NCBI GenBank assembly: GCA_018812945.1
Contig: JAHJCM010000007.1
Coordinates: 11,539-75,538, forward strand
DNA from: Gammaproteobacteria bacterium
GTDB lineage: Bacteria; Pseudomonadota; Gammaproteobacteria; Burkholderiales; Burkholderiaceae_B
Length of the DNA: 64,000 bases
Reading direction: 5' to 3'
The notes beneath the pieces were generated by a model. The model did no database searches and was not told the DNA's origin. It saw only the letters and a program-made list of their open reading frames with translations. Shown here one piece after another: positions 1-64,000 of the stretch; within the stretch, counting starts at the first letter, position 1; every line of letters begins with the position of its first letter. Made by a program: the position numbers and the translations under genes.

Positions 1-1
1 G

Positions 2-160
2 AATACGGACAACCCAGAACACCAGTTAGCATTCAGTCACTTCGGAGGGCACCCTGTTTGTACAGTGGTACGTCGTGGTGCATTGATCGGGTGCCAGTTC
101 CACCCTGAGAAGAGCGGGCCAGTCGGTTTGAAAGTAATCTCGGCGTTTCTAACCCGTTGA
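2..160 (+). CDS. hisH: 3' end of glutamine amidotransferase, HisH-like (probably the polysaccharide-cluster paralogue); partial, not in ORF track
   Basis: Manual translation of frame 2 gives ...VVRRGALIGCQFHPEKSGPVGLKVISAFLTR*, with TGA at 158-160. QFHPEKS is the HisH/GATase-I catalytic His-Glu motif. Confidence 0.8.
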   Translation, partial: NTDNPEHQLAFSHFGGHPVCTVVRRGALIGCQFHPEKSGPVGLKVISAFLTR

Positions 161-230
161 ATGAACGACAGAACCAAATCGATTTAGCTTTCTCACCTAC
201 TAACTTGAAAAGTACCTGGCTTCCTTAGTT

Positions 231-1547
231 ATGGACATCATTCGGTATACCGACGACTTCTTTGCGATGGAAAAAGACCTAGGTCTTTTCGCCCAGCGCA
301 TTGATGGTACCCCGTGGTGGGATCCTGTTCGTCACGATGTTTTTTATTACATTTATCATCGTCTATCAGGTGCAAAAATTGTTCAAGCACCCAAAACATC
401 ACCGCTGCTTAGAGGATCGCGCCTAATAGTACGTCGTTTGTTGTCCTGGAAGCTCAGGCTCAAGCTAATGTTTGGACACTATGATGTTCTGGCACTGCGA
501 GCACCACGTCTTGCGATTAAAGGCAGCAAAGCGGACGTAATACTGGACGATATCTTGGCCTGTACGCCCGGCCGTTTGCTCGTCATCGATACTTATCCTC
601 ACTACTACCACATTAAGTTAAAGACAAGTGGCATCCGTCAACAATTATTGACGGATTTATGTAAGCTTAACCAAGCTGTCGAGGCCCGCTTTGGGCAATA
701 CCTCGATGTTGAATCGCTGGTGATACAGCGCTTTGGGCAGTATCGCGAAGCGCTTGCGCAGTATGGCCGCCTACTTGATAGTGTTGAACCGAAGCTCATC
801 GTGTTGGTCCAGAACGGAATTGAGAAAGCATTGTTTCATTCGGCGCATGATCGTAATATTCCTGTGATTGAGGCTCAACACGGGCTCATCAACTACGTTC
901 ATCCTGCATATTCCTATCCCAAAGAAATCTCCGCTGGGTCGCTTGCTACTTTGCCGACATTCTTCCTTGCGTTCTCACAGCACTGGGTGGATCAATGTCA
1001 TTACCCGGTTTCTCAAAAAGTGATAACCGGAAATAAACAGCTATTTGTTCCTACTGTTCGACACAAAACAAATGATATTTTGGTCGTTTCGGCAGATATC
1101 TATGAGAAGGCTATCGAGGACGAGCTACGTCCAGCTGCTATCGCTCTTTGGCAACGACGTTTTGTATACAAACTTCATCCGAACCAGTATATATACCGTT
1201 CCGAGATTAGCGATCGGCTATCTGATCTGCCTAATGTAGAAGTTGTTGCAAACGAGCAGACATTCAGGCAATTAATTCAACGATGTTCCCACGCCCTGTG
1301 TATTCAGTCTACCGGTGTTTACGAAGCACTGCAGGCCGGCTTATCAGTAAGCCTGCTAGCAAAGTTAGATTTTGAAACACATGCTGACGTTTTCGATCAT
1401 CCGAATTTACGGATAGTAAATGATCACGAAGAATTTATTCGCGTAGTGTCTAGCCCGAGTGAAAGCCAAGCCTCAGCGCCGCTGCCTGTTTTTTTCCAGG
1501 AATTCAATGCCGAGGAAACAAAGAACTTCATGGCGAATCTAATCTAA
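231..1547 (+). CDS. Putative GT-B glycosyltransferase, capsule/nonulosonate-transferase-like
   Basis: Soluble 438 aa with EAQHG, YKLHP and QSTGVYEAL motifs, as seen in sialyl/nonulosonate- and CDP-glycerol-transferase-like proteins of glycan clusters. Stop abuts the wzx start. Confidence 0.5.
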   Translation: MDIIRYTDDFFAMEKDLGLFAQRIDGTPWWDPVRHDVFYYIYHRLSGAKIVQAPKTSPLLRGSRLIVRRLLSWKLRLKLMFGHYDVLALRAPRLAIKGSKADVILDDILACTPGRLLVIDTYPHYYHIKLKTSGIRQQLLTDLCKLNQAVEARFGQYLDVESLVIQRFGQYREALAQYGRLLDSVEPKLIVLVQNGIEKALFHSAHDRNIPVIEAQHGLINYVHPAYSYPKEISAGSLATLPTFFLAFSQHWVDQCHYPVSQKVITGNKQLFVPTVRHKTNDILVVSADIYEKAIEDELRPAAIALWQRRFVYKLHPNQYIYRSEISDRLSDLPNVEVVANEQTFRQLIQRCSHALCIQSTGVYEALQAGLSVSLLAKLDFETHADVFDHPNLRIVNDHEEFIRVVSSPSESQASAPLPVFFQEFNAEETKNFMANLI

Positions 1548-2806
1548 TGAGCCTCGCTCGCAACCTATCCTGGTATACAGCAACCGCGCTACTGAATAGC
1601 GCGGTCCCGTTCATGCTCTTGCCAGTATTCACACACTACCTTGATCCATCTGACTATGGCTTAATGTCGGCCGTCATCGCATACGTAGCGGTACTTTCGC
1701 CCTTTATCGTACTTGGTTTACCGGCTCTGTTCTCGACGGATTTTCATCGTCTTGAACGCTCTGAGTTAAACCGGAAATCTACTGTTTGGCTAGTATTGCC
1801 ACTTGCAATAGGGGGAGCTCTTACCATTTCAGCATGGGCACTAAGTGATTATCTGGCAGAACCTCTTGCAATGCCCTCAGCCTGGGTTCCAGTCATACCG
1901 TGTCTAGCACTGCTTGGCTTTATCCCGCAATGGGCTAGTGTAATGTTCCAGATGGACAACCGGCCTAGGCATTTTGCTGCCTACCAAGCTGCACAAGGAC
2001 TGTCACTTATGGCGACAGCCATTTTATTTGTTGCCCTCCTGAATATGCATTGGGAGGGCCGACTGTGGTCAATGCTTATTGTTGGAGGCTTGGCTAGCAT
2101 TGCTGGATTTTTAGCGTTACGTCCGTTCATATCATTTTCAACGCCAAGAAAGGATGACGTAAACGAGGCTGTGAAGTTTGGAGCCGGCTTGCTACCACAT
2201 TCAGTCCTGAGTCAAATCATTCGTCAAAGTGATAGGCTGTTCATCCTCCATTTCATAGGATTAGCTGCAGCAGGCGAATATGCTGTTGGATGGCAGGTTG
2301 CCAGTATCATGCTGGTGTTGCTATCTACGTTCAACCAAGCTTGGACGCCCTATCTCTTTCAGAATTTAGCGAATGCTGATGAACTAAGTAAGTGCAAAAT
2401 AGTAAGGCTATCTTACGGTATAGCGCTCGGTTTTGTTGCCTTGTTTTTAGCCGTTAACTTGGCATCGCCGGTAATATTTTCGACACTAATTTCAAGCAAA
2501 TATCAAGAAGCACAGCGTTTTGTTCCTTATATCGCATTGGGCTACCTATTCTTGGGTTTTTACACATTGGTTACAGACTACATCTTTTATACAAAAAAAA
2601 CATACCTATTTTCGATATTAACTACGGCCAGCGCCGTAATTAATATCGCAATGAATTATGTGTTCATAGAGCGATTCGGAGCAGTTGGGGTTGCATATGC
2701 CTTCGCAATAAGCAGTGCTATTGTGACGATCGCTGCTTGGCTCTTGGCTCATAAAGTCTACCCGATGCCATGGATGAGCATTTTCACTCGAGTTCGGAGT
2801 GTCTAG
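1547..2806 (+). CDS. wzx: O-unit flippase (Wzx, MOP family)
   Basis: 419 aa with about 12 hydrophobic segments. N-terminal MLLPVFTHYLDPSDYG and the DRLFI...GLAAAGEYAVG motif. Confidence 0.85.
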   Translation: MSLARNLSWYTATALLNSAVPFMLLPVFTHYLDPSDYGLMSAVIAYVAVLSPFIVLGLPALFSTDFHRLERSELNRKSTVWLVLPLAIGGALTISAWALSDYLAEPLAMPSAWVPVIPCLALLGFIPQWASVMFQMDNRPRHFAAYQAAQGLSLMATAILFVALLNMHWEGRLWSMLIVGGLASIAGFLALRPFISFSTPRKDDVNEAVKFGAGLLPHSVLSQIIRQSDRLFILHFIGLAAAGEYAVGWQVASIMLVLLSTFNQAWTPYLFQNLANADELSKCKIVRLSYGIALGFVALFLAVNLASPVIFSTLISSKYQEAQRFVPYIALGYLFLGFYTLVTDYIFYTKKTYLFSILTTASAVINIAMNYVFIERFGAVGVAYAFAISSAIVTIAAWLLAHKVYPMPWMSIFTRVRSV

Positions 2807-2809
2807 TTC

Positions 2810-3481
2810 ATGCTGCGAAAATTAAGAAGTCTCTCGGAGCTTGATCCCTCACGCCGTAGGCAGTGGCTGAGCTTTTTATTGCAAAGACTTAAAACTGCGA
2901 TACTTTTTAAGCGTCGTTTGCGAGGCTGTGGACAACGCAGCATCATTGAAAATCCACTTTTCTGGACGCCGGAATGGATTACGCTCGGTAGCAGTTGCCA
3001 TGTATGGCCAGGTTGTCGAATCGAGGGTATTTCATGTTACGGAAAGCAGCATTTCAGTCCACATATTATTGTTGGTGACAACGTCGGTATACAACAGAAC
3101 TGTCACATTACAGCAGCATCAGTTCTTAAGATTGGAAATAACGTCAATGTATTGTGCGGATCCGTAATTACAGATATAGATCATGGTTATGGTGAGCTGA
3201 ACCAAAATTTCGCTGACCAACCCATAAAAGTCAATGAAACAACTATTGGAGATAACTGCTTTATAGGTGCGGGGGCAATAATACTAGCTGGCACTAAGCT
3301 TGGAGCTAATTGCATCGTAGGCGCGAATTCTGTCGTTCGCGGAAAATTTCCACCTGGAACAATGCTAGCAGGGATACCGGCCCGAATAATTAAGAGATAC
3401 GACGAAGCCTCGAAAAGTTGGATTCATATAGAGAATTACGGCGCCAGTAATATATCAACAGTAGTCAACCACAGCCAATGA
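2810..3481 (+). CDS. Hexapeptide-repeat (left-handed beta-helix) O-acetyltransferase
   Basis: IGDNCFIGAGAIILAGTKLGANCIVGANSVV hexapeptide repeats, and AGIPARII. Confidence 0.85.
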   Translation: MLRKLRSLSELDPSRRRQWLSFLLQRLKTAILFKRRLRGCGQRSIIENPLFWTPEWITLGSSCHVWPGCRIEGISCYGKQHFSPHIIVGDNVGIQQNCHITAASVLKIGNNVNVLCGSVITDIDHGYGELNQNFADQPIKVNETTIGDNCFIGAGAIILAGTKLGANCIVGANSVVRGKFPPGTMLAGIPARIIKRYDEASKSWIHIENYGASNISTVVNHSQ

Positions 3482-4407
3482 CCATAGAGATGATTTTTCA
3501 GAATTTTTTACAGTGGGCGCTGCCTATGAATAGCAATAGGCGCATGATTGGCCGCATGTTAAAGCAAGTTTCACAAATGCCGGCAACAGTAACCTCTAGA
3601 ATAAATTACGTAAACGTTGCAAATTTCCTACGATATCGTAATCGTGCATTCATCTGCCCAATCTGTAGCTGCCGTTCCACGCCTCTTTACGATTTCCCTG
3701 ACATTAAACTCCGGCGCGAGCATAAAATTGGAGTGTTGCGCGAAACACTTCAATGCCGTGAGTGCTTTGGATCATTACGTCAGCGAAGTCTGGCTATAGC
3801 GCTACTTGACTACTTGCACGACAAGACGGGAATTAGACATGATTCAATCGCAACACTCGCAGATGTCGGTTTAGGTGATCTTCGCTTACTGGATACCGAC
3901 AATTTTAGCGCAATAAGTAGCTTTCTGAAGAATGTCCCTGGTTATACTCGATGCAGTTATTTACCCGATAGGATTTGGGGATCAGAGATTGAGCCAGGTT
4001 ATTACAACATTAACCTTGAGCGGATAGATTTTGTAGATAGAAGTTTTGATATTGTACTCACTTCTGACGTGATGGAGCACGTACGGAATTCTGATGTCGC
4101 TCACACAGAAATAAATAGAATCCTGAAGTCCGGAGGTGCATATATTTTCAATGTGCCATATGACGAACACTCAGAGAGAGACATCTTGCTGGTTGATACT
4201 AGCACTAATGAAGACAGATACCTCTGTTCACCACAATACCATGGCGATCCTCTAACTGGTGGGATTATTGCGTATCGAGTATTCGGTCGAGATTTGATCG
4301 CCAGATTGTCAAGTGTCGGTTTCGAGGTTTCGTTTCACCGAATCGAGAAACCCGGCAACTTAGTCACAGATGGTGACGTGTTCGTTGCCATCAAGAGAGC
4401 AGCTTAA
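3478..4407 (+). CDS. Class I SAM-dependent methyltransferase with N-terminal zinc ribbon
   Basis: CPICSC...CRECF Cys pairs. FDIVLTSDVMEHV and LKSGGAYIFNVP methyltransferase motifs. Confidence 0.75.
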   Translation: MTIEMIFQNFLQWALPMNSNRRMIGRMLKQVSQMPATVTSRINYVNVANFLRYRNRAFICPICSCRSTPLYDFPDIKLRREHKIGVLRETLQCRECFGSLRQRSLAIALLDYLHDKTGIRHDSIATLADVGLGDLRLLDTDNFSAISSFLKNVPGYTRCSYLPDRIWGSEIEPGYYNINLERIDFVDRSFDIVLTSDVMEHVRNSDVAHTEINRILKSGGAYIFNVPYDEHSERDILLVDTSTNEDRYLCSPQYHGDPLTGGIIAYRVFGRDLIARLSSVGFEVSFHRIEKPGNLVTDGDVFVAIKRAA

Positions 4408-4409
4408 AT

Positions 4410-5531
4410 ATGAACATACTTATCACTGGTGGTGCCGGATTCATTGGTTCAAACCTAGCGAAGTCTTTGGTAGCGCGGGGACACTCCGTTACAGTTATGG
4501 ATAACCTCTCGCCGCAGATACATGGCGAGAATTCGCCTTTGCTGGCTGCTATTCGTGACCAAGTTCGCTTCTTGCATGGCGACGTACGTAACCGAGCTGA
4601 TTGGATCACAGCACTAGAAGGTCAGCATGTAGTGGTGCATTTGGCCGCAGAGACTGGGACTGGTCAGTCGATGTATGAAATTGAACGATATGTCGACGTT
4701 AATGTTAGAGGCACAGCAATACTCTTAGATTTACTTGCAAACCAAACTCACAACGTGAGCAGGCTTGTTGTGGCTTCTTCACGTTCGATTTATGGCGAAG
4801 GGCGTTACAACTGCTCTACCCATGGAATCGTTTACCCTCAAGCTCGTTTAGCATTGGATATGGAAAGAGGTGATTTCCATGTGAAATGTCCTTATTGCCA
4901 AACAAATGCTGAGCTGAGAGCTACGACGGAAGATAGTCAAATACATCCATCCTCGATCTACGGTATTACCAAGCAGAATCAAGAGCAGATGATCCTTACT
5001 GTCGGCGCTTCCCTCGGCATACCGGCTGTAGCCTTGCGTTACCAGAATGTATACGGCCCCGGCCAGTCACTGACAAATCCTTATACAGGCATTCTCTCGA
5101 TCTTCTCCACAAGAATTAAAAATGGCAATGAAATTGTAATTTTTGAAGATGGGCAAGAGAGTCGGGATTTCGTTTTTATCGACGACGTTATCGACGCCAC
5201 AGTAGCCAGCATAGAACTTTCAGACTCCGGACAGCACGCTGTGAATATCGGTTCGGGTGTTAGAACTAGCGTTCATGATGTTGCACTTTCTCTAGTATCT
5301 GCCTATCGTGCTGAAATCCCGGTTCGCATTTCTGGAAACTTCCGATTGGGTGATATCAGAGACAACTACGCTGATATTGCTAAAGCTCGTCAATTGTTAG
5401 GATTTAATCCGAAAATCGATTTCACTGCTGGTATACAAAAATTTGCAACCTGGGTTGAATCTCAAGGCATAAATGCGGATACGTATGATGCCAGTATTTC
5501 TGAAATGCGCTCTAAGGGGCTTTTTAAGTAA
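4410..5531 (+). CDS. NAD-dependent epimerase/dehydratase (WbiB-like, putative dTDP-L-rhamnose 4-epimerase)
   Basis: [14 protein letters not shown] (YxxxK) and LRYQNVYGPGQ. The Cys-containing insert after ASSRSIYGEG is typical of WbiB-like SDRs. Confidence 0.8.
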   Translation: MNILITGGAGFIGSNLAKSLVARGHSVTVMDNLSPQIHGENSPLLAAIRDQVRFLHGDVRNRADWITALEGQHVVVHLAAETGTGQSMYEIERYVDVNVRGTAILLDLLANQTHNVSRLVVASSRSIYGEGRYNCSTHGIVYPQARLALDMERGDFHVKCPYCQTNAELRATTEDSQIHPSSIYGITKQNQEQMILTVGASLGIPAVALRYQNVYGPGQSLTNPYTGILSIFSTRIKNGNEIVIFEDGQESRDFVFIDDVIDATVASIELSDSGQHAVNIGSGVRTSVHDVALSLVSAYRAEIPVRISGNFRLGDIRDNYADIAKARQLLGFNPKIDFTAGIQKFATWVESQGINADTYDASISEMRSKGLFK

Positions 5532-6604
5532 TGCAATCCGAATGCAAACCCTTAACAGGACGCAACGTCTTACTCATCGGCATCGGCTTTTACGACTACG
5601 AGCTCGCAATTGCCGATGAACTTCAACGGCAAGGTGCGACTGTATTTCTATACGACGAACTCCCATCTTACCTTCGTCGAGGTGCATTAGCATCTCTTTT
5701 GCGTCGTTTCAAAGTTGACGTAAGAGGTCAAGTTAGAATTCATCATGAGACGATTCTGAATGAAGTCTCGGGGCACCATATCGATCATCTACTGGTAATT
5801 AAGGGTGAACATATTACTCCCTGGTTCCTCGATTCATTAAGGGCTGCTCACCGAAAAGTGCAACTTATCTCATATCACTGGGATTCTTTGGCTAGATACC
5901 CGAGTTTAGTAGGTCTACAGTCATACTTCGATAAGGTCTACACCTTCGATGCCGAAGACGCCAAACGCTTTCCGGATTTTAAGTTACGCCCCTTGTTCTT
6001 TCGGCCTGAAATTGCTCAAAAGTTGAGTAACGCTGTAAACGAAATTTATGATTTAAGCTTTGTAGGATGGTTGCATCATGATCGCCTTCGTCAGGTCGAT
6101 GATATTCACCTTTGGGCTGATAAACATGGGCTGAGAACTCTTTTTTATCTTTACACGGGCTGGTTTTCTTCGACGCGACTTAGCCTTCAAGGCCGTGGGA
6201 AATTTGTAAAATCTCGTTCTATGGACTTCATAAAATACGTAAACCTTTTGCACAACTCGCGAGCTATTGTCGATTTGCCACATCCCGAACAAACTGGCTT
6301 AACAATGCGTGCCATCGAAGCAGTAGGTGCAGGTAAAAAGTTAATAACCACCTCTCGCACCATTGTCAATTATGATTTTTACCGAAAAGAAAATATTCTC
6401 ATTATTGACGGTGGGTATCCTCAGATTGATGATCATTTTTTAGATACACCTACCGTTGAATTGCCAGCAGAAACGATCGCAAGATACTCATTGCATGAGT
6501 GGGTCCGGCAGTTGTTCACTATTGACACCTCGAAAGAACAAGACCTGAAAAATTATTCGTGTGGCAACGAATTCATTATTAGCAGTAAAACTGTCTCCTA
6601 TTAA
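5531..6604 (+). CDS. Putative glycosyltransferase (GT-B-like; CgeB/RfaS-like)
   Basis: LSFVG and GLTMRAIEAVGAGKKLITT nucleotide-binding-like segment. Lies in the glycan operon. Confidence 0.6.
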   Translation: MQSECKPLTGRNVLLIGIGFYDYELAIADELQRQGATVFLYDELPSYLRRGALASLLRRFKVDVRGQVRIHHETILNEVSGHHIDHLLVIKGEHITPWFLDSLRAAHRKVQLISYHWDSLARYPSLVGLQSYFDKVYTFDAEDAKRFPDFKLRPLFFRPEIAQKLSNAVNEIYDLSFVGWLHHDRLRQVDDIHLWADKHGLRTLFYLYTGWFSSTRLSLQGRGKFVKSRSMDFIKYVNLLHNSRAIVDLPHPEQTGLTMRAIEAVGAGKKLITTSRTIVNYDFYRKENILIIDGGYPQIDDHFLDTPTVELPAETIARYSLHEWVRQLFTIDTSKEQDLKNYSCGNEFIISSKTVSY

Positions 6605-6605
6605 A

Positions 6606-7874
6606 ATGGCCCAGATCAACATTGGGGATAGATATAGAGTTGATTATTCAAGCCTAGGACTGCTTCATCGTAGCCGTGACATACTGCTACTTATGTTTTT
6701 CACTGACATCGTTTTCGGTGGTAGCTTGGGTTTTATTATTTCTGGTGTTTCGCTGAGAAAATTATTGACTCTGGCTTTAATTGGAATTTTTCTTGCATCT
6801 CTATTGATGAATCCGTTATTGAAGCGGTGGCAATTACTTTTGTTAGTTTCGTTGACATCGGTGACTTTAGTGTGGGGGGTGTTTATACCAACGCTACGAG
6901 GAATTGATCTTAACTATTCCATCGCGGAGTCGTCGCCATTGCTGGGATTGTTACTCGTTTTTCCGCTAGTGCAAGCATTTAATCAAAGAGGTGTAAGTCG
7001 TTACCTAGATTTTATTAACCTGTGCATGGCCATCGTATCTTTCATCATTATTGTAGTTTGGATTCTAGCCAATTATCTGGACTTACCCGAGTATGCTCTT
7101 GGCTTGAAGCTATTTTACATGATTGTAAGTGGAGACGATTTTGGTACATATATAGGACCAATGCCTGATGGTAGTTTTCGTGTAATGTGGATCACCTGCT
7201 TGCTATTGCCCTTCTTGCTCATGTACAAGAACATTCATTCGTTTAGTTTGGGCTGGAGTGTTTTTTATATCTTGACGATATATGCGACAGGTACGCGTTC
7301 ATTCCTTTATGCTGCATTGTTTGTTTTGTCTATTTTGTTATTTCGTCATCGAAGGATCCTATTCGCCTTACTGGCCCCCGTTGCGATCATTGTGATCCTG
7401 GTTGGTTCGCAACGGCTAGAAGGAATTCGTCTGTTCGAGGTGGCATCAGAGTTCGATTCTGATTCGGCCCGATTTGAGCAATTTTTTTCACTACTTAGGT
7501 TATTTTCTGACTATCCCTTCTTGGGGGCGGGGTTTGGAGCTCATGCAGACGTTCTCCGTTCAGATGTCGCACCATACAGTTATGAGCTTACATATGTTGC
7601 TCTACTTGCTAAGTTGGGAAGCCTTGGTTTTATTAGCTTAGTAATTCTTCTGTTTTTTTTAGTTTCCATAGCGCTGCATCGCTTTCGAGGCAAAAGTTTG
7701 GAAATTCTTGCTATTACTTTTTCTTTTCTTTTCGTTACTTCAACTAACCCCTACCTGATTAATTTTGTTGGGATAACTATCGTGTCAGTTTTGATTGCAA
7801 TAGTTTTCTATCAGGATAACTTAAGAAAAAAAATTCGACCTGTACCGTTAATGTCTGCAAAGGCGACAGCATGA
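6606..7874 (+). CDS. wzy: O-antigen polymerase (Wzy) candidate
   Basis: About 11 TM segments, a periplasmic loop with RFEQ and YPFLGAGFG, and AT-rich coding. ATG at 6606 preferred (1 nt after the upstream stop). Confidence 0.65.
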   Translation: MAQINIGDRYRVDYSSLGLLHRSRDILLLMFFTDIVFGGSLGFIISGVSLRKLLTLALIGIFLASLLMNPLLKRWQLLLLVSLTSVTLVWGVFIPTLRGIDLNYSIAESSPLLGLLLVFPLVQAFNQRGVSRYLDFINLCMAIVSFIIIVVWILANYLDLPEYALGLKLFYMIVSGDDFGTYIGPMPDGSFRVMWITCLLLPFLLMYKNIHSFSLGWSVFYILTIYATGTRSFLYAALFVLSILLFRHRRILFALLAPVAIIVILVGSQRLEGIRLFEVASEFDSDSARFEQFFSLLRLFSDYPFLGAGFGAHADVLRSDVAPYSYELTYVALLAKLGSLGFISLVILLFFLVSIALHRFRGKSLEILAITFSFLFVTSTNPYLINFVGITIVSVLIAIVFYQDNLRKKIRPVPLMSAKATA

Positions 7875-8755
7875 TTAAAGTGCTAGTACTCATGTCGACA
7901 TGGAATGGAGAGCGTTTTCTCAAAGCACAGTTGGATTCCATATTCGCACAGTCGTTCGATGGACAAATACACCTTCTTGTGAGGGACGATGGGTCCAATG
8001 ACAGAACGCTCAACCTACTTGACAGTTACCTTGGCACGGCCATTACTATTGTTCGCGGCAGAAACATCGGTGCTAAAGCAAGTTTTTTAGAGCTTATGCG
8101 CTTGGCTGTCGATTTTGATGCTGACTATTATGCATTGTCCGATCAAGATGATGTCTGGTGTCCCAACAAGATCGCTGTCGCTGTCAATTGCATAAAGCAC
8201 CTTAGCAGCCCAGCTCTTTATTGCAGTTCGGTCGAACTCGTCAATAAGGATCTGGGCCACCTGTCTAACTACATCCACCCAGGCGACCACTCTTTTGAGT
8301 CAACCTTGCTATCTAACTACGTAACTGGTTGCACAAGCGTATTCAACAGAATGTTGTTAAAAAAAATACGTTTTCCAGTAGATTCTAGTCACATCATAAT
8401 GCATGATTGGTGGCTTGGCTTGACAGCAGCTTCTTATGGTGATGTCTTTTACGACAGCATTTCACATATAAAGTATCGGCAACATGGCAACAATCATGTT
8501 GGTATGGTAATGGGTTTAAGGGGCTTAATTCGGCGCTTCAAATCATGCTTTTACCCTAAAAGGGTTGCTTCGCGTGTCACGCAAGCTAAATTGTTTGAGA
8601 ATACATATTGCGGTGATTTGTCTGATTTGACAAGAAGCGCACTAAGTAGTTTTATCAAATATTCTGGTACTGCATTTGGCAGACTAAAGTATGTTTACTT
8701 AATACGCTCTCATGTTGGCCTTGTTACTGCTGTTCGTTACGTCTTATTTTCCTAG
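7871..8755 (+). CDS. GT2 glycosyltransferase (rhamnosyltransferase-like)
   Basis: VLMSTWNGERFL, VRDDGSND, SDQDDVW and MHDWW motifs. Confidence 0.9.
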   Translation: MIKVLVLMSTWNGERFLKAQLDSIFAQSFDGQIHLLVRDDGSNDRTLNLLDSYLGTAITIVRGRNIGAKASFLELMRLAVDFDADYYALSDQDDVWCPNKIAVAVNCIKHLSSPALYCSSVELVNKDLGHLSNYIHPGDHSFESTLLSNYVTGCTSVFNRMLLKKIRFPVDSSHIIMHDWWLGLTAASYGDVFYDSISHIKYRQHGNNHVGMVMGLRGLIRRFKSCFYPKRVASRVTQAKLFENTYCGDLSDLTRSALSSFIKYSGTAFGRLKYVYLIRSHVGLVTAVRYVLFS

Positions 8756-8773
8756 TTTTAAGCAAACACTCTA

Positions 8774-9499
8774 GTGTCTAATGTTATTCGTGTCAGTATA
8801 GTTCTGGCAAGTTACAATGGTGAATTGTTCATCAAGTCGCAGTTGTTAAGTCTTCTCGACGTCTTGGACGATCATGATGAAATTATTGTGTCTGATGATG
8901 GTTCATCGGATCTTACTCGCGATATAGTTCTTTCAATTAAAGATACTCGCATTCGTCTGCTTCCTCCATCGACACGACTTGGGTATCAACAAAACTTTTC
9001 ACGTGCAATATCCGCTTCAAGAGGTCAATACGTATTTTTTTCTGATCAGGATGACATATGCTTGCCGGAGAGGGTCGCTATATCATTGCAAGCATTACAG
9101 ACGCATGGTTGTGTATTTGGTGATGCCATTGTCACTGACGATGCCTTAAACATTACATCTAAAAGTTACTTTGCTCACAGATGTGCTAAGTCTTTTAGTG
9201 CGTGGCGTTTATTCCTAAAGCCAGCTGCTATAGGTGCCACTATGGCATGCACAAGACAGTTTTTAAGTACTGCTTTGCCGTTTCCTCGCGGTGTACCGCA
9301 TGATCAGTGGCTTTCATTGCTAGCGGCCGCTCGCGGCGAATTGCAAGTAGTTCGAGCTCCATTAATTTTGTATCGGCGTCACCTCGGGGTTGCATCACTT
9401 ACCGGGTTGGCGAGAAAGAGATCTCTTTCATTGATCGCTCAAGAGCGCTCGCGGCTACTTTTTGCGCTTCTCTTGTGGATTTTCAAGCGTGCATTTTGA
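8774..9499 (+). CDS. GT2 glycosyltransferase
   Basis: LASYNGELFI, SDDGSSD, SDQDD and PHDQW motifs. Confidence 0.9.
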   Translation: MSNVIRVSIVLASYNGELFIKSQLLSLLDVLDDHDEIIVSDDGSSDLTRDIVLSIKDTRIRLLPPSTRLGYQQNFSRAISASRGQYVFFSDQDDICLPERVAISLQALQTHGCVFGDAIVTDDALNITSKSYFAHRCAKSFSAWRLFLKPAAIGATMACTRQFLSTALPFPRGVPHDQWLSLLAAARGELQVVRAPLILYRRHLGVASLTGLARKRSLSLIAQERSRLLFALLLWIFKRAF

Positions 9500-9633
9500 T
9501 AACTAACTATTAAATTAATTTTGACAAATGACCGTCTTGTCGTCTTTCTTTTTGTCTTATGCGTGCTAGAAGTTTTATGAGTTCTTCAAATTTTTATACC
9601 GCGCGTTAATCCATATAAGCGAGAACTTCTGTT

Positions 9634-10365
9634 TTGATTAATTCTAATCCAAAAATTAGTTTTTCAGTGGTAAGTCACGGCCAGGCGAATTTAATTCGTG
9701 ATTTGTTATCTGATTTGGCAGAATTGCCCTGTCATGATTTCGAAGTGATTGTCACTTTAAATCTTCCAGAAGATGAGTCTTTATATCTGGGATTTGACGT
9801 TCCTCTTAAAATAATAAGAAACGAATCTCCAAAGGGATTTGGGGGGAATCATAATGCGGCTTTTTTGGCATCGGAAGGCTTGTTCTTCAGTGTGGTGAAT
9901 CCAGATATACGTATTCAGTCACTGGACTTTCTCGAATTGCTATTACCATTTTCTGCAAAGAATGTCGCTGCTGTTGCTCCACTTGTTTATTCAGCATCGG
10001 GCACGACTGAAGATAGCGCGCGAAGATTCCCAACATTCTTTCGTCTTTTTAAGCGAGTCGTATTGCGACATCGTGAACCGGATTACACTCCAGGAAATGC
10101 ACCGCTGTCAGTTGATTGGGTTGCCGGTATGTTTGTTGTTTTTCGTAAGGATGTCTTTCGAAATCTCGGAGGCTTTGATGATCGGCGCTTTTTTATGTAC
10201 ATGGAAGATGTCGATATATGTCGGCGTATAAACAAAGCTGGATTCAATGTTTTATTGAACCCAAAAGTGAGCGTGGTTCACTTGGCACAGCGTGCCAGCC
10301 ACAGAAATTTAAAGTACATGAGATGGCACGTTGTCAGTGCTTTTCGCTATTTAACTGGTTTTTAA
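9634..10365 (+). CDS. GT2 glycosyltransferase (WbbL-like rhamnosyltransferase)
   Basis: [40 protein letters not shown] motifs. TTG start. Confidence 0.85.
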
Positions 10366-10381
10366 TTCATTGAGGTATGGA

Positions 10382-11449
10382 ATGATACTTGTCACAGGTG
10401 GTGCCGGCTTCATCGGCGCGAACTTTGTTCTTGACTGGGTCGCTCGTTGCAACGAATCGGTGGTTAATCTTGATAAACTGACTTATGCAGGCAATCTGGA
10501 GAGCCTTTCTATCCTTAAGGGTAATCCTCAACACATTTTTGTGCAGGGTGACATTGGTGACCGACTGTTGATCGAGAGGTTACTAGTTGAGCACCAACCG
10601 CGAGCCGTCATCAACTTCGCTGCCGAGAGCCATGTTGACCGTTCCATCCATGGTCCGGGCGAGTTCATCCAGACCAATATTGTGGGCACCTTCAACCTAC
10701 TTGAAGCGGTACGGGTCTATTGGAGCGACTTGCCCGATACGGACAAATCTGCTTTTCGATACTTGCATGTGTCCACCGACGAGGTGTACGGCTCTTTGGG
10801 CAAGGAGGATCCGGCTTTTACCGAAAACCACCGTTACGAGCCCAACAGCCCCTACAGCGCGAGCAAGGCTGCCAGTGATCACCTGGTACGCGCCTGGCAC
10901 CACACCTATGGCCTTCCGGTGGTCACCACCAACTGCAGCAACAACTACGGGCCTCACCACTTCCCTGAAAAACTCATCCCGCTCATGATCGTCAACGCTC
11001 TTGCGGGCAAATCCCTGCCGGTATACGGCGACGGCATGCAAATCCGCGACTGGCTCTACGTCAAGGATCATTGCAGTGCGATTCGTCGCGTTCTCGAAGT
11101 CGGGCGTCTGGGCGAGGTTTATAACGTGGGCGGTTGGAACGAAAAGCCGAACATCGAGATCGTCAAAACTGTGTGTGCGCTGTTGGATGAACTGCGCCCC
11201 AAGGCCGACGGCAGTAGCTACGCTACCCAAATCAGCTACGTGAGCGACCGCCCAGGCCACGATCGCCGCTACGCGATCGATGCACGCAAGCTCGAGCGCG
11301 AACTTAACTGGAAGCCGGCCGAGACCTTTGAGACCGGCATCCGCAAGACGGTGCAGTGGTACCTACAGAATCCCGAGTGGGTGCAGAACGTGCAGACTGG
11401 AGCATATCGTGAATGGCTTAGCAAGAACTACGCAGAGCGTCAGGCATGA
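10382..11449 (+). CDS. rmlB: dTDP-glucose 4,6-dehydratase
   Basis: [48 protein letters not shown] upstream of ATG 10382. Confidence 0.97.
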
Positions 11450-12336
11450 AGATTCTCTTGCTTGGTAAAAATGGTCAGGTTGGATGGGAATTGCAGCGCA
11501 GCTTAAGCATACTCGGCGAGCTGGTTGTGCTCGATCGCCAGAGTGAGCTTTGTGGAGACCTGAGCCAGCCTGAAGGTATAGCAGATACTGTGCGAGCCTT
11601 ACGTCCCGACGTGATCGTCAACGCCGCCGCCCACACAGCGGTCGACAAGGCTGAAAGTGAAGTCGATCTGGCCCGAATCGTCAACGCGATAGCTCCTATG
11701 GCACTGGCGCAAGCGGCAGCCGAGGTTGGCGCCTGGCTGGTGCACTATTCGACTGATTATGTGTTTGACGGCAGCGGTACACGCGCTTGGCAGGAAGGAG
11801 AGGCCACCGGTCCGTTGGGTGTGTATGGCCAGACCAAGCTTGAAGGCGAACAGGCCATTGCCGCCAGCGGCTGTAGCCACCTCATTTTCCGTACCAGCTG
11901 GGTGTATGCCGCGCGTGGCGGTAATTTTGCCAAGACCATGCTGCGTCTGGCGCAAGAGCGCGAGCGCCTCACAGTGATTGACGATCAGCACGGCGCGCCC
12001 ACCGGGGCCGATATGATCGCCGATGTGACGGCGCATGCCATCCGTGCCGCGATAAAAAAGCCCGAACTGTCAGGTCTGTACCACTTGGTAGCCGGCGGTG
12101 AGACCAGCTGGCATGGATACGCCAGCCATGTGATCGCCCGCGCTCGCCATTTGCGACCCGATATACCTTGGAAAGTGGGGGAGATCGTTCCCGTGCCTAC
12201 CAGCGCATTTCCAACGCCCGCCAAGCGCCCTCTTAATTCCCGCTTGAATACACAAAAACTGCAGCAGGCCTTTGGTCTGAGCCTGCCACATTGGCAGCAA
12301 GGCGTGAACCGCCTCCTTGCAGAAATCACCTACTAA
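11446..12336 (+). CDS. rmlD: dTDP-4-dehydrorhamnose reductase
   Basis: [36 protein letters not shown]. Confidence 0.97.
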
Positions 12337-12350
12337 CCAAAGAATTGAAA

Positions 12351-13223
12351 ATGAAAAATCGCAAAGGCATCATACTTGCCGGGGGCTCTGGTACCCGGCT
12401 TTACCCCATTACCCAAGCCGTGAGCAAGCAGCTCATGCCGGTGTACGACAAGCCGATGGTGTACTACCCATTGAGCACGTTGATGCTGAGTGGCATTCGC
12501 GATGTGCTGTTGATCAGCACCCCGCAGGACACGCCCCGTTTTGCTGAACTGTTGGGCGACGGTGCCCGCTGGGGGATGAACATTCAGTACGCGGTGCAGC
12601 CCAGCCCGGATGGGTTGGCCCAGGCCTTCATCATCGGGCGTGACTTTGTTGGCAATCACCCTAGCGCCCTGGTGTTGGGAGACAACATCTTTTACGGGCA
12701 TGACCTGGTGAAGCAACTGAACAGCGCCAATGAGCGCACCAGCGGTGCCAGCGTGTTTGCTTACCACGTGCACGACCCGGAGCGTTACGGCGTGGTGGCG
12801 TTTGATGCACAACAGCGCGCCATTAGCATTGAAGAGAAGCCGGCTCAGCCCAAGAGCAACTACGCTGTCACAGGTCTATATTTTTACGATCAGCAAGTGT
12901 GCAACATTGCCGCAGACACCAAGCCCTCTGCCCGGGGTGAGCTGGAAATCACCGATGTGAACCGCCGCTACTTGGAGCAGGGGCAGTTGAACGTGGAGAT
13001 CATGGGTCGCGGCTATGCCTGGCTGGACACCGGCACGCACGACAGCCTGCTGGAAGCCGCCAGTTTCATCGCCACCCTACAAAAACGCCAGGGTTTGCAG
13101 GTGGCTTGCCCCGAGGAGATTGCATTCCGCCAAGGCTGGATCAACGCCGAGCAACTGGTTGCCTTGGCAGATCCCTTGAAAAAGAACGGCTACGGGCAGT
13201 ACCTGCTCAGCCTGTTGAAGTGA
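12351..13223 (+). CDS. rmlA: Glucose-1-phosphate thymidylyltransferase
   Basis: [37 protein letters not shown]. Start trimmed to MKNRK. Confidence 0.97.
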
Positions 13224-13230
13224 GCCTGAC

Positions 13231-13782
13231 ATGCCCTACACAGTGATGCCAACCACTTTGCCCGAAGTGTTGATTCTGGAGCCCAAGGTCTTCGGCGACG
13301 ATCGTGGTTTTTTCTTCGAAAGTTTTAACCAACGAGACTTTCAGCAGGCCACCGGCCTGAACGTGAACTTCGTTCAAGACAACCACAGCAAATCCAGCCA
13401 AGGGGTCCTGCGTGGCCTGCATTACCAGATCCAGCATCCGCAAGGCAAACTGGTGCGGGTGACGCATGGTGCCGTGTTTGATGTAGCCGTAGACCTTCGC
13501 CGCTCATCACCCAACTTTGGCAAATGGGTGGGGGTTGAACTTTCCGCAGATAACAAACGGCAATTATGGGTACCGCCAGGGTTTGCGCATGGCTTTGTGG
13601 TCACCAGCGAATCGGCAGAATTTCTGTACAAAACGACGGACTACTGGTACCCCGAACACGAACGTAGCTTGTTGTGGAATGACCCCTCGGTTGGAATTAA
13701 TTGGCCCATAGAACGCGAGCCTATTCTGGCAAAGAAGGATTCTGCCGCCCCCTTGTTAGGTGCGGCAGAGATCTTTGATTGA
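13231..13782 (+). CDS. rmlC: dTDP-4-dehydrorhamnose 3,5-epimerase
   Basis: FGDDRGFFFESF, QDNHSKS, LRGLHYQ, GFAHGF. Confidence 0.97.
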   Translation: MPYTVMPTTLPEVLILEPKVFGDDRGFFFESFNQRDFQQATGLNVNFVQDNHSKSSQGVLRGLHYQIQHPQGKLVRVTHGAVFDVAVDLRRSSPNFGKWVGVELSADNKRQLWVPPGFAHGFVVTSESAEFLYKTTDYWYPEHERSLLWNDPSVGINWPIEREPILAKKDSAAPLLGAAEIFD

Positions 13783-16620
13783 TCAAGGCTTGTAATTCAA
13801 AGTTTTCGGATTTCTCACCTCCGTCTGCCCATACAAACTGAACCCTCGGTTCAACTTCGCTCCGCCGTCCCTGGTAAGGGGGCGCCACAAGAAATTCGCA
13901 TCTCCAGGAATACTCTTGGTGAAGAAGGCACTGAAAGGCACGGTCATGTAAATGCCTTTGTCAAAGCTGCCTTCACCAAAATCTTCTGCACTTACATTGG
14001 TGCGGGTTGCAAATGCACCCATGCGCACACCATTGTTGAATTCTCGTGAAAAATCAACCGTAATTCCCTTATCCCCCGCCAAATACTGCCCCACGCTGAT
14101 TGTGGCCAGTATGTCTTCAACACCCGTGTCTACATACGCAGTAATGTGGCCTGTGGTTACTTCATAATTTTGTAAATCAAAGTCTTGCTCAAAGGCGCGT
14201 TGGCGCACTTTGTTGATATCTACACCCACGGCATACCAACCATTGTGCGGGCGGTACAAATACTCGCCCCCCGCGCCTGCAAACATTTGTTCAAGCAAGC
14301 CGCCGTACACGCCGTAGTAATGCCCATCTGCGAACTTGCCCATGTGCTTTAAAGCAAAGTTGGGAATGGTGAAGTCGGATGTAACCGCATATTCCCGCAA
14401 GTTGGTGCGCACCTGTGGCAAGCGGCTATCACCACGCTGGTTAAACTTCTCGAAGTTGTCGATTAAGCGGTAGGCCAAACGCCCTTCCAGCCAGGTGTTA
14501 TCGGTGAAGTTAATGCGGGTGTCGTTGGCCAGTACAAATTGGTACAAAAATCCGTCTGCCCCGCCGAGCACTTGCCGGAAACCCAACGCAAATTTGTTGG
14601 TGAATTTCTCGGTAGGTTCTTCATGCACCGTGCGGTAAGGAAAGTTGTAACCCTCAATGGCCGCTTGCTCTGCTTTTTCATTGTTGTCCAGCAGCCCGTA
14701 CTCGGTGCGGCGCACCACAAACTTGTCGCGGTCTATTACATGCTGGCCAACATCGGCCCCGTTGTTCTCGTAATTCATGGTGAACCACTTTACGTTGTCG
14801 GGCAGGTCTTGGTGTAGCACTTCGGCGGCGCGGTTTAGGGTTTCGCTGTAATAGGCAGTGTCGCCGTTGCGCACATTCAGCTTTACTTCGCTGCCGCGTT
14901 GTTCAACCTTGCTTACTTGCCAATCGGTTTGCTGTTGCAGGCGTTGCAGGGTTTGCTTCCAGTCCACTTGCTGTGGCCGTGGGCCTGTGGTTACGAGCAA
15001 GGGCTTAGGGTCGCTTACCTTGGGGGTATTGAAGGTGCTGAAATTTTCAAACAGGCTAATGCCCACGCTTAGGGTGTTGCCCCTTTCTACCCCCAAATGA
15101 AAATTCACTGAAGGCGAAACCCGGTACACCATGCCGTAGTTAATGCGGCTGCTTTGTTCTTGCGGGTTGGCCAGTGGTTCGCTTTGATAATTATTGCCAT
15201 CGTATTCAAGCTTAAGTACCAATTTGTCCCATGGCGTGTGCCACTGCACACCACCGAACAGCGAGGTACGGCCACGAAAGTAGGTTTCAGCAGCCAACTC
15301 GCCGCCCTGACCAAAGTTGGTGGCTGGCCTGTTGTCGAATTTATCGGATATAAACCCCAGAGGGTTGCCGTAATCGCCGGCCGCGCCCAAGTACCCCCAG
15401 GCAAGGCCCAGTGAAGTGTCAAAATTACCGAAGCGTTTGCTGGCCACCAGGTATTCACTGGCAAACAAGGCTGTGCCGCCTACGTCGTTAAGGCCCACTG
15501 CAATTTCTGGAACATAGGCACTTTCTTGCCAAAGGCGCAGTTTGGCATCAATGTTTTTATCCAGAAATTTTTGATCGCCACTGAATTCAGCAGAGCCGAA
15601 CAAGCGGTTTGTAATTTTGGTGTACCTGAAACCGCCTTCTAGCCAGTCAAAGGGCTGCAGCATAATGCTGTAGCGGCTATAGGGTTCAACACGGCTGGCA
15701 GTAAAACTGGCATTGCCTGCCGGGCGCATGCGCGCAGTAGGCGTTTGCATAAGGCCCACCCACCCCCATGTGCTGCTGCTTACCGGAAAACTGCGCAGCG
15801 GGGCTGCGCTGGCTGCTTGCTGAAAAACCGCACGGTTGGCTGGTACCACCCATTTGCCCACTGAAAAGCTGCCTGGCAGCTGGGCAGCGCCTTGCGTGGC
15901 CAAAAAAGCGGCAAACTGGTCAGCGGTGTTTGCAGTTACTGCGCTGCCACGGCTTGGTGCCAACAACCATGCGCCGGGCATGGGCACTACCTGCGGCCCG
16001 GCATTCCAAATGCCGACATTCAAACGGTGCACGGTGCCAGTGGGCTGCACCAACCAAGTAATGTCTACTACTTGCTTGGCATTGCAAGCCTGCAGGTAGG
16101 CAGGGGGTTCTACCCCAGCTTGGTAGGGCACCTGGCAGTAACCAAAATCGCCTAGCACCAGCAGGCTGTTGGGTTGCCCAGCCAATACTACTTCATCGCC
16201 CGGGGCCAGGCGGGGGTCTAATTCAGGGCGCAGGGCAAGGTAATCGGCATCAGCCGCAGTGGGAAGCACCAACCGACCTGTAGCGGGCAATTGCTGAACC
16301 AATTCGGAATAACTGTTGTTGTGCCCACCCAGTTGCACAAACAAACGGGTAAGCAACTGGGTGCGTTGCAAATTGTGTTGGGCCAGTGCGCTGGCCTGCC
16401 TGAATTGCAAGCCGGGCAGGTAGTATGTTTCACTGTTGACCACGCTGGGCAGCAGGCTGTTGCGCCGCAAATAGGTTGACAACCTTTCGCCTGCCTGCAC
16501 CTGGCTTGCAGCCACAGGGGATGTTTCAATTTGCTGTGCAAGTACTATAGATGGTGCCGCAGACGAACAAATGCACAACACAGCCAAGGCCAAAGGTTTG
16601 TAGGGGTGGGGAATGCGCAA
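13783..16620 (-). CDS. GfcC-like domain fused to YjbH/GfcD outer-membrane barrel (group 4 capsule export)
   Basis: Residues about 285-945 carry YjbH motifs (GLMQTPTARM, QPFDWLE, FDTSLGLAWG, GSFDKGIY, W.PLTRDGG). The N-terminal about 250 aa resemble GfcC/YjbG (ELDPRLAPGD). One continuous ORF. Confidence 0.85.
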   Translation of the reverse strand: MRIPHPYKPLALAVLCICSSAAPSIVLAQQIETSPVAASQVQAGERLSTYLRRNSLLPSVVNSETYYLPGLQFRQASALAQHNLQRTQLLTRLFVQLGGHNNSYSELVQQLPATGRLVLPTAADADYLALRPELDPRLAPGDEVVLAGQPNSLLVLGDFGYCQVPYQAGVEPPAYLQACNAKQVVDITWLVQPTGTVHRLNVGIWNAGPQVVPMPGAWLLAPSRGSAVTANTADQFAAFLATQGAAQLPGSFSVGKWVVPANRAVFQQAASAAPLRSFPVSSSTWGWVGLMQTPTARMRPAGNASFTASRVEPYSRYSIMLQPFDWLEGGFRYTKITNRLFGSAEFSGDQKFLDKNIDAKLRLWQESAYVPEIAVGLNDVGGTALFASEYLVASKRFGNFDTSLGLAWGYLGAAGDYGNPLGFISDKFDNRPATNFGQGGELAAETYFRGRTSLFGGVQWHTPWDKLVLKLEYDGNNYQSEPLANPQEQSSRINYGMVYRVSPSVNFHLGVERGNTLSVGISLFENFSTFNTPKVSDPKPLLVTTGPRPQQVDWKQTLQRLQQQTDWQVSKVEQRGSEVKLNVRNGDTAYYSETLNRAAEVLHQDLPDNVKWFTMNYENNGADVGQHVIDRDKFVVRRTEYGLLDNNEKAEQAAIEGYNFPYRTVHEEPTEKFTNKFALGFRQVLGGADGFLYQFVLANDTRINFTDNTWLEGRLAYRLIDNFEKFNQRGDSRLPQVRTNLREYAVTSDFTIPNFALKHMGKFADGHYYGVYGGLLEQMFAGAGGEYLYRPHNGWYAVGVDINKVRQRAFEQDFDLQNYEVTTGHITAYVDTGVEDILATISVGQYLAGDKGITVDFSREFNNGVRMGAFATRTNVSAEDFGEGSFDKGIYMTVPFSAFFTKSIPGDANFLWRPLTRDGGAKLNRGFSLYGQTEVRNPKTLNYKP

Positions 16621-16628
16621 AATGAAAC

Positions 16629-17303
16629 CTATAGGTTTTGCGCGGCGGTGCGCCGCAAATATTCAATACACTGCCCTTCTTCAAGGCAGTACAAACCATA
16701 AACCAAGCCACCTGTGCCTGGGTGGGTGCCCACCACATGCAAACTGTTGTTAAGGACTTGTAGGCGCGGGGTGATTGTTGAGCTTAGTTGCCCCCGCCAC
16801 GCCCGCAACACCAGGCCGTTCACCTGCCGCGCTCGGGCCAACAAGGCGGTGTTTTTCAACTGTATTGTTTCAAGCGCTATGGGCAGCAAATTCAATTGCA
16901 CCTGGTGCGCGCCCACACCGGGGTTGTTCAGCACCATGCCCTGCACTTGCCCTTCCGGGTTAAATTGCAAGCTGGCTGATTCAAACAAATTGGGTACGCC
17001 CTGGCTGCCCACCACAAAGCCTGCGCGTGTGCGCAACACTTCTTGGCTGGCGCTTACCCAGGTTTCGACCGTGCCACTGCCCTGGGCAGCTTGGTCTTGA
17101 CTGGCCAGTACCATAAGCGCGCTGCTGTTGGGCACCTGAACTTCAAGATAAATGTATTGTGCATTCAAAGGTGTGCTGGCATAACTGGGCGGGTTTTTAC
17201 CGGCATAGTAAGCCTGAGCAGCGCTAACTACCGCACCACCCAGACTGGAGCAAGCCTGCAAAGTGGGCACGGCAAGAAGCAATAGCAGCATTCGAAAATT
17301 CAT
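16629..17303 (-). CDS. GfcB/YjbF-family lipoprotein
   Basis: Lipobox LQAC and WVSASQEVL..RAG.VVGSQG motif. Position between gfcA and gfcC/D. Confidence 0.75.
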   Translation of the reverse strand: MNFRMLLLLLAVPTLQACSSLGGAVVSAAQAYYAGKNPPSYASTPLNAQYIYLEVQVPNSSALMVLASQDQAAQGSGTVETWVSASQEVLRTRAGFVVGSQGVPNLFESASLQFNPEGQVQGMVLNNPGVGAHQVQLNLLPIALETIQLKNTALLARARQVNGLVLRAWRGQLSSTITPRLQVLNNSLHVVGTHPGTGGLVYGLYCLEEGQCIEYLRRTAAQNL

Positions 17304-17318
17304 GTTTTACCTTGGCAG

Positions 17319-17347
17319 AAAAAAGGGCCCAAGAAGGGCCCTTTTTT
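17319..17347. terminator. Intrinsic terminator-like hairpin between gfcA and gfcB (bidirectional A/T tails)
   Basis: AAAAAAGGGCCC-AAGAA-GGGCCCTTTTTT. Confidence 0.8.
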
Positions 17348-17366
17348 GTAATGCAAAACCGAACAA

Positions 17367-17669
17367 TTAGTTGGTCGATGTTGCAGTGGCAGTGGCGGTG
17401 GCTGTGTTGTCGTCGTTGCTTACAGCAACGGCAGCCGCAACACCCACTGCGATACCAGCAATAGCCGCTGCGCTTAAACCGCCCACTGCGGCACCGCCAG
17501 CAACGCCGGCACCTACACCTGCTGCACCACCCGCCGCGCCAGCGCCAGCAGCGCCACCAGATGCCGTGCCACCAGCGGCACCGCCACTGGCTTCAACGCC
17601 TGTGGCCGATTGTGCAATGGCTACACCGCTGAAGGCCAACATTGAAATTATGGCCAAAAATTTCTTCAT
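17367..17669 (-). CDS. GfcA/YjbE-like small Gly/Ala/Thr-rich secreted protein
   Basis: Signal peptide, GGAA repeats, hydrophobic AVGVAAAVA segment and a C-terminal TATATATATSTN tail. Same layout as E. coli YjbE/GfcA, first gene of the module. Confidence 0.75.
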   Translation of the reverse strand: MKKFLAIISMLAFSGVAIAQSATGVEASGGAAGGTASGGAAGAGAAGGAAGVGAGVAGGAAVGGLSAAAIAGIAVGVAAAVAVSNDDNTATATATATSTN

Positions 17670-17771
17670 AACAATTCTCCCTAATTAGGATTTATAAACG
17701 CGCGTTTTAAGAAACTACAATACTTTGTGTTAAAGCGCTACCCTTAACCACTCTGTTTCGTGCCAAAAACA

Positions 17772-17798
17772 ACCCCCACACCCTGTTTTGGTGGGGGT
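17772..17798 (-). terminator. Hairpin downstream of wzz
   Basis: ACCCCCAC...GTGGGGGT stem, followed on the minus strand by a T-rich tail. Confidence 0.6.
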
Positions 17799-17815
17799 GG
17801 GCTCAGCAAACTTGC

Positions 17816-19027
17816 TTATTTTTTCAAACCCCACGCCCTTTTCAAGGCCTGCAACTTGCCTTGGGTTTCAGGGTTACTGCCTGAATTGCGCAAGGCACCG
17901 CGAAGTAAAGCAATAAGCACTGCCAAAAAGCCAGCGGCCAATACACTTGCAATTACGATAATCGCTTTTTTTGGTTTGCTTTTGCGCTCGGGCGGTATGG
18001 CTGCGTCTAGCTGCTGAACATCTCCACCGTCTTTCGCTTCATCAATTTTTGCAAGCTCGTATTGCTTGGCCATAATTTCAAAAATGGCTTCCTGATACTT
18101 CACTTCACGGAAGGCACGCACATATTCCAAACCTTGTTCGGGCAAATTGCCAGCGGAAACAAGGCCAAGGTCGCCACCACTACCGCCTTTGTCCAGCTTT
18201 TTAAGTTCATTGCGCAGCCCACCCAATTCAGCCAACACGCGGCGGTAGTCTGAATTCTCGGCAGTGGCAAAGGTGCGCATAGCGCTTAGTTGCACTTCTC
18301 GCTGGGCAATTTCGGCGCGCAAGCGAGCTACTGCACCAATGGTGGCCTCAGCCTGGCTTTTAAGCTCCACAAGGCCCGTGCGTTCCTGTGTTTCCTTCAA
18401 GGCCACTTCAGCATTGCTTAAGTCTTCTTTTGCTTTGGAAAATTGTTGCTCGAAAAATACGCGGCGCTGTTGGGCTTCAGTAACTGCCACACGGGTCATT
18501 AAACCCTTAAGCACCTCGTAGTAAGCGTTGGCCATATTGGCTGCAAAAGCCGGGTCTTCATCATCCACCTCAATTGTGATCAATCCCGATTTTTTGTCAC
18601 TGCTTACTCTAACCACAGCATCCAGTTTCGTGTAAACGTCTTGCCGCATTTCTGCTTCATAACGCTCAGTTAGTTGAAAGCGGTCAATAATTTCGTCTTT
18701 CGCGCTGCGGCTTTTGAGCATACTCACAACCGTATCCGCGGTGGTACCCCCCGCACTGATCCCAGCCAACCCTGCCAGGCCACCCAACTGGGCCAGCGCT
18801 GCGGCTGCGCCACCGCCACCGCCACTTTGGGGCGGAAGCAAGGTGGTTTTGGCGGTGAATATGGGGGTAAGCAGCAGGCTGACCACAATGGCCACAATGC
18901 CGGCCAAAAAGGGCAAACCGAAGATCAGTTTTTTTTCTTCGCCCAGTGTAGTGGCCAAATCGAGCAAGCTGATTTCGTCTTCATCGTCATACACTGGCGC
19001 ACCAGCGGGGTTTAAATCTTGATTCAT
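17816..19027 (-). CDS. wzz: Polysaccharide co-polymerase / chain-length regulator (Wzz/GNVR, no kinase domain)
   Basis: EISLLDL N-terminus, two TM segments flanking a coiled coil, and PPERKSKPKK before TM2. Confidence 0.85.
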   Translation of the reverse strand: MNQDLNPAGAPVYDDEDEISLLDLATTLGEEKKLIFGLPFLAGIVAIVVSLLLTPIFTAKTTLLPPQSGGGGGAAAALAQLGGLAGLAGISAGGTTADTVVSMLKSRSAKDEIIDRFQLTERYEAEMRQDVYTKLDAVVRVSSDKKSGLITIEVDDEDPAFAANMANAYYEVLKGLMTRVAVTEAQQRRVFFEQQFSKAKEDLSNAEVALKETQERTGLVELKSQAEATIGAVARLRAEIAQREVQLSAMRTFATAENSDYRRVLAELGGLRNELKKLDKGGSGGDLGLVSAGNLPEQGLEYVRAFREVKYQEAIFEIMAKQYELAKIDEAKDGGDVQQLDAAIPPERKSKPKKAIIVIASVLAAGFLAVLIALLRGALRNSGSNPETQGKLQALKRAWGLKK

Positions 19028-19044
19028 GCTGTAAATGTTCCGGT

Positions 19045-21420
19045 TTAGTCTTTAATGGCATTAACAGAGGCCGCACCCAGACCAATCTGGAAAAGAATTT
19101 GAGAGTAATCAAGCAAAGTTTTGGTGAGCGACACGCGTTCGAAGTCTTCAGGCACGTAAATGGCATCGCCTGGCAAGGCGCGCTTTCCGTAAAGGCCGCT
19201 AACAAACGGCACCCAACCTTGCTGCGCACTGTCTACTTTGCCGTTGGCGCGAATTACAAAAATTGAGCCCTTATCAGAGCTTTTCGCGGCACCGCCAGCC
19301 ATACCCAGGTAATCGAACACCGTATTGCCAGGTTCAAACGCATAGGCCCCTTGGCTGTACACAGAACCGAACACAACAATTTGCCCCGGCACGGCGGGAA
19401 TGGAAATAACATCGCCGTCGACCAGTTCCAGTGGCGGCATTTCAGCAATACTCATGGCATCAGGCTTTATATCAAGCACCACCCGGCCGTCGGGTTTTAA
19501 ATTGCGAAGCCGCTCCAGGTATACACGCTGAGTTTCCGCCTGCTTTTGCGCATTAACAGCATCGGCCGCAGAAATGGCTGAGGCGGCATTGCTGGATTGT
19601 GCCGACACCAGCATGCGTTCGGCCTGTTCCAGCGCTTTTTGTTTTTGAACTTCCTGCTCGGCCACAATGGCGCGGCGGGTAAGTTTGGTGCCAAAGAGGT
19701 AGGCGTCTTCAGCCAAGCCGCCTGCTTTCACAATCACGTCCCGGAGGGTTTCACCGGGTGCAATTTGGTAGTAGCCCGGGGCTTTCACTTCGCCGGTTAC
19801 CTTGATGAGTGCAGTGGTGCGGGACTGCGGTATGTCAGCATCGTTCGCGCTGAAAATGGTAACCACGTCGCCAGGCTGCAAAGCCAAGTTTTGGCTGGGG
19901 TCGCCGGCCATGGCTTTGCGCAAGTTAAACGGTATTAGGCGGGTTTGAAGCTCGGTGCGATCTAGCCGCTCAACCACAGCGTAATCCCAGTTAATTTGCG
20001 AAAGCAGGTTGGTAATGGTGTCTTCAACCACCTCAATTTGCTGCTCGCCTTTTTCTCCTTCGTCGGCCTTACTGGACACTTTATTGAATATTTTGGAATC
20101 GTCTAGCCCCAACTGGCTTTGCAGCTTGGGGTCGGTGACCGACTTTCGGGCTTCACCCTTGTTGAATTGAACCAGTGCGCCTTTCTTTTTAAAGTAGCTG
20201 TCTTGAATAAGCGCATCGGTGTTGGGTACCAAATCGGCAATGCGCATGCCCTCAAAGAAGGGATAGCGCGCTGCAGCGGCCACATTGCCTTTCAAGGTAA
20301 CAGCGTTGGCAAATTCGCGGCGGGTTTGGAACAGGGTAACAATGTCGCCGTCTTGCAGGGTGGCTTGGTTTAAGGCACGGGCGTAGCTAAGTTGCTCTAC
20401 TCCACGTGGAGCTTTGGGGTTGGCTGTGTTGAAACCTTCGATAAGTACCGTGTCTTGCCGAAGCAGGGTACGGTCTACTCCAGCAATTTCGAGTATGTCG
20501 TTTAAATTTTCACCCGGCTTCAGCTCAAAAATTGCAGCTGCCGGGCTGTCAATATTCAAGGCCACGCGTGCGCCAACCTGGCTTACAAAAACAACATCGC
20601 CAGCGCGCAATTTGCGGTCGCCATTGAGTTCACCTTTGCGCAACAAATCGTAAAGGTCGAAGGTAGCCACTGTTTCGCCGCCGCGCTTTAACTGCACATT
20701 GCGAAAGCTGCCGTTAATACCGGGCTGTGCCACGGAAAAAACTACGGAGGCCAGTGTGCTGGTGCTGCTTACGGTGTGCAGGCCGGGGGCTAATGCCTGG
20801 CCAGCCACATAAATACTGACGCCGCTTAACTTGCCCAGTGTGGCACTGAGGTTGAAGTTTTTGTAATACTTGCCAATTTCAGCGATTAAAAACTGGTCGA
20901 GGTTGCGGGCACGCACGCCAGCCACAGGAAAGGTGCCCACGGTGGGAATGGTCAATTGGCCGTCGCGATCAACAGTAGCGCTGTGGTTTACATCGATTGC
21001 GCCCCACACCCGCACCAGGATTTGATCGCCTGCGCTAATTTCATAGTCGGCCGACACCGGTGTATTGGTTTCGCCACCCACACTGAATTCTTTTTGCAGT
21101 GAACTGCTACCAAAGGGATACAACAGCTTGCCTGTGTTTTCAAAAACAAAGCGTTGAAACGGGCTTAAAGCGCGATCGGGCAACGATTTCGGTTTCTCGG
21201 CGGCAACTTTAGAACCGGGCTTGTCTTCAAGGCTGGCTGAGGAACCTTGAGCGGCGTTCAGGCCGCGCAGGCTGTTAGCACCTAAGCTGTTCAATCCGCT
21301 TGGGGCCTGTTGGGCTGCACTTTCGGCAAAGCCGCCGTTAGCACCAAAACCAGATGGCTGTTGCGCAAACACACTGCCTGCAAACAACAGGGTACCGAAA
21401 ACCAGAAAAGCACGATTCAT
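19045..21420 (-). CDS. Large multi-SLBB polysaccharide export protein (OtnA/KpsD-like OPX)
   Basis: Signal peptide, Poly_export motif YEISAGDQILVRVWG, and repeated beta-grasp units (V.GEVKAPG.Y, V.GSVYSQG). Start trimmed to MNRAF. Confidence 0.85.
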   Translation of the reverse strand: MNRAFLVFGTLLFAGSVFAQQPSGFGANGGFAESAAQQAPSGLNSLGANSLRGLNAAQGSSASLEDKPGSKVAAEKPKSLPDRALSPFQRFVFENTGKLLYPFGSSSLQKEFSVGGETNTPVSADYEISAGDQILVRVWGAIDVNHSATVDRDGQLTIPTVGTFPVAGVRARNLDQFLIAEIGKYYKNFNLSATLGKLSGVSIYVAGQALAPGLHTVSSTSTLASVVFSVAQPGINGSFRNVQLKRGGETVATFDLYDLLRKGELNGDRKLRAGDVVFVSQVGARVALNIDSPAAAIFELKPGENLNDILEIAGVDRTLLRQDTVLIEGFNTANPKAPRGVEQLSYARALNQATLQDGDIVTLFQTRREFANAVTLKGNVAAAARYPFFEGMRIADLVPNTDALIQDSYFKKKGALVQFNKGEARKSVTDPKLQSQLGLDDSKIFNKVSSKADEGEKGEQQIEVVEDTITNLLSQINWDYAVVERLDRTELQTRLIPFNLRKAMAGDPSQNLALQPGDVVTIFSANDADIPQSRTTALIKVTGEVKAPGYYQIAPGETLRDVIVKAGGLAEDAYLFGTKLTRRAIVAEQEVQKQKALEQAERMLVSAQSSNAASAISAADAVNAQKQAETQRVYLERLRNLKPDGRVVLDIKPDAMSIAEMPPLELVDGDVISIPAVPGQIVVFGSVYSQGAYAFEPGNTVFDYLGMAGGAAKSSDKGSIFVIRANGKVDSAQQGWVPFVSGLYGKRALPGDAIYVPEDFERVSLTKTLLDYSQILFQIGLGAASVNAIKD

Positions 21421-21479
21421 GCAAAAAAATTCCAAGGAACAAACAGCAAGATGTAAAAATGGGTTATGGCGTAGCAAAG

Positions 21480-22613
21480 CTACAGGGCCAAGCGCACGGG
21501 CTTTCGAAAGAATACACCCATGCGAACCATGCGGCGGTAGGCGCGTTGATAAACAAAAAAACTAAGTGCCAGCCAGGCCAACACCATGACCAGGCTTTGG
21601 GGCCAGAAAATGGCCCCCAGCATGGGCACCGCTGCATACAACCACATAAATGGCGATGTAAGCGCATTGCGCTGCCATGCTGGTGCATTGGGAATTAGTT
21701 TGCGAGACACCACGCGGCGGTACACCAGGCTGTGCAGATGAGAGGCATCGGGCGTACCGGGGTTGCGCCTGCACTTGCGGCTAAGCCTGCGGTACACACT
21801 GAACAAGGTTTCGATAATGGGGTAGCCACACACCAGCAGCATGGCCCAGGGGCTTACAGCGCCGGGGTTGCGAATGGTAAGTGCCACAGCCAGCGCGGCC
21901 ACCAGGTAACCCAGGCAGTAGGCGCCTGCGTCGCCAAGAAAAATAAGGCCTTTGGGGAAGTTTAACAACATGAAGCCCAGCACCACGGCCACGCCGCACA
22001 ATGCGATGTTGAGAACCACGAAATCGTCAACCCGCCAGGCGATGGCCGCGAGGGTAAGCAACATGAGCACCACTACGCCACTGGCCAAGCCATTGAAACC
22101 ATCAATGATGTTAACGCTGTTGGCAATGCCGGAAATTGCGAAAGCGGTGAACAGCAGGCCTACTGGTGCCCAGGCCAAGAGATAATCAACGCCGGGCAGG
22201 TTTACGCCGCTAATCCAATACCCGCTAAGCAGGGCGAAGGCCAGGCCGCTTAGAGCCGTGGCCAGCAGGCGGGCCTTGACTGATACTTTTTTGGTGATGT
22301 CCTCCAGCAGGCCCGCAACAAAGGCAGGCATACCACCCAACAAAACAAAGCCAAGTAATTCACGCGTTTCCTGACCTTGCTGAGTGTTGTCCGGCAGGGC
22401 TAGCCAAGTTGCCAAAGCGCCAGACAGCAAAGCCACACCCCCAATGCGAGGCGTGGGCATGGTGTGAAACTTTTGAATGCCTTTGGCTTGATCCATGCTG
22501 AATGCACCGTGCCATTGCTTGGTGCACACCAGAAAGGTGGCTGTTGAAAACGCCGCCACAAGGCCGGACAGGATAGCCAACCAATAGATTGGGTTCACCT
22601 CGATGGTTTGCAT
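21480..22613 (-). CDS. MraY/WecA-family undecaprenyl-phosphate HexNAc-1-phosphate transferase, copy 1
   Basis: PTPRIGG, NSVNIIDGFNGLA, FLGDAGAY, PD..HLH motifs. Multiple TM segments. Confidence 0.9.
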   Translation of the reverse strand: MQTIEVNPIYWLAILSGLVAAFSTATFLVCTKQWHGAFSMDQAKGIQKFHTMPTPRIGGVALLSGALATWLALPDNTQQGQETRELLGFVLLGGMPAFVAGLLEDITKKVSVKARLLATALSGLAFALLSGYWISGVNLPGVDYLLAWAPVGLLFTAFAISGIANSVNIIDGFNGLASGVVVLMLLTLAAIAWRVDDFVVLNIALCGVAVVLGFMLLNFPKGLIFLGDAGAYCLGYLVAALAVALTIRNPGAVSPWAMLLVCGYPIIETLFSVYRRLSRKCRRNPGTPDASHLHSLVYRRVVSRKLIPNAPAWQRNALTSPFMWLYAAVPMLGAIFWPQSLVMVLAWLALSFFVYQRAYRRMVRMGVFFRKPVRLAL

Positions 22614-22862
22614 GATGCTCCCGAATGTGTTGCTGTGCCGCTTTAGAAAGAGCGTGCAAATAAATAATTAATAAAGTAGACAACCACAGCAGCCCGTTAA
22701 CTTGTTAAGCCTACTGGGTGGCACATTGTGCCCCCGCAGCATGGCAGTTTTATTACTGTCACAGGAGTGAAAGTATATCACCTCAACTTTGCTTCTGAAC
22801 AATGGTAAAAATGCTCTAGAGCCTTTACTACTCGGGCTTTGTGTTACTGGATGCAAACATTA

Positions 22863-22881
22863 CCCCCTTCAAATGAGGGGG
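22863..22881 (-). terminator. Possible terminator hairpin after the 506-aa lipoprotein gene
   Basis: CCCCCT-TCAAATG-AGGGGG. The U-tract is weak. Confidence 0.4.
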
Positions 22882-22899
22882 AATGCATTGGCCAACAAG

Positions 22900-24420
22900 T
22901 TAAGGTGCCGCAGTTGCCGTTTCGGCTTGCTTAAAACCTGCGCTGCTTTCATCGAGCGATTCAGTCAATGACAACAAGCGATAAATGGAGATGCTTGCGT
23001 CTGTCTCGCTCAGAATACGTCGGGTATCGTTCAAGTCGCTAGCAGACACATTCAGGCTTTCACCCTCGACAACAATTCCACCGCCCGCAGTTGCGGCTGT
23101 GGTGTTGGCCAAAATAGAACCCAATTGCAGGCTACTACCACTGAAAGTGTAATTGGCGTACACAACACCATTTTGCTCATCACCATTGTTGGCGCTTGCA
23201 TCAAGATCGGTCACGATAATCATCAAGCGGCTACTGCTTAAAAAGTGATAGGCAATGGTGCGGGTTGCACGCATAAAGCTGTGCCTGCCGTTAGTGGGGT
23301 TGGGGGCCCCGGTGGCCAGAGAGTTTTCAGAGCTAAGGTCTTCGATCCACGTACCGACCAGTGTATTTTTCTGATTGCTGAAGCGGGTATAAACCAGGTT
23401 GCCGTCTGCAAATTGAACTACAAGTTCATCGCCATTGAGCAACAAGGGGCGGTTGTAGATATCCTCATTGGGATCGGTAGAACCTGCCGCAGAACCCGTC
23501 GCATTTGCACGCAGCAAACGATTGTCATTGGGGTTGCGTACCAGGAACTTGCCAATATTGGGGTCGCTGGTCACGGGTGAATCTGAGCGAACGTACACCA
23601 CCCGCCCAATTCTCGCATCAGCCGATACGTTGCCCACTGAATCGTAATCGCCACCCACGAACCGGTTGATCAAAGTACGACCGTCCGATGGTGTAGTGCA
23701 ATCGGAGGTACAGCCGCGGTCGAAGCTAAGCACGCTGGTGAAGGAGTCCAGGCTTGCAGGTTCAACCGGACCACTTGTGGGTTCAAAGCGAGCCAGCAAC
23801 CAGGTTCCTGCCAATTCATTGCGATAAAAGCGCTCAAGCGCATCATCGGGATTGGCGACTGTGGGTGGGGTATTGTCATCGCGAATAGTATTATTTCCTG
23901 CGTTGGCGGTTTGCAGGTCTTGCTGGAAATCAGCTGGCGCTTGGGCACACACAGTGATCAGGTTTTCCGTGCTTACGCCCTCGATTGCCGCATTCTCCCG
24001 CAATGTAATAACACCATTGTTGGGGTCGCCGTCTGCATCCACGGTTTGGAACAAAACCGCGATGTTGGCCACTGCATTGGTGCGAGAAGCTTCATCGTTT
24101 GGAAACAGGCTTTCAGCAATGACCGCGGGTGTAATGCGGTTTGCGGCTTCAACAGAAATTTCGACACCCGCAACATTGAAGGTAACCATTTCGCCAGTTT
24201 GAAATTGGAAGGATCCATCTGCACCAGTAACGCCATTTGGATTGCTGGGTGTTGAGTAAGGTACGCCGACCATGGGGTCGTCGGTAAGAACACCTGTGGC
24301 CATGGTTGGCGTGGTAGTGCCGCCGCCGGAAGCGGGTGCGGCGGAGCCACCATCACCACCGCCGCAAGCGGAGAGCCCGGCAAACGCCAATACAACAGTA
24401 AAAAATTTAATTGATTTCAT
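22900..24420 (-). CDS. Uncharacterised surface lipoprotein (506 aa)
   Basis: Lipobox LSAC followed by a Gly-rich tether. N-terminal domain GVTGADGSFQF.TGE.VTF and QTVDADGDPNNG (possible Ca-binding), then beta-rich repeats. Confidence 0.75.
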   Translation of the reverse strand: MKSIKFFTVVLAFAGLSACGGGDGGSAAPASGGGTTTPTMATGVLTDDPMVGVPYSTPSNPNGVTGADGSFQFQTGEMVTFNVAGVEISVEAANRITPAVIAESLFPNDEASRTNAVANIAVLFQTVDADGDPNNGVITLRENAAIEGVSTENLITVCAQAPADFQQDLQTANAGNNTIRDDNTPPTVANPDDALERFYRNELAGTWLLARFEPTSGPVEPASLDSFTSVLSFDRGCTSDCTTPSDGRTLINRFVGGDYDSVGNVSADARIGRVVYVRSDSPVTSDPNIGKFLVRNPNDNRLLRANATGSAAGSTDPNEDIYNRPLLLNGDELVVQFADGNLVYTRFSNQKNTLVGTWIEDLSSENSLATGAPNPTNGRHSFMRATRTIAYHFLSSSRLMIIVTDLDASANNGDEQNGVVYANYTFSGSSLQLGSILANTTAATAGGGIVVEGESLNVSASDLNDTRRILSETDASISIYRLLSLTESLDESSAGFKQAETATAAP

Positions 24421-24528
24421 TTAAGCGCGCTCCACTCGAATGTAGAAGTTGATTTACCGCAATGGAGTTGTAGAGCAAGAAACAAAATACAGATAGTGAG
24501 GAATTGCTTACTGGGCTGAGATGAGCTT

Positions 24529-24562
24529 TTGCGTGTTACTTGCGAGTTACGTTGGAAGTGAC
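24529..24562 (-). promoter_or_regulatory. 11-bp tandem direct repeat upstream of the lipoprotein gene (candidate OmpR/PhoB-family site)
   Basis: TTGCGTGTTAC (24529-24539), TTGCGAGTTAC (24540-24550) and degenerate TTGGAAGTGAC (24552-24562). Confidence 0.45.
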
Positions 24563-24618
24563 GGTTGGCGACGATATGAGTATTTTTTAGAATTTTTTCT
24601 TGTAGCGATAATGATTAA

Positions 24619-24645
24619 TACACCCCGCATTTTGGTGGGGGTGTA
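24619..24645 (-). terminator. Hairpin downstream of hipA-like gene 1
   Basis: TACACCCC...GGGGTGTA stem. Confidence 0.5.
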
Positions 24646-24679
24646 CCAAAAAGGTGAGCGCTGCCCAGAATTAAAGGGC

Positions 24680-25969
24680 TCAACCTAACAACCCTTTGTT
24701 CGCTTTGCGTGTTGCTTCAAGCTCTTTCTGTATCAATGCGCTTGTTTGCTGGCTTAAACCTACCGCCTTGGCCAAGGTTTCAAACTGAGCAAGGGCATGA
24801 ACGGTGTGTTCAACAATTTGCCGTGCTTCACCCCAATTTGCAAAACCTGCCGCAGCTGCCAAGCCCTGCATCGCCTTTAGTGGCGGCGCTTTTCCAAAAC
24901 CTGCAAATGCGGTGCTGTGCTCGCCATGGGGGTGGGGGCTAAAGGTGACGTCGTAAAAAGGTGCAGGCTGCCACTGGCCTTGGTCGTTCTGCAAAAACGC
25001 CCAGTTTTTGCTGTGGTCGTCTTGATTGCATGCCAGCAAATTGAATACTGCGCGCCGAAATTGAAGCTGAGCTGCAGCAGGCGATTTACATAAGCGCCGG
25101 GTTGCCGAAATTAGCGTTTGATAATCCAGGCTGGGCAAGCGATAGTCTGCACCCAACAGGCCACAAGCACTGTGCATGTGCAAGCGGCCGGCCAGGCCCG
25201 CTTGATTGGAAACCCAGTCAAAACGCTTTAAAGCCAGCCAAGGGTACTCACGATTGGCATGGCCAGGTTGAACCAGAGTGTGTTGCGGCGGTTCAAGCTG
25301 AAGTTGCTCGGCAAGCTGCAAGTACACCGCTTCGCAAACACCTTCCTCGTGGCCCAAGGGCAAACTTGCGGAAGTAAATTTAACCAACCAGGCTTCATCG
25401 CCCGCCCTGGGTGCCGTGCTGCAGTTGGCCCAGTTGCCGGGTTGCGCATATATCAAGGCCTTGGGCCTTGCACCACCCGAATTTCCGCTGACCACCAAGG
25501 CTTGCAGCACCTCACCGGTTTGCCCCTCGAACACGGCTTGGGCTTGTTGGCCCAATTCGCAAAGGTCAACATTGCCCTGCGTTATAGCTGCATATTGTGA
25601 ATTGGGGGCGTACGCCAAGGCACCCACTGCACCCTGCCCCACAAAGGCCAGGCGGTCCATTTGCGTCAGCAGGTTGGGCAGTATGCCGTGCTGGCGAAAT
25701 ACGCGGTCTTGAAGTAGCAGCCCCCAGCCATCGGGCAGGCTATCTGCAAACACACCATGCAGGCCTTGGTGGGGGCCTGCTGGGGCTTGCTGAAGGGCCA
25801 ATGTGTTATTCAGCGCGTAAGGCGACAAATTGCCGAAACGACCCAGGTAATGGTCATGGTACTGAAAGTAAACACCTTGCCTGTTTTGCGCCAGCGTGCC
25901 CACTTCTACTTGCTGGCCAGTTGACAGGGTGCGGCTTACATTCAGTTTTTGGATGGGTTTAAAACTCAT
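24680..25969 (-). CDS. HipA-family kinase toxin (SGGARPK subtype)
   Basis: HipA N-terminal domain (HGVFADSLPDGWG), GNSGGARPK, DDHSKNWAFL, PFYDV. Confidence 0.9.
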   Translation of the reverse strand: MSFKPIQKLNVSRTLSTGQQVEVGTLAQNRQGVYFQYHDHYLGRFGNLSPYALNNTLALQQAPAGPHQGLHGVFADSLPDGWGLLLQDRVFRQHGILPNLLTQMDRLAFVGQGAVGALAYAPNSQYAAITQGNVDLCELGQQAQAVFEGQTGEVLQALVVSGNSGGARPKALIYAQPGNWANCSTAPRAGDEAWLVKFTSASLPLGHEEGVCEAVYLQLAEQLQLEPPQHTLVQPGHANREYPWLALKRFDWVSNQAGLAGRLHMHSACGLLGADYRLPSLDYQTLISATRRLCKSPAAAQLQFRRAVFNLLACNQDDHSKNWAFLQNDQGQWQPAPFYDVTFSPHPHGEHSTAFAGFGKAPPLKAMQGLAAAAGFANWGEARQIVEHTVHALAQFETLAKAVGLSQQTSALIQKELEATRKANKGLLG

Positions 25970-26252
25970 CGGCCAGCACCTGTTCGATGGTTGTTGGGTG
26001 GGCTAAGGTGTTGTTGTGCCGCTGGTTAAGCAGCATAGCCAGGCGGTCTATGTTGTCCAGGCACTCCCAAAGCAGCAAAAACTGGCGTAGCGATATTTGG
26101 CCGGTGGTTTCAAACTTTTTGATGGTGGGCGCTGGCACAGTGCTGATTTTTTCCAATGCCTGACGAGACAGCTTTTGCTGCTTGCGCAGCCGCTGAAGGT
26201 GCTGGGCCAGCTGATTTTGCAGGTAGGTTTCAGTAGACAAACTGATATTCAT
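25959..26252 (-). CDS. XRE-family HTH antitoxin (HipB-like)
   Basis: RLRKQQKLSRQAL...PTIKKFETTGQISL HTH. Overlaps the hipA start by 11 nt. Confidence 0.85.
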   Translation of the reverse strand: MNISLSTETYLQNQLAQHLQRLRKQQKLSRQALEKISTVPAPTIKKFETTGQISLRQFLLLWECLDNIDRLAMLLNQRHNNTLAHPTTIEQVLADEF

Positions 26253-26254
26253 TT

Positions 26255-26312
26255 TAGATACAATAATATCCATTAATGCCAATTATAACATTTTAGGATA
26301 TTATTGTATCTA
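26255..26312. promoter_or_regulatory. Perfect 17-bp inverted repeat, probable antitoxin operator pair
   Basis: TAGATACAATAATATCC (26255-26271) and GGATATTATTGTATCTA (26296-26312), 24-nt spacer, immediately upstream of the antitoxin ATG. Confidence 0.8.
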
Positions 26313-26337
26313 TTTTCTAGGGTGGTATAAGTGCGTT

Positions 26338-27450
26338 TTAGTGGGCACGCCTGCGAAAGAAAATACCCAACACCAGCATGCGGCGGTACAAGCGCACATA
26401 AGCCACTACGCTGAAGGCCAGCCATGCCAACACCATGCCCAGGCTTTCTGGCCAGAACACGGCGCCCAGCATGGGCACTGCGGCGTAAATCCACATAAGC
26501 GGTGAAGTAGCAGCATTGCGCTGCCAGGCAGGCGCGTAAGGCAACAACTTGCGGCTGACTACGCGGCGGTACACAAGGCTGTGCAGGTGGCTGGCATCGG
26601 GAGTGCCAGGGTTGTGCCTGCGTTTGCGGGTGGTGCGGCGGTACACGCTAAAAAGCGTTTCAATAACCGGGTAACCACACACCAACAGCATGGCCCATGG
26701 GCTTACGTCGATGGGGTTGCGCATGGCCAGCATTACAGCCAGCATGGCCACGTAGTAGCCAAGGAAGTAGGCCCCAGCATCGCCCAAGAACAAGTGGCCC
26801 TTGGGGTAATTGATGAACAAAAAACCGAAGGTAACCGACACGCCCAGCAGGGCCAGTTGAATGATGACAAAGTCGTCGACCCGCCAGGCAATGGTGGCCA
26901 GCGTAAGCAGCATAAGCACCACCACGCCACCGGCCAAGCCGTTAAACCCATCCACAATATTCACACTGTTGGCAATGCCACCCACTGCAAAGGCAGTGAA
27001 GATGAGGCCGATTGGGGCCAGCGCCAGCAAGGTGTCCACGCCCGGCACATTCACAAAACTGACCCAGTAACCAGTCAGCAAGGCTGCGATTAAACCGCTG
27101 GCAATAGTGGCTAGCAGGCGGGCTTTCACGCTAACGCGCTTGGTAACGTCTTCAGCCAGGCCAAAAGCAAAGGCCGGCAAAGCACCCAGCAACAGCAGGC
27201 CCAACAGGTGCTGGCGGTTGCTGCCCACCGGCAGGAAAGACCAGGCCGCAATTAAACCCACGGCCAGCGCGATACCGCCGATGCGGGGCGTTGGAATGGT
27301 GTGAAACTTTTGAATGCCCTGGGGGGCATCGAGTGTAAGGCGGCCATGCCACTTTTTAGTTAACACAATAAACAAGGCCACAAGAAAGCTACATAACAGC
27401 CCTACCATGGCCGAGGGCCAGTTCAGGCTTAGCGCCGCTGCTGTTTGCAT
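26338..27450 (-). CDS. MraY/WecA-family transferase, copy 2 (paralogue of 21480-22613)
   Basis: Same motifs as copy 1. Shares the RBS/start context GGAGCATCATGCAAA with copy 1. Confidence 0.9.
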   Translation of the reverse strand: MQTAAALSLNWPSAMVGLLCSFLVALFIVLTKKWHGRLTLDAPQGIQKFHTIPTPRIGGIALAVGLIAAWSFLPVGSNRQHLLGLLLLGALPAFAFGLAEDVTKRVSVKARLLATIASGLIAALLTGYWVSFVNVPGVDTLLALAPIGLIFTAFAVGGIANSVNIVDGFNGLAGGVVVLMLLTLATIAWRVDDFVIIQLALLGVSVTFGFLFINYPKGHLFLGDAGAYFLGYYVAMLAVMLAMRNPIDVSPWAMLLVCGYPVIETLFSVYRRTTRKRRHNPGTPDASHLHSLVYRRVVSRKLLPYAPAWQRNAATSPLMWIYAAVPMLGAVFWPESLGMVLAWLAFSVVAYVRLYRRMLVLGIFFRRRAH

Positions 27451-27472
27451 GATGCTCCACACACATGAAACA

Positions 27473-27494
27473 GTGCTTGCGGGCGGGCAAGCAC
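27473..27494 (-). terminator. Perfect 8-bp stem hairpin in the leader of wecA copy 2
   Basis: GTGCTTGC-GGGCGG-GCAAGCAC, followed on the minus strand by TGTTTC. Confidence 0.45.
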
Positions 27495-27734
27495 ATTGTT
27501 TTATTTAAGTTATTAAAAATGCCCGAAACGGCAAATTGCTACAGGTAATATTTCGTAATTATTGCACCTGCTTCATGGCAGATGTGTGACACGGCACTCT
27601 TAGCGAGAGTATACGCCTGCCTTTGTTACACGTGTTACAGCCTTTTGGATTCAGCCTAAGGCGATTAAATGCTAACGGACGAGTGGAGAATTGGTTGGCA
27701 GGAATTAATTGAATACCGCCACCGCATTGGCTTT

Positions 27735-28052
27735 CTAATAACCCTGAAACAAAAAGTCGAGGGCTGAAATGATCTTGACCTGTTCATCTACCAACGACAC
27801 GACAGGTGTTTTCAGTACGCGTTTGGGTACTGCGCCCATTTTGGGCACTTCAAGCAAATACTCTTTCCCCATTATGGTGAGCAAAGGGGTAAGCCTTGTG
27901 GGCAACTTGACGTTGGGGAAGTTATCCATGCTGCGCAAAGGAATAACCATTCGACTGTCCAGGCTATCGAATAAATCTGCCTGAACGTCCAATAAATACG
28001 GAGTGGCCAGCTTGTGGTTACCGGGGTTGGAGTACACATCAAAACGCGCCAC
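27735..28052 (-). CDS. ccdB: CcdB-family toxin
   Basis: ARFDVY.N, YLLDVQADL, RMVIPL, RLTP and C-terminal ALDFLFQGY. GTG start overlaps the ccdA stop (TAGTG). Confidence 0.85.
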   Translation of the reverse strand: MARFDVYSNPGNHKLATPYLLDVQADLFDSLDSRMVIPLRSMDNFPNVKLPTRLTPLLTIMGKEYLLEVPKMGAVPKRVLKTPVVSLVDEQVKIISALDFLFQGY

Positions 28053-28315
28053 TAGAAACTTCTCCATTGGTCCAATGGCAAGCCCTCTTCCTCAACGATT
28101 GAGTTGTATGCAGCAATAAATTCAGAATGATCTTGCTTCCAACGGCGCTCTTGTTCTTTGCGAACCACTTCTCGAAGGTAGTTGTCGCAAACCTGAGAAA
28201 TATTGATCCCCAAGGATTTGGCAGACTCCAAAACATCCGCGCTTAAGGTTAAGTTTGCCGCCCGCTTGCCCGATGTCCCGGGCCGGGAGGGAAGCTTGCG
28301 TTTGATCACGGCCAT
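28052..28315 (-). CDS. ccdA: CcdA-family antitoxin
   Basis: KRAANLTL...AKSLGINISQ and RRWKQDHSEFIAAYN..VEEEGLPL...RSF. Confidence 0.85.
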   Translation of the reverse strand: MAVIKRKLPSRPGTSGKRAANLTLSADVLESAKSLGINISQVCDNYLREVVRKEQERRWKQDHSEFIAAYNSIVEEEGLPLDQWRSF

Positions 28316-28324
28316 TGAAACCTC

Positions 28325-28346
28325 ATGCGCATTATTGTATGCGTAT
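28325..28346. promoter_or_regulatory. Probable ccdAB operator
   Basis: Palindrome ATGCGCAT (28325-28332) and near-copy ATGCGTAT (28339-28346), 14-bp period, just upstream of the ccdA ATG. Confidence 0.55.
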
Positions 28347-28399
28347 ATTTTAACCCTCATTTCCTCAAATGAAAACAAGCAGCAATAAGCTTGCGAAAC

Positions 28400-29584
28400 T
28401 TACCGCCCCACTAGCTGAATGGCCTGTTTGGCCATGGTGGTGACCGACAGGTGCAGCAGGTTGAACACCCAGCGAATGGTGGCTACCGAAGCATCGGCCA
28501 ATGCATGGGTTGAGCGGCCCAGGTAAGCCATGATGGCGTTGAGCATGCCCGCTACCTCTTTGGCCTGTTTGTGGCTGGCTTGGGCATAACGGGCGAGTAT
28601 TTCGGCCATTTGATCGAGCACCGTGAATGCGCCACTGCGGTAGTGGCCCACACTGAGCAGGCTTTGCGCCCCGAGGCGAGAAAGCATGTCGTGAATGGCT
28701 TTGTTGATCAGTTTAAGCAAGCGCCCACTGAACATGGCACCGGGCATTTTGGCGAGTTGTTCAAACTGCCCTGCTTCTTTGTTGTTGGCGGGGTACAGCG
28801 AGTTTTCTAACTGCTGTTGTTTGCCTTGAGTAAGGCTTTGCATTTGCTTCCAGCCGGCATTGATCATGCTTCCGTAGCCGTTGGCCAGCATGTGTTGCAT
28901 GGGGTTGATTTTTAGCATGCCACCCTCGAGCAGGTATGTACCGTGCACATAGGGAGAATGCACAAAAGGGTAGCAAGGCACCATGGTGACAATATCCGCT
29001 TCGTTGGCCACGCGGTACACATGGGCGGCTTTCATTTTCTTACTCAGGTGCTCAGCATACGGCACCATGCCCACGCGGGGAGCGGCCACCGTATACAGGT
29101 AGGAATTCAGGCCCAGTTCGGCGCAAGCCGCCGCATTGAGGTTGGCCAGGGCGCCGCCCAGGCTGTGGCCCATGCAGTGCACTGCGGTGGGTTTGAAACC
29201 GAGGGTTTGTTGCTGGATGAATTCATTGAGCTGCTGAACATAGCTTTTGAAGGTGGTGCCAAAGCCTTTGTGGATGGCGTGGCCTGTGGGGCCAAGAGTT
29301 GGGATTGCGTTGATGTCGGTGCCTGCGTCCGCCCAAGTGGCCGTGCCACGGGTGGCGATGATGATTTCACGGGAGCGTCCACCATTGAGCCGGGCCATGA
29401 AGCCAAAGCCGCTGGAGACAGGGGTGATGAGGCCGGAGGTGGCGGTGATTAACTTAAGAGAATTGAGATCAATGAACGGCATCGAAATCCCCAACTGATC
29501 TTTAAGCGCAATTGAGTCCCTACCTTTGGCTTTGTATGCTCCATCGGAGAGCAAATAAATTTGATTAGGTGTTAGCTGATTCAT
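28400..29584 (-). CDS. Lipase class 3 family protein (putative phospholipase effector)
   Basis: ATRGT, IHKGF, GHSLGG nucleophile elbow, YTVAAPRVG, EADIVTMVP. No signal peptide. ATG lies 1 nt after the upstream stop. Confidence 0.85.
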   Translation of the reverse strand: MNQLTPNQIYLLSDGAYKAKGRDSIALKDQLGISMPFIDLNSLKLITATSGLITPVSSGFGFMARLNGGRSREIIIATRGTATWADAGTDINAIPTLGPTGHAIHKGFGTTFKSYVQQLNEFIQQQTLGFKPTAVHCMGHSLGGALANLNAAACAELGLNSYLYTVAAPRVGMVPYAEHLSKKMKAAHVYRVANEADIVTMVPCYPFVHSPYVHGTYLLEGGMLKINPMQHMLANGYGSMINAGWKQMQSLTQGKQQQLENSLYPANNKEAGQFEQLAKMPGAMFSGRLLKLINKAIHDMLSRLGAQSLLSVGHYRSGAFTVLDQMAEILARYAQASHKQAKEVAGMLNAIMAYLGRSTHALADASVATIRWVFNLLHLSVTTMAKQAIQLVGR

Positions 29585-29585
29585 T

Positions 29586-30059
29586 TTAGACATTCCCGTT
29601 GTGTTGGCATCGGACAATTCGACCGTGGTCGAATTGCTCATAGGTAGACAGATCGCAATTTATTTTTATTACACCGTCTTTTGCTTCACTTCTTTCGCCG
29701 AAGTCGTGCTTGGTGTATGACCAAATTGCATAGCGCTGCCCCTCGTGCAAAAGCCAAACGAGCTGCGAAATATTGGGATTCGCCGACAACAAATCGGGCC
29801 TTAAAAACCTGCGCTCTTGAACCACTTCAAACTTGAACCGACCGTCGCTGCCGGTAGTCGAGGTGTCTCTATGTTTCCCACCCTCGAAGCCTCCGCTGTA
29901 GAGTTCTCGCGTTACAACCACATTGGCCAGCGGCTTTCCCTGCCAATGAATAAAACCCTCGATGGGCGAGCAGTACACAATTTTTCTGAACACAAAGGCC
30001 TCCGAGGAAACGGGAGTAAGGGGCAGCAGCAAGACCAGGGCAAACAAAATGCGGTACAT
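29586..30059 (-). CDS. Secreted transthyretin-like protein (DUF6795-like), putative immunity partner of the lipase
   Basis: Signal peptide MYRILFALVLLLPLTPVSSEA, CSPIEG..GKPLANVVVTR, TTGSDGRFKF, C-terminal CDL...C. Confidence 0.6.
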   Translation of the reverse strand: MYRILFALVLLLPLTPVSSEAFVFRKIVYCSPIEGFIHWQGKPLANVVVTRELYSGGFEGGKHRDTSTTGSDGRFKFEVVQERRFLRPDLLSANPNISQLVWLLHEGQRYAIWSYTKHDFGERSEAKDGVIKINCDLSTYEQFDHGRIVRCQHNGNV

Positions 30060-30209
30060 GGTTGAAGCCTGCGCGTATTGAACAAACGAGCACGCTAGCA
30101 CCGGGTGAAGCGAGAGGCAAAAACTAGGCTGGGTAGGTAATCAGGATGAGGGGTATTGCATTGGAGCAGTGCCAACATGCAATGGGTTAATACCACTTCC
30201 ATTTGAGAA

Positions 30210-30281
30210 TACATATTGAGTTGCGTAGTTTCAATTTACTTAATACAATTTGTAAATTAAAAATACAACTTTCAATTTGTA
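30210..30281. promoter_or_regulatory. Three phased HipB-type operators
   Basis: TAC-N12-GTA starting at 30210, 30237 and 30264 (27-bp period). The last is the perfect ATACAA-N8-TTGTAT overlapping the hipB ATG. Confidence 0.7.
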
Positions 30282-30541
30282 TGAATGAATTTCCATTACG
30301 CACCGCAGAACAACTTGGCTCAATGCTTCAGTCCTTTCGCAGGCAAGCTGGCATGACCCAGTCTGAAGTTGCGATTCGCTTGGGCATTACCCAACAAACC
30401 TTGTCGGCCCTGGAAAGAAATGCAAAGAAAGTGAGTGCCGACCGGTTACTGGCACTTCTGAGTATTCTGGGAGTAGAACTGGTGATGCGCAAGGCGAATG
30501 AATTACCCCCCCAAAAAACCCCAACCGGGCAGGATTGGTAA
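30281..30541 (+). CDS. hipB: HipB antitoxin (XRE HTH)
   Basis: RRQAGMTQSEVAIRLGITQQTLSALERN HTH, 3 nt before hipA. Confidence 0.9.
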   Translation: MNEFPLRTAEQLGSMLQSFRRQAGMTQSEVAIRLGITQQTLSALERNAKKVSADRLLALLSILGVELVMRKANELPPQKTPTGQDW

Positions 30542-30544
30542 AGC

Positions 30545-31897
30545 ATGGGGCGACGAAATCACAAACACACCTTGTATTTGTGGATGAATGGTGAATTGGT
30601 GGGCACCTGGAGCATGCGCCTCCACGCTGGCGAAACCCTGCAGTATGACCACGATTGGCTGGCATCCGGGCAAGGGCGCCCATTATCTTTGTCGCTGCCA
30701 TTTACACCGGGCAACCCGCCGCATCAAAGCGATGCGGTGCGTACCTATTTTGAAAATTTGCTACCAGACAGCCAGGTAATTCGCGAACGAGTAGCACGCA
30801 AGTTTCGGGTAGGCTCTACACAGGCATTCCCCTTACTTGCAGAAATAGGACGCGATTGCGTGGGGGCCCTTCAAATACTTCCAGATGCAAACCCACCCGA
30901 GGGTATTAAAGAGGTATTGGCGACCCCGCTGAAAGAGGCTGACATTGCGCAATTGCTTCGCCGCACCTTATCACCCTCAACACAAGTTAACCCGGAAAGG
31001 GATGACACTGACTTTCGCATATCGATTGCAGGCGCACAGGAAAAGACTGCGCTGGTGTGGCTGAATGAACAATGGTGCTTGCCACATGGGTCGACACCCA
31101 CAACGCACATACTCAAACTTCCACTGGGCTTGGTTGGCAACCTGAAAGTAGATATGCGCGACTCAGTTGAAAATGAATGGCTATGCTCGAAAATTCTGGA
31201 TGCATTCGACTTGCCTGTTGCACCCACACAAATCCTTCAGTTTGAAGACATGAAAGTACTGGCCGTGGAACGATTCGACCGCCAGTGGCAAACCGATGAA
31301 ACGGGTCAAAGGTGGCTTGTACGTTTGCCGCAGGAAGACATGTGCCAGGCCACGGCAACACCACCGCATTTGAAATACGAATCCGACGGTGGCCCGGGCA
31401 TTCGCAGCATTATGAATCTGCTGGCAACTTCTCAAAACCCGGATCGCGACCGGCGCTTGTTTTTTCAGGCACAGGTGCTTTTCTGGATGCTTCGCGCCAC
31501 CGATGGGCACGCAAAGAACTTCAGTATTTTCATCCGGCGAGGCGGAACTTACGAACTGACCCCCTTGTACGATGTGCTTTCGGCCTACCCGGTAATTGGC
31601 AATGGTGCGCAACAGTTGTCGCCATTCAAAGCGAAGATGGCCATGGCTGTACGGTCGAAAAACCCGCACTGGACAATGCAAGATATTGTGCGCAGGCACT
31701 GGGTGGCTGTGGGAACGGAACATGGTGTGGTGGCACCAGACGGCCAGGGTGTTGAGGCGGTACTGGACAACTTGATTGAGAAGACTCCAGAAGTGGTGCG
31801 CGCGGTACGCGCAATTTTGCCCAAGGAATTTCCGATACACACTGCTGACAGCATACTCAATGGGCTGCTAAGCGCTGCAAACAAATTGAAGGCATAG
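30545..31897 (+). CDS. hipA: HipA kinase toxin (classical E. coli type)
   Basis: PLSLSLP, FENLLPD, GRDCVGA, RISIAGAQEKTAL, DGHAKNFS, PLYDVLS. Confidence 0.93.
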   Translation: MGRRNHKHTLYLWMNGELVGTWSMRLHAGETLQYDHDWLASGQGRPLSLSLPFTPGNPPHQSDAVRTYFENLLPDSQVIRERVARKFRVGSTQAFPLLAEIGRDCVGALQILPDANPPEGIKEVLATPLKEADIAQLLRRTLSPSTQVNPERDDTDFRISIAGAQEKTALVWLNEQWCLPHGSTPTTHILKLPLGLVGNLKVDMRDSVENEWLCSKILDAFDLPVAPTQILQFEDMKVLAVERFDRQWQTDETGQRWLVRLPQEDMCQATATPPHLKYESDGGPGIRSIMNLLATSQNPDRDRRLFFQAQVLFWMLRATDGHAKNFSIFIRRGGTYELTPLYDVLSAYPVIGNGAQQLSPFKAKMAMAVRSKNPHWTMQDIVRRHWVAVGTEHGVVAPDGQGVEAVLDNLIEKTPEVVRAVRAILPKEFPIHTADSILNGLLSAANKLKA

Positions 31898-31948
31898 AAA
31901 GCACTGGGGCCTGTAATCAGGACGGGGGGGCATTTCTGCTGGTTGTTG

Positions 31949-31992
31949 CTTGAAACTATCAAGCTAGATAAACTAGTCAGATAACTAGTTAT
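31949..31992. promoter_or_regulatory. Promoter/operator of the phd-vapC pair
   Basis: Perfect palindrome ATAACTAGTTAT (31981-31992), CTAG repeats at 31964 and 31973, and CTTGA-N5-TCAAG (31949-31963). Confidence 0.6.
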
Positions 31993-32005
31993 TTAGGAAA
32001 GTTTC

Positions 32006-32266
32006 ATGCAAACATGGCCCGTACAGGATGCAAAAGCCAGATTCAGTGAACTACTGGACACCTGCCTGCGTGATGGCCCACAAGCTGTAAGCAGACGCGG
32101 CCAAGAACAGGCGGTTTTAGTACCCATGGCTGAATGGGTACGGCTAACCCAGAAAAACCAGCCGGGCGTGAAAGATTTGCTACTGGCCGAGGAGGCCCGT
32201 ACGGAATACCTTGTGCCCCCGAGAGGGCAGCTAAAGCGCCGAAAAGCCACCGGACAGGAAGGCTGA
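32006..32266 (+). CDS. Phd/YefM-family antitoxin
   Basis: WPVQDAKARFSELL...GPQAVSRRGQEQAVLV. Confidence 0.9.
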   Translation: MQTWPVQDAKARFSELLDTCLRDGPQAVSRRGQEQAVLVPMAEWVRLTQKNQPGVKDLLLAEEARTEYLVPPRGQLKRRKATGQEG

Positions 32267-32269
32267 ACC

Positions 32270-32674
32270 ATGTACCTTCTGGACACCAACGTTATTTCCG
32301 AACTACGAAAAACAAAACCCCATGGAGCAGTGCTGGCGTGGATCAAGAATATTCCCGAGCATTTGCTTTACCTTAGCGCATTTACGCTGGCTGAAATTCA
32401 AAGCGGAATCGAGAGAACCAGAGAACAAGATGAGGGCAAAGCCGAAGAAATAGAACTGTGGCTGAACAAATTGGAAGCCACGTTTAAGGTGCTACCCATG
32501 GATGCAAAGTGCTTCCGAGTGTGGGCAAAATTAATGCACCGGGAAACAGACACAGCATTGGAAGATGCCATGATTGCCGCCACTGCCCTCGCCAACAAGT
32601 TAACGGTAGTAACCCGCAACACGAAAGACTTTACCCGGTTTGATGTGCCGTTACTGAACCCGTTTTCGGGTTAA
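32270..32674 (+). CDS. vapC: VapC PIN-domain toxin
   Basis: MYLLDTNVISE, EIQSG, DAMIAATA, VVTRNTKDF. Confidence 0.92.
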   Translation: MYLLDTNVISELRKTKPHGAVLAWIKNIPEHLLYLSAFTLAEIQSGIERTREQDEGKAEEIELWLNKLEATFKVLPMDAKCFRVWAKLMHRETDTALEDAMIAATALANKLTVVTRNTKDFTRFDVPLLNPFSG

Positions 32675-32824
32675 AGGCTGGCCGTGAATGCAACACTGTG
32701 AGCAGCGAAGTAAAGCGGCAACACTTTTATGCGCCAATTAGTGCGGATGATTACATTTTTATGCGCGTGAAAGTGTAAACCAACAAAAAGCCAAATGCTT
32801 GCGGTGCGCCCTAAAGCCTGATAA

Positions 32825-32847
32825 TGTACACACTAATTTGTACACAC
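32825..32847. promoter_or_regulatory. Probable vapBC operator
   Basis: TGTACACAC at 32825 and 32839 (14-bp period). Each contains the palindrome TGTACA. Confidence 0.6.
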
Positions 32848-32859
32848 CCAGAGGTGCTA

Positions 32860-33129
32860 ATGGCTTCACCTGTCTCTACTACTCGGGTTTTCAACAACGG
32901 CAACAGCCAAGCGGTGCGCATTCCCGCCGAGTTTCGCTTGAATACTGACCGGGTTCAAATTAGCCGCAATGAACACGGCGACCTTGTTATTCACCCCATA
33001 CCTGCCGAGCGCGGGCAGGCTTTGTTGCGGGCACTGCAAGCTTTGGGTGAAGTTGACGAACAATTTATCGCTGCACTGGAAGCCGAGCAGGAGGACAGCC
33101 AACCCATGCAAGATCGCGAGGCGCTGTGA
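32860..33129 (+). CDS. vapB: VapB antitoxin (AbrB/MazE fold)
   Basis: TRVFNNGNSQAVRIPAEFRL. GAGG RBS before ATG 32860. Confidence 0.9.
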   Translation: MASPVSTTRVFNNGNSQAVRIPAEFRLNTDRVQISRNEHGDLVIHPIPAERGQALLRALQALGEVDEQFIAALEAEQEDSQPMQDREAL

Positions 33130-33536
33130 TTTACCTGCTTGACACCAACATTCTGATTTACCTGATCAAAAACCAGCCACCGACCATTGCCCAGAAAGTA
33201 AATTCGCTACCCACAGATGCAAAACTGGCCATGAGTTTTATTACTTGGGCAGAACTGTTGAAGGGTGCAGAGCGCAGCAGCCGCAAGCCAGAAACCTTGC
33301 GCAGGCTGGATCAATTGGCCCAGCAGATCCATGTGATGTACCCGAGTGGCCCGACGATATGCAAGCACTATGCAGAACAATTTATGCAATTGAAAGACGC
33401 GGGAACCCCCATAGGAGCAAATGACTTGTGGATTGCGTGCCATGCACTGGCCGAGAATGCAACGCTGGTAACCCACAACACCAAGGAATTTTTAAGAGTG
33501 AAAGGGCTGGTGGTTGAGGATTGGGTGGTTGAATAG
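33126..33536 (+). CDS. vapC: VapC PIN-domain toxin
   Basis: YLLDTNILI, ELLKGAERS, PIGANDLWIACHA, LVTHNTKEF. 4-nt overlap with vapB. Confidence 0.92.
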   Translation: MIYLLDTNILIYLIKNQPPTIAQKVNSLPTDAKLAMSFITWAELLKGAERSSRKPETLRRLDQLAQQIHVMYPSGPTICKHYAEQFMQLKDAGTPIGANDLWIACHALAENATLVTHNTKEFLRVKGLVVEDWVVE

Positions 33537-33555
33537 ATTTGATATAGAAGAAGAC

Positions 33556-33720
33556 TTGGCCGCATTGCGAGAAGACACAACGCTGGCTGAGCTTTGCAAG
33601 CAGTTTGAACTACACCCCACCCAAATCGTTGAATGGAAAAAGCAACTGCTGGCCAATGCGAGCGGTGCATTTGGATCACATTCCAAAGTCACGGAAGCGG
33701 TTGATCTGAAGCCACTGCAG
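33556..33720 (+). mobile_element. IS3-family transposase OrfA fragment (remnant)
   Basis: LAALREDTTLAELCKQFELHPTQIVEWKKQLL HTH_Tnp_1-like segment ending at VDLKPL. No start, OrfB or terminal repeats seen. Confidence 0.7.
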
Positions 33721-33753
33721 TTGATTTTGCCAATCGCAAGTGGCAGACTACTA

Positions 33754-34308
33754 TTAATTTCGAAATACCTCACATAGATTAAAACTTCCGGCAGCCGCAT
33801 CTTTTACAGAAAGTTTCGGCACATCTTCTAAAGGCCACTGAATTCCAATATCGGGATCATTCCAGCAGATACTTCGCTCGTGCTCCGGATACCAGTAGTC
33901 GGTCGTTTTATATAAGAAATCCGCAAACTCGCTCAAAACCAAAAAACCATGTGCAAATCCCTCGGGTATCCATAGCATTCGTTTATTCTCGGCTGACAAT
34001 TCAACTCCAGCCCATTTGCCGAAATTCGCTGACGTCGTACGCATGTCGACAGCGACGTCGAATACGGCACCGCTAACAACCCGTACCAACTTGCCCTGAG
34101 GGTGCCTAATTTGATAATGAAGCCCCCGCAGAACGCCTTTCTCGGAGCGGCTATGGTTATCTTGCACGAAATCAACATCAAAGCCTGTCGCGTCGATAAA
34201 ATCACGCTGATTGAAGCTTTCAAAAAAGAAACCGCGTTCATCACCGAACACTTTCGGCTCTAACATCAACACTTCGGGCAAGCTGGTTTTAGAAACAAGG
34301 TATGGCAT
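33754..34308 (-). CDS. rmlC: dTDP-4-dehydrorhamnose 3,5-epimerase, copy 2
   Basis: FGDERGFFFESF, QDNHS, LRGLHYQ, GFAHGF. Confidence 0.95.
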   Translation of the reverse strand: MPYLVSKTSLPEVLMLEPKVFGDERGFFFESFNQRDFIDATGFDVDFVQDNHSRSEKGVLRGLHYQIRHPQGKLVRVVSGAVFDVAVDMRTTSANFGKWAGVELSAENKRMLWIPEGFAHGFLVLSEFADFLYKTTDYWYPEHERSICWNDPDIGIQWPLEDVPKLSVKDAAAGSFNLCEVFRN

Positions 34309-34311
34309 AGT

Positions 34312-35187
34312 TCATCTTAATAAATTCAGTAAATACTGGCCGTAAACGCCTTTGGCAAGTGGGAGCGCAAGTTTATTTAAGGCTTCAGAGTCAATCCACC
34401 CTTGCTGAAAGGCAATTTCCTCAGGACATGCGACTTGCAAACCCTGCCGCTTTTGAAGTGTCGCGATGAAACTGGCAGCTTCTAGAAGACTATCGTGTGT
34501 ACCAGTGTCCAGCCAGGCAAACCCTCGCCCCATAATTTCAACGTCAAGCTCGCCCGATTTAAGGTATCGCTGATTGATATCCGTAATCTCCAGTTCACCA
34601 CGAGCCGAGGGTTTGATTTCCGCAGCAATATCGCATACCTGCTGATCATAAAAATAAAGCCCGGTTACCGCAAAATTGCTTTTGGGCTTGGCTGGTTTTT
34701 CTTCGATACTGACCGCTCTCTTTTGTAGGTCAAACTCCACTACTCCATAACGCTGGGGATCATTTACGTGATAAGCAAATACACTTGCGCCATTGACTTT
34801 TGAGTTTGCGCTGCGAAGTCGCTTAACGAGGTCGTGACCATAAAAGATGTTGTCGCCTAAAACTAGCGCACTTGGATTGTTGTCAATGAAAGATTTTCCA
34901 ATAACAAAAGCCTGTGCCAGGCCATCTGGTGAGGGTTGAACCGCGTATTGGATATTCATACCCCACTGTTCCCCATCCCCCAATAATTCGGCAAACCGGG
35001 GGGTGTCTTGTGGAGTGCTGATAACCAATACATTACGGATTCCTGCAAGCATCAAGGTGCTCAGCGGGTAATAAATCATGGGTTTGTCGTACACTGGCAT
35101 CAGTTGTTTGCTGATGGCCTGAGTGATGGGATACAAGCGAGTACCCGACCCACCGGCAAGAACTAATCCTTTCCGATCAATGCTCAT
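34312..35187 (-). CDS. rmlA: Glucose-1-phosphate thymidylyltransferase, copy 2
   Basis: [34 protein letters not shown]. Confidence 0.95.
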
Positions 35188-35207
35188 CAAGGTTACGCCT
35201 TTCTAAA

Positions 35208-36344
35208 TTAAGCAACTATTTTCACTACAGTTTCGAGAGTAGACGATATTTGATTCTCAACCACAACCTGATCGGCTGGTTTAATTGCACGAACCGTCAC
35301 AAATTCTCTCAACCCTGCATTTCGTTTGGCACGTCGCTCTGCCATTGCAATCTTTCGCGCCAAATTGCTCGGCGTATCGCAACCAGATTGATCATTTAGT
35401 TCCCCCGCGATCTTATTACTTTCTTTAAAAAGGTAATCACACAGTGGGCGATAAGGAAGATCTTCAAGCTCAGCAAATCCGATCTTCCTGAGCAAATCGA
35501 ACAAAGATGGTCGATTGAAAAGAACCAAATGCCGGGGTGGCTCTAAGCCCCGCCACGAAGGCCCAAAACTTTCATGCCCCTGAGCATCAACGTTGGGGGT
35601 TTCAATCCAAATCCAGCCGTTTGGTTTTAACAAAGCATAACAATGGCGCAGAGCGGCAGCCGGATCGTGCATATGTTCAATTACATGGCTCAATGTTATA
35701 CCGTCAAAACTCTCAATCGCTGGATCTAACGATTCGATCGAATCTTGCCTCACATCAATTCCATGATTGCGCGCAGCCTCTGCTGCCTTTGGGTCTGGCT
35801 CAAGACCAACTACCTCCCACCCGGCCTGAGAGGCAAGCAACAAAAAGTCGCCGTTACCACAACCGACATCGAGTAATCTGTGCCCTCGTCCTCCGAACGG
35901 AATGCAACGCCGCTCAGCATCCAAAAGATTTCGAAATCCAGGTGAGAAATAAGCAAACACCACACCAAGTTTAGTCGAAGGATGCAGATTGGTTCCGAAT
36001 CTTTTATTACGATAGCCATTGGCCAGTGCTCGTTTCAAACGCCGCAAAAAGCCTAAATCGCGATAGTCATTCTGCACGGACTGCGAGTGCGTAAAATAAG
36101 TGGAGTAAGCCATTCCTATGGTGGAGACCGTTGGCCTGGGATCAAGATATGTACTGCGGCAGACCTGACATTGAAACATGTCCCAGGAGCCCGGGGCGCA
36201 CTTAAAAACTTTGTCAGACAAATCTTTGTGCAGCAAGTGACGGCGCTCACTGGAGCAAACTGGGCAAATTTTAACCCTCTCCAAACCATCTTGAGGCCAA
36301 GTGCTAGAGCCTTGTACCGAATGCGATTCAGGGAATGTTTGCAT
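35208..36344 (-). CDS. Class I SAM-dependent methyltransferase with N-terminal zinc ribbon
   Basis: CPVCSS...CQVCR, LLDVGCGNG, ITLSHVIEH, LKPNGWIWIETPN. Confidence 0.85.
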   Translation of the reverse strand: MQTFPESHSVQGSSTWPQDGLERVKICPVCSSERRHLLHKDLSDKVFKCAPGSWDMFQCQVCRSTYLDPRPTVSTIGMAYSTYFTHSQSVQNDYRDLGFLRRLKRALANGYRNKRFGTNLHPSTKLGVVFAYFSPGFRNLLDAERRCIPFGGRGHRLLDVGCGNGDFLLLASQAGWEVVGLEPDPKAAEAARNHGIDVRQDSIESLDPAIESFDGITLSHVIEHMHDPAAALRHCYALLKPNGWIWIETPNVDAQGHESFGPSWRGLEPPRHLVLFNRPSLFDLLRKIGFAELEDLPYRPLCDYLFKESNKIAGELNDQSGCDTPSNLARKIAMAERRAKRNAGLREFVTVRAIKPADQVVVENQISSTLETVVKIVA

Positions 36345-36375
36345 TTTTTAAAACCTTAATCCTTCGTGCTTGAAG

Positions 36376-37863
36376 TTAAATACTACTAGCATGAGACTTT
36401 CTGATAAAAGTGCGCATAAAAGGCACAGCAAAAGCTAGCGAACTACAAATTACGGCAACCAATACCAACGCCCTGAAATAATGGCTTTCAATCCAGACAA
36501 GAGCGGCCATGAATACTATGGTACATATTGTGACAAATATCGTCCTTAAAGCGTGCGCCTTTGCCACCGGGAGAACCCTCATTACCAAGTAATTCAGGGC
36601 CAATGTGTCCATGACGACTCTAATAACCCATGCCATAGCTGCACCGACTATGCCAAAATTTGTAAGCAACAACACCAAGCCAATTGAATAGAAAACGAAC
36701 TCGACCATGTGCGCCTTTGCGGTTAAGTCAGGCCTACCCGTGGCCTGCAGTATCACAGAAGCCGGCTGCGCGATGATATTCACCATCCATCCGATGGACA
36801 ACCAGTAGAGGATGGGGACAGAAATTTCATGGAATTCACTGCCAAGCCAAAATTCCAAAACCTCAGGACCAAACAATATTACGCCTGACAATAGGGGTAA
36901 CATCAACCAGTAAAGAACTTTACTACCTTGAACATAAAGCGCATTAAACCGTTCCATGTTGGAGGCGTACGCTGAGGATACCGCAGGAAAAATAACCCCA
37001 ACAATTGCCTGCGAAACCATTTGCAGACGCACTAAGATTTCGTAGGGTGTCACGTAATACGTCACAGCCGACAAGCCAGTAATCGCACCAATGAAAAACC
37101 TATCCATGTACGTCATTAGTGGTCCAATAATATTAGTGACTGTAATCCATCCACCAAAACTTGTAAGTGGCTTTATAAATAGCCTTTTGGGTCGAATGAA
37201 TTTTGCAAGTGAATGTTCGGCGTTACAAGCAGCGCGATAGTAAAAAATGGCGGCCACCATACGACCGAACAGCAGAATGCCAGTGGCCCACCCAACGCTC
37301 GGCGTGAACTGCATGGTGAGCAGTGGCCCTAGATAGGTAAAAATCCCCAATGGCATGCGAATCTTGGCGATGACTTTGAACTGTTGATGCGCTTCCAGAA
37401 CGCCAATAAAACCAGTGGTTAAAACCACTACGGGTATCCCAACGGCCAACAAATAAAATGCAATCCTGGCTTCATCATTGAGCGTATGATTTATATCCAA
37501 CAATCTCTCGACCAGGATTGGATTGCAAGTTGCAATCAAGAACGATCCGACTAAGCTGACCGCAAATAAAACCACCAAAGCGGTCCAAATAAGCGAACCC
37601 AGATCGGAGATTTGTCCACTTCCAAGTCTCTCCGAGATCAGTTTTGTTAGGGCTCGGCCAAGACCAAAATCGAACAGGCTAAAATAGCCAACTCCTACCC
37701 AAATAACAGCCAATAAACCAAATCGCTCACTACCCATTCCTTCGATTAGAATCGGAATCGCGTACAACGCAACGATTAGTGGTGCAATTAGTCCAGTGAA
37801 GTTCCAGACTGCGTTTTTTGCCAATAATCGCGAGGAGGCAGGCTTATTTGAGGGCTGGCTCAT
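36376..37863 (-). CDS. wzx: O-unit flippase (Wzx), copy 2
   Basis: FSLFDFGLGRAL, MDRFFIG, YYVTPYE. About 14 TM segments. Confidence 0.88.
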   Translation of the reverse strand: MSQPSNKPASSRLLAKNAVWNFTGLIAPLIVALYAIPILIEGMGSERFGLLAVIWVGVGYFSLFDFGLGRALTKLISERLGSGQISDLGSLIWTALVVLFAVSLVGSFLIATCNPILVERLLDINHTLNDEARIAFYLLAVGIPVVVLTTGFIGVLEAHQQFKVIAKIRMPLGIFTYLGPLLTMQFTPSVGWATGILLFGRMVAAIFYYRAACNAEHSLAKFIRPKRLFIKPLTSFGGWITVTNIIGPLMTYMDRFFIGAITGLSAVTYYVTPYEILVRLQMVSQAIVGVIFPAVSSAYASNMERFNALYVQGSKVLYWLMLPLLSGVILFGPEVLEFWLGSEFHEISVPILYWLSIGWMVNIIAQPASVILQATGRPDLTAKAHMVEFVFYSIGLVLLLTNFGIVGAAMAWVIRVVMDTLALNYLVMRVLPVAKAHALRTIFVTICTIVFMAALVWIESHYFRALVLVAVICSSLAFAVPFMRTFIRKSHASSI

Positions 37864-37969
37864 TCGTGTACCGCATGAAGCTGTGGGCATCCAGACGGAT
37901 GTAATCTATGGAGATTTACAGGTACAGTGCTAGTTTTCATAACTTTTTTGGCCAGGAAAACAATATTGT

Positions 37970-38761
37970 ATGCGAAGCGGCGACTACACCTTGATTTTGG
38001 CTAGTTACTACCCGAAAAATACTGAACGCACCAAGGCCTTCTGCCAACAATTTCTGAACTGCAAGAAGATTGTTGTTTGTAACTCCTCTGATGTACGGCT
38101 CTGTGACTTTGATAATTCTTGGACAACGCTGCGGGGCTCAAACCACGCAGGTGAATTTTCAGCATGGCAAGAAGGTCTCGACTGGAGCCTTGAACATTCG
38201 CAAAAACCGAAGCACGGATACATTTTTGTCAACGATACAGTGAATTCGCACAGGAAGTTCAGTCGCATTCGATTTCATTTTTTTAAAAATTGTATCAAGC
38301 AGAATGCGAAACACGCTGTTGGTTTTACTGACGAATTGCTTGGAGGGGAAACGTTTTCAATTTGGGGACTGTCGGGGAATCGATGGATGAGTACGTACTG
38401 TTTTTACTTGGGCAATGAAGCCATCGAGAAGATTGATTTCAAAATCAACAGTGAGCTTATTCACCAACAACGGGGGGAGACAGTTGATGACTCGTTTTTT
38501 CCATCGTCAATGTCCAACAATTTAAAGAAGCGTCTAGAGGAATGGCTTTTCGGTGGGGGATGGTATAAAAGTAAACAGGGCGTGACCAACTACCGCGATA
38601 TTGCAAAGTTTAAGGCCCGCGCCATTGTCAATGAAAAAATGTTGTCATTACGATTATCAAACAAAGGAATTGAGATACACAGTGCCATGAATCAGGCACC
38701 GCGACTTTTTGTCAGGTTAGACAACTTTTTAGAAAAACTCCACACAAAGAAAAATGGCTAA
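37970..38761 (+). CDS. Hypothetical protein, possibly a remote GT-A-like glycosyltransferase
   Basis: GSNHAGEFSAWQEG and YIFVNDT segments. Overlaps the downstream GT4 gene. Confidence 0.45.
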   Translation: MRSGDYTLILASYYPKNTERTKAFCQQFLNCKKIVVCNSSDVRLCDFDNSWTTLRGSNHAGEFSAWQEGLDWSLEHSQKPKHGYIFVNDTVNSHRKFSRIRFHFFKNCIKQNAKHAVGFTDELLGGETFSIWGLSGNRWMSTYCFYLGNEAIEKIDFKINSELIHQQRGETVDDSFFPSSMSNNLKKRLEEWLFGGGWYKSKQGVTNYRDIAKFKARAIVNEKMLSLRLSNKGIEIHSAMNQAPRLFVRLDNFLEKLHTKKNG

Positions 38762-39857
38762 AAGTCTTTTATACATTTCTCCTAGTCTTGAAGACAAGAA
38801 CTACGGCGGCTCCGTGGTGGCCAAATCAAACCTTGAGGCATTGTCTAGAGCGTTGCAAAGCTATTCGACCACAGCTTTATCTGTAAATAGAAACGCATCG
38901 TCAGACTGCGTGAAAGTGCCAACTACCAACAATAAAGTTGGTACGGCATTGGCAAACCTATGCCTACTTTGCGCGACCTTAAGCCCTAAGGGGGCCTATT
39001 TTTTGATTAGCCGGATCAGAAAAGAACAGCCGGAACTAATTTGGCTCGATTCGTCTTTGTTCGGCATCCTGATCCCGCTAATAAGACTGCTAAGTCGGCG
39101 AAGCAAAATTATTTGCTATTTCCACAATATTGAGACACCAATCATAAAACATTACGCAAAGAGACGACCCTCTTACTGGATTTCATATTTGGCAACTGCA
39201 GCCAATGAATACCTCTCAATCAAAGGGTCCGATTTACTAATTGCAATACAGCAAACAGATGAAGCAATATTAAAGAGAAGAAACTCGTCCGCCTTAACCT
39301 GCTGCATCCCCGTCTCAATCAAGGACGGCTTTAGAAAAATTCAAGCGCAACTAGCTCCTAGAAATGTAGATATTCCTTATGCACTCTTTGTTGGATCTGA
39401 CTTTCCACCCAATGTTGAAGCACTTGCATACTTGAATTTCAAAATTGCCCCTAGGCTTAAAAATAAGAGAATTATTGCGATCGGCAACGGGATTGATAAG
39501 TATGCACATCAATTCAAGAATCTTGATGTTCGAGGAAAGGTGGACGATATCGCTGACTTCTACACACAAGCCCAAATCGTTGTAGCCCCGATATTTTCGG
39601 GAGGAGGCATGAAAGTAAAAATTGCTGAGGCCCTAATGTTCAACAAAATGGTGCTTGCGTCAAATTTCGCAGCAGTTGGCTATGAAGATGTGCCCAATAG
39701 TGTCTTGATAAGGACTGACGATGACGAGACCTTTTTAAACACCATACAGAACTGCGACTCAAGCACCGATTCAAAAGCAAGAGAATGCTACCTGAGGTTA
39801 TTTTCACCCTATGCAATTCAGCAGAGAATTGAACAAGCAATCAGTCGCATAGAATAA
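38754..39857 (+). CDS. GT4 glycosyltransferase
   Basis: LFVGSDFPPNVEA, VVAPIFSGGGMKVKIAEAL. Confidence 0.85.
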   Translation: MAKSLLYISPSLEDKNYGGSVVAKSNLEALSRALQSYSTTALSVNRNASSDCVKVPTTNNKVGTALANLCLLCATLSPKGAYFLISRIRKEQPELIWLDSSLFGILIPLIRLLSRRSKIICYFHNIETPIIKHYAKRRPSYWISYLATAANEYLSIKGSDLLIAIQQTDEAILKRRNSSALTCCIPVSIKDGFRKIQAQLAPRNVDIPYALFVGSDFPPNVEALAYLNFKIAPRLKNKRIIAIGNGIDKYAHQFKNLDVRGKVDDIADFYTQAQIVVAPIFSGGGMKVKIAEALMFNKMVLASNFAAVGYEDVPNSVLIRTDDDETFLNTIQNCDSSTDSKARECYLRLFSPYAIQQRIEQAISRIE

Positions 39858-39875
39858 AAAAATAATTTGATTTCT

Positions 39876-41792
39876 TCAGAAGACCCAGTCCACCACTCCG
39901 CCTGCTGAATAACCTTCAACACACCGGCATAGAATTTCGGATGCCCCTCGAAGATTTCCTTGATTCAAGAAACGAGACAATTCAAAAAGTTCGAGTTCAA
40001 ACTCCCGTGTAGATAGGTATGATTCGGCTCCCATCAGGATCCTGGAATGAACTGTTTGTTTTGGATCATTCCCAATCAACAATTCCTCATACAACTTCTC
40101 GCCTGGCCTTAGTCCTGTGATCTGAACTTCAATATCGCCCTCGGGATTCGATTCATCCTTCAAGGTGAGGCCGGATAGTTCAATCATTCGAACAGCGAGA
40201 TCGTAAATTTTGATTGGCTCCCCCATATCGAGCAAAAACACATCCCCACCCTTTGCCAAAGCGCTGGCTTGAATCACCAACTGCGCGGCTTCGGGAATGG
40301 TCATAAAGTACCGGGTAATGTCACGATGAGTCAATGTGATTGGACCACCATCGCGAATTTGCTGGCGGAACAGCGGAACAACAGAACCCGATGAGCCAAG
40401 TACATTTCCAAAACGCACCATAGAAAAAACGGTTGTGCTTGATGTTTCAGCTAGAGCCTGTAACGACATTTCTGCGAGGCGTTTGGTAGCACCCATAACA
40501 TTGGTTGGCCGTACAGCTTTATCCGTGCTGATCAACACAAAGTTTTCCGCGCGATGTTTCAAAGCAAGTTTGGCAGTGATATAAGTGCCAAATACATTGT
40601 TGTAAATACCTTCGCTCAGGTTGTGCTCAACCAGCGGTACATGTTTGTAAGCAGCTGCATGGAAGATTGTTTGCGGTTTGAACTTGGCAATGATGCTGTC
40701 CATTCTTGCCTCGTCTCGAACCGAAGCGAGAAAAGGAATAAGGGTAACTTGTGCCTTGCCTGCTGATATTTTCTGTTCCAGCTCTTGATGAATTTGATAG
40801 AGGGCAAATTCGCTTTGCTCGACAAGCAGCAGTTGGCTTGGTCCTACATTCAAAATTTGACGACACAATTCGCTGCCAATTGAACCACCAGCGCCAGTCA
40901 CCAAGACCACTTTACCAAGAATATTTTTTGAGAGTAATTCGGGGTCAGGGCTAACCGGGTCACGCCCCAGAAGATCATCGATATCAAGTTCACGCAGATC
41001 AGAAACACTGATTTTTCCCGCTGCTATTTCAGTAACCCGCGGCAAAGTTCGAACCGCTACTTTGCTTCTTGAAATACTGTCGAGAATTTCATTTCTACGT
41101 TTGCGACTTGCAGCATTGAATGCGAGCAATACAGTATTCACACCCAGTGTTTCAACAAGACCCGGCAAATCTTGCGGATTAAAAATTTTCAGATCATTAA
41201 TGGTTTGTTTGTGCAGGGCTTTGTTGTCATCGATAAAACCGACAACCCGCATTTCATGGCTGTTGGCCAAAGCACCTGCCAGTTGCCTGCCTGTGGCGCC
41301 GGCACCATAGATAAGCACACGTGGCAAATTAGCCAACTGCAATTGATTACGGTACAAGCCACCCAACCAAAACCGGGCAAACAGGCGAGTAAGGCCCACA
41401 AACACCATAAGCAATATTGGCTGAATAATACCCACTGTGCGCGGCACACCCGATACACCCATAGCAGTGAAAATAGCCGCATAAATAACGCCGTAAACCG
41501 CAATCACTTTGGAGACAGTAAATATGGCAGACAAACCTGAATACCTGAATATTGCCCGATAGAAACCATTGACGATGAACAGTGGAATCGCGATGAGCAG
41601 GCTCATCCCCACAGCTGCCATTGGATTCCAGCCAAAATCAGGATTGGTCAATGAGATCCAGTAATCAAGACGCAAATAATAGGCAAGCCAAACCGTGAGA
41701 ACACAGAGGCTTGCATCCACTGCCAACACGATTAGTCGCTTGGCGACGCGGGGCAAATTGAGAACAGGACTGGCGAATTTTGAAAGAAACAT
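39876..41792 (-). CDS. Membrane-bound UDP-GlcNAc 4,6-dehydratase (WbpM/CapD/PglF family)
   Basis: Four N-terminal TM segments, YGAGATG, VTGAGGSIGSE, HAAAYKHVP, STDKAV, RPGEKLYEEL. Confidence 0.95.
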   Translation of the reverse strand: MFLSKFASPVLNLPRVAKRLIVLAVDASLCVLTVWLAYYLRLDYWISLTNPDFGWNPMAAVGMSLLIAIPLFIVNGFYRAIFRYSGLSAIFTVSKVIAVYGVIYAAIFTAMGVSGVPRTVGIIQPILLMVFVGLTRLFARFWLGGLYRNQLQLANLPRVLIYGAGATGRQLAGALANSHEMRVVGFIDDNKALHKQTINDLKIFNPQDLPGLVETLGVNTVLLAFNAASRKRRNEILDSISRSKVAVRTLPRVTEIAAGKISVSDLRELDIDDLLGRDPVSPDPELLSKNILGKVVLVTGAGGSIGSELCRQILNVGPSQLLLVEQSEFALYQIHQELEQKISAGKAQVTLIPFLASVRDEARMDSIIAKFKPQTIFHAAAYKHVPLVEHNLSEGIYNNVFGTYITAKLALKHRAENFVLISTDKAVRPTNVMGATKRLAEMSLQALAETSSTTVFSMVRFGNVLGSSGSVVPLFRQQIRDGGPITLTHRDITRYFMTIPEAAQLVIQASALAKGGDVFLLDMGEPIKIYDLAVRMIELSGLTLKDESNPEGDIEVQITGLRPGEKLYEELLIGNDPKQTVHSRILMGAESYLSTREFELELFELSRFLNQGNLRGASEILCRCVEGYSAGGVVDWVF

Positions 41793-41806
41793 GTTGAACG
41801 TGTGCC

Positions 41807-42370
41807 TTAGTGCGAAACACCGTCGCGTTTAATCACTTTCAGGAAAGTAAGCCAAAGTATTTGAATGTCGAACAACAAACTTTGCTTTTGCATGTATTCA
41901 TAATCCAACTGTACTTTGCGGGGAATAGGTATGTCGTCACGACCATTCACTTGAGCCCAACCCGTCAAACCAGGAAGAATATGGTGTACACCTTTTTCTG
42001 TGCGCAATTCAATTAAGTCGTGCTGATTAAACAAGGCCGGGCGCGGGCCAACAAAACTCATGTCGCCTTTGAGGATGCTCCACAGCTGGGGCAGTTCATC
42101 AAGACTGGTTCTTCGTATGAATGAACCTATAGGCGTGAGGTGCGATCGCGGATCATTCAGCAGGTGAGTTGCCACAGCGGGTGTGCCTACACGCATGCTG
42201 CGAAATTTTGGCATTCTAAAAATATGATTGTGAATTCCCACGCGGTCGCTCCAGTACAAAACCGGACCTTTGGAAGTTACGCGTACCGCAAACGCAACAA
42301 CAAGAATTGGCAAAGCAAGAATGGCCAACACAACAACACCCAATAACAAGTCGAACAAACGTTTCATCAT
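41807..42370 (-). CDS. Monotopic phosphoglycosyl transferase (PglC-like / bacterial sugar transferase)
   Basis: [40 protein letters not shown]. Confidence 0.92.
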
Positions 42371-43320
42371 CGTAGTTTCAATTGGCCTTGCTGCATGTAC
42401 CAGTCGGCCGTTTCCTTCATACCTACCTGCATGCTATAGGGTGGCTCCCAATCCAAATCTTCATGCAGTGCTTGAGGGCTCACCGTAAGGTTACCCAATA
42501 GGCGCTGGGCAGCTGCACGCTTACCCAGCAAAGCGGCGAGGGATTCAATTAGCCAAGGCGAGATATTAATAAGGTTGGCTTTTCGCCCCAGGGCTAGTGC
42601 CATTTCGCGAACCAGCTGTGGCGTAGAAACATCTGAATTGTCAGAAACCAAATAAGTTTTGCCAACCGCGTTCGAATGATTCAGGCAGGTAGCAATAGCA
42701 TTGGCCAAATTACCCACATACACCAAGCTGCGTTGGTTGTTCACGGCCCCAAGTGGCAATGGTATTCCCCGAGCCACTACGCTAAGCAGTTTCAGGAAGT
42801 TGGCCCTTACACCTGGCCCATACACCAATGGTGGACGCAGTATAACCACCTCCAAACCACTTTGACGGCTCAGTTCGAGTAACTGTTGTTCAGCTTCATA
42901 TTTTGAAATCCCGTAAGGATCAATTGGATTTGGAATTGAACTGGCGGTGAACTCGCCCGCTTCGCCATTCACTTTAATGGAGCTGATAAACACCATGCGT
43001 TTGACACCACACTGCACTGCCTGCCTTGCCAACTGCAAGGTACCCTCAGTATTGGCCTGACGAAATTCAAACAATGGGTCAACCGCATTCTCATTCATCA
43101 CATGCACACGCGCAGCAAGATGTACCACCGAGGTACAGCCTTGCAACGACTCCCGCCATTCAGTGTGCGGGCCCAGTGCTTGAACTTGAAAGGTATTGGG
43201 TTCACTCGATGGTGCCCTGCTGGTTTTAATCACCACAGCCCCCAGATTCTCGAGTTGGCTGCAAACACGCTGGCCAACAAAGCCAGTCGCACCGGTTACC
43301 AGGATACGCTGACCATTCAC
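42367..43320 (-). CDS. NAD-dependent 4-keto-6-deoxy sugar reductase/epimerase (WbpV/WbpK-like)
   Basis: VTGATGFVG, HLAARVHVM, SSIKVNGE, YGISK, RPPLVYGPGV.NF. GTG start overlaps the upstream stop. Confidence 0.88.
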   Translation of the reverse strand: MNGQRILVTGATGFVGQRVCSQLENLGAVVIKTSRAPSSEPNTFQVQALGPHTEWRESLQGCTSVVHLAARVHVMNENAVDPLFEFRQANTEGTLQLARQAVQCGVKRMVFISSIKVNGEAGEFTASSIPNPIDPYGISKYEAEQQLLELSRQSGLEVVILRPPLVYGPGVRANFLKLLSVVARGIPLPLGAVNNQRSLVYVGNLANAIATCLNHSNAVGKTYLVSDNSDVSTPQLVREMALALGRKANLINISPWLIESLAALLGKRAAAQRLLGNLTVSPQALHEDLDWEPPYSMQVGMKETADWYMQQGQLKLR

Positions 43321-44441
43321 TTGGACCACACAGTGCGATTGATGTAGTCGGTGTAGCTAAGCACTACTCGCAGTACCTGGCGGGCCACATGGGGGTTCTC
43401 GTAGTCTTTTACCACGGGAGCCACACTCGGTTGCACAGCTTTCTGTTCAATCACAACTCGAACAGCATCCAGTACACGGGCTTTTTTCAGCCCTGACATG
43501 ATGAGAATGCCTTCATCCATTCCCTCGGGCCGCTCGTGTGCATTGCGAATGGTGATAGCCTTCAATCCAAGCAATGAGGTTTCTTCAGTGATGGTGCCGC
43601 TGTCAGAAATCACGCAGGAGGCGCCCATTTGCAAGCGAATATAATCAGTGAACCCAAATGGCTTCAGGAACTGAATCAGGGGATTCATGCTGCTTAGATC
43701 AAGTTCTGCCAAACGTTTTTGAGTGCGCGGGTGGGTGGAAACGATTACGGGGTACTTGTATTGCTCAGCCATGGCATTCAAGGTTTCTAGCAAATCAGCC
43801 ACATTCTCTGGGCTGTCTACGTTTTCCTCGCGGTGTGCGCTCACGATGAAAAACTTGCCCTCTTCCAGCTTCATGGTTTGAAGCACTTTGCTTTGCTGAA
43901 TTTTGGGCATGTAATAATTCAGCACTTCACGCATGTGCGAGCCGGTTTTGATGATTGTTTCAGGGCGAATACCTTCAGCGATCAAATAACGACGGGCATG
44001 CTCGGTTAATACCATATTGATGTCGCTAAGGTGGTCCAGCACCTTGCGGTTCAATTCTTCGGGCACACGTTGATCAAAACAACGATTGCCCGCCTCCATG
44101 TGAAACACGGGAACCTTGCGGCGTTTGGCAGAAATTACAGCCAAACACGAGTTGGTATCGCCGTACAGCATCAGCGCATCAGGCTTGATCTGTTCAAGAA
44201 CTGCATCCGATTTTTCAATTACGCGAGCAATCGTTTGTGCTGCATTTTCACCCACAGCTTCCAGAAAAAAATCAGGTTTTCGAATACCCAGATCATCAAA
44301 AAAAACCTGATTCAATTCATAGTCGTAGTTTTGACCGGTATGCACGAGGGTGTGTTCTGTGTGCGTGTCCAGCTCCGCAATTACGCGGCTCATCTTGATG
44401 AGTTCAGGCCGGGTACCAACTAGGGTCATGACCTTAAGCAT
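43317..44441 (-). CDS. UDP-N-acetyl sugar 2-epimerase (WbjD/FnlC/QnlB type)
   Basis: GTRPE, HTGQNYD, HMEAGNR, HREENVD, SDSGTITEE, ERPEG. Confidence 0.93.
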   Translation of the reverse strand: MLKVMTLVGTRPELIKMSRVIAELDTHTEHTLVHTGQNYDYELNQVFFDDLGIRKPDFFLEAVGENAAQTIARVIEKSDAVLEQIKPDALMLYGDTNSCLAVISAKRRKVPVFHMEAGNRCFDQRVPEELNRKVLDHLSDINMVLTEHARRYLIAEGIRPETIIKTGSHMREVLNYYMPKIQQSKVLQTMKLEEGKFFIVSAHREENVDSPENVADLLETLNAMAEQYKYPVIVSTHPRTQKRLAELDLSSMNPLIQFLKPFGFTDYIRLQMGASCVISDSGTITEETSLLGLKAITIRNAHERPEGMDEGILIMSGLKKARVLDAVRVVIEQKAVQPSVAPVVKDYENPHVARQVLRVVLSYTDYINRTVWSK

Positions 44442-45444
44442 TCAGAAACTCCTGCACATAGTCGAGCTTTTTGAGTACATCCTTTACTCCCTGTACATCC
44501 AGGCGATGTGTGTTGTGAGATGTGTAGTCATCGAATTCGGAAATACGCTGCTCGCCTTCTACAAAATACTTTTTGTAGTTCAGATCGCGATTGTCTGCTG
44601 GGATGCGGAAATATCTGCCCATGTCTTCAGCTTTGGCCATTTCTTCGCGCGACACCAAGGACTCGTAAAGTTTTTCACCATGCCGGGTACCGATGACTTT
44701 AACTGGGTTGTTTTTGTTGAGAAGTTCTTTCAATGCTTGGGCAAGGTCCGCCACAGTAGATGCTGGTGCTTTTTGAATAAAAATATCGCCTTGCTGACCA
44801 TGTTCAAACGCATGCAAAACCAGATCAACCGACTCTTCAAGTGACATCAAAAAACGGGTCATGCTAGGGTCGGTAACTGTGATTTCCTGACCATCCAGCA
44901 ACTGCTGGATGAATAAGGGAATGACCGAGCCGCGACTGGCCATGACGTTGCCATATCGGGTGGCACACACCACAGTACCTCCCTCGGGAATGTTGCGGGA
45001 CTTCGCAACCATGAGCTTTTCCGCCATGGCCTTTGAAATACCCATGGCATTGATTGGATACACCGCTTTGTCGGTACTTAAAACCACCACGCGACTAACA
45101 CCCTTTGCAATGGCTGCGTTCAGCATGTTCTCAGTTCCCAACACGTTGGTGCGCACGGCTTCCATTGGGTAAAACTCGCAGGAAGGCACCTGCTTCAATG
45201 CGGCAGCATGGAATACGTAATCAACGCCAGTCATGGCTTGCGCAAGACTGTCAAAATCACGAACATCACCGATGTAGAACTTGACCTTGTCACAGCCCAA
45301 GGCAATGCGCATGTCTTCCTGCTTTTTTTCATCGCGACTGAAGATGCGGATTTCTTTCACTTCAGTTTCGATAAAACGCTTCAGCACGGTGTGGCCAAAC
45401 GACCCTGTACCACCGGTGATCATGAGTACTTTTCCGTCGAACAT
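44434..45444 (-). CDS. UDP-GlcNAc 4,6-dehydratase/5-epimerase (FnlA/WbjB/CapE)
   Basis: TGGTGSFG, SRDEKKQ, HAAALKQVPSCEF, RYGNVMASRGSV, NRDLNY. Confidence 0.93.
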   Translation of the reverse strand: MFDGKVLMITGGTGSFGHTVLKRFIETEVKEIRIFSRDEKKQEDMRIALGCDKVKFYIGDVRDFDSLAQAMTGVDYVFHAAALKQVPSCEFYPMEAVRTNVLGTENMLNAAIAKGVSRVVVLSTDKAVYPINAMGISKAMAEKLMVAKSRNIPEGGTVVCATRYGNVMASRGSVIPLFIQQLLDGQEITVTDPSMTRFLMSLEESVDLVLHAFEHGQQGDIFIQKAPASTVADLAQALKELLNKNNPVKVIGTRHGEKLYESLVSREEMAKAEDMGRYFRIPADNRDLNYKKYFVEGEQRISEFDDYTSHNTHRLDVQGVKDVLKKLDYVQEFLNA

Positions 45445-45460
45445 GGGGACTCGTCAGTAT

Positions 45461-46324
45461 TTATTGAATTCGGGATTGGCGCATTTTATGAATCAAATCA
45501 GGCCATTTAGGGGCAGTATACCCGCTTGCCTGCTCGAAGCGCGCAGCGCAAAGTGATCGATCAATGACCAAGCCGCTGTCGGGGTTGATTGTGGTTTGTA
45601 CGCCATACTCTTTGGCCACCAGTTGCAGCAGACTCAGCTTGGAAATGGGTTCAGCGGCCACATGATACAGACCATACAACTGAGGCTTTGGCAGAACATA
45701 TTCAATGATGATTCTGGCCAGTTCATAGGTGGGCACACCGGAGAATATTGCTTTGGAAAAACCTTTCACGCTGCCTTGCTGCGCCAGAAACCATTCAAGC
45801 AGAGCGAAGCTGGTGCCCAATTCATGTCCAATAATCGAGGTTCGCAGGGTAATTGCGCTTGGGCTGTCGTTAAGCTCGCCGATGTACTTTGACCGACCAT
45901 AAAGATCCTCGGCATCAGAAGGATCACTTTCAAGGTAATTGCCCTTCTTGCCATTGAACACGCAATCGGTACTGATATGTACCAGGCGCGCACCACCCAA
46001 GATACACAGGCGCAATAAACGATGCGGTAGCATGGCATTAATTGGCAAAACGATTAGCGGGTCGTTGGCTTGCTCGAGTTGCTTGATCAGCCCCACGCAG
46101 TTGATGACCACATCGGGCTTAACCTTTGCAAAAGTATTGACCAACGTGTCCTGATCCAGGACATCCACCCCGGTGAGAATGCCTGCCGAGGGCAGGGCAG
46201 CAAGCTTTCGGTGACAACTAAGGCTACGTTGACTGCCCCACACCTGAAATTGTTTGCTTTCACACAGCGCCTTAAACACTGCACTACCCAACATGCCTGT
46301 AATACCCAACACCAGAATTTTCAT
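45461..46324 (-). CDS. RmlD-like SDR reductase (QnlA/WbvR type)
   Basis: LGITGMLG, HISTDCVF.G.KG.Y, YGRSK, LRTSIIG. No C-terminal cupin. Confidence 0.8.
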   Translation of the reverse strand: MKILVLGITGMLGSAVFKALCESKQFQVWGSQRSLSCHRKLAALPSAGILTGVDVLDQDTLVNTFAKVKPDVVINCVGLIKQLEQANDPLIVLPINAMLPHRLLRLCILGGARLVHISTDCVFNGKKGNYLESDPSDAEDLYGRSKYIGELNDSPSAITLRTSIIGHELGTSFALLEWFLAQQGSVKGFSKAIFSGVPTYELARIIIEYVLPKPQLYGLYHVAAEPISKLSLLQLVAKEYGVQTTINPDSGLVIDRSLCAARFEQASGYTAPKWPDLIHKMRQSRIQ

Positions 46325-47550
46325 CTTTTACCCTTTCCCATAGCACTGAGCGTTTCAGCCAAGTGACGGGCTTGGCTTTCAGTTTCAAAATACTCAAGGA
46401 AATACGACTTCCCCTGGCGGCCCAGTGTGTCGCGTTCGTCACTCGGCATCTGCTTAATCTTCAAAATATTTGCTGCCAGCGCCGCACTGTCTCCGGCGGG
46501 CGACGCCAGACCAGCTTTGGCCTCAAGCACGACCTGCGCACCTTCGCCATTCAAACTGGCTAATACCGGTTTCCCCGCAGCCAAATAAGCCTGAATTTTA
46601 CTAGGTATCGTTAGTTCAAAAATAGGGTCGTCCTCCAAGGAGACGAGTAAAGCACCCGCCCTACTGAAAATGGAAGGCATGGTTTGCATTTGAAACCGGC
46701 CAGGTAACTCAAGGTTGTCAAGGCCCCTTTCCCGTTTTTGCTGGGCGAGCCATTCGCTTTTACTGCCACTTCCAACAAGTATGATTGAGATATCGCGGTG
46801 ATCTTTCAACAATTCAGCTGCATCAATGACACAATCCAGTGCTTGAACCTGCCCAAGGTTTCCGGCAAAAACTACACAGAATCTGTTTTCCAGGGTGGCG
46901 AGCAACGGTGCAGGCGCGTCCACAAGCGCGCCTGTACTTTGCTCGGGAAAAGAATTGGGCTGATACCGGATCTTGCTGCGGTTTGCATATTCATTCAACG
47001 GTGCAATGAATGCTTTCGACTGGGCCAGCAGCAGGTCGCAACCTTTGTAGATCCAATACACCATGTAACCCACAGCTGTGAGTGCCTTCTTATTACGTAT
47101 AAAACCTGTGGCATGCAAACTTTCAGGCCACAAATCCTGAACCCACAAAGCCAGTGGCGTACGTTTAATCCACTTCAATAGGATTGCTGGAATAGCTTGC
47201 GTGATGGGTGAAGGTGCGTACACCAATATTGCATCGAACTTCAAACCACGCAAAGCCCAAGGCAAACAAAACATGCCCGCAAACACAAAAACCAGGTAGT
47301 TCAAGATTAGATTTTTGGCACCACCGTGTTTACGCGGCCATGTGGGAACTCGTACTATTAGCGTTTGTTCGTCAAACAGTTCTCGCTGAACACCGTTGGC
47401 CCTGTAGCCTGGGAAAATATTACCGTCGGGATAATTGGGTTTACCTGTAGCAACCACCACTTGATGGCCCTGTTTAACCAAGGCCTTGACCACATCGTTG
47501 ATCATGAAACTTTCAGGCCAAAAATACTGGGTGACTATCAGTATTCTCAT
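46321..47550 (-). CDS. GT4 glycosyltransferase, WbuB-like
   Basis: TQYFWPE, KPNYPDG, WVQDLWPES, FAGNLG, PSKIQAYLAAGKP. Confidence 0.9.
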   Translation of the reverse strand: MRILIVTQYFWPESFMINDVVKALVKQGHQVVVATGKPNYPDGNIFPGYRANGVQRELFDEQTLIVRVPTWPRKHGGAKNLILNYLVFVFAGMFCLPWALRGLKFDAILVYAPSPITQAIPAILLKWIKRTPLALWVQDLWPESLHATGFIRNKKALTAVGYMVYWIYKGCDLLLAQSKAFIAPLNEYANRSKIRYQPNSFPEQSTGALVDAPAPLLATLENRFCVVFAGNLGQVQALDCVIDAAELLKDHRDISIILVGSGSKSEWLAQQKRERGLDNLELPGRFQMQTMPSIFSRAGALLVSLEDDPIFELTIPSKIQAYLAAGKPVLASLNGEGAQVVLEAKAGLASPAGDSAALAANILKIKQMPSDERDTLGRQGKSYFLEYFETESQARHLAETLSAMGKGKR

Positions 47551-48575
47551 TGCTTGTCCTGCTGCAAAACGTGGGCCAGAAATGCCTTGGCATCAACAGC
47601 ATTAGTTTTGGTCACTGGGATTTTCAGATGCCGTAAAACAGCCCTGGCAATCGACGTAGGTGAATTTGGATCGAAAGTCTGGGCGGGATCAATTACGTCA
47701 CGAACATAGTCTAGTTCCGGTGCCAGAATTTGCAAACCTACTTGAGTTGCCTCCAACAAAGGCAGACCAAAAGACTCCAGTTTTGAGGGGAATATCAAGG
47801 CACTTGAGTTGCGATAGAGGTTTTGCACATCGCCATACTTCAAAGTACCGAAATTGGTAATCCTTAAACCGTGCAATATCGATTTCTGCTCAATCAACTG
47901 GACCACATGCGCTGCGCTATCTTCGTTCACGGTAAGGGCAAGACTTGGTCGAATACCCTGTTCTGCCAAAAGCACCCAAGCATCGAGAAGCGCTGCATGA
48001 TTCTTGTGGGGCTCGGCCGAAGACACGTATACGAAATCAAATTCTTTGTTATGAAAACTCTCGGCAGTGATTATGCTTGGCTCACCATTAGCCGCAAGAA
48101 AAGGTAAAACCGTGGCTTTAAAACCGAGGCTAGACTGTAATTCACGCTGCATAGTTGCAGATTGAACAATGATTCGATAGTTCGACCGCATACGGGTGCG
48201 GAACCACCAACGCTCCAACCATAAACGCAACTTGGTACCTAGTGCGAATCGGGAAAAATCGTGAGTGCCAAACATGTACCGGTTTTGAAGAAAAACAGTC
48301 ACCTTGGCGCGTGATTTAAACAAAGGGGGCAAATTACCAAAGCACAACACAATATCATCAGCTTTCGCGTTCTTTGACAGAAAAATTTCAGCGCAAAGTC
48401 GATCAAACAGTGTTGGCTTGATCGAATGAGTTGCAGGATGCAAAACAGCATCACTTTTATTCATGCGTTCGTCCAACACGCAACAAGCAGTTTTATCAAC
48501 TTGCCCCAGAAGAGCGCTCAGCAAGGTTCGACCGCCCCCTTGATGCACATTGGGTGCATGAATAAACAAGGTCAT
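47547..48575 (-). CDS. GT4 glycosyltransferase
   Basis: HKNH, IFPSKLESFGLPLLEA. Confidence 0.88.
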   Translation of the reverse strand: MTLFIHAPNVHQGGGRTLLSALLGQVDKTACCVLDERMNKSDAVLHPATHSIKPTLFDRLCAEIFLSKNAKADDIVLCFGNLPPLFKSRAKVTVFLQNRYMFGTHDFSRFALGTKLRLWLERWWFRTRMRSNYRIIVQSATMQRELQSSLGFKATVLPFLAANGEPSIITAESFHNKEFDFVYVSSAEPHKNHAALLDAWVLLAEQGIRPSLALTVNEDSAAHVVQLIEQKSILHGLRITNFGTLKYGDVQNLYRNSSALIFPSKLESFGLPLLEATQVGLQILAPELDYVRDVIDPAQTFDPNSPTSIARAVLRHLKIPVTKTNAVDAKAFLAHVLQQDKQ

Positions 48576-49768
48576 TTTGCACTACCCAGATACGCTGAAT
48601 ATAAAATCAAAAAACCCACACTTTCAGCAAAATCAAAGTGGAATGAGTTCAGCATATTTCCAACCAGATAGAACATCATCAAGGGTAGAACGTAAGTACT
48701 CGACCACGTATTTTGACTACTTCGATAAACCGCGACACCGAAGAACCAAATGTACAAAGCAAGCGCAACCAAACCACCCTGCAACACCAACATTAGAAAC
48801 TGGTTGTGAGGGTTGTAAAAAGGCGGCCAACCTGCCGCCGAGGTAAATGGTTGAACAGCAGCCTGAATTCCACCCAACCCGTAACCGAATAGAGGAGCGT
48901 TGATGAAAGCAGACCAACTAGCGGTCAAGTACATAACGCGTTCTCCAATACTGGTTTCTTGCTGAGGTTTATCCTGAAGCACTTGTAGAACTTCCAACCA
49001 AGTGGTGGAAAATCGGTCATGTACATTGTCGACTAAAAAATACGCTGAAACCAATAAAGCGACAAACGCAACACCAGCAATTACAAAACCTTTCAACCCT
49101 AGTTTTTGATAACCAAAATACAAAGGGACGACCATGAAAACGAGCCAGCCTGTACGCCCATCGATCATGCCAAACAAATTAACCAGCGCGAGTAAAGTTA
49201 GCAAAGCGAAGATTAGTTTGGGAAGCGGTTTTTCCGAGTGTAAGAAAGACAAGATCCACAGATAAATTGCGACAACCAAAAAAAAGTTATGTGTGATGTG
49301 CGATTTGAATACTGTTGGATTACTTGGAATGGCATACATGTCGGTTGCTTTGGCGCCGAAATACGACGGATCAACCCCGAACCACACGGCGTACGACAAA
49401 GCCAGTACTACACCCATTCCAGCCAAGAATCCTTTACCCACTAGATGCCTGTTTTCTGGATTGATCAGGATACTGGCTAGAAACGGAATTAGAAAGAGTC
49501 GACCGTACTTGCTAATGAATTCTGAATAGCTGGATTCATCATTACCGGGATGAAAAAACGTGAGTGCCAGATACCCGAGAAGCAGCCAAAGGGGAATTAA
49601 CTCTGCTCGAGTGAAAAACCGACCAATAGTTTGACGACATTCAGAATTAATTAACGAAAATAGAATTGCAATAGCCAAAAGCAAATTCACCGGCGCCGGC
49701 TTAATCGGCAAAAAAAACGCCACCCCTGCCAGAAACCAGGCTGGGTTGATTCGCTGAAACCAATTCAA
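48572..49768 (-). CDS. O-antigen ligase-family membrane protein (WaaL/O-OTase, Wzy_C domain)
   Basis: About 12 TM segments, GRTGW, SIGER and PLFGYGLG, and the PHNQFL motif typical of ligases and O-oligosaccharyltransferases. Confidence 0.8.
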   Translation of the reverse strand: MNWFQRINPAWFLAGVAFFLPIKPAPVNLLLAIAILFSLINSECRQTIGRFFTRAELIPLWLLLGYLALTFFHPGNDESSYSEFISKYGRLFLIPFLASILINPENRHLVGKGFLAGMGVVLALSYAVWFGVDPSYFGAKATDMYAIPSNPTVFKSHITHNFFLVVAIYLWILSFLHSEKPLPKLIFALLTLLALVNLFGMIDGRTGWLVFMVVPLYFGYQKLGLKGFVIAGVAFVALLVSAYFLVDNVHDRFSTTWLEVLQVLQDKPQQETSIGERVMYLTASWSAFINAPLFGYGLGGIQAAVQPFTSAAGWPPFYNPHNQFLMLVLQGGLVALALYIWFFGVAVYRSSQNTWSSTYVLPLMMFYLVGNMLNSFHFDFAESVGFLILYSAYLGSAK

Positions 49769-49804
49769 GCAATTACCCCTGAAGATAGGAAGAATTGCTC
49801 GATT

Positions 49805-50926
49805 TTACAGCTTGGCCAGCCAAAAAAACTGCAAGTACTCCACTCGGCGACTTTCATCACTCAAGGTATCGAACCCAAACTTGACCCCGCCATGTTTGAA
49901 GTACGCCGCAAAATCGAATGCCTCGAAGTGCGTTTCATAGCCCACAGTGATACCTTCGAGCCAAGGGAAAGGTTGCTGCCAGCCCGCGCTCAAGCGGGGT
50001 AAAACCAAGCCGTTGATATGTTTGACATCAAAACCGAGTTGGTGAACATGTGCTGCGCCTGTGGAGTAAAGCCCACCGACGTGGGTTTTGACAGGCAAGC
50101 TGAAGGTGTAGTTTTCTCGACTATTTCGACCCTGAATGGCTGAGTTGTAGTTGAGGAAACCGTCAGAATCGAATTGGTTGACATTGCTGTTGATGGTTTG
50201 AACAGTAGTGGGTGCACTGTCAATTTCGTTGCTGTTAAACAGGTTCTGAACGTTGGCAAACATCAGGGTATTGGGCTTTGCCTGCCATTGCACAGCCAAG
50301 TCCAAGGCGTACCCAAGGCCACTTGGGCCAGGACCGGCGGGAAACTGAAAATCGGCTTCCGTGTCGCGCTCTACAGTATTGACATTGATGTCGTAGCTGC
50401 CATCTGCGCGAGCAGCAGCGAAGCCCTTGGCCTGTATTTCACGGTAACGGTCGATGTTGTACACCCGAAATGCAGGTGATATTTCAACACCCGGCAACGT
50501 CAAGGTTTTGGCGAAACTTAAACCGGTGTGTTCAATTCCATAGCCATCAAAATCAACCGCGTAAGCGCGATTGGTGTTGGGTGGTACACGTGCATTAATG
50601 TCGGCGTAAAGCTGACCGGTTTCTCGGCCTGCATTGATAAAAATTTCCTGCCGCTTGTAGGCTTGCAAGGTAAAGCCATTTCGACAGGCTTGCAGGTATG
50701 CAGCATTCTCGGCCAAGCCATATACCTGGCTGTGCCTGGGGCTGTACCCGGTGAATTGATCGTCAAACTGATCAATTGATGTTGCGTTGTTGGCCTGATA
50801 GGTTTGACCACCGAATTCGAGCACGTACTGCCCTGAATCGCTTGCGCTTGCCATGCCTGAAATAAAAAAGGCCGCCGCCACAGCGGCGACCTTGAGACCA
50901 AATTTAGAATTGTTCAAACGTACCAT
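49805..50926 (-). CDS. Putative outer-membrane beta-barrel protein (TraF_2/DUF5723-like)
   Basis: Signal peptide, amphipathic strands, GLGYALDLAVQW...FANVQNL motif and an aromatic C-terminal strand. Start overlaps the lipoprotein 3' end. Confidence 0.55.
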   Translation of the reverse strand: MVRLNNSKFGLKVAAVAAAFFISGMASASDSGQYVLEFGGQTYQANNATSIDQFDDQFTGYSPRHSQVYGLAENAAYLQACRNGFTLQAYKRQEIFINAGRETGQLYADINARVPPNTNRAYAVDFDGYGIEHTGLSFAKTLTLPGVEISPAFRVYNIDRYREIQAKGFAAARADGSYDINVNTVERDTEADFQFPAGPGPSGLGYALDLAVQWQAKPNTLMFANVQNLFNSNEIDSAPTTVQTINSNVNQFDSDGFLNYNSAIQGRNSRENYTFSLPVKTHVGGLYSTGAAHVHQLGFDVKHINGLVLPRLSAGWQQPFPWLEGITVGYETHFEAFDFAAYFKHGGVKFGFDTLSDESRRVEYLQFFWLAKL

Positions 50927-53315
50927 CCACGTAATTGACCCGGGCATCGGCCACATTGTAGCGTGCCGCCAGTCGACCATCTCGCAACACATCTACGGTT
51001 TGCGCAGAGTCAGGATTGAAAGGCCCAACTGTAACCATGCTGGTGGGTGAGTTGATGGTAATGGACTCCATACCCTGTTCATTTCGCGATGCGTTCAGGA
51101 TTACGGTAGTGCCGTTTTGCTGATAAGTGAATGCCAGTGAACCTGCGTCAACACCATCCAAGGTGTCGTTCAACACCGCGTTATTAACCTGAAGCTCTAC
51201 GACAAGCTCGGGGCGATTGGGCAAACGGAGCGTACCGTCGAACAAAACCGAGGTGGTGGCGGGCATTGTTTCTGTGGCTGGGGTGCCACTGAGGGTTACG
51301 GCACCTTCAAACAAGGTATTTGTAGCACTACCCTCTTTCAAATCAACCGCACCCGTAAATTCAATAACACCTTCATCGCTGTCGGCGGAAAAGCTGCCGC
51401 GCAGTGCCCCCAATTGAGTCTCAATTCGGCCCTGTGCTGCAATTGAACCCGTCGACTCTTGGGTTTCGGGATCTTCGGTGCCACTTACAGTGAAGCTGCT
51501 TAACGCAGTGGTAATTGTTTGATCACCAGAGGTGGTGGTGAATGAGCCACTGCCGACCAAGGTCACACTGTTCTCATCAGGGAACGAGGCAGTAAAGTCG
51601 ATATCGACGTTTGTTGTGTCTGCAAGTTCAACCGCAGTGGGGTTTGCAGGGTTGCTGAAATCAAACTCGATTGGAGGTGCAACCATGCCACTGAAAGACC
51701 CTGTCATACTTGTGGTGTTACCCAGGCTGTCAAAAGTTTTGTTGCCACTCGCCGTGGCAACGCCAGCGCCTGCAACACCGCCGATCACGCGACTGTTTCC
51801 TTCAAGGCTCAAGCAACGATCAACTGAATTGTCTTGGCTGAAATCTACATCACAAAAGCGGGAATCGCTTTCCACATTGAAGGTATTTACCTGACCGGAA
51901 ATTGGTGTCATCAAGACGTAGTTTCGTAACTCAAGGAAACCGTTCCCCTGTGGTCGACTTGCGCCGTCACCAAATACGGTACAACCCACGAATCTCGCAT
52001 TGTTTGCACCCGAGGAATTTGCCAGTACAACACCTGTGACCGGTTGATCGGGCTCGCGTGTAACAGAGGACAGAACCAGACAGGCGGCAGAACCAGCAGA
52101 GAAAAACACTGGCCTTGGTTCTTGTAAATTGTTGTTTGCGACAAACTGATGGGTCGCCCAAAGCTCAATTCCCAAAGCGGTGGCCTCGGTAATGTCAAAC
52201 GGGCCTGGCTCAAGCCCTGTGGCCTGGTTGGTCAAGCTGTCAGCAAAGTTTGCAAGCTGCGTTTCCAGCGGGCCGTTCAGTTCATCGTTATCCAGCGCGG
52301 CCGCATTGGACCGAAGATTGTTGAACAGGGTTTTAACCGCCGCCACGTCGGTTTCATTGAAACCCTGTTCAGGTGTAGCAACTGCCGTTGTCTGTGGCTG
52401 CTCCGGATTCATTTCCGCCGTGCGGATTTCGTCAGTGGCAGGGTCGGTTGCGGGGTCGACCATTTCGCCGGTCTGGTTAACTTCCATATCGCCAGAGACT
52501 GCTGTAATGGCCGCGGTAAAGCCTTGAATTTTTGAACCGTCGATCGACACGGTTGCTTGGTTATTGGCAATGCTTGAACCAGCGTAGGCCATGGCCAGAT
52601 TATTGGCTGCACAAATTTGTTTCGCTGCAGGTGTTGTGCCTTCAGAGCAGTCTGCGTCGGCAATGCCTTGGCTGAGTTGCGCCAAAGCAGCCAGCAAGAT
52701 AGCCTGTTTTTTTGCTTCTGGACTTGCACCAGCACTGGCAGGATCGCGAGGATTAACAGGCTGGGTTACCACAGGGTTAAAACCCAGGGTGGTTGTGATG
52801 GCGACTTGTGCCTGTTGAACAAGCAAAGGGGTGGCATTGCCGCTGCCCCGGGAACGCTCCACTAGCTCGGCAACAATGGTGGTGAAGGGTGTAGCGTTGA
52901 TGCTGACCGGTTGCCCCGCGTTGACATTGCCCACCGACTTGATCAAAGCGCCAGACAATCCAGTTGCTGGATCTGAGCTACCTGTGGCTTCGTTCAGAAT
53001 GGTGGTCATGCCATCAGCCGAGATTTCAACAAACACCGGGCCGGCATAATTTGCATTGCTCAAGGTGGCTGTGTAACTGCCGTTTGCACTGGTGCGAACT
53101 GGACTTGATGTGGTGCCAAGAGGGTTACCAGCACCATCAAACAAGGTAACAATACCGTTTTGAATAATACCCTTGGCTGCGGCACCACTGACTGTTCCAC
53201 CACCACTGCCACCCGAGGAGGCGCTGCTGTCGCCACCACCTCCTCCGCACGATGCCACACCAATACAAATAGAAACTGCGATCGCCAGTTTTGTTAGTTT
53301 GTTGAATTGACTCAT
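50904..53315 (-). CDS. Large Ser/Thr/Ala/Gly-rich surface lipoprotein (803 aa)
   Basis: Lipobox VASC plus a Gly/Ser tether. N-terminal beta-sandwich (GAAAKG...TSANGSY...GPVFVEI), helical middle and a long beta-strand-rich C-terminal half. Confidence 0.78.
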   Translation of the reverse strand: MSQFNKLTKLAIAVSICIGVASCGGGGGDSSASSGGSGGGTVSGAAAKGIIQNGIVTLFDGAGNPLGTTSSPVRTSANGSYTATLSNANYAGPVFVEISADGMTTILNEATGSSDPATGLSGALIKSVGNVNAGQPVSINATPFTTIVAELVERSRGSGNATPLLVQQAQVAITTTLGFNPVVTQPVNPRDPASAGASPEAKKQAILLAALAQLSQGIADADCSEGTTPAAKQICAANNLAMAYAGSSIANNQATVSIDGSKIQGFTAAITAVSGDMEVNQTGEMVDPATDPATDEIRTAEMNPEQPQTTAVATPEQGFNETDVAAVKTLFNNLRSNAAALDNDELNGPLETQLANFADSLTNQATGLEPGPFDITEATALGIELWATHQFVANNNLQEPRPVFFSAGSAACLVLSSVTREPDQPVTGVVLANSSGANNARFVGCTVFGDGASRPQGNGFLELRNYVLMTPISGQVNTFNVESDSRFCDVDFSQDNSVDRCLSLEGNSRVIGGVAGAGVATASGNKTFDSLGNTTSMTGSFSGMVAPPIEFDFSNPANPTAVELADTTNVDIDFTASFPDENSVTLVGSGSFTTTSGDQTITTALSSFTVSGTEDPETQESTGSIAAQGRIETQLGALRGSFSADSDEGVIEFTGAVDLKEGSATNTLFEGAVTLSGTPATETMPATTSVLFDGTLRLPNRPELVVELQVNNAVLNDTLDGVDAGSLAFTYQQNGTTVILNASRNEQGMESITINSPTSMVTVGPFNPDSAQTVDVLRDGRLAARYNVADARVNYVDGTFEQF

Positions 53316-53453
53316 CTCTCGACCTTTTAATTATTTGTTTAACGAAATAATAATTACTCGGTCAATATTGAATGCGAGCCTCAATTCACACAATCGTCAC
53401 TTTTGCGATAAGCGATTTTTCTACGCGTTTTGGAGGATACTCAAATGCGGGGG

Positions 53454-54536
53454 TTATACCCACCCCCACCGTTGCCAGTGCATTTTCAAAAATGCATAAG
53501 TAACCGGCGCGGTAATTAGGCCAGGCAGGCCGAAAGCCACTTCGCCCAGAATGATGGCGATGAGCATTTCAGGCACGCTCGCCCGCACGTTGCGGCCAAT
53601 GATGTAGCCATTCACAAAGTATTCAAGCTTGTGAATGATGAACAGGTAAAGCACAGACCCCATGGCCACAAACACGCCGTATCGAATGGTAAGCACAAGA
53701 ATAAGGGTGTTGGCCATGATGTTGCCGGCCGCAGGAATGAGGCTGGCCACGGCGGTGAACATGAGCAGCAGTTCACGGAAAGGGAGCACCACATCAAACG
53801 CGGGCAAAATGCCGTAGATAAACACGGCCGTGCAGAAGGTGTTCCAGATGCTGACGTACACCTGCGCGCCCATGAGCAAGGTGAAACAGCGCACGTACTT
53901 TTCAAGCGTTTGCAGCCAGGCGTCGGCCAAAGGTTTGGCTGGACCACCCGCCACTGTGGCTGGCACCATGAGTGCTGCGGAAACACCCAGAATAAGGGCA
54001 AACACAAATTGCAGGAAAATGAAGAAACTGGCGCCGCCGAAGCTGCGGATGTAGCCCACGAAGTCGCTGTCGTCTTTGCTGATCATGCGAAACAATTCGC
54101 TGGGTTTGCCTGGTATGTGTTCTTTAATCGCCTGAGGCAGGCTGGCGGTGACTGAATTCAGGTTGCGCAGGGCCTCGTCAACCAGCTGTGGGCCCTGCTG
54201 GGTCATGGTGGCCAGTACAAAGCGTATCCCACTGTTCAAGCCGATTCCCAACAACACCACGGCCGCAGCCACCACTGCAGTGGTTAAAAAGGTGGGCAAC
54301 CAGCCAAACAGGCCGCGCATGAAGCGGCCCTTGAATTTGTTGATGTGGGGTTGAAGCAGGAGCACAAAACCGCGGCGAGTAAAGCGGGTAAGGGCAAAAA
54401 TAGCGAGGCCAGCAATAAGGCCCACCCCGATTTTCAGGCTCAACATGCTGACCCAAATGGCCAAAATGCCGACTACGGACGCATATTCCCAACGAAGGGT
54501 GGTGTGTTCTTGATGCTGCGGTACTGGGCTGGGCAT
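53454..54536 (-). CDS. AI-2E family transporter
   Basis: Multi-TM protein with SLIPAAGN, IHKLEYFVN..IIG, and FGLPGLITAPV. Confidence 0.8.
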   Translation of the reverse strand: MPSPVPQHQEHTTLRWEYASVVGILAIWVSMLSLKIGVGLIAGLAIFALTRFTRRGFVLLLQPHINKFKGRFMRGLFGWLPTFLTTAVVAAAVVLLGIGLNSGIRFVLATMTQQGPQLVDEALRNLNSVTASLPQAIKEHIPGKPSELFRMISKDDSDFVGYIRSFGGASFFIFLQFVFALILGVSAALMVPATVAGGPAKPLADAWLQTLEKYVRCFTLLMGAQVYVSIWNTFCTAVFIYGILPAFDVVLPFRELLLMFTAVASLIPAAGNIMANTLILVLTIRYGVFVAMGSVLYLFIIHKLEYFVNGYIIGRNVRASVPEMLIAIILGEVAFGLPGLITAPVTYAFLKMHWQRWGWV

Positions 54537-54601
54537 TTGGATTCTTGGCTGATTGTTGGTTGGGGTATGACCAAGTGATTCCCGATTCTATCCCAACTTT
54601 T

Positions 54602-56620
54602 TCAGGCAACCCCAGCCCTTTGCCGCCAAAGCCCCAATAGCATCAACATCGCCAACAAGCCTGGCAGCCCCAATGCTCCGCCGCCGCCACCCCCACCCGA
54701 GCTTGCGGCCACCGGTGTGGTGGTCGGCGAGGGGGTGGAAGTGCCTGATCCGCCAGTGCTGGTGCCGCTGCCCCCGGTGCTGCTGGGGGTAAAGGTGCGT
54801 TCGTTCACTGCGGTGTTGGCCAAACGAACCACGCTGGTATTGCTGCGATTGGTGCTGGTGTCGGTGACTGTGAGCGCGAATTCAGCAATGTTGCCGGCCA
54901 TGCCCGACTGCACCTGCAAGGCGCTGGTGCTGGTGCCAGCCAAAACCACCGGGTTGCCAAACACCTGCTGCCAGCTGAAGGTGAGGTTGGCATTGCCACC
55001 AGTGCTGTTGGTAGACAAAGCCGCATCCAGCACAAATGGGCCATTGCCGGCCACCACAGCCGATTGCTGGATATTGGCCACTGGCAAGGGGTTGCTCAAT
55101 GCCCGGGCAGCCTGAACCGCACCGAGCACATTGAGCAAACCCGCCCCACAACTTGTGGGCGTGCAGTCCAAACGCCCAAACAAACCCGTTGAATTACTGG
55201 CGTTGGCCGGATAAGGCCGGGCGCTATTGCGCAACAAGGTGTCAATTTGACTGGGGGTAAGGCTGGGGCGCACCGCCTTGAGCAGTGAAATGGCACCCGC
55301 CACCATGGGAGCCGAGAAGCTGGTGCCTGCGAACAAAAAGGCCGTGCTGCCATTGGCATTGGGGGTAGACCCCCCGGTGTTGCTGGCGCCGACGTACAAG
55401 CCGTTTGAGTTGCCCGGTGCATGCAGGGTGAGGAAGTTGCTGCTACCACCTTTGGCAGAGTAGTTTGCCAGCTGACCATCTTGCTCGGCTGCCCCGGCAG
55501 CAATGGTGCCGGCACAGTTGGCTGGGTATTGCACGGCCCCGCCGGAATTGTTGCCTGCGGATACCACCACGGCAACATTGCGCGCCCTTGCATCGGCAAT
55601 GGCCAAGGCCACCATGTCGTTTGCAGCGCAACCACCGCCAAACAGAGGTGTGTCAGTGGCGAAACTGAGGTTGATTACATTGGCTGGGTTGGGATTCACG
55701 CCAATGGTGGGGTCCACACGCCCCGAGCCGGTGGCCCAATAAAAGGCATCCACAATGTCGGAACTGGTGGCAATGCCGCACCGGCCAGAAACGCGCACGG
55801 GTAGCACCTTGGCATTCCAGTCCATACCTGCAAGAAATTGCCCATTGTTGGACTGTGCTGCCGCCACCGAGGCCACCGTGGTGCCATGCCAGGAACTGGT
55901 GGTTGAGCCGTCGGGGCAATTAAATCCGGGGGGCGGTGCATCGCCAGGGTCGGATGGATCAGGGTCACGACCGTCGCCATCGTTGGAGCCCGAGTCAACG
56001 ACTATGCCACTTTCTCGTGTACCGGTGGGTGGGGTCACGTTGCTGACAAAGTCGTAGCCAGGTAACAAGCGCCCTTTCAATTCAGTATTTTCAAACAACA
56101 CGCCAGAATCGAGCACTGCGATCACCACGTTGCTGCTGCCACGGGTTTGCTCCCACACGTCCTGCATGCGCAGCGAGGCATAGGCACCCGCGTGCATGTA
56201 GCTGGCTTGATTTACTGCATAGGCGCCATCGTTCGGGGCCGGTACTGCGGTACGTTGCAACTGAATATCGGGGCTGGCAAAGCGCACACCCGGCAAAGCC
56301 TGAAGTGCCGCGCGAATCGCCTGGGGTGTTTGCAAACTGCCCAACACAGGCAGGCTTTGCATTTCAACCAGGTAGCTGTTGGGCTGCAACAGGGGGCGAA
56401 CCATGTTGACAGGAACCCCAAGGGTGTTTTGCAAAGCTTGCAACATACCAGCGGGTGCGTTGCCCTGAGATTCATCGCCCATGTTGATCACCCAACGCAT
56501 GGGAGTGGGCGTGGCTGTGGTGGTGGCTGGGGTTGTTACCGGGTTTGCATGCACATTCGCCAATTGCACCAAACCCACCATGCACATCAGCGATGTGGAA
56601 ACCTTCACATACAACTTCAC
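54602..56620 (-). CDS. S8 subtilisin-like serine protease with C-terminal GlyGly-CTERM-like anchor
   Basis: Triad motifs VLDSG, HGTTVA and GTSFSAP. PKD/K319-like domain, then Ser/Thr linker, GGGGGGG, a TM segment and RQR. Confidence 0.9.
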   Translation of the reverse strand: MKLYVKVSTSLMCMVGLVQLANVHANPVTTPATTTATPTPMRWVINMGDESQGNAPAGMLQALQNTLGVPVNMVRPLLQPNSYLVEMQSLPVLGSLQTPQAIRAALQALPGVRFASPDIQLQRTAVPAPNDGAYAVNQASYMHAGAYASLRMQDVWEQTRGSSNVVIAVLDSGVLFENTELKGRLLPGYDFVSNVTPPTGTRESGIVVDSGSNDGDGRDPDPSDPGDAPPPGFNCPDGSTTSSWHGTTVASVAAAQSNNGQFLAGMDWNAKVLPVRVSGRCGIATSSDIVDAFYWATGSGRVDPTIGVNPNPANVINLSFATDTPLFGGGCAANDMVALAIADARARNVAVVVSAGNNSGGAVQYPANCAGTIAAGAAEQDGQLANYSAKGGSSNFLTLHAPGNSNGLYVGASNTGGSTPNANGSTAFLFAGTSFSAPMVAGAISLLKAVRPSLTPSQIDTLLRNSARPYPANASNSTGLFGRLDCTPTSCGAGLLNVLGAVQAARALSNPLPVANIQQSAVVAGNGPFVLDAALSTNSTGGNANLTFSWQQVFGNPVVLAGTSTSALQVQSGMAGNIAEFALTVTDTSTNRSNTSVVRLANTAVNERTFTPSSTGGSGTSTGGSGTSTPSPTTTPVAASSGGGGGGGALGLPGLLAMLMLLGLWRQRAGVA

Positions 56621-56687
56621 ATCTGTCCCCTGGTTTTTGATAGCCTGCTCAACTTTCTGTTCTTACCCTTGAAGCTTCAGAACGGAT

Positions 56688-56719
56688 TCACCCCACAGTG
56701 CGTGCACACTGCGGGGTGA
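56688..56719. terminator. 13-bp stem hairpin between phoX and the protease gene
   Basis: TCACCCCACAGTG-CGTGCA-CACTGCGGGGTGA with one mismatch. The U-tract is weak. Confidence 0.5.
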
Positions 56720-56759
56720 TTGGGTACTAGTTCGTAACTACTGCCTGTTGGTTGACCGC

Positions 56760-59000
56760 TTACTGACCGATCAAGCCGCCGTCAATACGTGTTAACACAA
56801 TGGTGGCTGAACGTGGGCGGTTGCCTGCGTTTGGCATTTCGCCAGCCGCTGGGTTACCAAAGCCGCCGCCGGTGAGCGGGTAAGGCCAGGAGCTGGTAGG
56901 CGCTGCATTGGAGCCGTCTTCACCTGGGTGCTGAATGTTGATGAACAGGGCTTTGCCATCTGGGCTTTCGGTCAAACCTGTAATTTCCGATTCGACAGGA
57001 CCCACCAACAAGCGGCGCAGTGTACCCAGAGCGCCTACTTTGGTACGCACTACACCGGCACCGCCCGCTGTGTTGTCCACATCCACTTCAGTGCCGTCGC
57101 CTACTTCACCGGGCACAGCGGCCACCAACATGCAGTTGGTGGTGTCTGTGAATGCGCCATCGTCAGTTTGAATGTACAACACACCTGTTTTTTCAGAGAA
57201 CCACAAGCCATCCGGGCTGGACAGCACATTCTCGGCTGTAAGGCCGGAGAGGTTCACGTTCGGGTTGTTGATGTCATCATCTTCAGCACCGAACAGATAG
57301 ATGTCCCACGAGAACCCAACGGCAGCTGGTTCACTGCCGTCCTCGCGCCAGCGAATGACGTGGCCGTTCACGTTACCTTGTGAGCCGGCATCGCCGATGC
57401 CGTTATTGTCGGTGTCATTGTCAAAGTAAACACGTGGGTTGGCGGGGTCCGCCACGCGGCGGCTGGTGTTGTTGGTCAGGGTCATGTACACCTCGCCGTT
57501 GCGTGGATTCACGCCACCCCACTCTGGGCGATCCATTGGCGTACCACCTGCAATGTCAGCCAACAATCGTGTGTTCCAGAACTTTTCGTTGGAATCGGTC
57601 ACCGTGTAGGTAATCGCAGCGGTACTCAGAGAGCCTGAACCGCGCACAGCAGTGATTGTTGTGCCGTCAGCCACACTGGCCAGGTCGATCCAGTCGCCAG
57701 TGAAGTCAGCATCAAATTTGGCCACATACAACTTGCCGGAATCCAGATATTTGTCGCCAGCCTGCAGGCCGCCCATCATGTCGGCCGGGTCCCAGTTCTG
57801 AGTCGATACAAACTTATAAATGTATTCGTAGCGAGAATCGCAGCCCATGTAAAACACCACTGGCTTGCCGGCTTCTACCGGGCCTACCCATGCGCCTTCG
57901 TGTGCAAATCGGCCCATGGCAGTACGCTTTTTGGGTGTGCTGTTGGGGCGGAACGGGTCAATTTCCACGTTCCAGCCATAGGTGTTCGCAGCGTTGCGGT
58001 AATCATCGGCCGCAGTCGCGCCTACAATACCTACGTTCCAGCGGCTGAACGGCTCGCCCACCTGGCCCACTTCGCTGGCTGTGTTCCAGCCTTCACGACC
58101 ATTGCCAGAAGTACGCACACCATACCGACGCATTGAAGCTTGCTCATTGCTGCTACGGCCAGCGTTGTTGCTGTTACCAAAGTAGCCAGCCCAGTTTTCT
58201 TCGCAGGCCAAGTAAGTGCCCCATGGGGTATAACCACTCGCGCAGTTGTTGATGGTGCCGCGTGTACGTGTGCCATTTGGCGAGTACTTGGTGACCATGA
58301 ATGGGTTGCCGCGCAGCGGGCCGCTGATTTCCATGTCGGTCAATGTGTGAATGCGGCGGTTGAACAGGCTGTTCTGAACCACGCTGTACTGGCCATTGCT
58401 GCCACGGCGTACTTCCACTACCGACACACCGTGAATGTACATTTCTTTCAATGCTTCGTTGGCATCGCGAACACCTGCCACGCTGGTGGGGCCATTCACG
58501 TGCAAATATTCAGGAGTAATCGCCTCATGGTTGACCACCAACAGGCCACGATCGCTGACTTCGGGGTCCCAGGCATTATCGGCACCAAGACCAAAGAAGT
58601 ACATGCCGTCGTGGTGATCACCGGAGCGGAACTGGAATTCGGATGGATTGTTTGCGGCGTCAGTGCCATCATTCATGTAATCAGAAACACCCGCAGCGAT
58701 GGGATCACCCAGTTTGTAAAGAACCTGGAACCGATAACCCTCCGCAACTTGCACCGAGTCAGTCAGACTCAATGGTGTGGAACTGAAACCCACCGCATTC
58801 AGTTGAGTACTGCCAGACACGCTGGCGACCGCGCCATCACCACCACCACAGCCTGCCAAGCCAAGAAAGCCCAAGGCAGCAACGCCCACAGAGCCTTTCA
58901 GAATGTTTCGACGGGAAGGGTTTTCCAGGTGCTGGTTAATGATTTGCTGGAATGTGGGGCTGGAAATAATATCCAGTTCTTTTTTGGTTAGTGATGACAT
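56760..59000 (-). CDS. phoX: PhoX alkaline phosphatase (Tat-exported, lipoprotein-type signal)
   Basis: SRRNILK Tat motif, LAGC lipobox, GDHHDGM, VNHE, TPWGTYL.CEEN, GRFAHE, MDRPEW, SPDGL, EITG, INIQHPG. Confidence 0.95.
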   Translation of the reverse strand: MSSLTKKELDIISSPTFQQIINQHLENPSRRNILKGSVGVAALGFLGLAGCGGGDGAVASVSGSTQLNAVGFSSTPLSLTDSVQVAEGYRFQVLYKLGDPIAAGVSDYMNDGTDAANNPSEFQFRSGDHHDGMYFFGLGADNAWDPEVSDRGLLVVNHEAITPEYLHVNGPTSVAGVRDANEALKEMYIHGVSVVEVRRGSNGQYSVVQNSLFNRRIHTLTDMEISGPLRGNPFMVTKYSPNGTRTRGTINNCASGYTPWGTYLACEENWAGYFGNSNNAGRSSNEQASMRRYGVRTSGNGREGWNTASEVGQVGEPFSRWNVGIVGATAADDYRNAANTYGWNVEIDPFRPNSTPKKRTAMGRFAHEGAWVGPVEAGKPVVFYMGCDSRYEYIYKFVSTQNWDPADMMGGLQAGDKYLDSGKLYVAKFDADFTGDWIDLASVADGTTITAVRGSGSLSTAAITYTVTDSNEKFWNTRLLADIAGGTPMDRPEWGGVNPRNGEVYMTLTNNTSRRVADPANPRVYFDNDTDNNGIGDAGSQGNVNGHVIRWREDGSEPAAVGFSWDIYLFGAEDDDINNPNVNLSGLTAENVLSSPDGLWFSEKTGVLYIQTDDGAFTDTTNCMLVAAVPGEVGDGTEVDVDNTAGGAGVVRTKVGALGTLRRLLVGPVESEITGLTESPDGKALFINIQHPGEDGSNAAPTSSWPYPLTGGGFGNPAAGEMPNAGNRPRSATIVLTRIDGGLIGQ

Positions 59001-59041
59001 CTCGACCTCCGTTTAAGACCTCCGGATTGTCTGGTCACCGC

Positions 59042-59070
59042 ATTACAGGAGTGTGAGTATTTTTTTAAAG
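59042..59070 (-). promoter_or_regulatory. Pho-box-like site upstream of phoX
   Basis: Minus-strand half sites CTTTAAA, TACTCAC and CTGTAAT at exact 11-bp spacing, versus PhoB consensus CTGTCAT. Confidence 0.55.
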
Positions 59071-59208
59071 AAATATTTCAGCCTCAACAGGTGTTGAACA
59101 AAGCTGGATGGGGGTTTCAGGGTAATCCCGAATTACAACTTGTTTACCTGAATACTTCGTGGCAAACTTAAACGCCAAGCGATTGATTCCATTGGAGGTA
59201 GTTAGCAA

Positions 59209-59709
59209 ATGCCGAATCAAGTCAACGACGTTCCCAGGCGTAAACAAACCTTGGACAAAGAAAGCAGTTTCAGGCAAAAAATTTGGAAGCTATGGTTGGT
59301 TTTTTTTGCAGCGGCCTTGGCAACATTGTTTACCACCAGCCTGACCCATGCAGGCGAAACCGAAGACAAACAGCAAACAAGGGCCGTGATTGAAGCCCAA
59401 CTCGAAGCCTTTAAACAAGGCGACAGCGCAAAAGCCTTTTCCTACGCAACCCCCAATATTCAAACCATGTTTGGCGATGCCGACACCTTTATGCAAATGG
59501 TGCGCGACGGCTATGACGTGGTGTACCGCCCCGCCTCGGTTCGCTTTGTGAAGTTTGAGACCGATGGAATGAATGCACTACACGCGGTGCAGATGATTGA
59601 CCGCCAGAAAACGCTTTGGAACGTATACTACGTGTTGCAGAAGCGCCCGGACGGCACCTGGAGAATTTCCAGCTGTGAGACCGAAAAAGCGGAAACCGAC
59701 CTGATTTGA
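59209..59709 (+). CDS. DUF4864-like secreted NTF2-fold protein
   Basis: Hydrophobic signal, then VIEAQLEAF...AFSYA.P.IQ.MF...FMQMVR.GY..VYRP and DGTWRIS.C. Confidence 0.75.
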   Translation: MPNQVNDVPRRKQTLDKESSFRQKIWKLWLVFFAAALATLFTTSLTHAGETEDKQQTRAVIEAQLEAFKQGDSAKAFSYATPNIQTMFGDADTFMQMVRDGYDVVYRPASVRFVKFETDGMNALHAVQMIDRQKTLWNVYYVLQKRPDGTWRISSCETEKAETDLI

Positions 59710-59710
59710 C

Positions 59711-60067
59711 ATGACCACTGAAGCAGCAACACCCACTTGTAACATTGCCCTGACCGACGCGGCCCAAGAGCGAATTCTGGATTTGCGGGACAATATGCAC
59801 AAACCGGCGATGATCCGCCTGTATGTGCAAGGTGGTGGTTGTTCCGGCTTTGAATACAAAATCGACCTTGCCAAGGAAACGGACGAGGACGATATTTTGG
59901 TGCAAATCAACCCCTACATTCACATTTATGTGGACCCCGTTAGTGCACCCTACCTGGAAGGCACCACCATCGACTATGAAGCCCACACCCTGGCTTCGCG
60001 TTTTGTATTCAACAATCCGCAGGCAAAGAGCACCTGCGGTTGTGGGTCGAGCTTTTCGGTGGAATAG
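59711..60067 (+). CDS. A-type Fe-S carrier (IscA/ErpA/HesB family)
   Basis: RLYVQGGGCSGFEY, NNPQAKSTCGCGSSF. Confidence 0.92.
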   Translation: MTTEAATPTCNIALTDAAQERILDLRDNMHKPAMIRLYVQGGGCSGFEYKIDLAKETDEDDILVQINPYIHIYVDPVSAPYLEGTTIDYEAHTLASRFVFNNPQAKSTCGCGSSFSVE

Positions 60068-60088
60068 TGAGTTGTTGTCGCGATTACG

Positions 60089-60388
60089 TCAGCGACATTT
60101 GATTTCTTCTTTGAACTCGTCGTACTTCGCTTCGCGTTTTACCTTACATTCACCGTCGCGATATTCCTCTTTCCAGGGAGCATCGGCCACTGGCGAAAAG
60201 CCATCTTCGCACTTCACTTCTTTTTTGTATTCATAGGGCTTGGATTCAATTTTGACCAGGCACGGGCCATCCCAATACTCCTGCTTGCTTCGTTCCCAAT
60301 AGCCATAGTCGCTGCCACCCCAAGCCAAGGCAGGTGCGGTGAATGCAAATGCGGTCACGGTTGCGGTTAAGGCGATGAACGACTTCAT
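60089..60388 (-). CDS. Small secreted protein with two Cys-paired repeats
   Basis: Signal peptide. QEYWDGPCLVKIESK..EYKKEVKC and EEYRDGECKVKREAK..EFKEEIKC. Confidence 0.7.
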   Translation of the reverse strand: MKSFIALTATVTAFAFTAPALAWGGSDYGYWERSKQEYWDGPCLVKIESKPYEYKKEVKCEDGFSPVADAPWKEEYRDGECKVKREAKYDEFKEEIKCR

Positions 60389-60507
60389 GGGTTCTACCTC
60401 GAGGTGTTTGCGGGTGAGGTAGTAACGGGTGGGGCGACGGGGGAGTTGACGGGGTTATTGGTGGTAATTACATTGCGACATTGACGTGCATGTCCAATGA
60501 GGTTTTT

Positions 60508-60738
60508 ATGAACAAATCAAAGGTACTCAAGAGAAGCGACACCCAAGCGGCGCGTCTGCCCAAAGCATTGGCTTTTCCTGCAGATCTTAAATTTGTCGAC
60601 GTTACTGGAATGGGCCGGACTCGTATCATTTCACCGGCAGGTGAGTCTTGGGACAGTTGGTTCAACGGTCCTGGGGTGACCAATGACTTCATGTCGGATC
60701 GAGATCAGCCCGAACCACAAGAAAGAGAATCATTTTGA
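60508..60738 (+). CDS. vapB: VapB/VagC-type antitoxin
   Basis: QAARLPKALAFP, GRTRIISPAGESWDSWF, DFMSDRDQP..QERESF. GAGG RBS. Confidence 0.88.
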   Translation: MNKSKVLKRSDTQAARLPKALAFPADLKFVDVTGMGRTRIISPAGESWDSWFNGPGVTNDFMSDRDQPEPQERESF

Positions 60739-60814
60739 TGTTGAAGTACATGCTCGACACCGACACCTGATTTACGCGATAAAAAACCAACCTGCTGAAG
60801 TTAAACGCGCTTGA
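60738..60814 (+). pseudogene. vapC: Frameshifted, truncated VapC remnant
   Basis: ATG overlaps the vapB stop. MLKYMLDTDT* continues in a shifted frame as IYAIKNQPAEVKRA*, which matches the VapC N-terminus. Nothing homologous follows. Confidence 0.8.
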
Positions 60815-60894
60815 TCGAACCTAAAAAGCGCAATGGTCACTCAAATTGAAGCTACGACAATCGAATTGCCCTTCAATCACCATTACCGACCGAA

Positions 60895-61242
60895 ATGAAT
60901 ATTCTGATCGCAATACTTTACGCTTTGGCAATGTGCATTGTCGCCAAGCAGGCTTCAAAACAGAATCGGAGTATTTTCCTCTGGGTAATGTTGAGTATCT
61001 TTGTTACGCCACTCGGCACAATGCCAATACTTGCCCTGCTCAATAGAAAGAACGCCACAACAATTACCAGACATGACGTCGACTCTTCAATTTCACCAAT
61101 CGACCACAGACCGACAATGGCAATGCTGGAGGTGAATTGCATTGCATGCAGGATTCCAATTAAAAACTACAAATTAGATTGCGATCATTGTGGTACCAAT
61201 CAAACTTTTTCGAAGAACCCTCACTGGGAATCAATCGCTTAA
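60895..61242 (+). CDS. Small membrane protein with C-terminal zinc ribbon
   Basis: Two N-terminal TM segments (SIFLWVMLSIFVTPLG). CIAC...CDHC. Confidence 0.6.
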   Translation: MNILIAILYALAMCIVAKQASKQNRSIFLWVMLSIFVTPLGTMPILALLNRKNATTITRHDVDSSISPIDHRPTMAMLEVNCIACRIPIKNYKLDCDHCGTNQTFSKNPHWESIA

Positions 61243-61904
61243 AGCGATTCAGGCAAGGCCAAATTCCATGGAATTGTTAACCAAGGGCTTGCCGGATCGG
61301 TTGCAAGACCTTTTACATCTTTCATAAGCAAGTTCAAGTTATCGACCGTGGTACTCGGTCTCCAAAATTCTTTGCCGACCATATAGCTTAAGCTGTAGTG
61401 ATGCCAGCCCTCGAATTTCGGCTGCACGCGAATGGCAAATTTGTGTAGATATGCATAGGCCTCTTGCTCAGTCATGATCCCTACTAGGTAACTTGCCTTA
61501 CATATCCAGAAAGCTCGAGCAGCATCAAAGCCCAGAACACCGCCTTCGCCCAGCGCATGCCTGTATTGCATTACGACACTCAGCCTGAGTCGTTCAGTGT
61601 CTCCTTCTGCAATTTCACAAGCCAACGCTTCTACTCGCACTGCCTTCATACAATCAATCAGATTTCGCGTTTCAATGTAGCTTGCCTGTTGGCCAGTGCC
61701 ATACAGCCAGTCGAGTTGTGAATGGAGTTGATCTCGATTCACAATTTCCCAACTATCGGCCAAGGCTTGTCGATAAAAATCCTTGTCTTGCCGTGCAATT
61801 TCACGCGGCTCAAAGGTTTCATGTGACCATCCCTCCCGTTTCTGAAAAATCGCACCGAGTGCTAAACACCACCGCTTTACCAGTTCAATGTGTTGATCAC
61901 TCAT
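61239..61904 (-). CDS. DUF1266 (YbeR/YbeU-like) protein
   Basis: LADSWEIVNRDQL...LDWL, GFDAARA, VGIMTEQEA, F.GW..Y..SY.VGKEFW. ATGA overlap with the J-protein stop. Confidence 0.75.
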   Translation of the reverse strand: MSDQHIELVKRWCLALGAIFQKREGWSHETFEPREIARQDKDFYRQALADSWEIVNRDQLHSQLDWLYGTGQQASYIETRNLIDCMKAVRVEALACEIAEGDTERLRLSVVMQYRHALGEGGVLGFDAARAFWICKASYLVGIMTEQEAYAYLHKFAIRVQPKFEGWHHYSLSYMVGKEFWRPSTTVDNLNLLMKDVKGLATDPASPWLTIPWNLALPESL

Positions 61905-63610
61905 TTCGACACCCCCACCTTTGCTTGACCATCCAAGTCGTGAACAAGTAGCCCCCAATAATCAAGAACCTGCTGTGTCGCAATTTCGCGTGTAATCAAT
62001 TTCTGAAATGTGGCTTGAACCAAATCGGCTTGACCCAAAGCAAGTGCCTGATCCATCACAGCGCAATAGCATGACAAATCATCTGGTCCAAGTTCAAGAG
62101 CCTTCTGAAATTGGTGTAAAGCATCCATTCGATTTCCCACACCTTCCAGACAACGACCCATGCGATGAAACAGGGTGGCATCAGCTTGCCCTTGTGCCAA
62201 CAATGTGTGGCAAACCTCCAGCGATTCCTGGTAACGCCGTAGATCAAGCAATACGCTGCTTTTGCTCCAGAGCACGGGCACCAACGGATCCATTTGATTC
62301 AATAAACTGAGCGCCTTCTCTGGCTTTGATAAGGCGCGGTGGGCCTCAGCCAAACAAAATAGAAAAACTTTGTTGGTCGATTCTGTTTCGATCAGTGACG
62401 TTAATAGTTCCTGCATCTGCTCCCAGGCATCAAGGCGCAATAAAGCAAGGGCCAGTTTTTCGAGACCAACACTGCTTTTTGGCCTGCCAGCACCACTGGA
62501 TTCTTTGACGGCCACGTCAAGAATTTTCAATGCGCCAGCAGAGTTTCCCCGAAAGACTTCAACCTCAGCACGCTCAATTAATAGCAAGACCGAATCATTT
62601 GCAGACTGTATTTGCTTTAAATGAATTAAATACCTTAAAAAACTGGCTTCGTAATCCCAAGGACACAATGAGATCACCCTGTCGTACAGCTCAACTGCAA
62701 TATTTGTATTGCCAGCCAGATCGGCGGCTTTCGCAGCTATTTTCAATAGCTCTACATTCGGTATATTTGAACCGAACGCTGACAAACAATAATCGAGGGC
62801 CTCGGAATGACGCCCTGAAGAACACATTGCCTGAAGGTAAACCTGCTTGGCGTCAATTGAGTTCGGGAAGCATGATAGATAGTGCTCCGCATTTTTCTGT
62901 TGAAAATGCACTTGTCCTTGTCGTACATACAATTTCGAAAGCATCAGGAAAGCTTCTTCATCCCGAACACTCACTAACATTTCTCTCAATGACGAAGCCA
63001 ATTCCATTGCATTGGTATGGCCGTTTCGGAGGTAACGATAGACTTCATCACGTCGATAAAAATACGTTTGTATTTGTTCGTAACTGTAATCCTCTGGAAA
63101 TTTGACGCTATCTATTTCTGGAAGCCACTTTGCATTTTGAAGCCGGTAAAGGAAATACCTTATGGCCTCATTGCTAAAATAATCGCCAAGACGCTCAGCG
63201 TTGTTCTGCCAACCAAAGTACTCATCAAGTAGCTTCCAGACCTGAGCGGGCAGATAAGGATTGCGCAGAAAAAACTCAAACAACCCCAATGCCAATTGAG
63301 TAAATATTCTTCTATCAGTCACTTCGCGTTGTGAAGAAATCAATGTCTGCCAGCTTTCAAGCTGGATCCTCAGTTTGAAGTTCCGATAGACCTCGATCCA
63401 GTCATCTAAAGGGTTGGCTGCACTTTCCTGCATATTGAGCAGACCAGGATTTTCTAAACGGTGCTTAGCCTGCTCAAATGCATCACGAATTCGCTTGAAA
63501 CCCTCAGGGTTTTCCTCGGGCTTGTTGGTCTTCAGTAACTCGAGATATGCCAATCGAACTTCGTTCAAATCTGCACTTGAATCTACCCCCAAAACTTCCC
63601 ACCAGTTCAT
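61901..63610 (-). CDS. J-domain plus TPR co-chaperone (DjlB/DjlC-like)
   Basis: N-terminal WEVLGV...VRLAYL...KPEENPEGFKRIRDAFE J-like domain and C-terminal TPR repeats. Confidence 0.8.
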   Translation of the reverse strand: MNWWEVLGVDSSADLNEVRLAYLELLKTNKPEENPEGFKRIRDAFEQAKHRLENPGLLNMQESAANPLDDWIEVYRNFKLRIQLESWQTLISSQREVTDRRIFTQLALGLFEFFLRNPYLPAQVWKLLDEYFGWQNNAERLGDYFSNEAIRYFLYRLQNAKWLPEIDSVKFPEDYSYEQIQTYFYRRDEVYRYLRNGHTNAMELASSLREMLVSVRDEEAFLMLSKLYVRQGQVHFQQKNAEHYLSCFPNSIDAKQVYLQAMCSSGRHSEALDYCLSAFGSNIPNVELLKIAAKAADLAGNTNIAVELYDRVISLCPWDYEASFLRYLIHLKQIQSANDSVLLLIERAEVEVFRGNSAGALKILDVAVKESSGAGRPKSSVGLEKLALALLRLDAWEQMQELLTSLIETESTNKVFLFCLAEAHRALSKPEKALSLLNQMDPLVPVLWSKSSVLLDLRRYQESLEVCHTLLAQGQADATLFHRMGRCLEGVGNRMDALHQFQKALELGPDDLSCYCAVMDQALALGQADLVQATFQKLITREIATQQVLDYWGLLVHDLDGQAKVGVSK

Positions 63611-64000
63611 TCGATTCCTTCTGTATCCAGTTGTTCAAGAAGAGGTAACAAGGCTGCAGCGGCAACGCGAATTCTGCGCTCATCTTGAGAGTCCAGTGCA
63701 TACTCATACTGACGTATCAAATATTCCAAATGCTCTCGCAGTTGACCCAGGGTCATTTGATAAACGCGCTCCGCGCGCATCAGTAAAATCTGATTGGCCA
63801 GTTTTTCACGAGGATGAGTTTTGAGTGCTTCTAAACGCTGGCGCGATTCGACGACTTCTTCCTCTGTCAACACACCCTGCTGAAGCAGAATTAACTTGGA
63901 CTGGGTCAATCCAGTGCTTGAAACTTTTGCTACCACCTCTAACAGGCCATTGATGTCATAAGAAAACCGAACATCAACTGCTTGCTCTCCAGCAGGTTGC
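63607..64000 (-). CDS. hscC: 3' end of HscC-type Hsp70 chaperone (partial; runs off the window)
   Basis: Manual translation gives QPAGEQAVDVRFSYDINGLLEV...LEALKTHPRE...RAERVY, an HscC C-terminal pattern. ATGA overlap with the J-protein. Confidence 0.8.
   Translation of the reverse strand, partial: QPAGEQAVDVRFSYDINGLLEVVAKVSSTGLTQSKLILLQQGVLTEEEVVESRQRLEALKTHPREKLANQILLMRAERVYQMTLGQLREHLEYLIRQYEYALDSQDERRIRVAAAALLPLLEQLDTEGIE

Follow-up and report, generated by a model that had tools for sequence, protein, structure and literature searches.

Toxin-antitoxin genes at a polysaccharide junction

The window analysed here is a stretch of 64,000 nucleotides of Limnobacter DNA, and its interval 24680-33536 contains five type II toxin-antitoxin (TA) pairs according to Pfam and NCBIfam: two HipBA, CcdAB, Phd-VapC and VapBC. 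Both flanks of the interval are polysaccharide loci. These pairs and their setting had been recognized in a preliminary description of this DNA, together with a lipase gene pair (Lipase_3 plus DUF6795, 28400-30059, minus strand) and an IS3 scar, and the searches bear out all of these observations. The features are as follows.

24680-25969, minus strand: HipA1, divergent HipA-family Ser/Thr kinase toxin, 429 aa (Pfam HipA_C 1.6e-38, Couple_hipA 7e-12)
25959-26252, minus strand: HipB1-like antitoxin, 97 aa, longest ORF to 26282 (weak HTH_31 match)
26255-26312, no strand assigned: putative operator inverted repeat 5' of hipB1, TAGATACAATAATATCC / GGATATTATTGTATCTA, with perfect 17-nt arms
26338-27462, minus strand: GT4-2, WecA/MraY-family priming glycosyltransferase, second paralogue in the window (Pfam Glycos_transf_4 1.1e-25)
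27714-28407, no strand assigned: CcdAB cassette with 7-nt direct repeats TACCGCC (copies at 27714-27720 and 28401-28407)
27735-28052, minus strand: CcdB toxin, 105 aa, GTG start (Pfam CcdB 7e-33)
28052-28315, minus strand: CcdA antitoxin, 87 aa (Pfam CcdA 1e-26)
28400-29584, minus strand: class-3 lipase, 394 aa from M20, ORF extending to 29641 (Pfam Lipase_3 1.4e-18)
29586-30059, minus strand: DUF6795 protein, 157 aa, signal-peptide-like N-terminus (Pfam DUF6795 1.3e-18)
30137-30153, plus strand: 17-nt direct repeat GTAATCAGGAYGRGGGG, left copy bracketing the HipBA2 cassette
30281-30541, plus strand: HipB2 antitoxin, 86 aa, ORF starting at 30203 (Pfam HTH_3 2e-12; NCBIfam HipB 6e-11)
30545-31897, plus strand: HipA2, canonical E. 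coli-type HipA kinase toxin, 450 aa (PDB HipA 2wiu, E 1.3e-100)
31913-31929, plus strand: right copy of the same 17-nt direct repeat, just past the hipA2 stop codon
32006-32266, plus strand: Phd/YefM-family antitoxin, 86 aa (Pfam PhdYeFM_antitox 4e-13; NCBIfam phd_fam)
32270-32674, plus strand: VapC1, PIN-domain toxin, 134 aa (Pfam PIN 6e-19)
32860-33129, plus strand: VapB antitoxin, MazE/AbrB type, 89 aa, ORF starting at 32824 (Pfam MazE_antitoxin 1.5e-6)
33126-33536, plus strand: VapC2, PIN-domain toxin, 136 aa, GTG start (Pfam PIN 5e-17)
33537-33740, plus strand: IS3-family OrfA fragment, beginning immediately past the vapC2 stop codon and marking the island's right edge

All five toxins are full length, with catalytic motifs that align with those of solved homologues, and in every pair the antitoxin gene lies 5' of the toxin gene with an overlap or a gap of at most 3 nt. 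Strain-level copies of the pairs contain no frameshifts and no stops, and the left-arm genes have dN/dS values of 0.02-0.12. As judged from these alignments, all five pairs are intact and evolve under purifying selection. Their clustering is beyond chance, with five operons in 8.9 kb versus none among the approximately 50 flanking ORFs scanned (at least 100 aa). The pairs had been described as packed together. However, the interval also encloses the GT4-2 gene, which was overlooked at that stage, and the TAs are thereby divided among three slots rather than forming a single packed array. One slot lies left of GT4-2, the second separates GT4 from the lipase, and the third lies between DUF6795 and the right-hand glycan locus.

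Searches of the TA interval yielded neither an integrase nor a tRNA gene, no relaxase, recombinase, replication or conjugation genes are present at the island, and an attC-like RYYYAAC...GTTRRRY pair is absent from all intergenic regions, in agreement with the lack of integrase and attC sites reported earlier. The GC content of the island (0.52) equals that of its conserved neighbours; the variable glycan cassettes have 0.44-0.46. Short direct repeats flank two of the cassettes, CcdAB and HipBA2. In the chromosomal (super)integrons of Vibrio, TA cassettes have been proposed to stabilise the array, and there, as here, many TAs are interspersed with dispensable genes and repeats delimit individual cassettes. 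In contrast to those arrays, the Limnobacter island has neither intI nor attC sites, and its bracketing repeats are short, direct and different between cassettes, with no repeat family common to them.

Individual pairs and their promoters

The catalytic loop (NQDDHSKN) and YD motif of HipA1 align with Shewanella HipA (4pu5/4pu3), and its dN/dS against strain copies is 0.07-0.12. The hipB1 gene overlaps hipA1 by 11 nt, its product accompanies HipA1 without exception in related genomes (dN/dS at most 0.1), and Acinetobacter plasmids carry a homologous pair with the annotation HipA toxin and HTH regulator. CcdB aligns over its full length with Vibrio fischeri CcdB (2kmt, E 1e-14), and ccdA and ccdB overlap by 1 nt. 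Among solved structures, FitB (2h1c, E 7e-15) is closest to VapC1, which has the acidic residues D5, E42, D99 and D120; its 10 strain copies, themselves selected on the VapC1 protein, show no non-synonymous changes. VapC2 matches Haemophilus VapC (6nkl) over its full length (E 2e-41).

HipBA2 resembles hipBA of E. coli K-12. The alignment covers HipA2 from end to end (E 1e-100), and in it the segments ISIAGAQEKTAL, ATDGHAKNFS and LTPLYDVLSAYP match the E. coli HipA motifs, among them the P-loop serine motif, the catalytic DxHxKN loop and the Mg-binding Asp. An HTH-type HipB is likewise encoded 3 nt upstream, and the promoter region contains palindromic repeats. The operators of E. coli hipBA are TATCC-N8-GGATA, whereas the hipB2 repeats differ from this pattern.

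A plausible operator repeat had been proposed at each pair, and this is upheld for two of them. The inverted repeat 5' of hipB1 overlaps a promoter-like site on the minus strand, and its score is reached by 0 of 500 shuffles. The same is true of a 14-nt direct repeat, ACAYTTTTATGCGC, located 5' of vapB at 32721 and 32753, where TGTACACAC is also present twice. The ATACAA..TTTGTAT-type repeats 5' of hipB2 (30209-30285) are marginal (18/500), the repeat upstream of phd is not significant (75/500), and no repeat beyond chance is found at ccdA.

The glycosyltransferase and lipase-DUF6795 core

GT4-2 shares 68% protein identity with GT4-1 (21480-22613) and has a dN/dS of 0.02-0.04. The lipase has a GHSLGG serine motif and an Asp-containing segment that align with fungal lipases, and no signal peptide was seen by inspection. 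This lipase family is essentially confined to Limnobacter, and a member is found at the junction in all Limnobacter genomes examined. Its DUF6795 partner, encoded 1 nt upstream of the lipase start, is hypervariable (77-79% nucleotide identity, dN 0.17), whereas its neighbours are 93-99% identical. An AF2 model (pLDDT 83) predicts a beta-sandwich, which gave no informative match in a comparison with the PDB. Gene content compared across about 20 relatives (genomes and contigs) identifies the priming GT4 gene and the genus-specific lipase-DUF6795 pair as the stable core of this junction.

This pair is reminiscent of type VI secretion (T6SS) Tle/Tli systems, in that a GxSxG lipase, predicted to be cytoplasmic, is closely linked with a small and hypervariable partner predicted to be exported, and other strains have tandem duplicates as well as orphan or remnant copies. 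Unlike in Tle/Tli systems, there is no nearby VgrG, PAAR or Hcp gene, and the partner gene comes first. Comparison with solved Tle or Tli proteins gave no sequence or fold match, and to our knowledge no T6SS is known in Limnobacter.

Turnover among Limnobacter relatives

Among the approximately 20 related genomes and contigs compared, each TA pair is absent from at least one genome that retains its neighbours. HipBA1 is absent from CACIAM 66H1. CcdAB is missing as a clean indel from MED105, L. olei and a marine metagenome, and the empty site of MED105 has a single TACCGCC directly after the lipase stop codon. Depending on the strain, the GT4-lipase slot contains CcdAB, MazE-PemK, another HipA with an HTH protein, an MNT-type nucleotidyltransferase gene, AbiEii with an HTH protein, Fic, or nothing. 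HipBA2 is absent from L. olei and from the dominant strain of a sludge metagenome. Its 17-nt repeat, with two copies in the window versus 0.02 expected, is present once at the empty site of L. olei P1, and MED105, sp. 130 and L. alexandrii have near-matches (2-3 mismatches) at the equivalent position. The direct repeats around the cassettes could equally be deletion microhomologies.

The entire right arm is absent from MED105, and right-arm cassettes are found separately in other strains. CACIAM 66H1 has a 3.3-kb deletion, corresponding to 29523-32846 of the window, that removes DUF6795 and the slot of HipBA2 and Phd-VapC1, both of which its ancestor presumably carried. Toxins have also decayed beside whole antitoxins: sp. 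130 has a broken CcdB, and CACIAM 66H1, L. profundi and MAG CJ05B have VapC2 copies that are truncated or carry internal deletions. Independent turnover of the TAs, which the preliminary description had named as grounds for rejecting a protective or defensive role, is what the comparison reveals; it rests on these pairwise absences with neighbours kept, the different TA families in the same slots, and the CcdB and VapC2 pseudogenes.

The glycan loci had been proposed as a recombination hotspot, consistent with their replacement on both sides in related strains, with breakpoints at the island edges (24732-24776 and 33535-33543). On the left, the final 17-30 codons of HipA1 vary together with the flank; on the right, homology with strains of different flank stops at 33535-33543. 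The IS3 OrfA fragment at this edge matches Pfam HTH_Tnp_1 below the curated cut-off (E 7e-4) and is 39% identical (E 2e-14) to a 100-aa, intact-length IS3 OrfA at the same junction of the related contig L081, in the opposite orientation. Close strains keep the block 24732-33543 at 93-100% identity while both flanks differ. Identity is 98-100% in the right arm and 93-96% in the left; the low right-arm dS (0-0.05) is partly due to ascertainment, because the contigs had been picked for encoding an identical VapC1 protein.

A probable hotspot of TA accretion

The interval is probably a TA-accretion hotspot in a recombination-prone junction, rather than a coordinated protective array or a dedicated defence island. 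Comparable TA spots occur in Photorhabdus, where TAs cluster in small high-turnover intervals, rarely with defence systems and in neighbourhoods that are not conserved, and are lost through deletion or toxin pseudogenisation (Belot, Payelleville, Jurenas, Rocha, Van Melderen, Mol Biol Evol 2026, PMC13617665). The Limnobacter interval shares with them several type II TAs, the lack of accompanying defence systems, nearby transposase remnants, unconserved neighbours and both routes of loss. It differs in its lineage, at the phylum level (Limnobacter is betaproteobacterial), in toxins that are predicted from sequence, and in being anchored on a glycan-locus junction and the lipase-DUF6795 pair. 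An 8-kb chromosomal island of Leptospira licerasiae VAR010 is listed with 7 putative TA systems, several of them type II and mostly PIN-type, and thus has a similar TA density; unlike here, the available part of that account describes no polysaccharide-junction link, and the rows listed include no HipBA or CcdAB (PMC3493377).

The preliminary description had favoured a function for the cluster as a whole. As an addiction array, the five TAs would jointly retain a dispensable part of the chromosome, the glycan junction with GT4-2 and the lipase pair, because a spanning deletion would kill the cell. GT4-2 and the lipase pair are flanked by TA pairs, and the block retained despite a swapped left or right glycan locus could be read as TAs fixing the junction in place; the available text of one study reports that HipAB stabilises a Shewanella genomic island (PMC8978831). 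However, single cassettes are cleanly lost, L. olei P1 retains GT4-2 only as fragments despite the adjoining HipBA1, and Photorhabdus TAs failed to conserve their neighbourhoods (PMC13617665). Since the glycan loci were exchanged regardless and CACIAM 66H1 has lost 3.3 kb, long-term protection from deletion is not seen, and we consider joint protection unlikely.

It is similarly improbable that the TAs are abortive-infection modules beside phage-receptor glycan genes. Some TA families restrict phage, surface glycans are common phage receptors, and AbiEii with an HTH protein, Fic and an SNF2 helicase fill the same slots in other Limnobacter strains. However, PADLOC matched no island protein except for a weak hit (~1e-5) to about 35 residues over the HipA1 kinase loop, the scanned window ORFs included no genes of restriction-modification, CBASS, retron or similar systems, and TAs and antiphage systems rarely co-cluster in Photorhabdus (PMC13617665). 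A decayed mobile element (an integrated plasmid, ICE or IS3 composite transposon), of which the right arm (HipBA2, Phd-VapC1, VapBC2 and IS3) or the entire block would be a remnant, is likewise improbable: the IS3 fragment, a different IS3 at the L081 junction, the higher right-arm identity, the 17-nt repeats around HipBA2 and the occurrence of HipA1-type and HipA2-type relatives on plasmids fit such an origin, but the mobility genes sought are lacking, GC does not deviate, the right-arm cassettes separate in other strains, and the best plasmid relatives are only 65-68% identical and cover hipA alone.

Under TA accretion, single operons would have arrived one by one through horizontal transfer in three permissive slots of a Limnobacter (Burkholderiales) chromosome, where a conserved PCP-OPX-GT4 polysaccharide export module meets a horizontally exchanged glycan cassette. 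Each pair would act alone as an autoregulated addiction module, an addictive nature that family membership suggests, with the antitoxin-toxin complex repressing its own promoter. Loss of the labile antitoxin would free a kinase, gyrase poison or PIN RNase, which may delay loss of that pair for some time, until deletion or toxin pseudogenisation erodes it. Because the pairs are gained and lost separately in related strains, the junction resembles a commonplace site where selfish addiction genes collect. With arrival and erosion one by one, the cluster would mark where selfish modules can insert and persist, a pattern that agrees with the TA spots already described in Photorhabdus (PMC13617665).

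Gene content and state of the toxin-antitoxin pairs

ORF listing with Pfam and NCBIfam scans recovered all five toxin-antitoxin (TA) pairs named in the preliminary description, together with its lipase pair, a lipase and a DUF6795 gene. The genes of the island are as follows.

24680-25969 (-): HipA-family kinase (HipA1)
25959-26252 (-): HTH-like protein, 97 aa (HipB1)
26338-27462 (-): GT4, WecA/MraY-family priming glycosyltransferase (ORF and Pfam)
27735-28052 (-): CcdB (ORF and Pfam)
28052-28315 (-): CcdA (ORF and Pfam)
28400-29584 (-): class-3 lipase (ORF and Pfam)
29586-30059 (-): DUF6795 protein with a signal-peptide-like N-terminus (ORF and Pfam)
30281-33536 (+): HipB2, HipA2, Phd, VapC1, VapB and VapC2, in that order

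The interval also holds a GT4 gene that the description left unmentioned, so the TAs are split into separate slots. Chance can hardly account for five TA operons in 8.9 kb when none occurs among about 50 other ORFs scanned.

HipA2 matches Couple_hipA and HipA_C in Pfam and aligns end to end with Escherichia coli HipA (2wiu, E 1e-100), with ISxAGAQEKTAL (P-loop Ser), TDGHAKNFS (catalytic loop), and LTPxYD (Mg-binding Asp) all conserved, as in the full-length kinase of a HipBA type II TA. HipB2, located 3 nt 5' of hipA2, has the profile of an Xre-type antitoxin (HTH_3 2e-12, NCBIfam HipB 6e-11). HipA1 is a distant family member but keeps the DxHxKN loop (HipA_C 1.6e-38; NQDDHSKN and YD aligned), and this kinase overlaps its upstream partner by 11 nt. 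Since the HTH signal of HipB1 is weak (E 0.0017, below the cut-off), it was assigned as a HipB from its position, its inheritance together with HipA1, and a homologue on plasmids that carries an HTH-regulator annotation. CcdA and CcdB score 93 and 113 bits versus Pfam cut-offs of 22.4 and 28.6, and their genes are ordered antitoxin first with a 1-nt overlap, as in ccdAB operons. The alignment of CcdB with its Vibrio fischeri counterpart spans the full length. The gyrase-poisoning residues of F-plasmid CcdB are the C-terminal W99-G100-I101; the protein encoded here ends in FQGY, the Gly of which aligns with that of F-plasmid and Vibrio CcdB. VapC1 (PIN, 6e-19) resembles FitB and VapC2 (PIN, 5e-17) resembles Haemophilus VapC (E 2e-41); aligned with FitB and with Haemophilus and Shigella VapC, they show the acidic residues. 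Both have the gene arrangement of PIN TA pairs, with Phd 3 nt 5' of VapC1 and a 4-nt overlap between VapB and VapC2. All five toxins look intact and are putatively functional. Compared with strain-level copies, the island genes have no stops and no frameshifts. Metatranscriptome contigs from two rRNA-depleted freshwater sets span genes across the island, which is weak evidence that these are transcribed. Together with purifying selection and operator-like repeats at 2-3 of the five pairs, this gives indirect evidence for toxins that would arrest growth, antitoxins that would neutralise them, and operons that would be autoregulated.

An operator repeat had been proposed for each pair. Two operator-like repeats clearly exceed shuffled controls, a perfect 17-nt inverted repeat upstream of HipB1 (spanning 26255-26312) and a 14-nt direct repeat upstream of VapB (32721-32766); 0 of 500 shuffles reached the score in either case. 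HipB2 is marginal, the Phd repeat is not significant, and no repeat above shuffled controls was found upstream of CcdA. Predicted promoters and terminators did not rise above background, and an island-wide search found no repeat family common to different cassettes.

Turnover of TA cassettes across Limnobacter

The best genome matches of the window are Limnobacter, and we compared about 20 homologous loci. These include species representatives (L001, L091/L122 from MED105, L092/L119 from CACIAM 66H1, L120 from L. olei P1, L121 from sp. 130, L123 from L. alexandrii, and L124), complete and draft genomes and metagenome contigs (L081-L090, L126 from L. profundi, and L127-L131), and Logan metagenome contigs. 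The constants of the junction across the genus are a GT4 gene, usually adjoining OPX-PCP and missing at the locus only in L130, the most distant one, and the lipase-DUF6795 pair; all else varies.

Content of the slot between GT4 and the lipase
CcdAB: window, L082-L086, CACIAM 66H1, L125
CcdA and broken CcdB: sp. 130
MazE-PemK: L. profundi
Different HipA with HTH: L128
MNT-type nucleotidyltransferase gene: L129
Fic and VapC2 remnant: L001
AbiEii and HTH with second DUF6795-lipase pair: L. alexandrii, L131
Empty: MED105, L. olei, L124, L127, a marine metagenome strain

Content of the slot between DUF6795 and the right-hand glycan locus
HipBA2, Phd-VapC1, and VapBC2: window, L081-L088
Phd-VapC1 and VapBC2: L. 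olei
Phd-VapC1 without HipBA2: dominant strain of a sludge metagenome
Phd-PIN and VapB with truncated VapC2: L. profundi
Phd-PIN alone: L127
VapBC-like pair: L131
HipBA2 and a different PIN-Phd pair: L001
Fic: L124
No TA: MED105, sp. 130, L128

HipBA1 is found in some strains bearing the island GT4 copy and is missing in CACIAM 66H1. The latter also has a 3.3-kb deletion, corresponding to window 29523-32846, that fuses the start of the lipase gene with sequence 5' of VapB, and an additional 116-bp deletion within VapC2. In L. olei P1, the island GT4 gene has decayed to fragments. The matrix of about 20 loci shows what characterizes chromosomal TA accretion spots as defined by Belot et al. 2026: a small homologous interval holds several TAs, its content differs across the genus, pairs are eroded through deletion or pseudogenisation of the toxin, and neighbours are not conserved. 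The interval fits a TA-accretion hotspot.

The edges of two cassettes carry direct repeats. CcdAB is bordered by a 7-nt repeat (TACCGCC) directly 3' of the lipase stop, single copy at the empty site. HipBA2 is bordered by the 17-nt repeat GTAATCAGGAYGRGGGG, which has 2 copies in the window versus 0.02 expected and a single copy at the L. olei empty site; in MED105, sp. 130, and L. alexandrii, sequences differing from it at 2-3 positions are found 5' of DUF6795. Either target-duplicating insertion or short-homology deletion could have produced these repeats.

Divergence differs along the island. Left-arm genes (lipoprotein, HipA1, HipB1, island GT4, and lipase) have dS of 0.10-0.37 and dN/dS of 0-0.15, mostly 0.02-0.12. 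Right-arm genes are 98-100% identical, with dS mostly 0-0.05, a near-identity that is partly ascertainment because the contigs were retrieved through an identical VapC1 protein; for the same reason it was downgraded as proof of a recent sweep. The L. olei P1 locus, which came from a separate search with the lipase, has an even 91-97% identity.

Flanking glycan loci and island edges

Scans of both flanks bear out the setting between two polysaccharide loci. The left flank has Wzx, Wzy, and GT2 genes plus rmlBDAC, and after these comes an export module (YjbH/YjbF-PCP-OPX-GT4); on the right are rmlCA, a methyltransferase, Wzx, GT1 genes, WbpM-like, Bac_transf, epimerase, and Wzy genes. That this is a glycan recombination hotspot is likewise upheld, as the flanking loci are replaced, with breakpoints at the island edges. 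Homology to strains with a different left flank, where GT2, Rce1-like, and other genes stand instead of a 506-aa lipoprotein, ends at 24732-24776, inside the last hipA1 codons. The last 17-30 codons of hipA1 (24680-24776) exist in two allelic versions, giving proteins of 429 and 431 aa, and the version present depends on the left flank, which places the recombination breakpoint inside the toxin gene. Where rmlCA on the right is replaced by DegT, hexapeptide transferase, and GFO or UDP-sugar dehydrogenase, homology stops at the IS3 scar (33535-33543). The scar is real: an OrfA fragment at 33537-33740, directly 3' of VapC2, has 39% identity (E 2e-14) to the complete-length IS3 OrfA of one related locus (L081 4829-5131, opposite orientation). 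Two different IS3-family elements struck the same post-vapC2 junction in the window and L081.

The 506-aa protein (22900-24420, -) has a lipobox-like N-terminus (LSAC), is conserved (dN/dS 0.07-0.08), and matched no Pfam, NCBIfam, or PADLOC family. Of the two left-flank variants, just one carries it. The GT4 paralogues at 21480-22613 and 26338-27462 share 68% protein identity and an identical 16-nt stretch at their starts (22606-22621 and 27443-27458); more distant Limnobacter species have a single copy adjoining OPX. Each glycan locus has an rmlA/rmlC set at its inner end (12291-13782 and 33754-35190); the two sets are on opposite strands and share only about 68% DNA identity. Toward their outer ends, the loci have low GC contents of 0.44 and 0.46 versus 0.52-0.56 elsewhere. 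Large glycan-locus ORFs of 803, 395, 438, and 357 aa (49805-53315, -; 231-1547, +; 5531-6604, +) had no Pfam match at E 1e-5.

As the preliminary description had stated, no integrase was found among the ORFs scanned, and the intergenic regions contain 0 attC-like R''..R' pairs. The island lacks the intI, attC, and common cassette repeat of an integron or superintegron. It also does not resemble an ICE or integrative island: no integrase and, in a scan of the window, no tRNA gene was found, and its GC content of 0.52 equals that of conserved neighbours, versus 0.44-0.46 in the variable glycan cassettes. An Rfam search of the whole window returned no family. Traces of mobility are limited to the IS3 fragment and the cassette-level direct repeats. 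Plasmid BLAST gave only distant hipA homologues (65-68% identity) and revealed no vehicle for the cassettes.

The lipase-DUF6795 pair

The least understood element of the island is the lipase-DUF6795 pair. Both families are essentially confined to Limnobacter, and the pair, with 1 nt between its genes, is at this junction in every Limnobacter genome examined (window 28400-30059; L. alexandrii L123 4571-9212; L131 9525-13876; L001 12332-13261). It is tandemly duplicated in L. alexandrii and L131, and MAG CJ05B has a lipase remnant beside a second DUF6795. DUF6795 and the lipase N-terminus are hypervariable (66-83% nucleotide identity in 400-bp bins; DUF6795 dN 0.17), and DUF6795 proteins of different species share 62-85% amino acid identity. 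The variability, tandem copies, and remnant give the two genes the look of a polymorphic toxin-immunity pair. In CACIAM 66H1 (L092 7376-9058), the DUF6795 deletion also took the first codons of the lipase and the upstream region, a single case that fits a lipase unable to stay active without its partner.

DUF6795 has no PDB sequence match, and we found no paper mentioning it in a literature search. Its AF2 model (pLDDT 83) matches generic beta-sandwiches in Foldseek (TM about 0.3), so no function was assigned from structure; the lipase model (pLDDT 55, from a shallow alignment of one genus) is too poor for fold comparison. As regards a possible T6SS Tle-Tli pair, the lipase has a GxSxG motif and its partner, probably exported, a signal-peptide-like N-terminus, but the structural comparisons gave no informative match. 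No linkage to a T6SS was seen: no VgrG, PAAR, or Hcp is present in the window or the related loci listed, and a literature search on T6SS in Limnobacter gave no relevant statement. The pair resembles an effector-immunity or toxin-immunity pair. We consider it a long shot that it is a toxin-immunity (addiction-like) module not described before and that the hotspot formed around it, with TA cassettes hitch-hiking on glycan-locus exchange. The conserved block would then act as a homology arm for the exchange, with the cassettes riding along in and out, and the retention of the pair in every Limnobacter would offer a lasting place to land, not essential to the cell, beside the serotype-determining loci.

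Accretion versus array-level function

Under accretion, autonomous addiction modules would enter the junction one by one, because it is permissive and prone to recombination; purifying selection would keep them for some time before they erode. The same pattern and model have been published for Photorhabdus, where TA clusters are described as accretion spots (PMC13617665), and the Limnobacter island shows the same turnover. For Leptospira licerasiae, an island of similar TA density is listed (PMC3493377).

The preliminary description offered two functional readings, and had named independent turnover of the TAs, with no effect on locus stability or phage plating, as evidence against them; independent turnover is what the Limnobacter comparison revealed. 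Its view of the setting is right, whereas its array-level functions have no positive support here, so its interpretation is partly supported. An addiction array, in which the five TAs jointly hold the glycan junction, is improbable, although it may act in the short term: cassettes are lost separately and neighbours are swapped or decayed beside intact TAs. Equally improbable, although short-term effects may occur, is a defence island of TAs acting as antiphage modules beside glycan receptor genes: AbiE, Fic, and SNF2 helicase do occupy corresponding slots in other strains, but PADLOC matched nothing in the island beyond a weak, partial hit of HipA1 (kinase loop) to PDC-M03A, ORF scans of the window found no other defence genes, and the cassettes turn over independently.

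As a probable TA-accretion hotspot, the junction is a clean natural example outside enterobacteria of a chromosomal TA pile-up. In the three slots of this one homologous junction, no fewer than eight TA or TA-like families have been exchanged across one genus, with toxin decay caught at several stages. The comparison also argues against taking TA density beside surface-glycan loci as a sign of design for stability or defence. The junction may serve as a test bed for whether TAs alter the rate of serotype-locus replacement, and its hypervariable lipase-DUF6795 pair is a candidate new toxin-immunity system.
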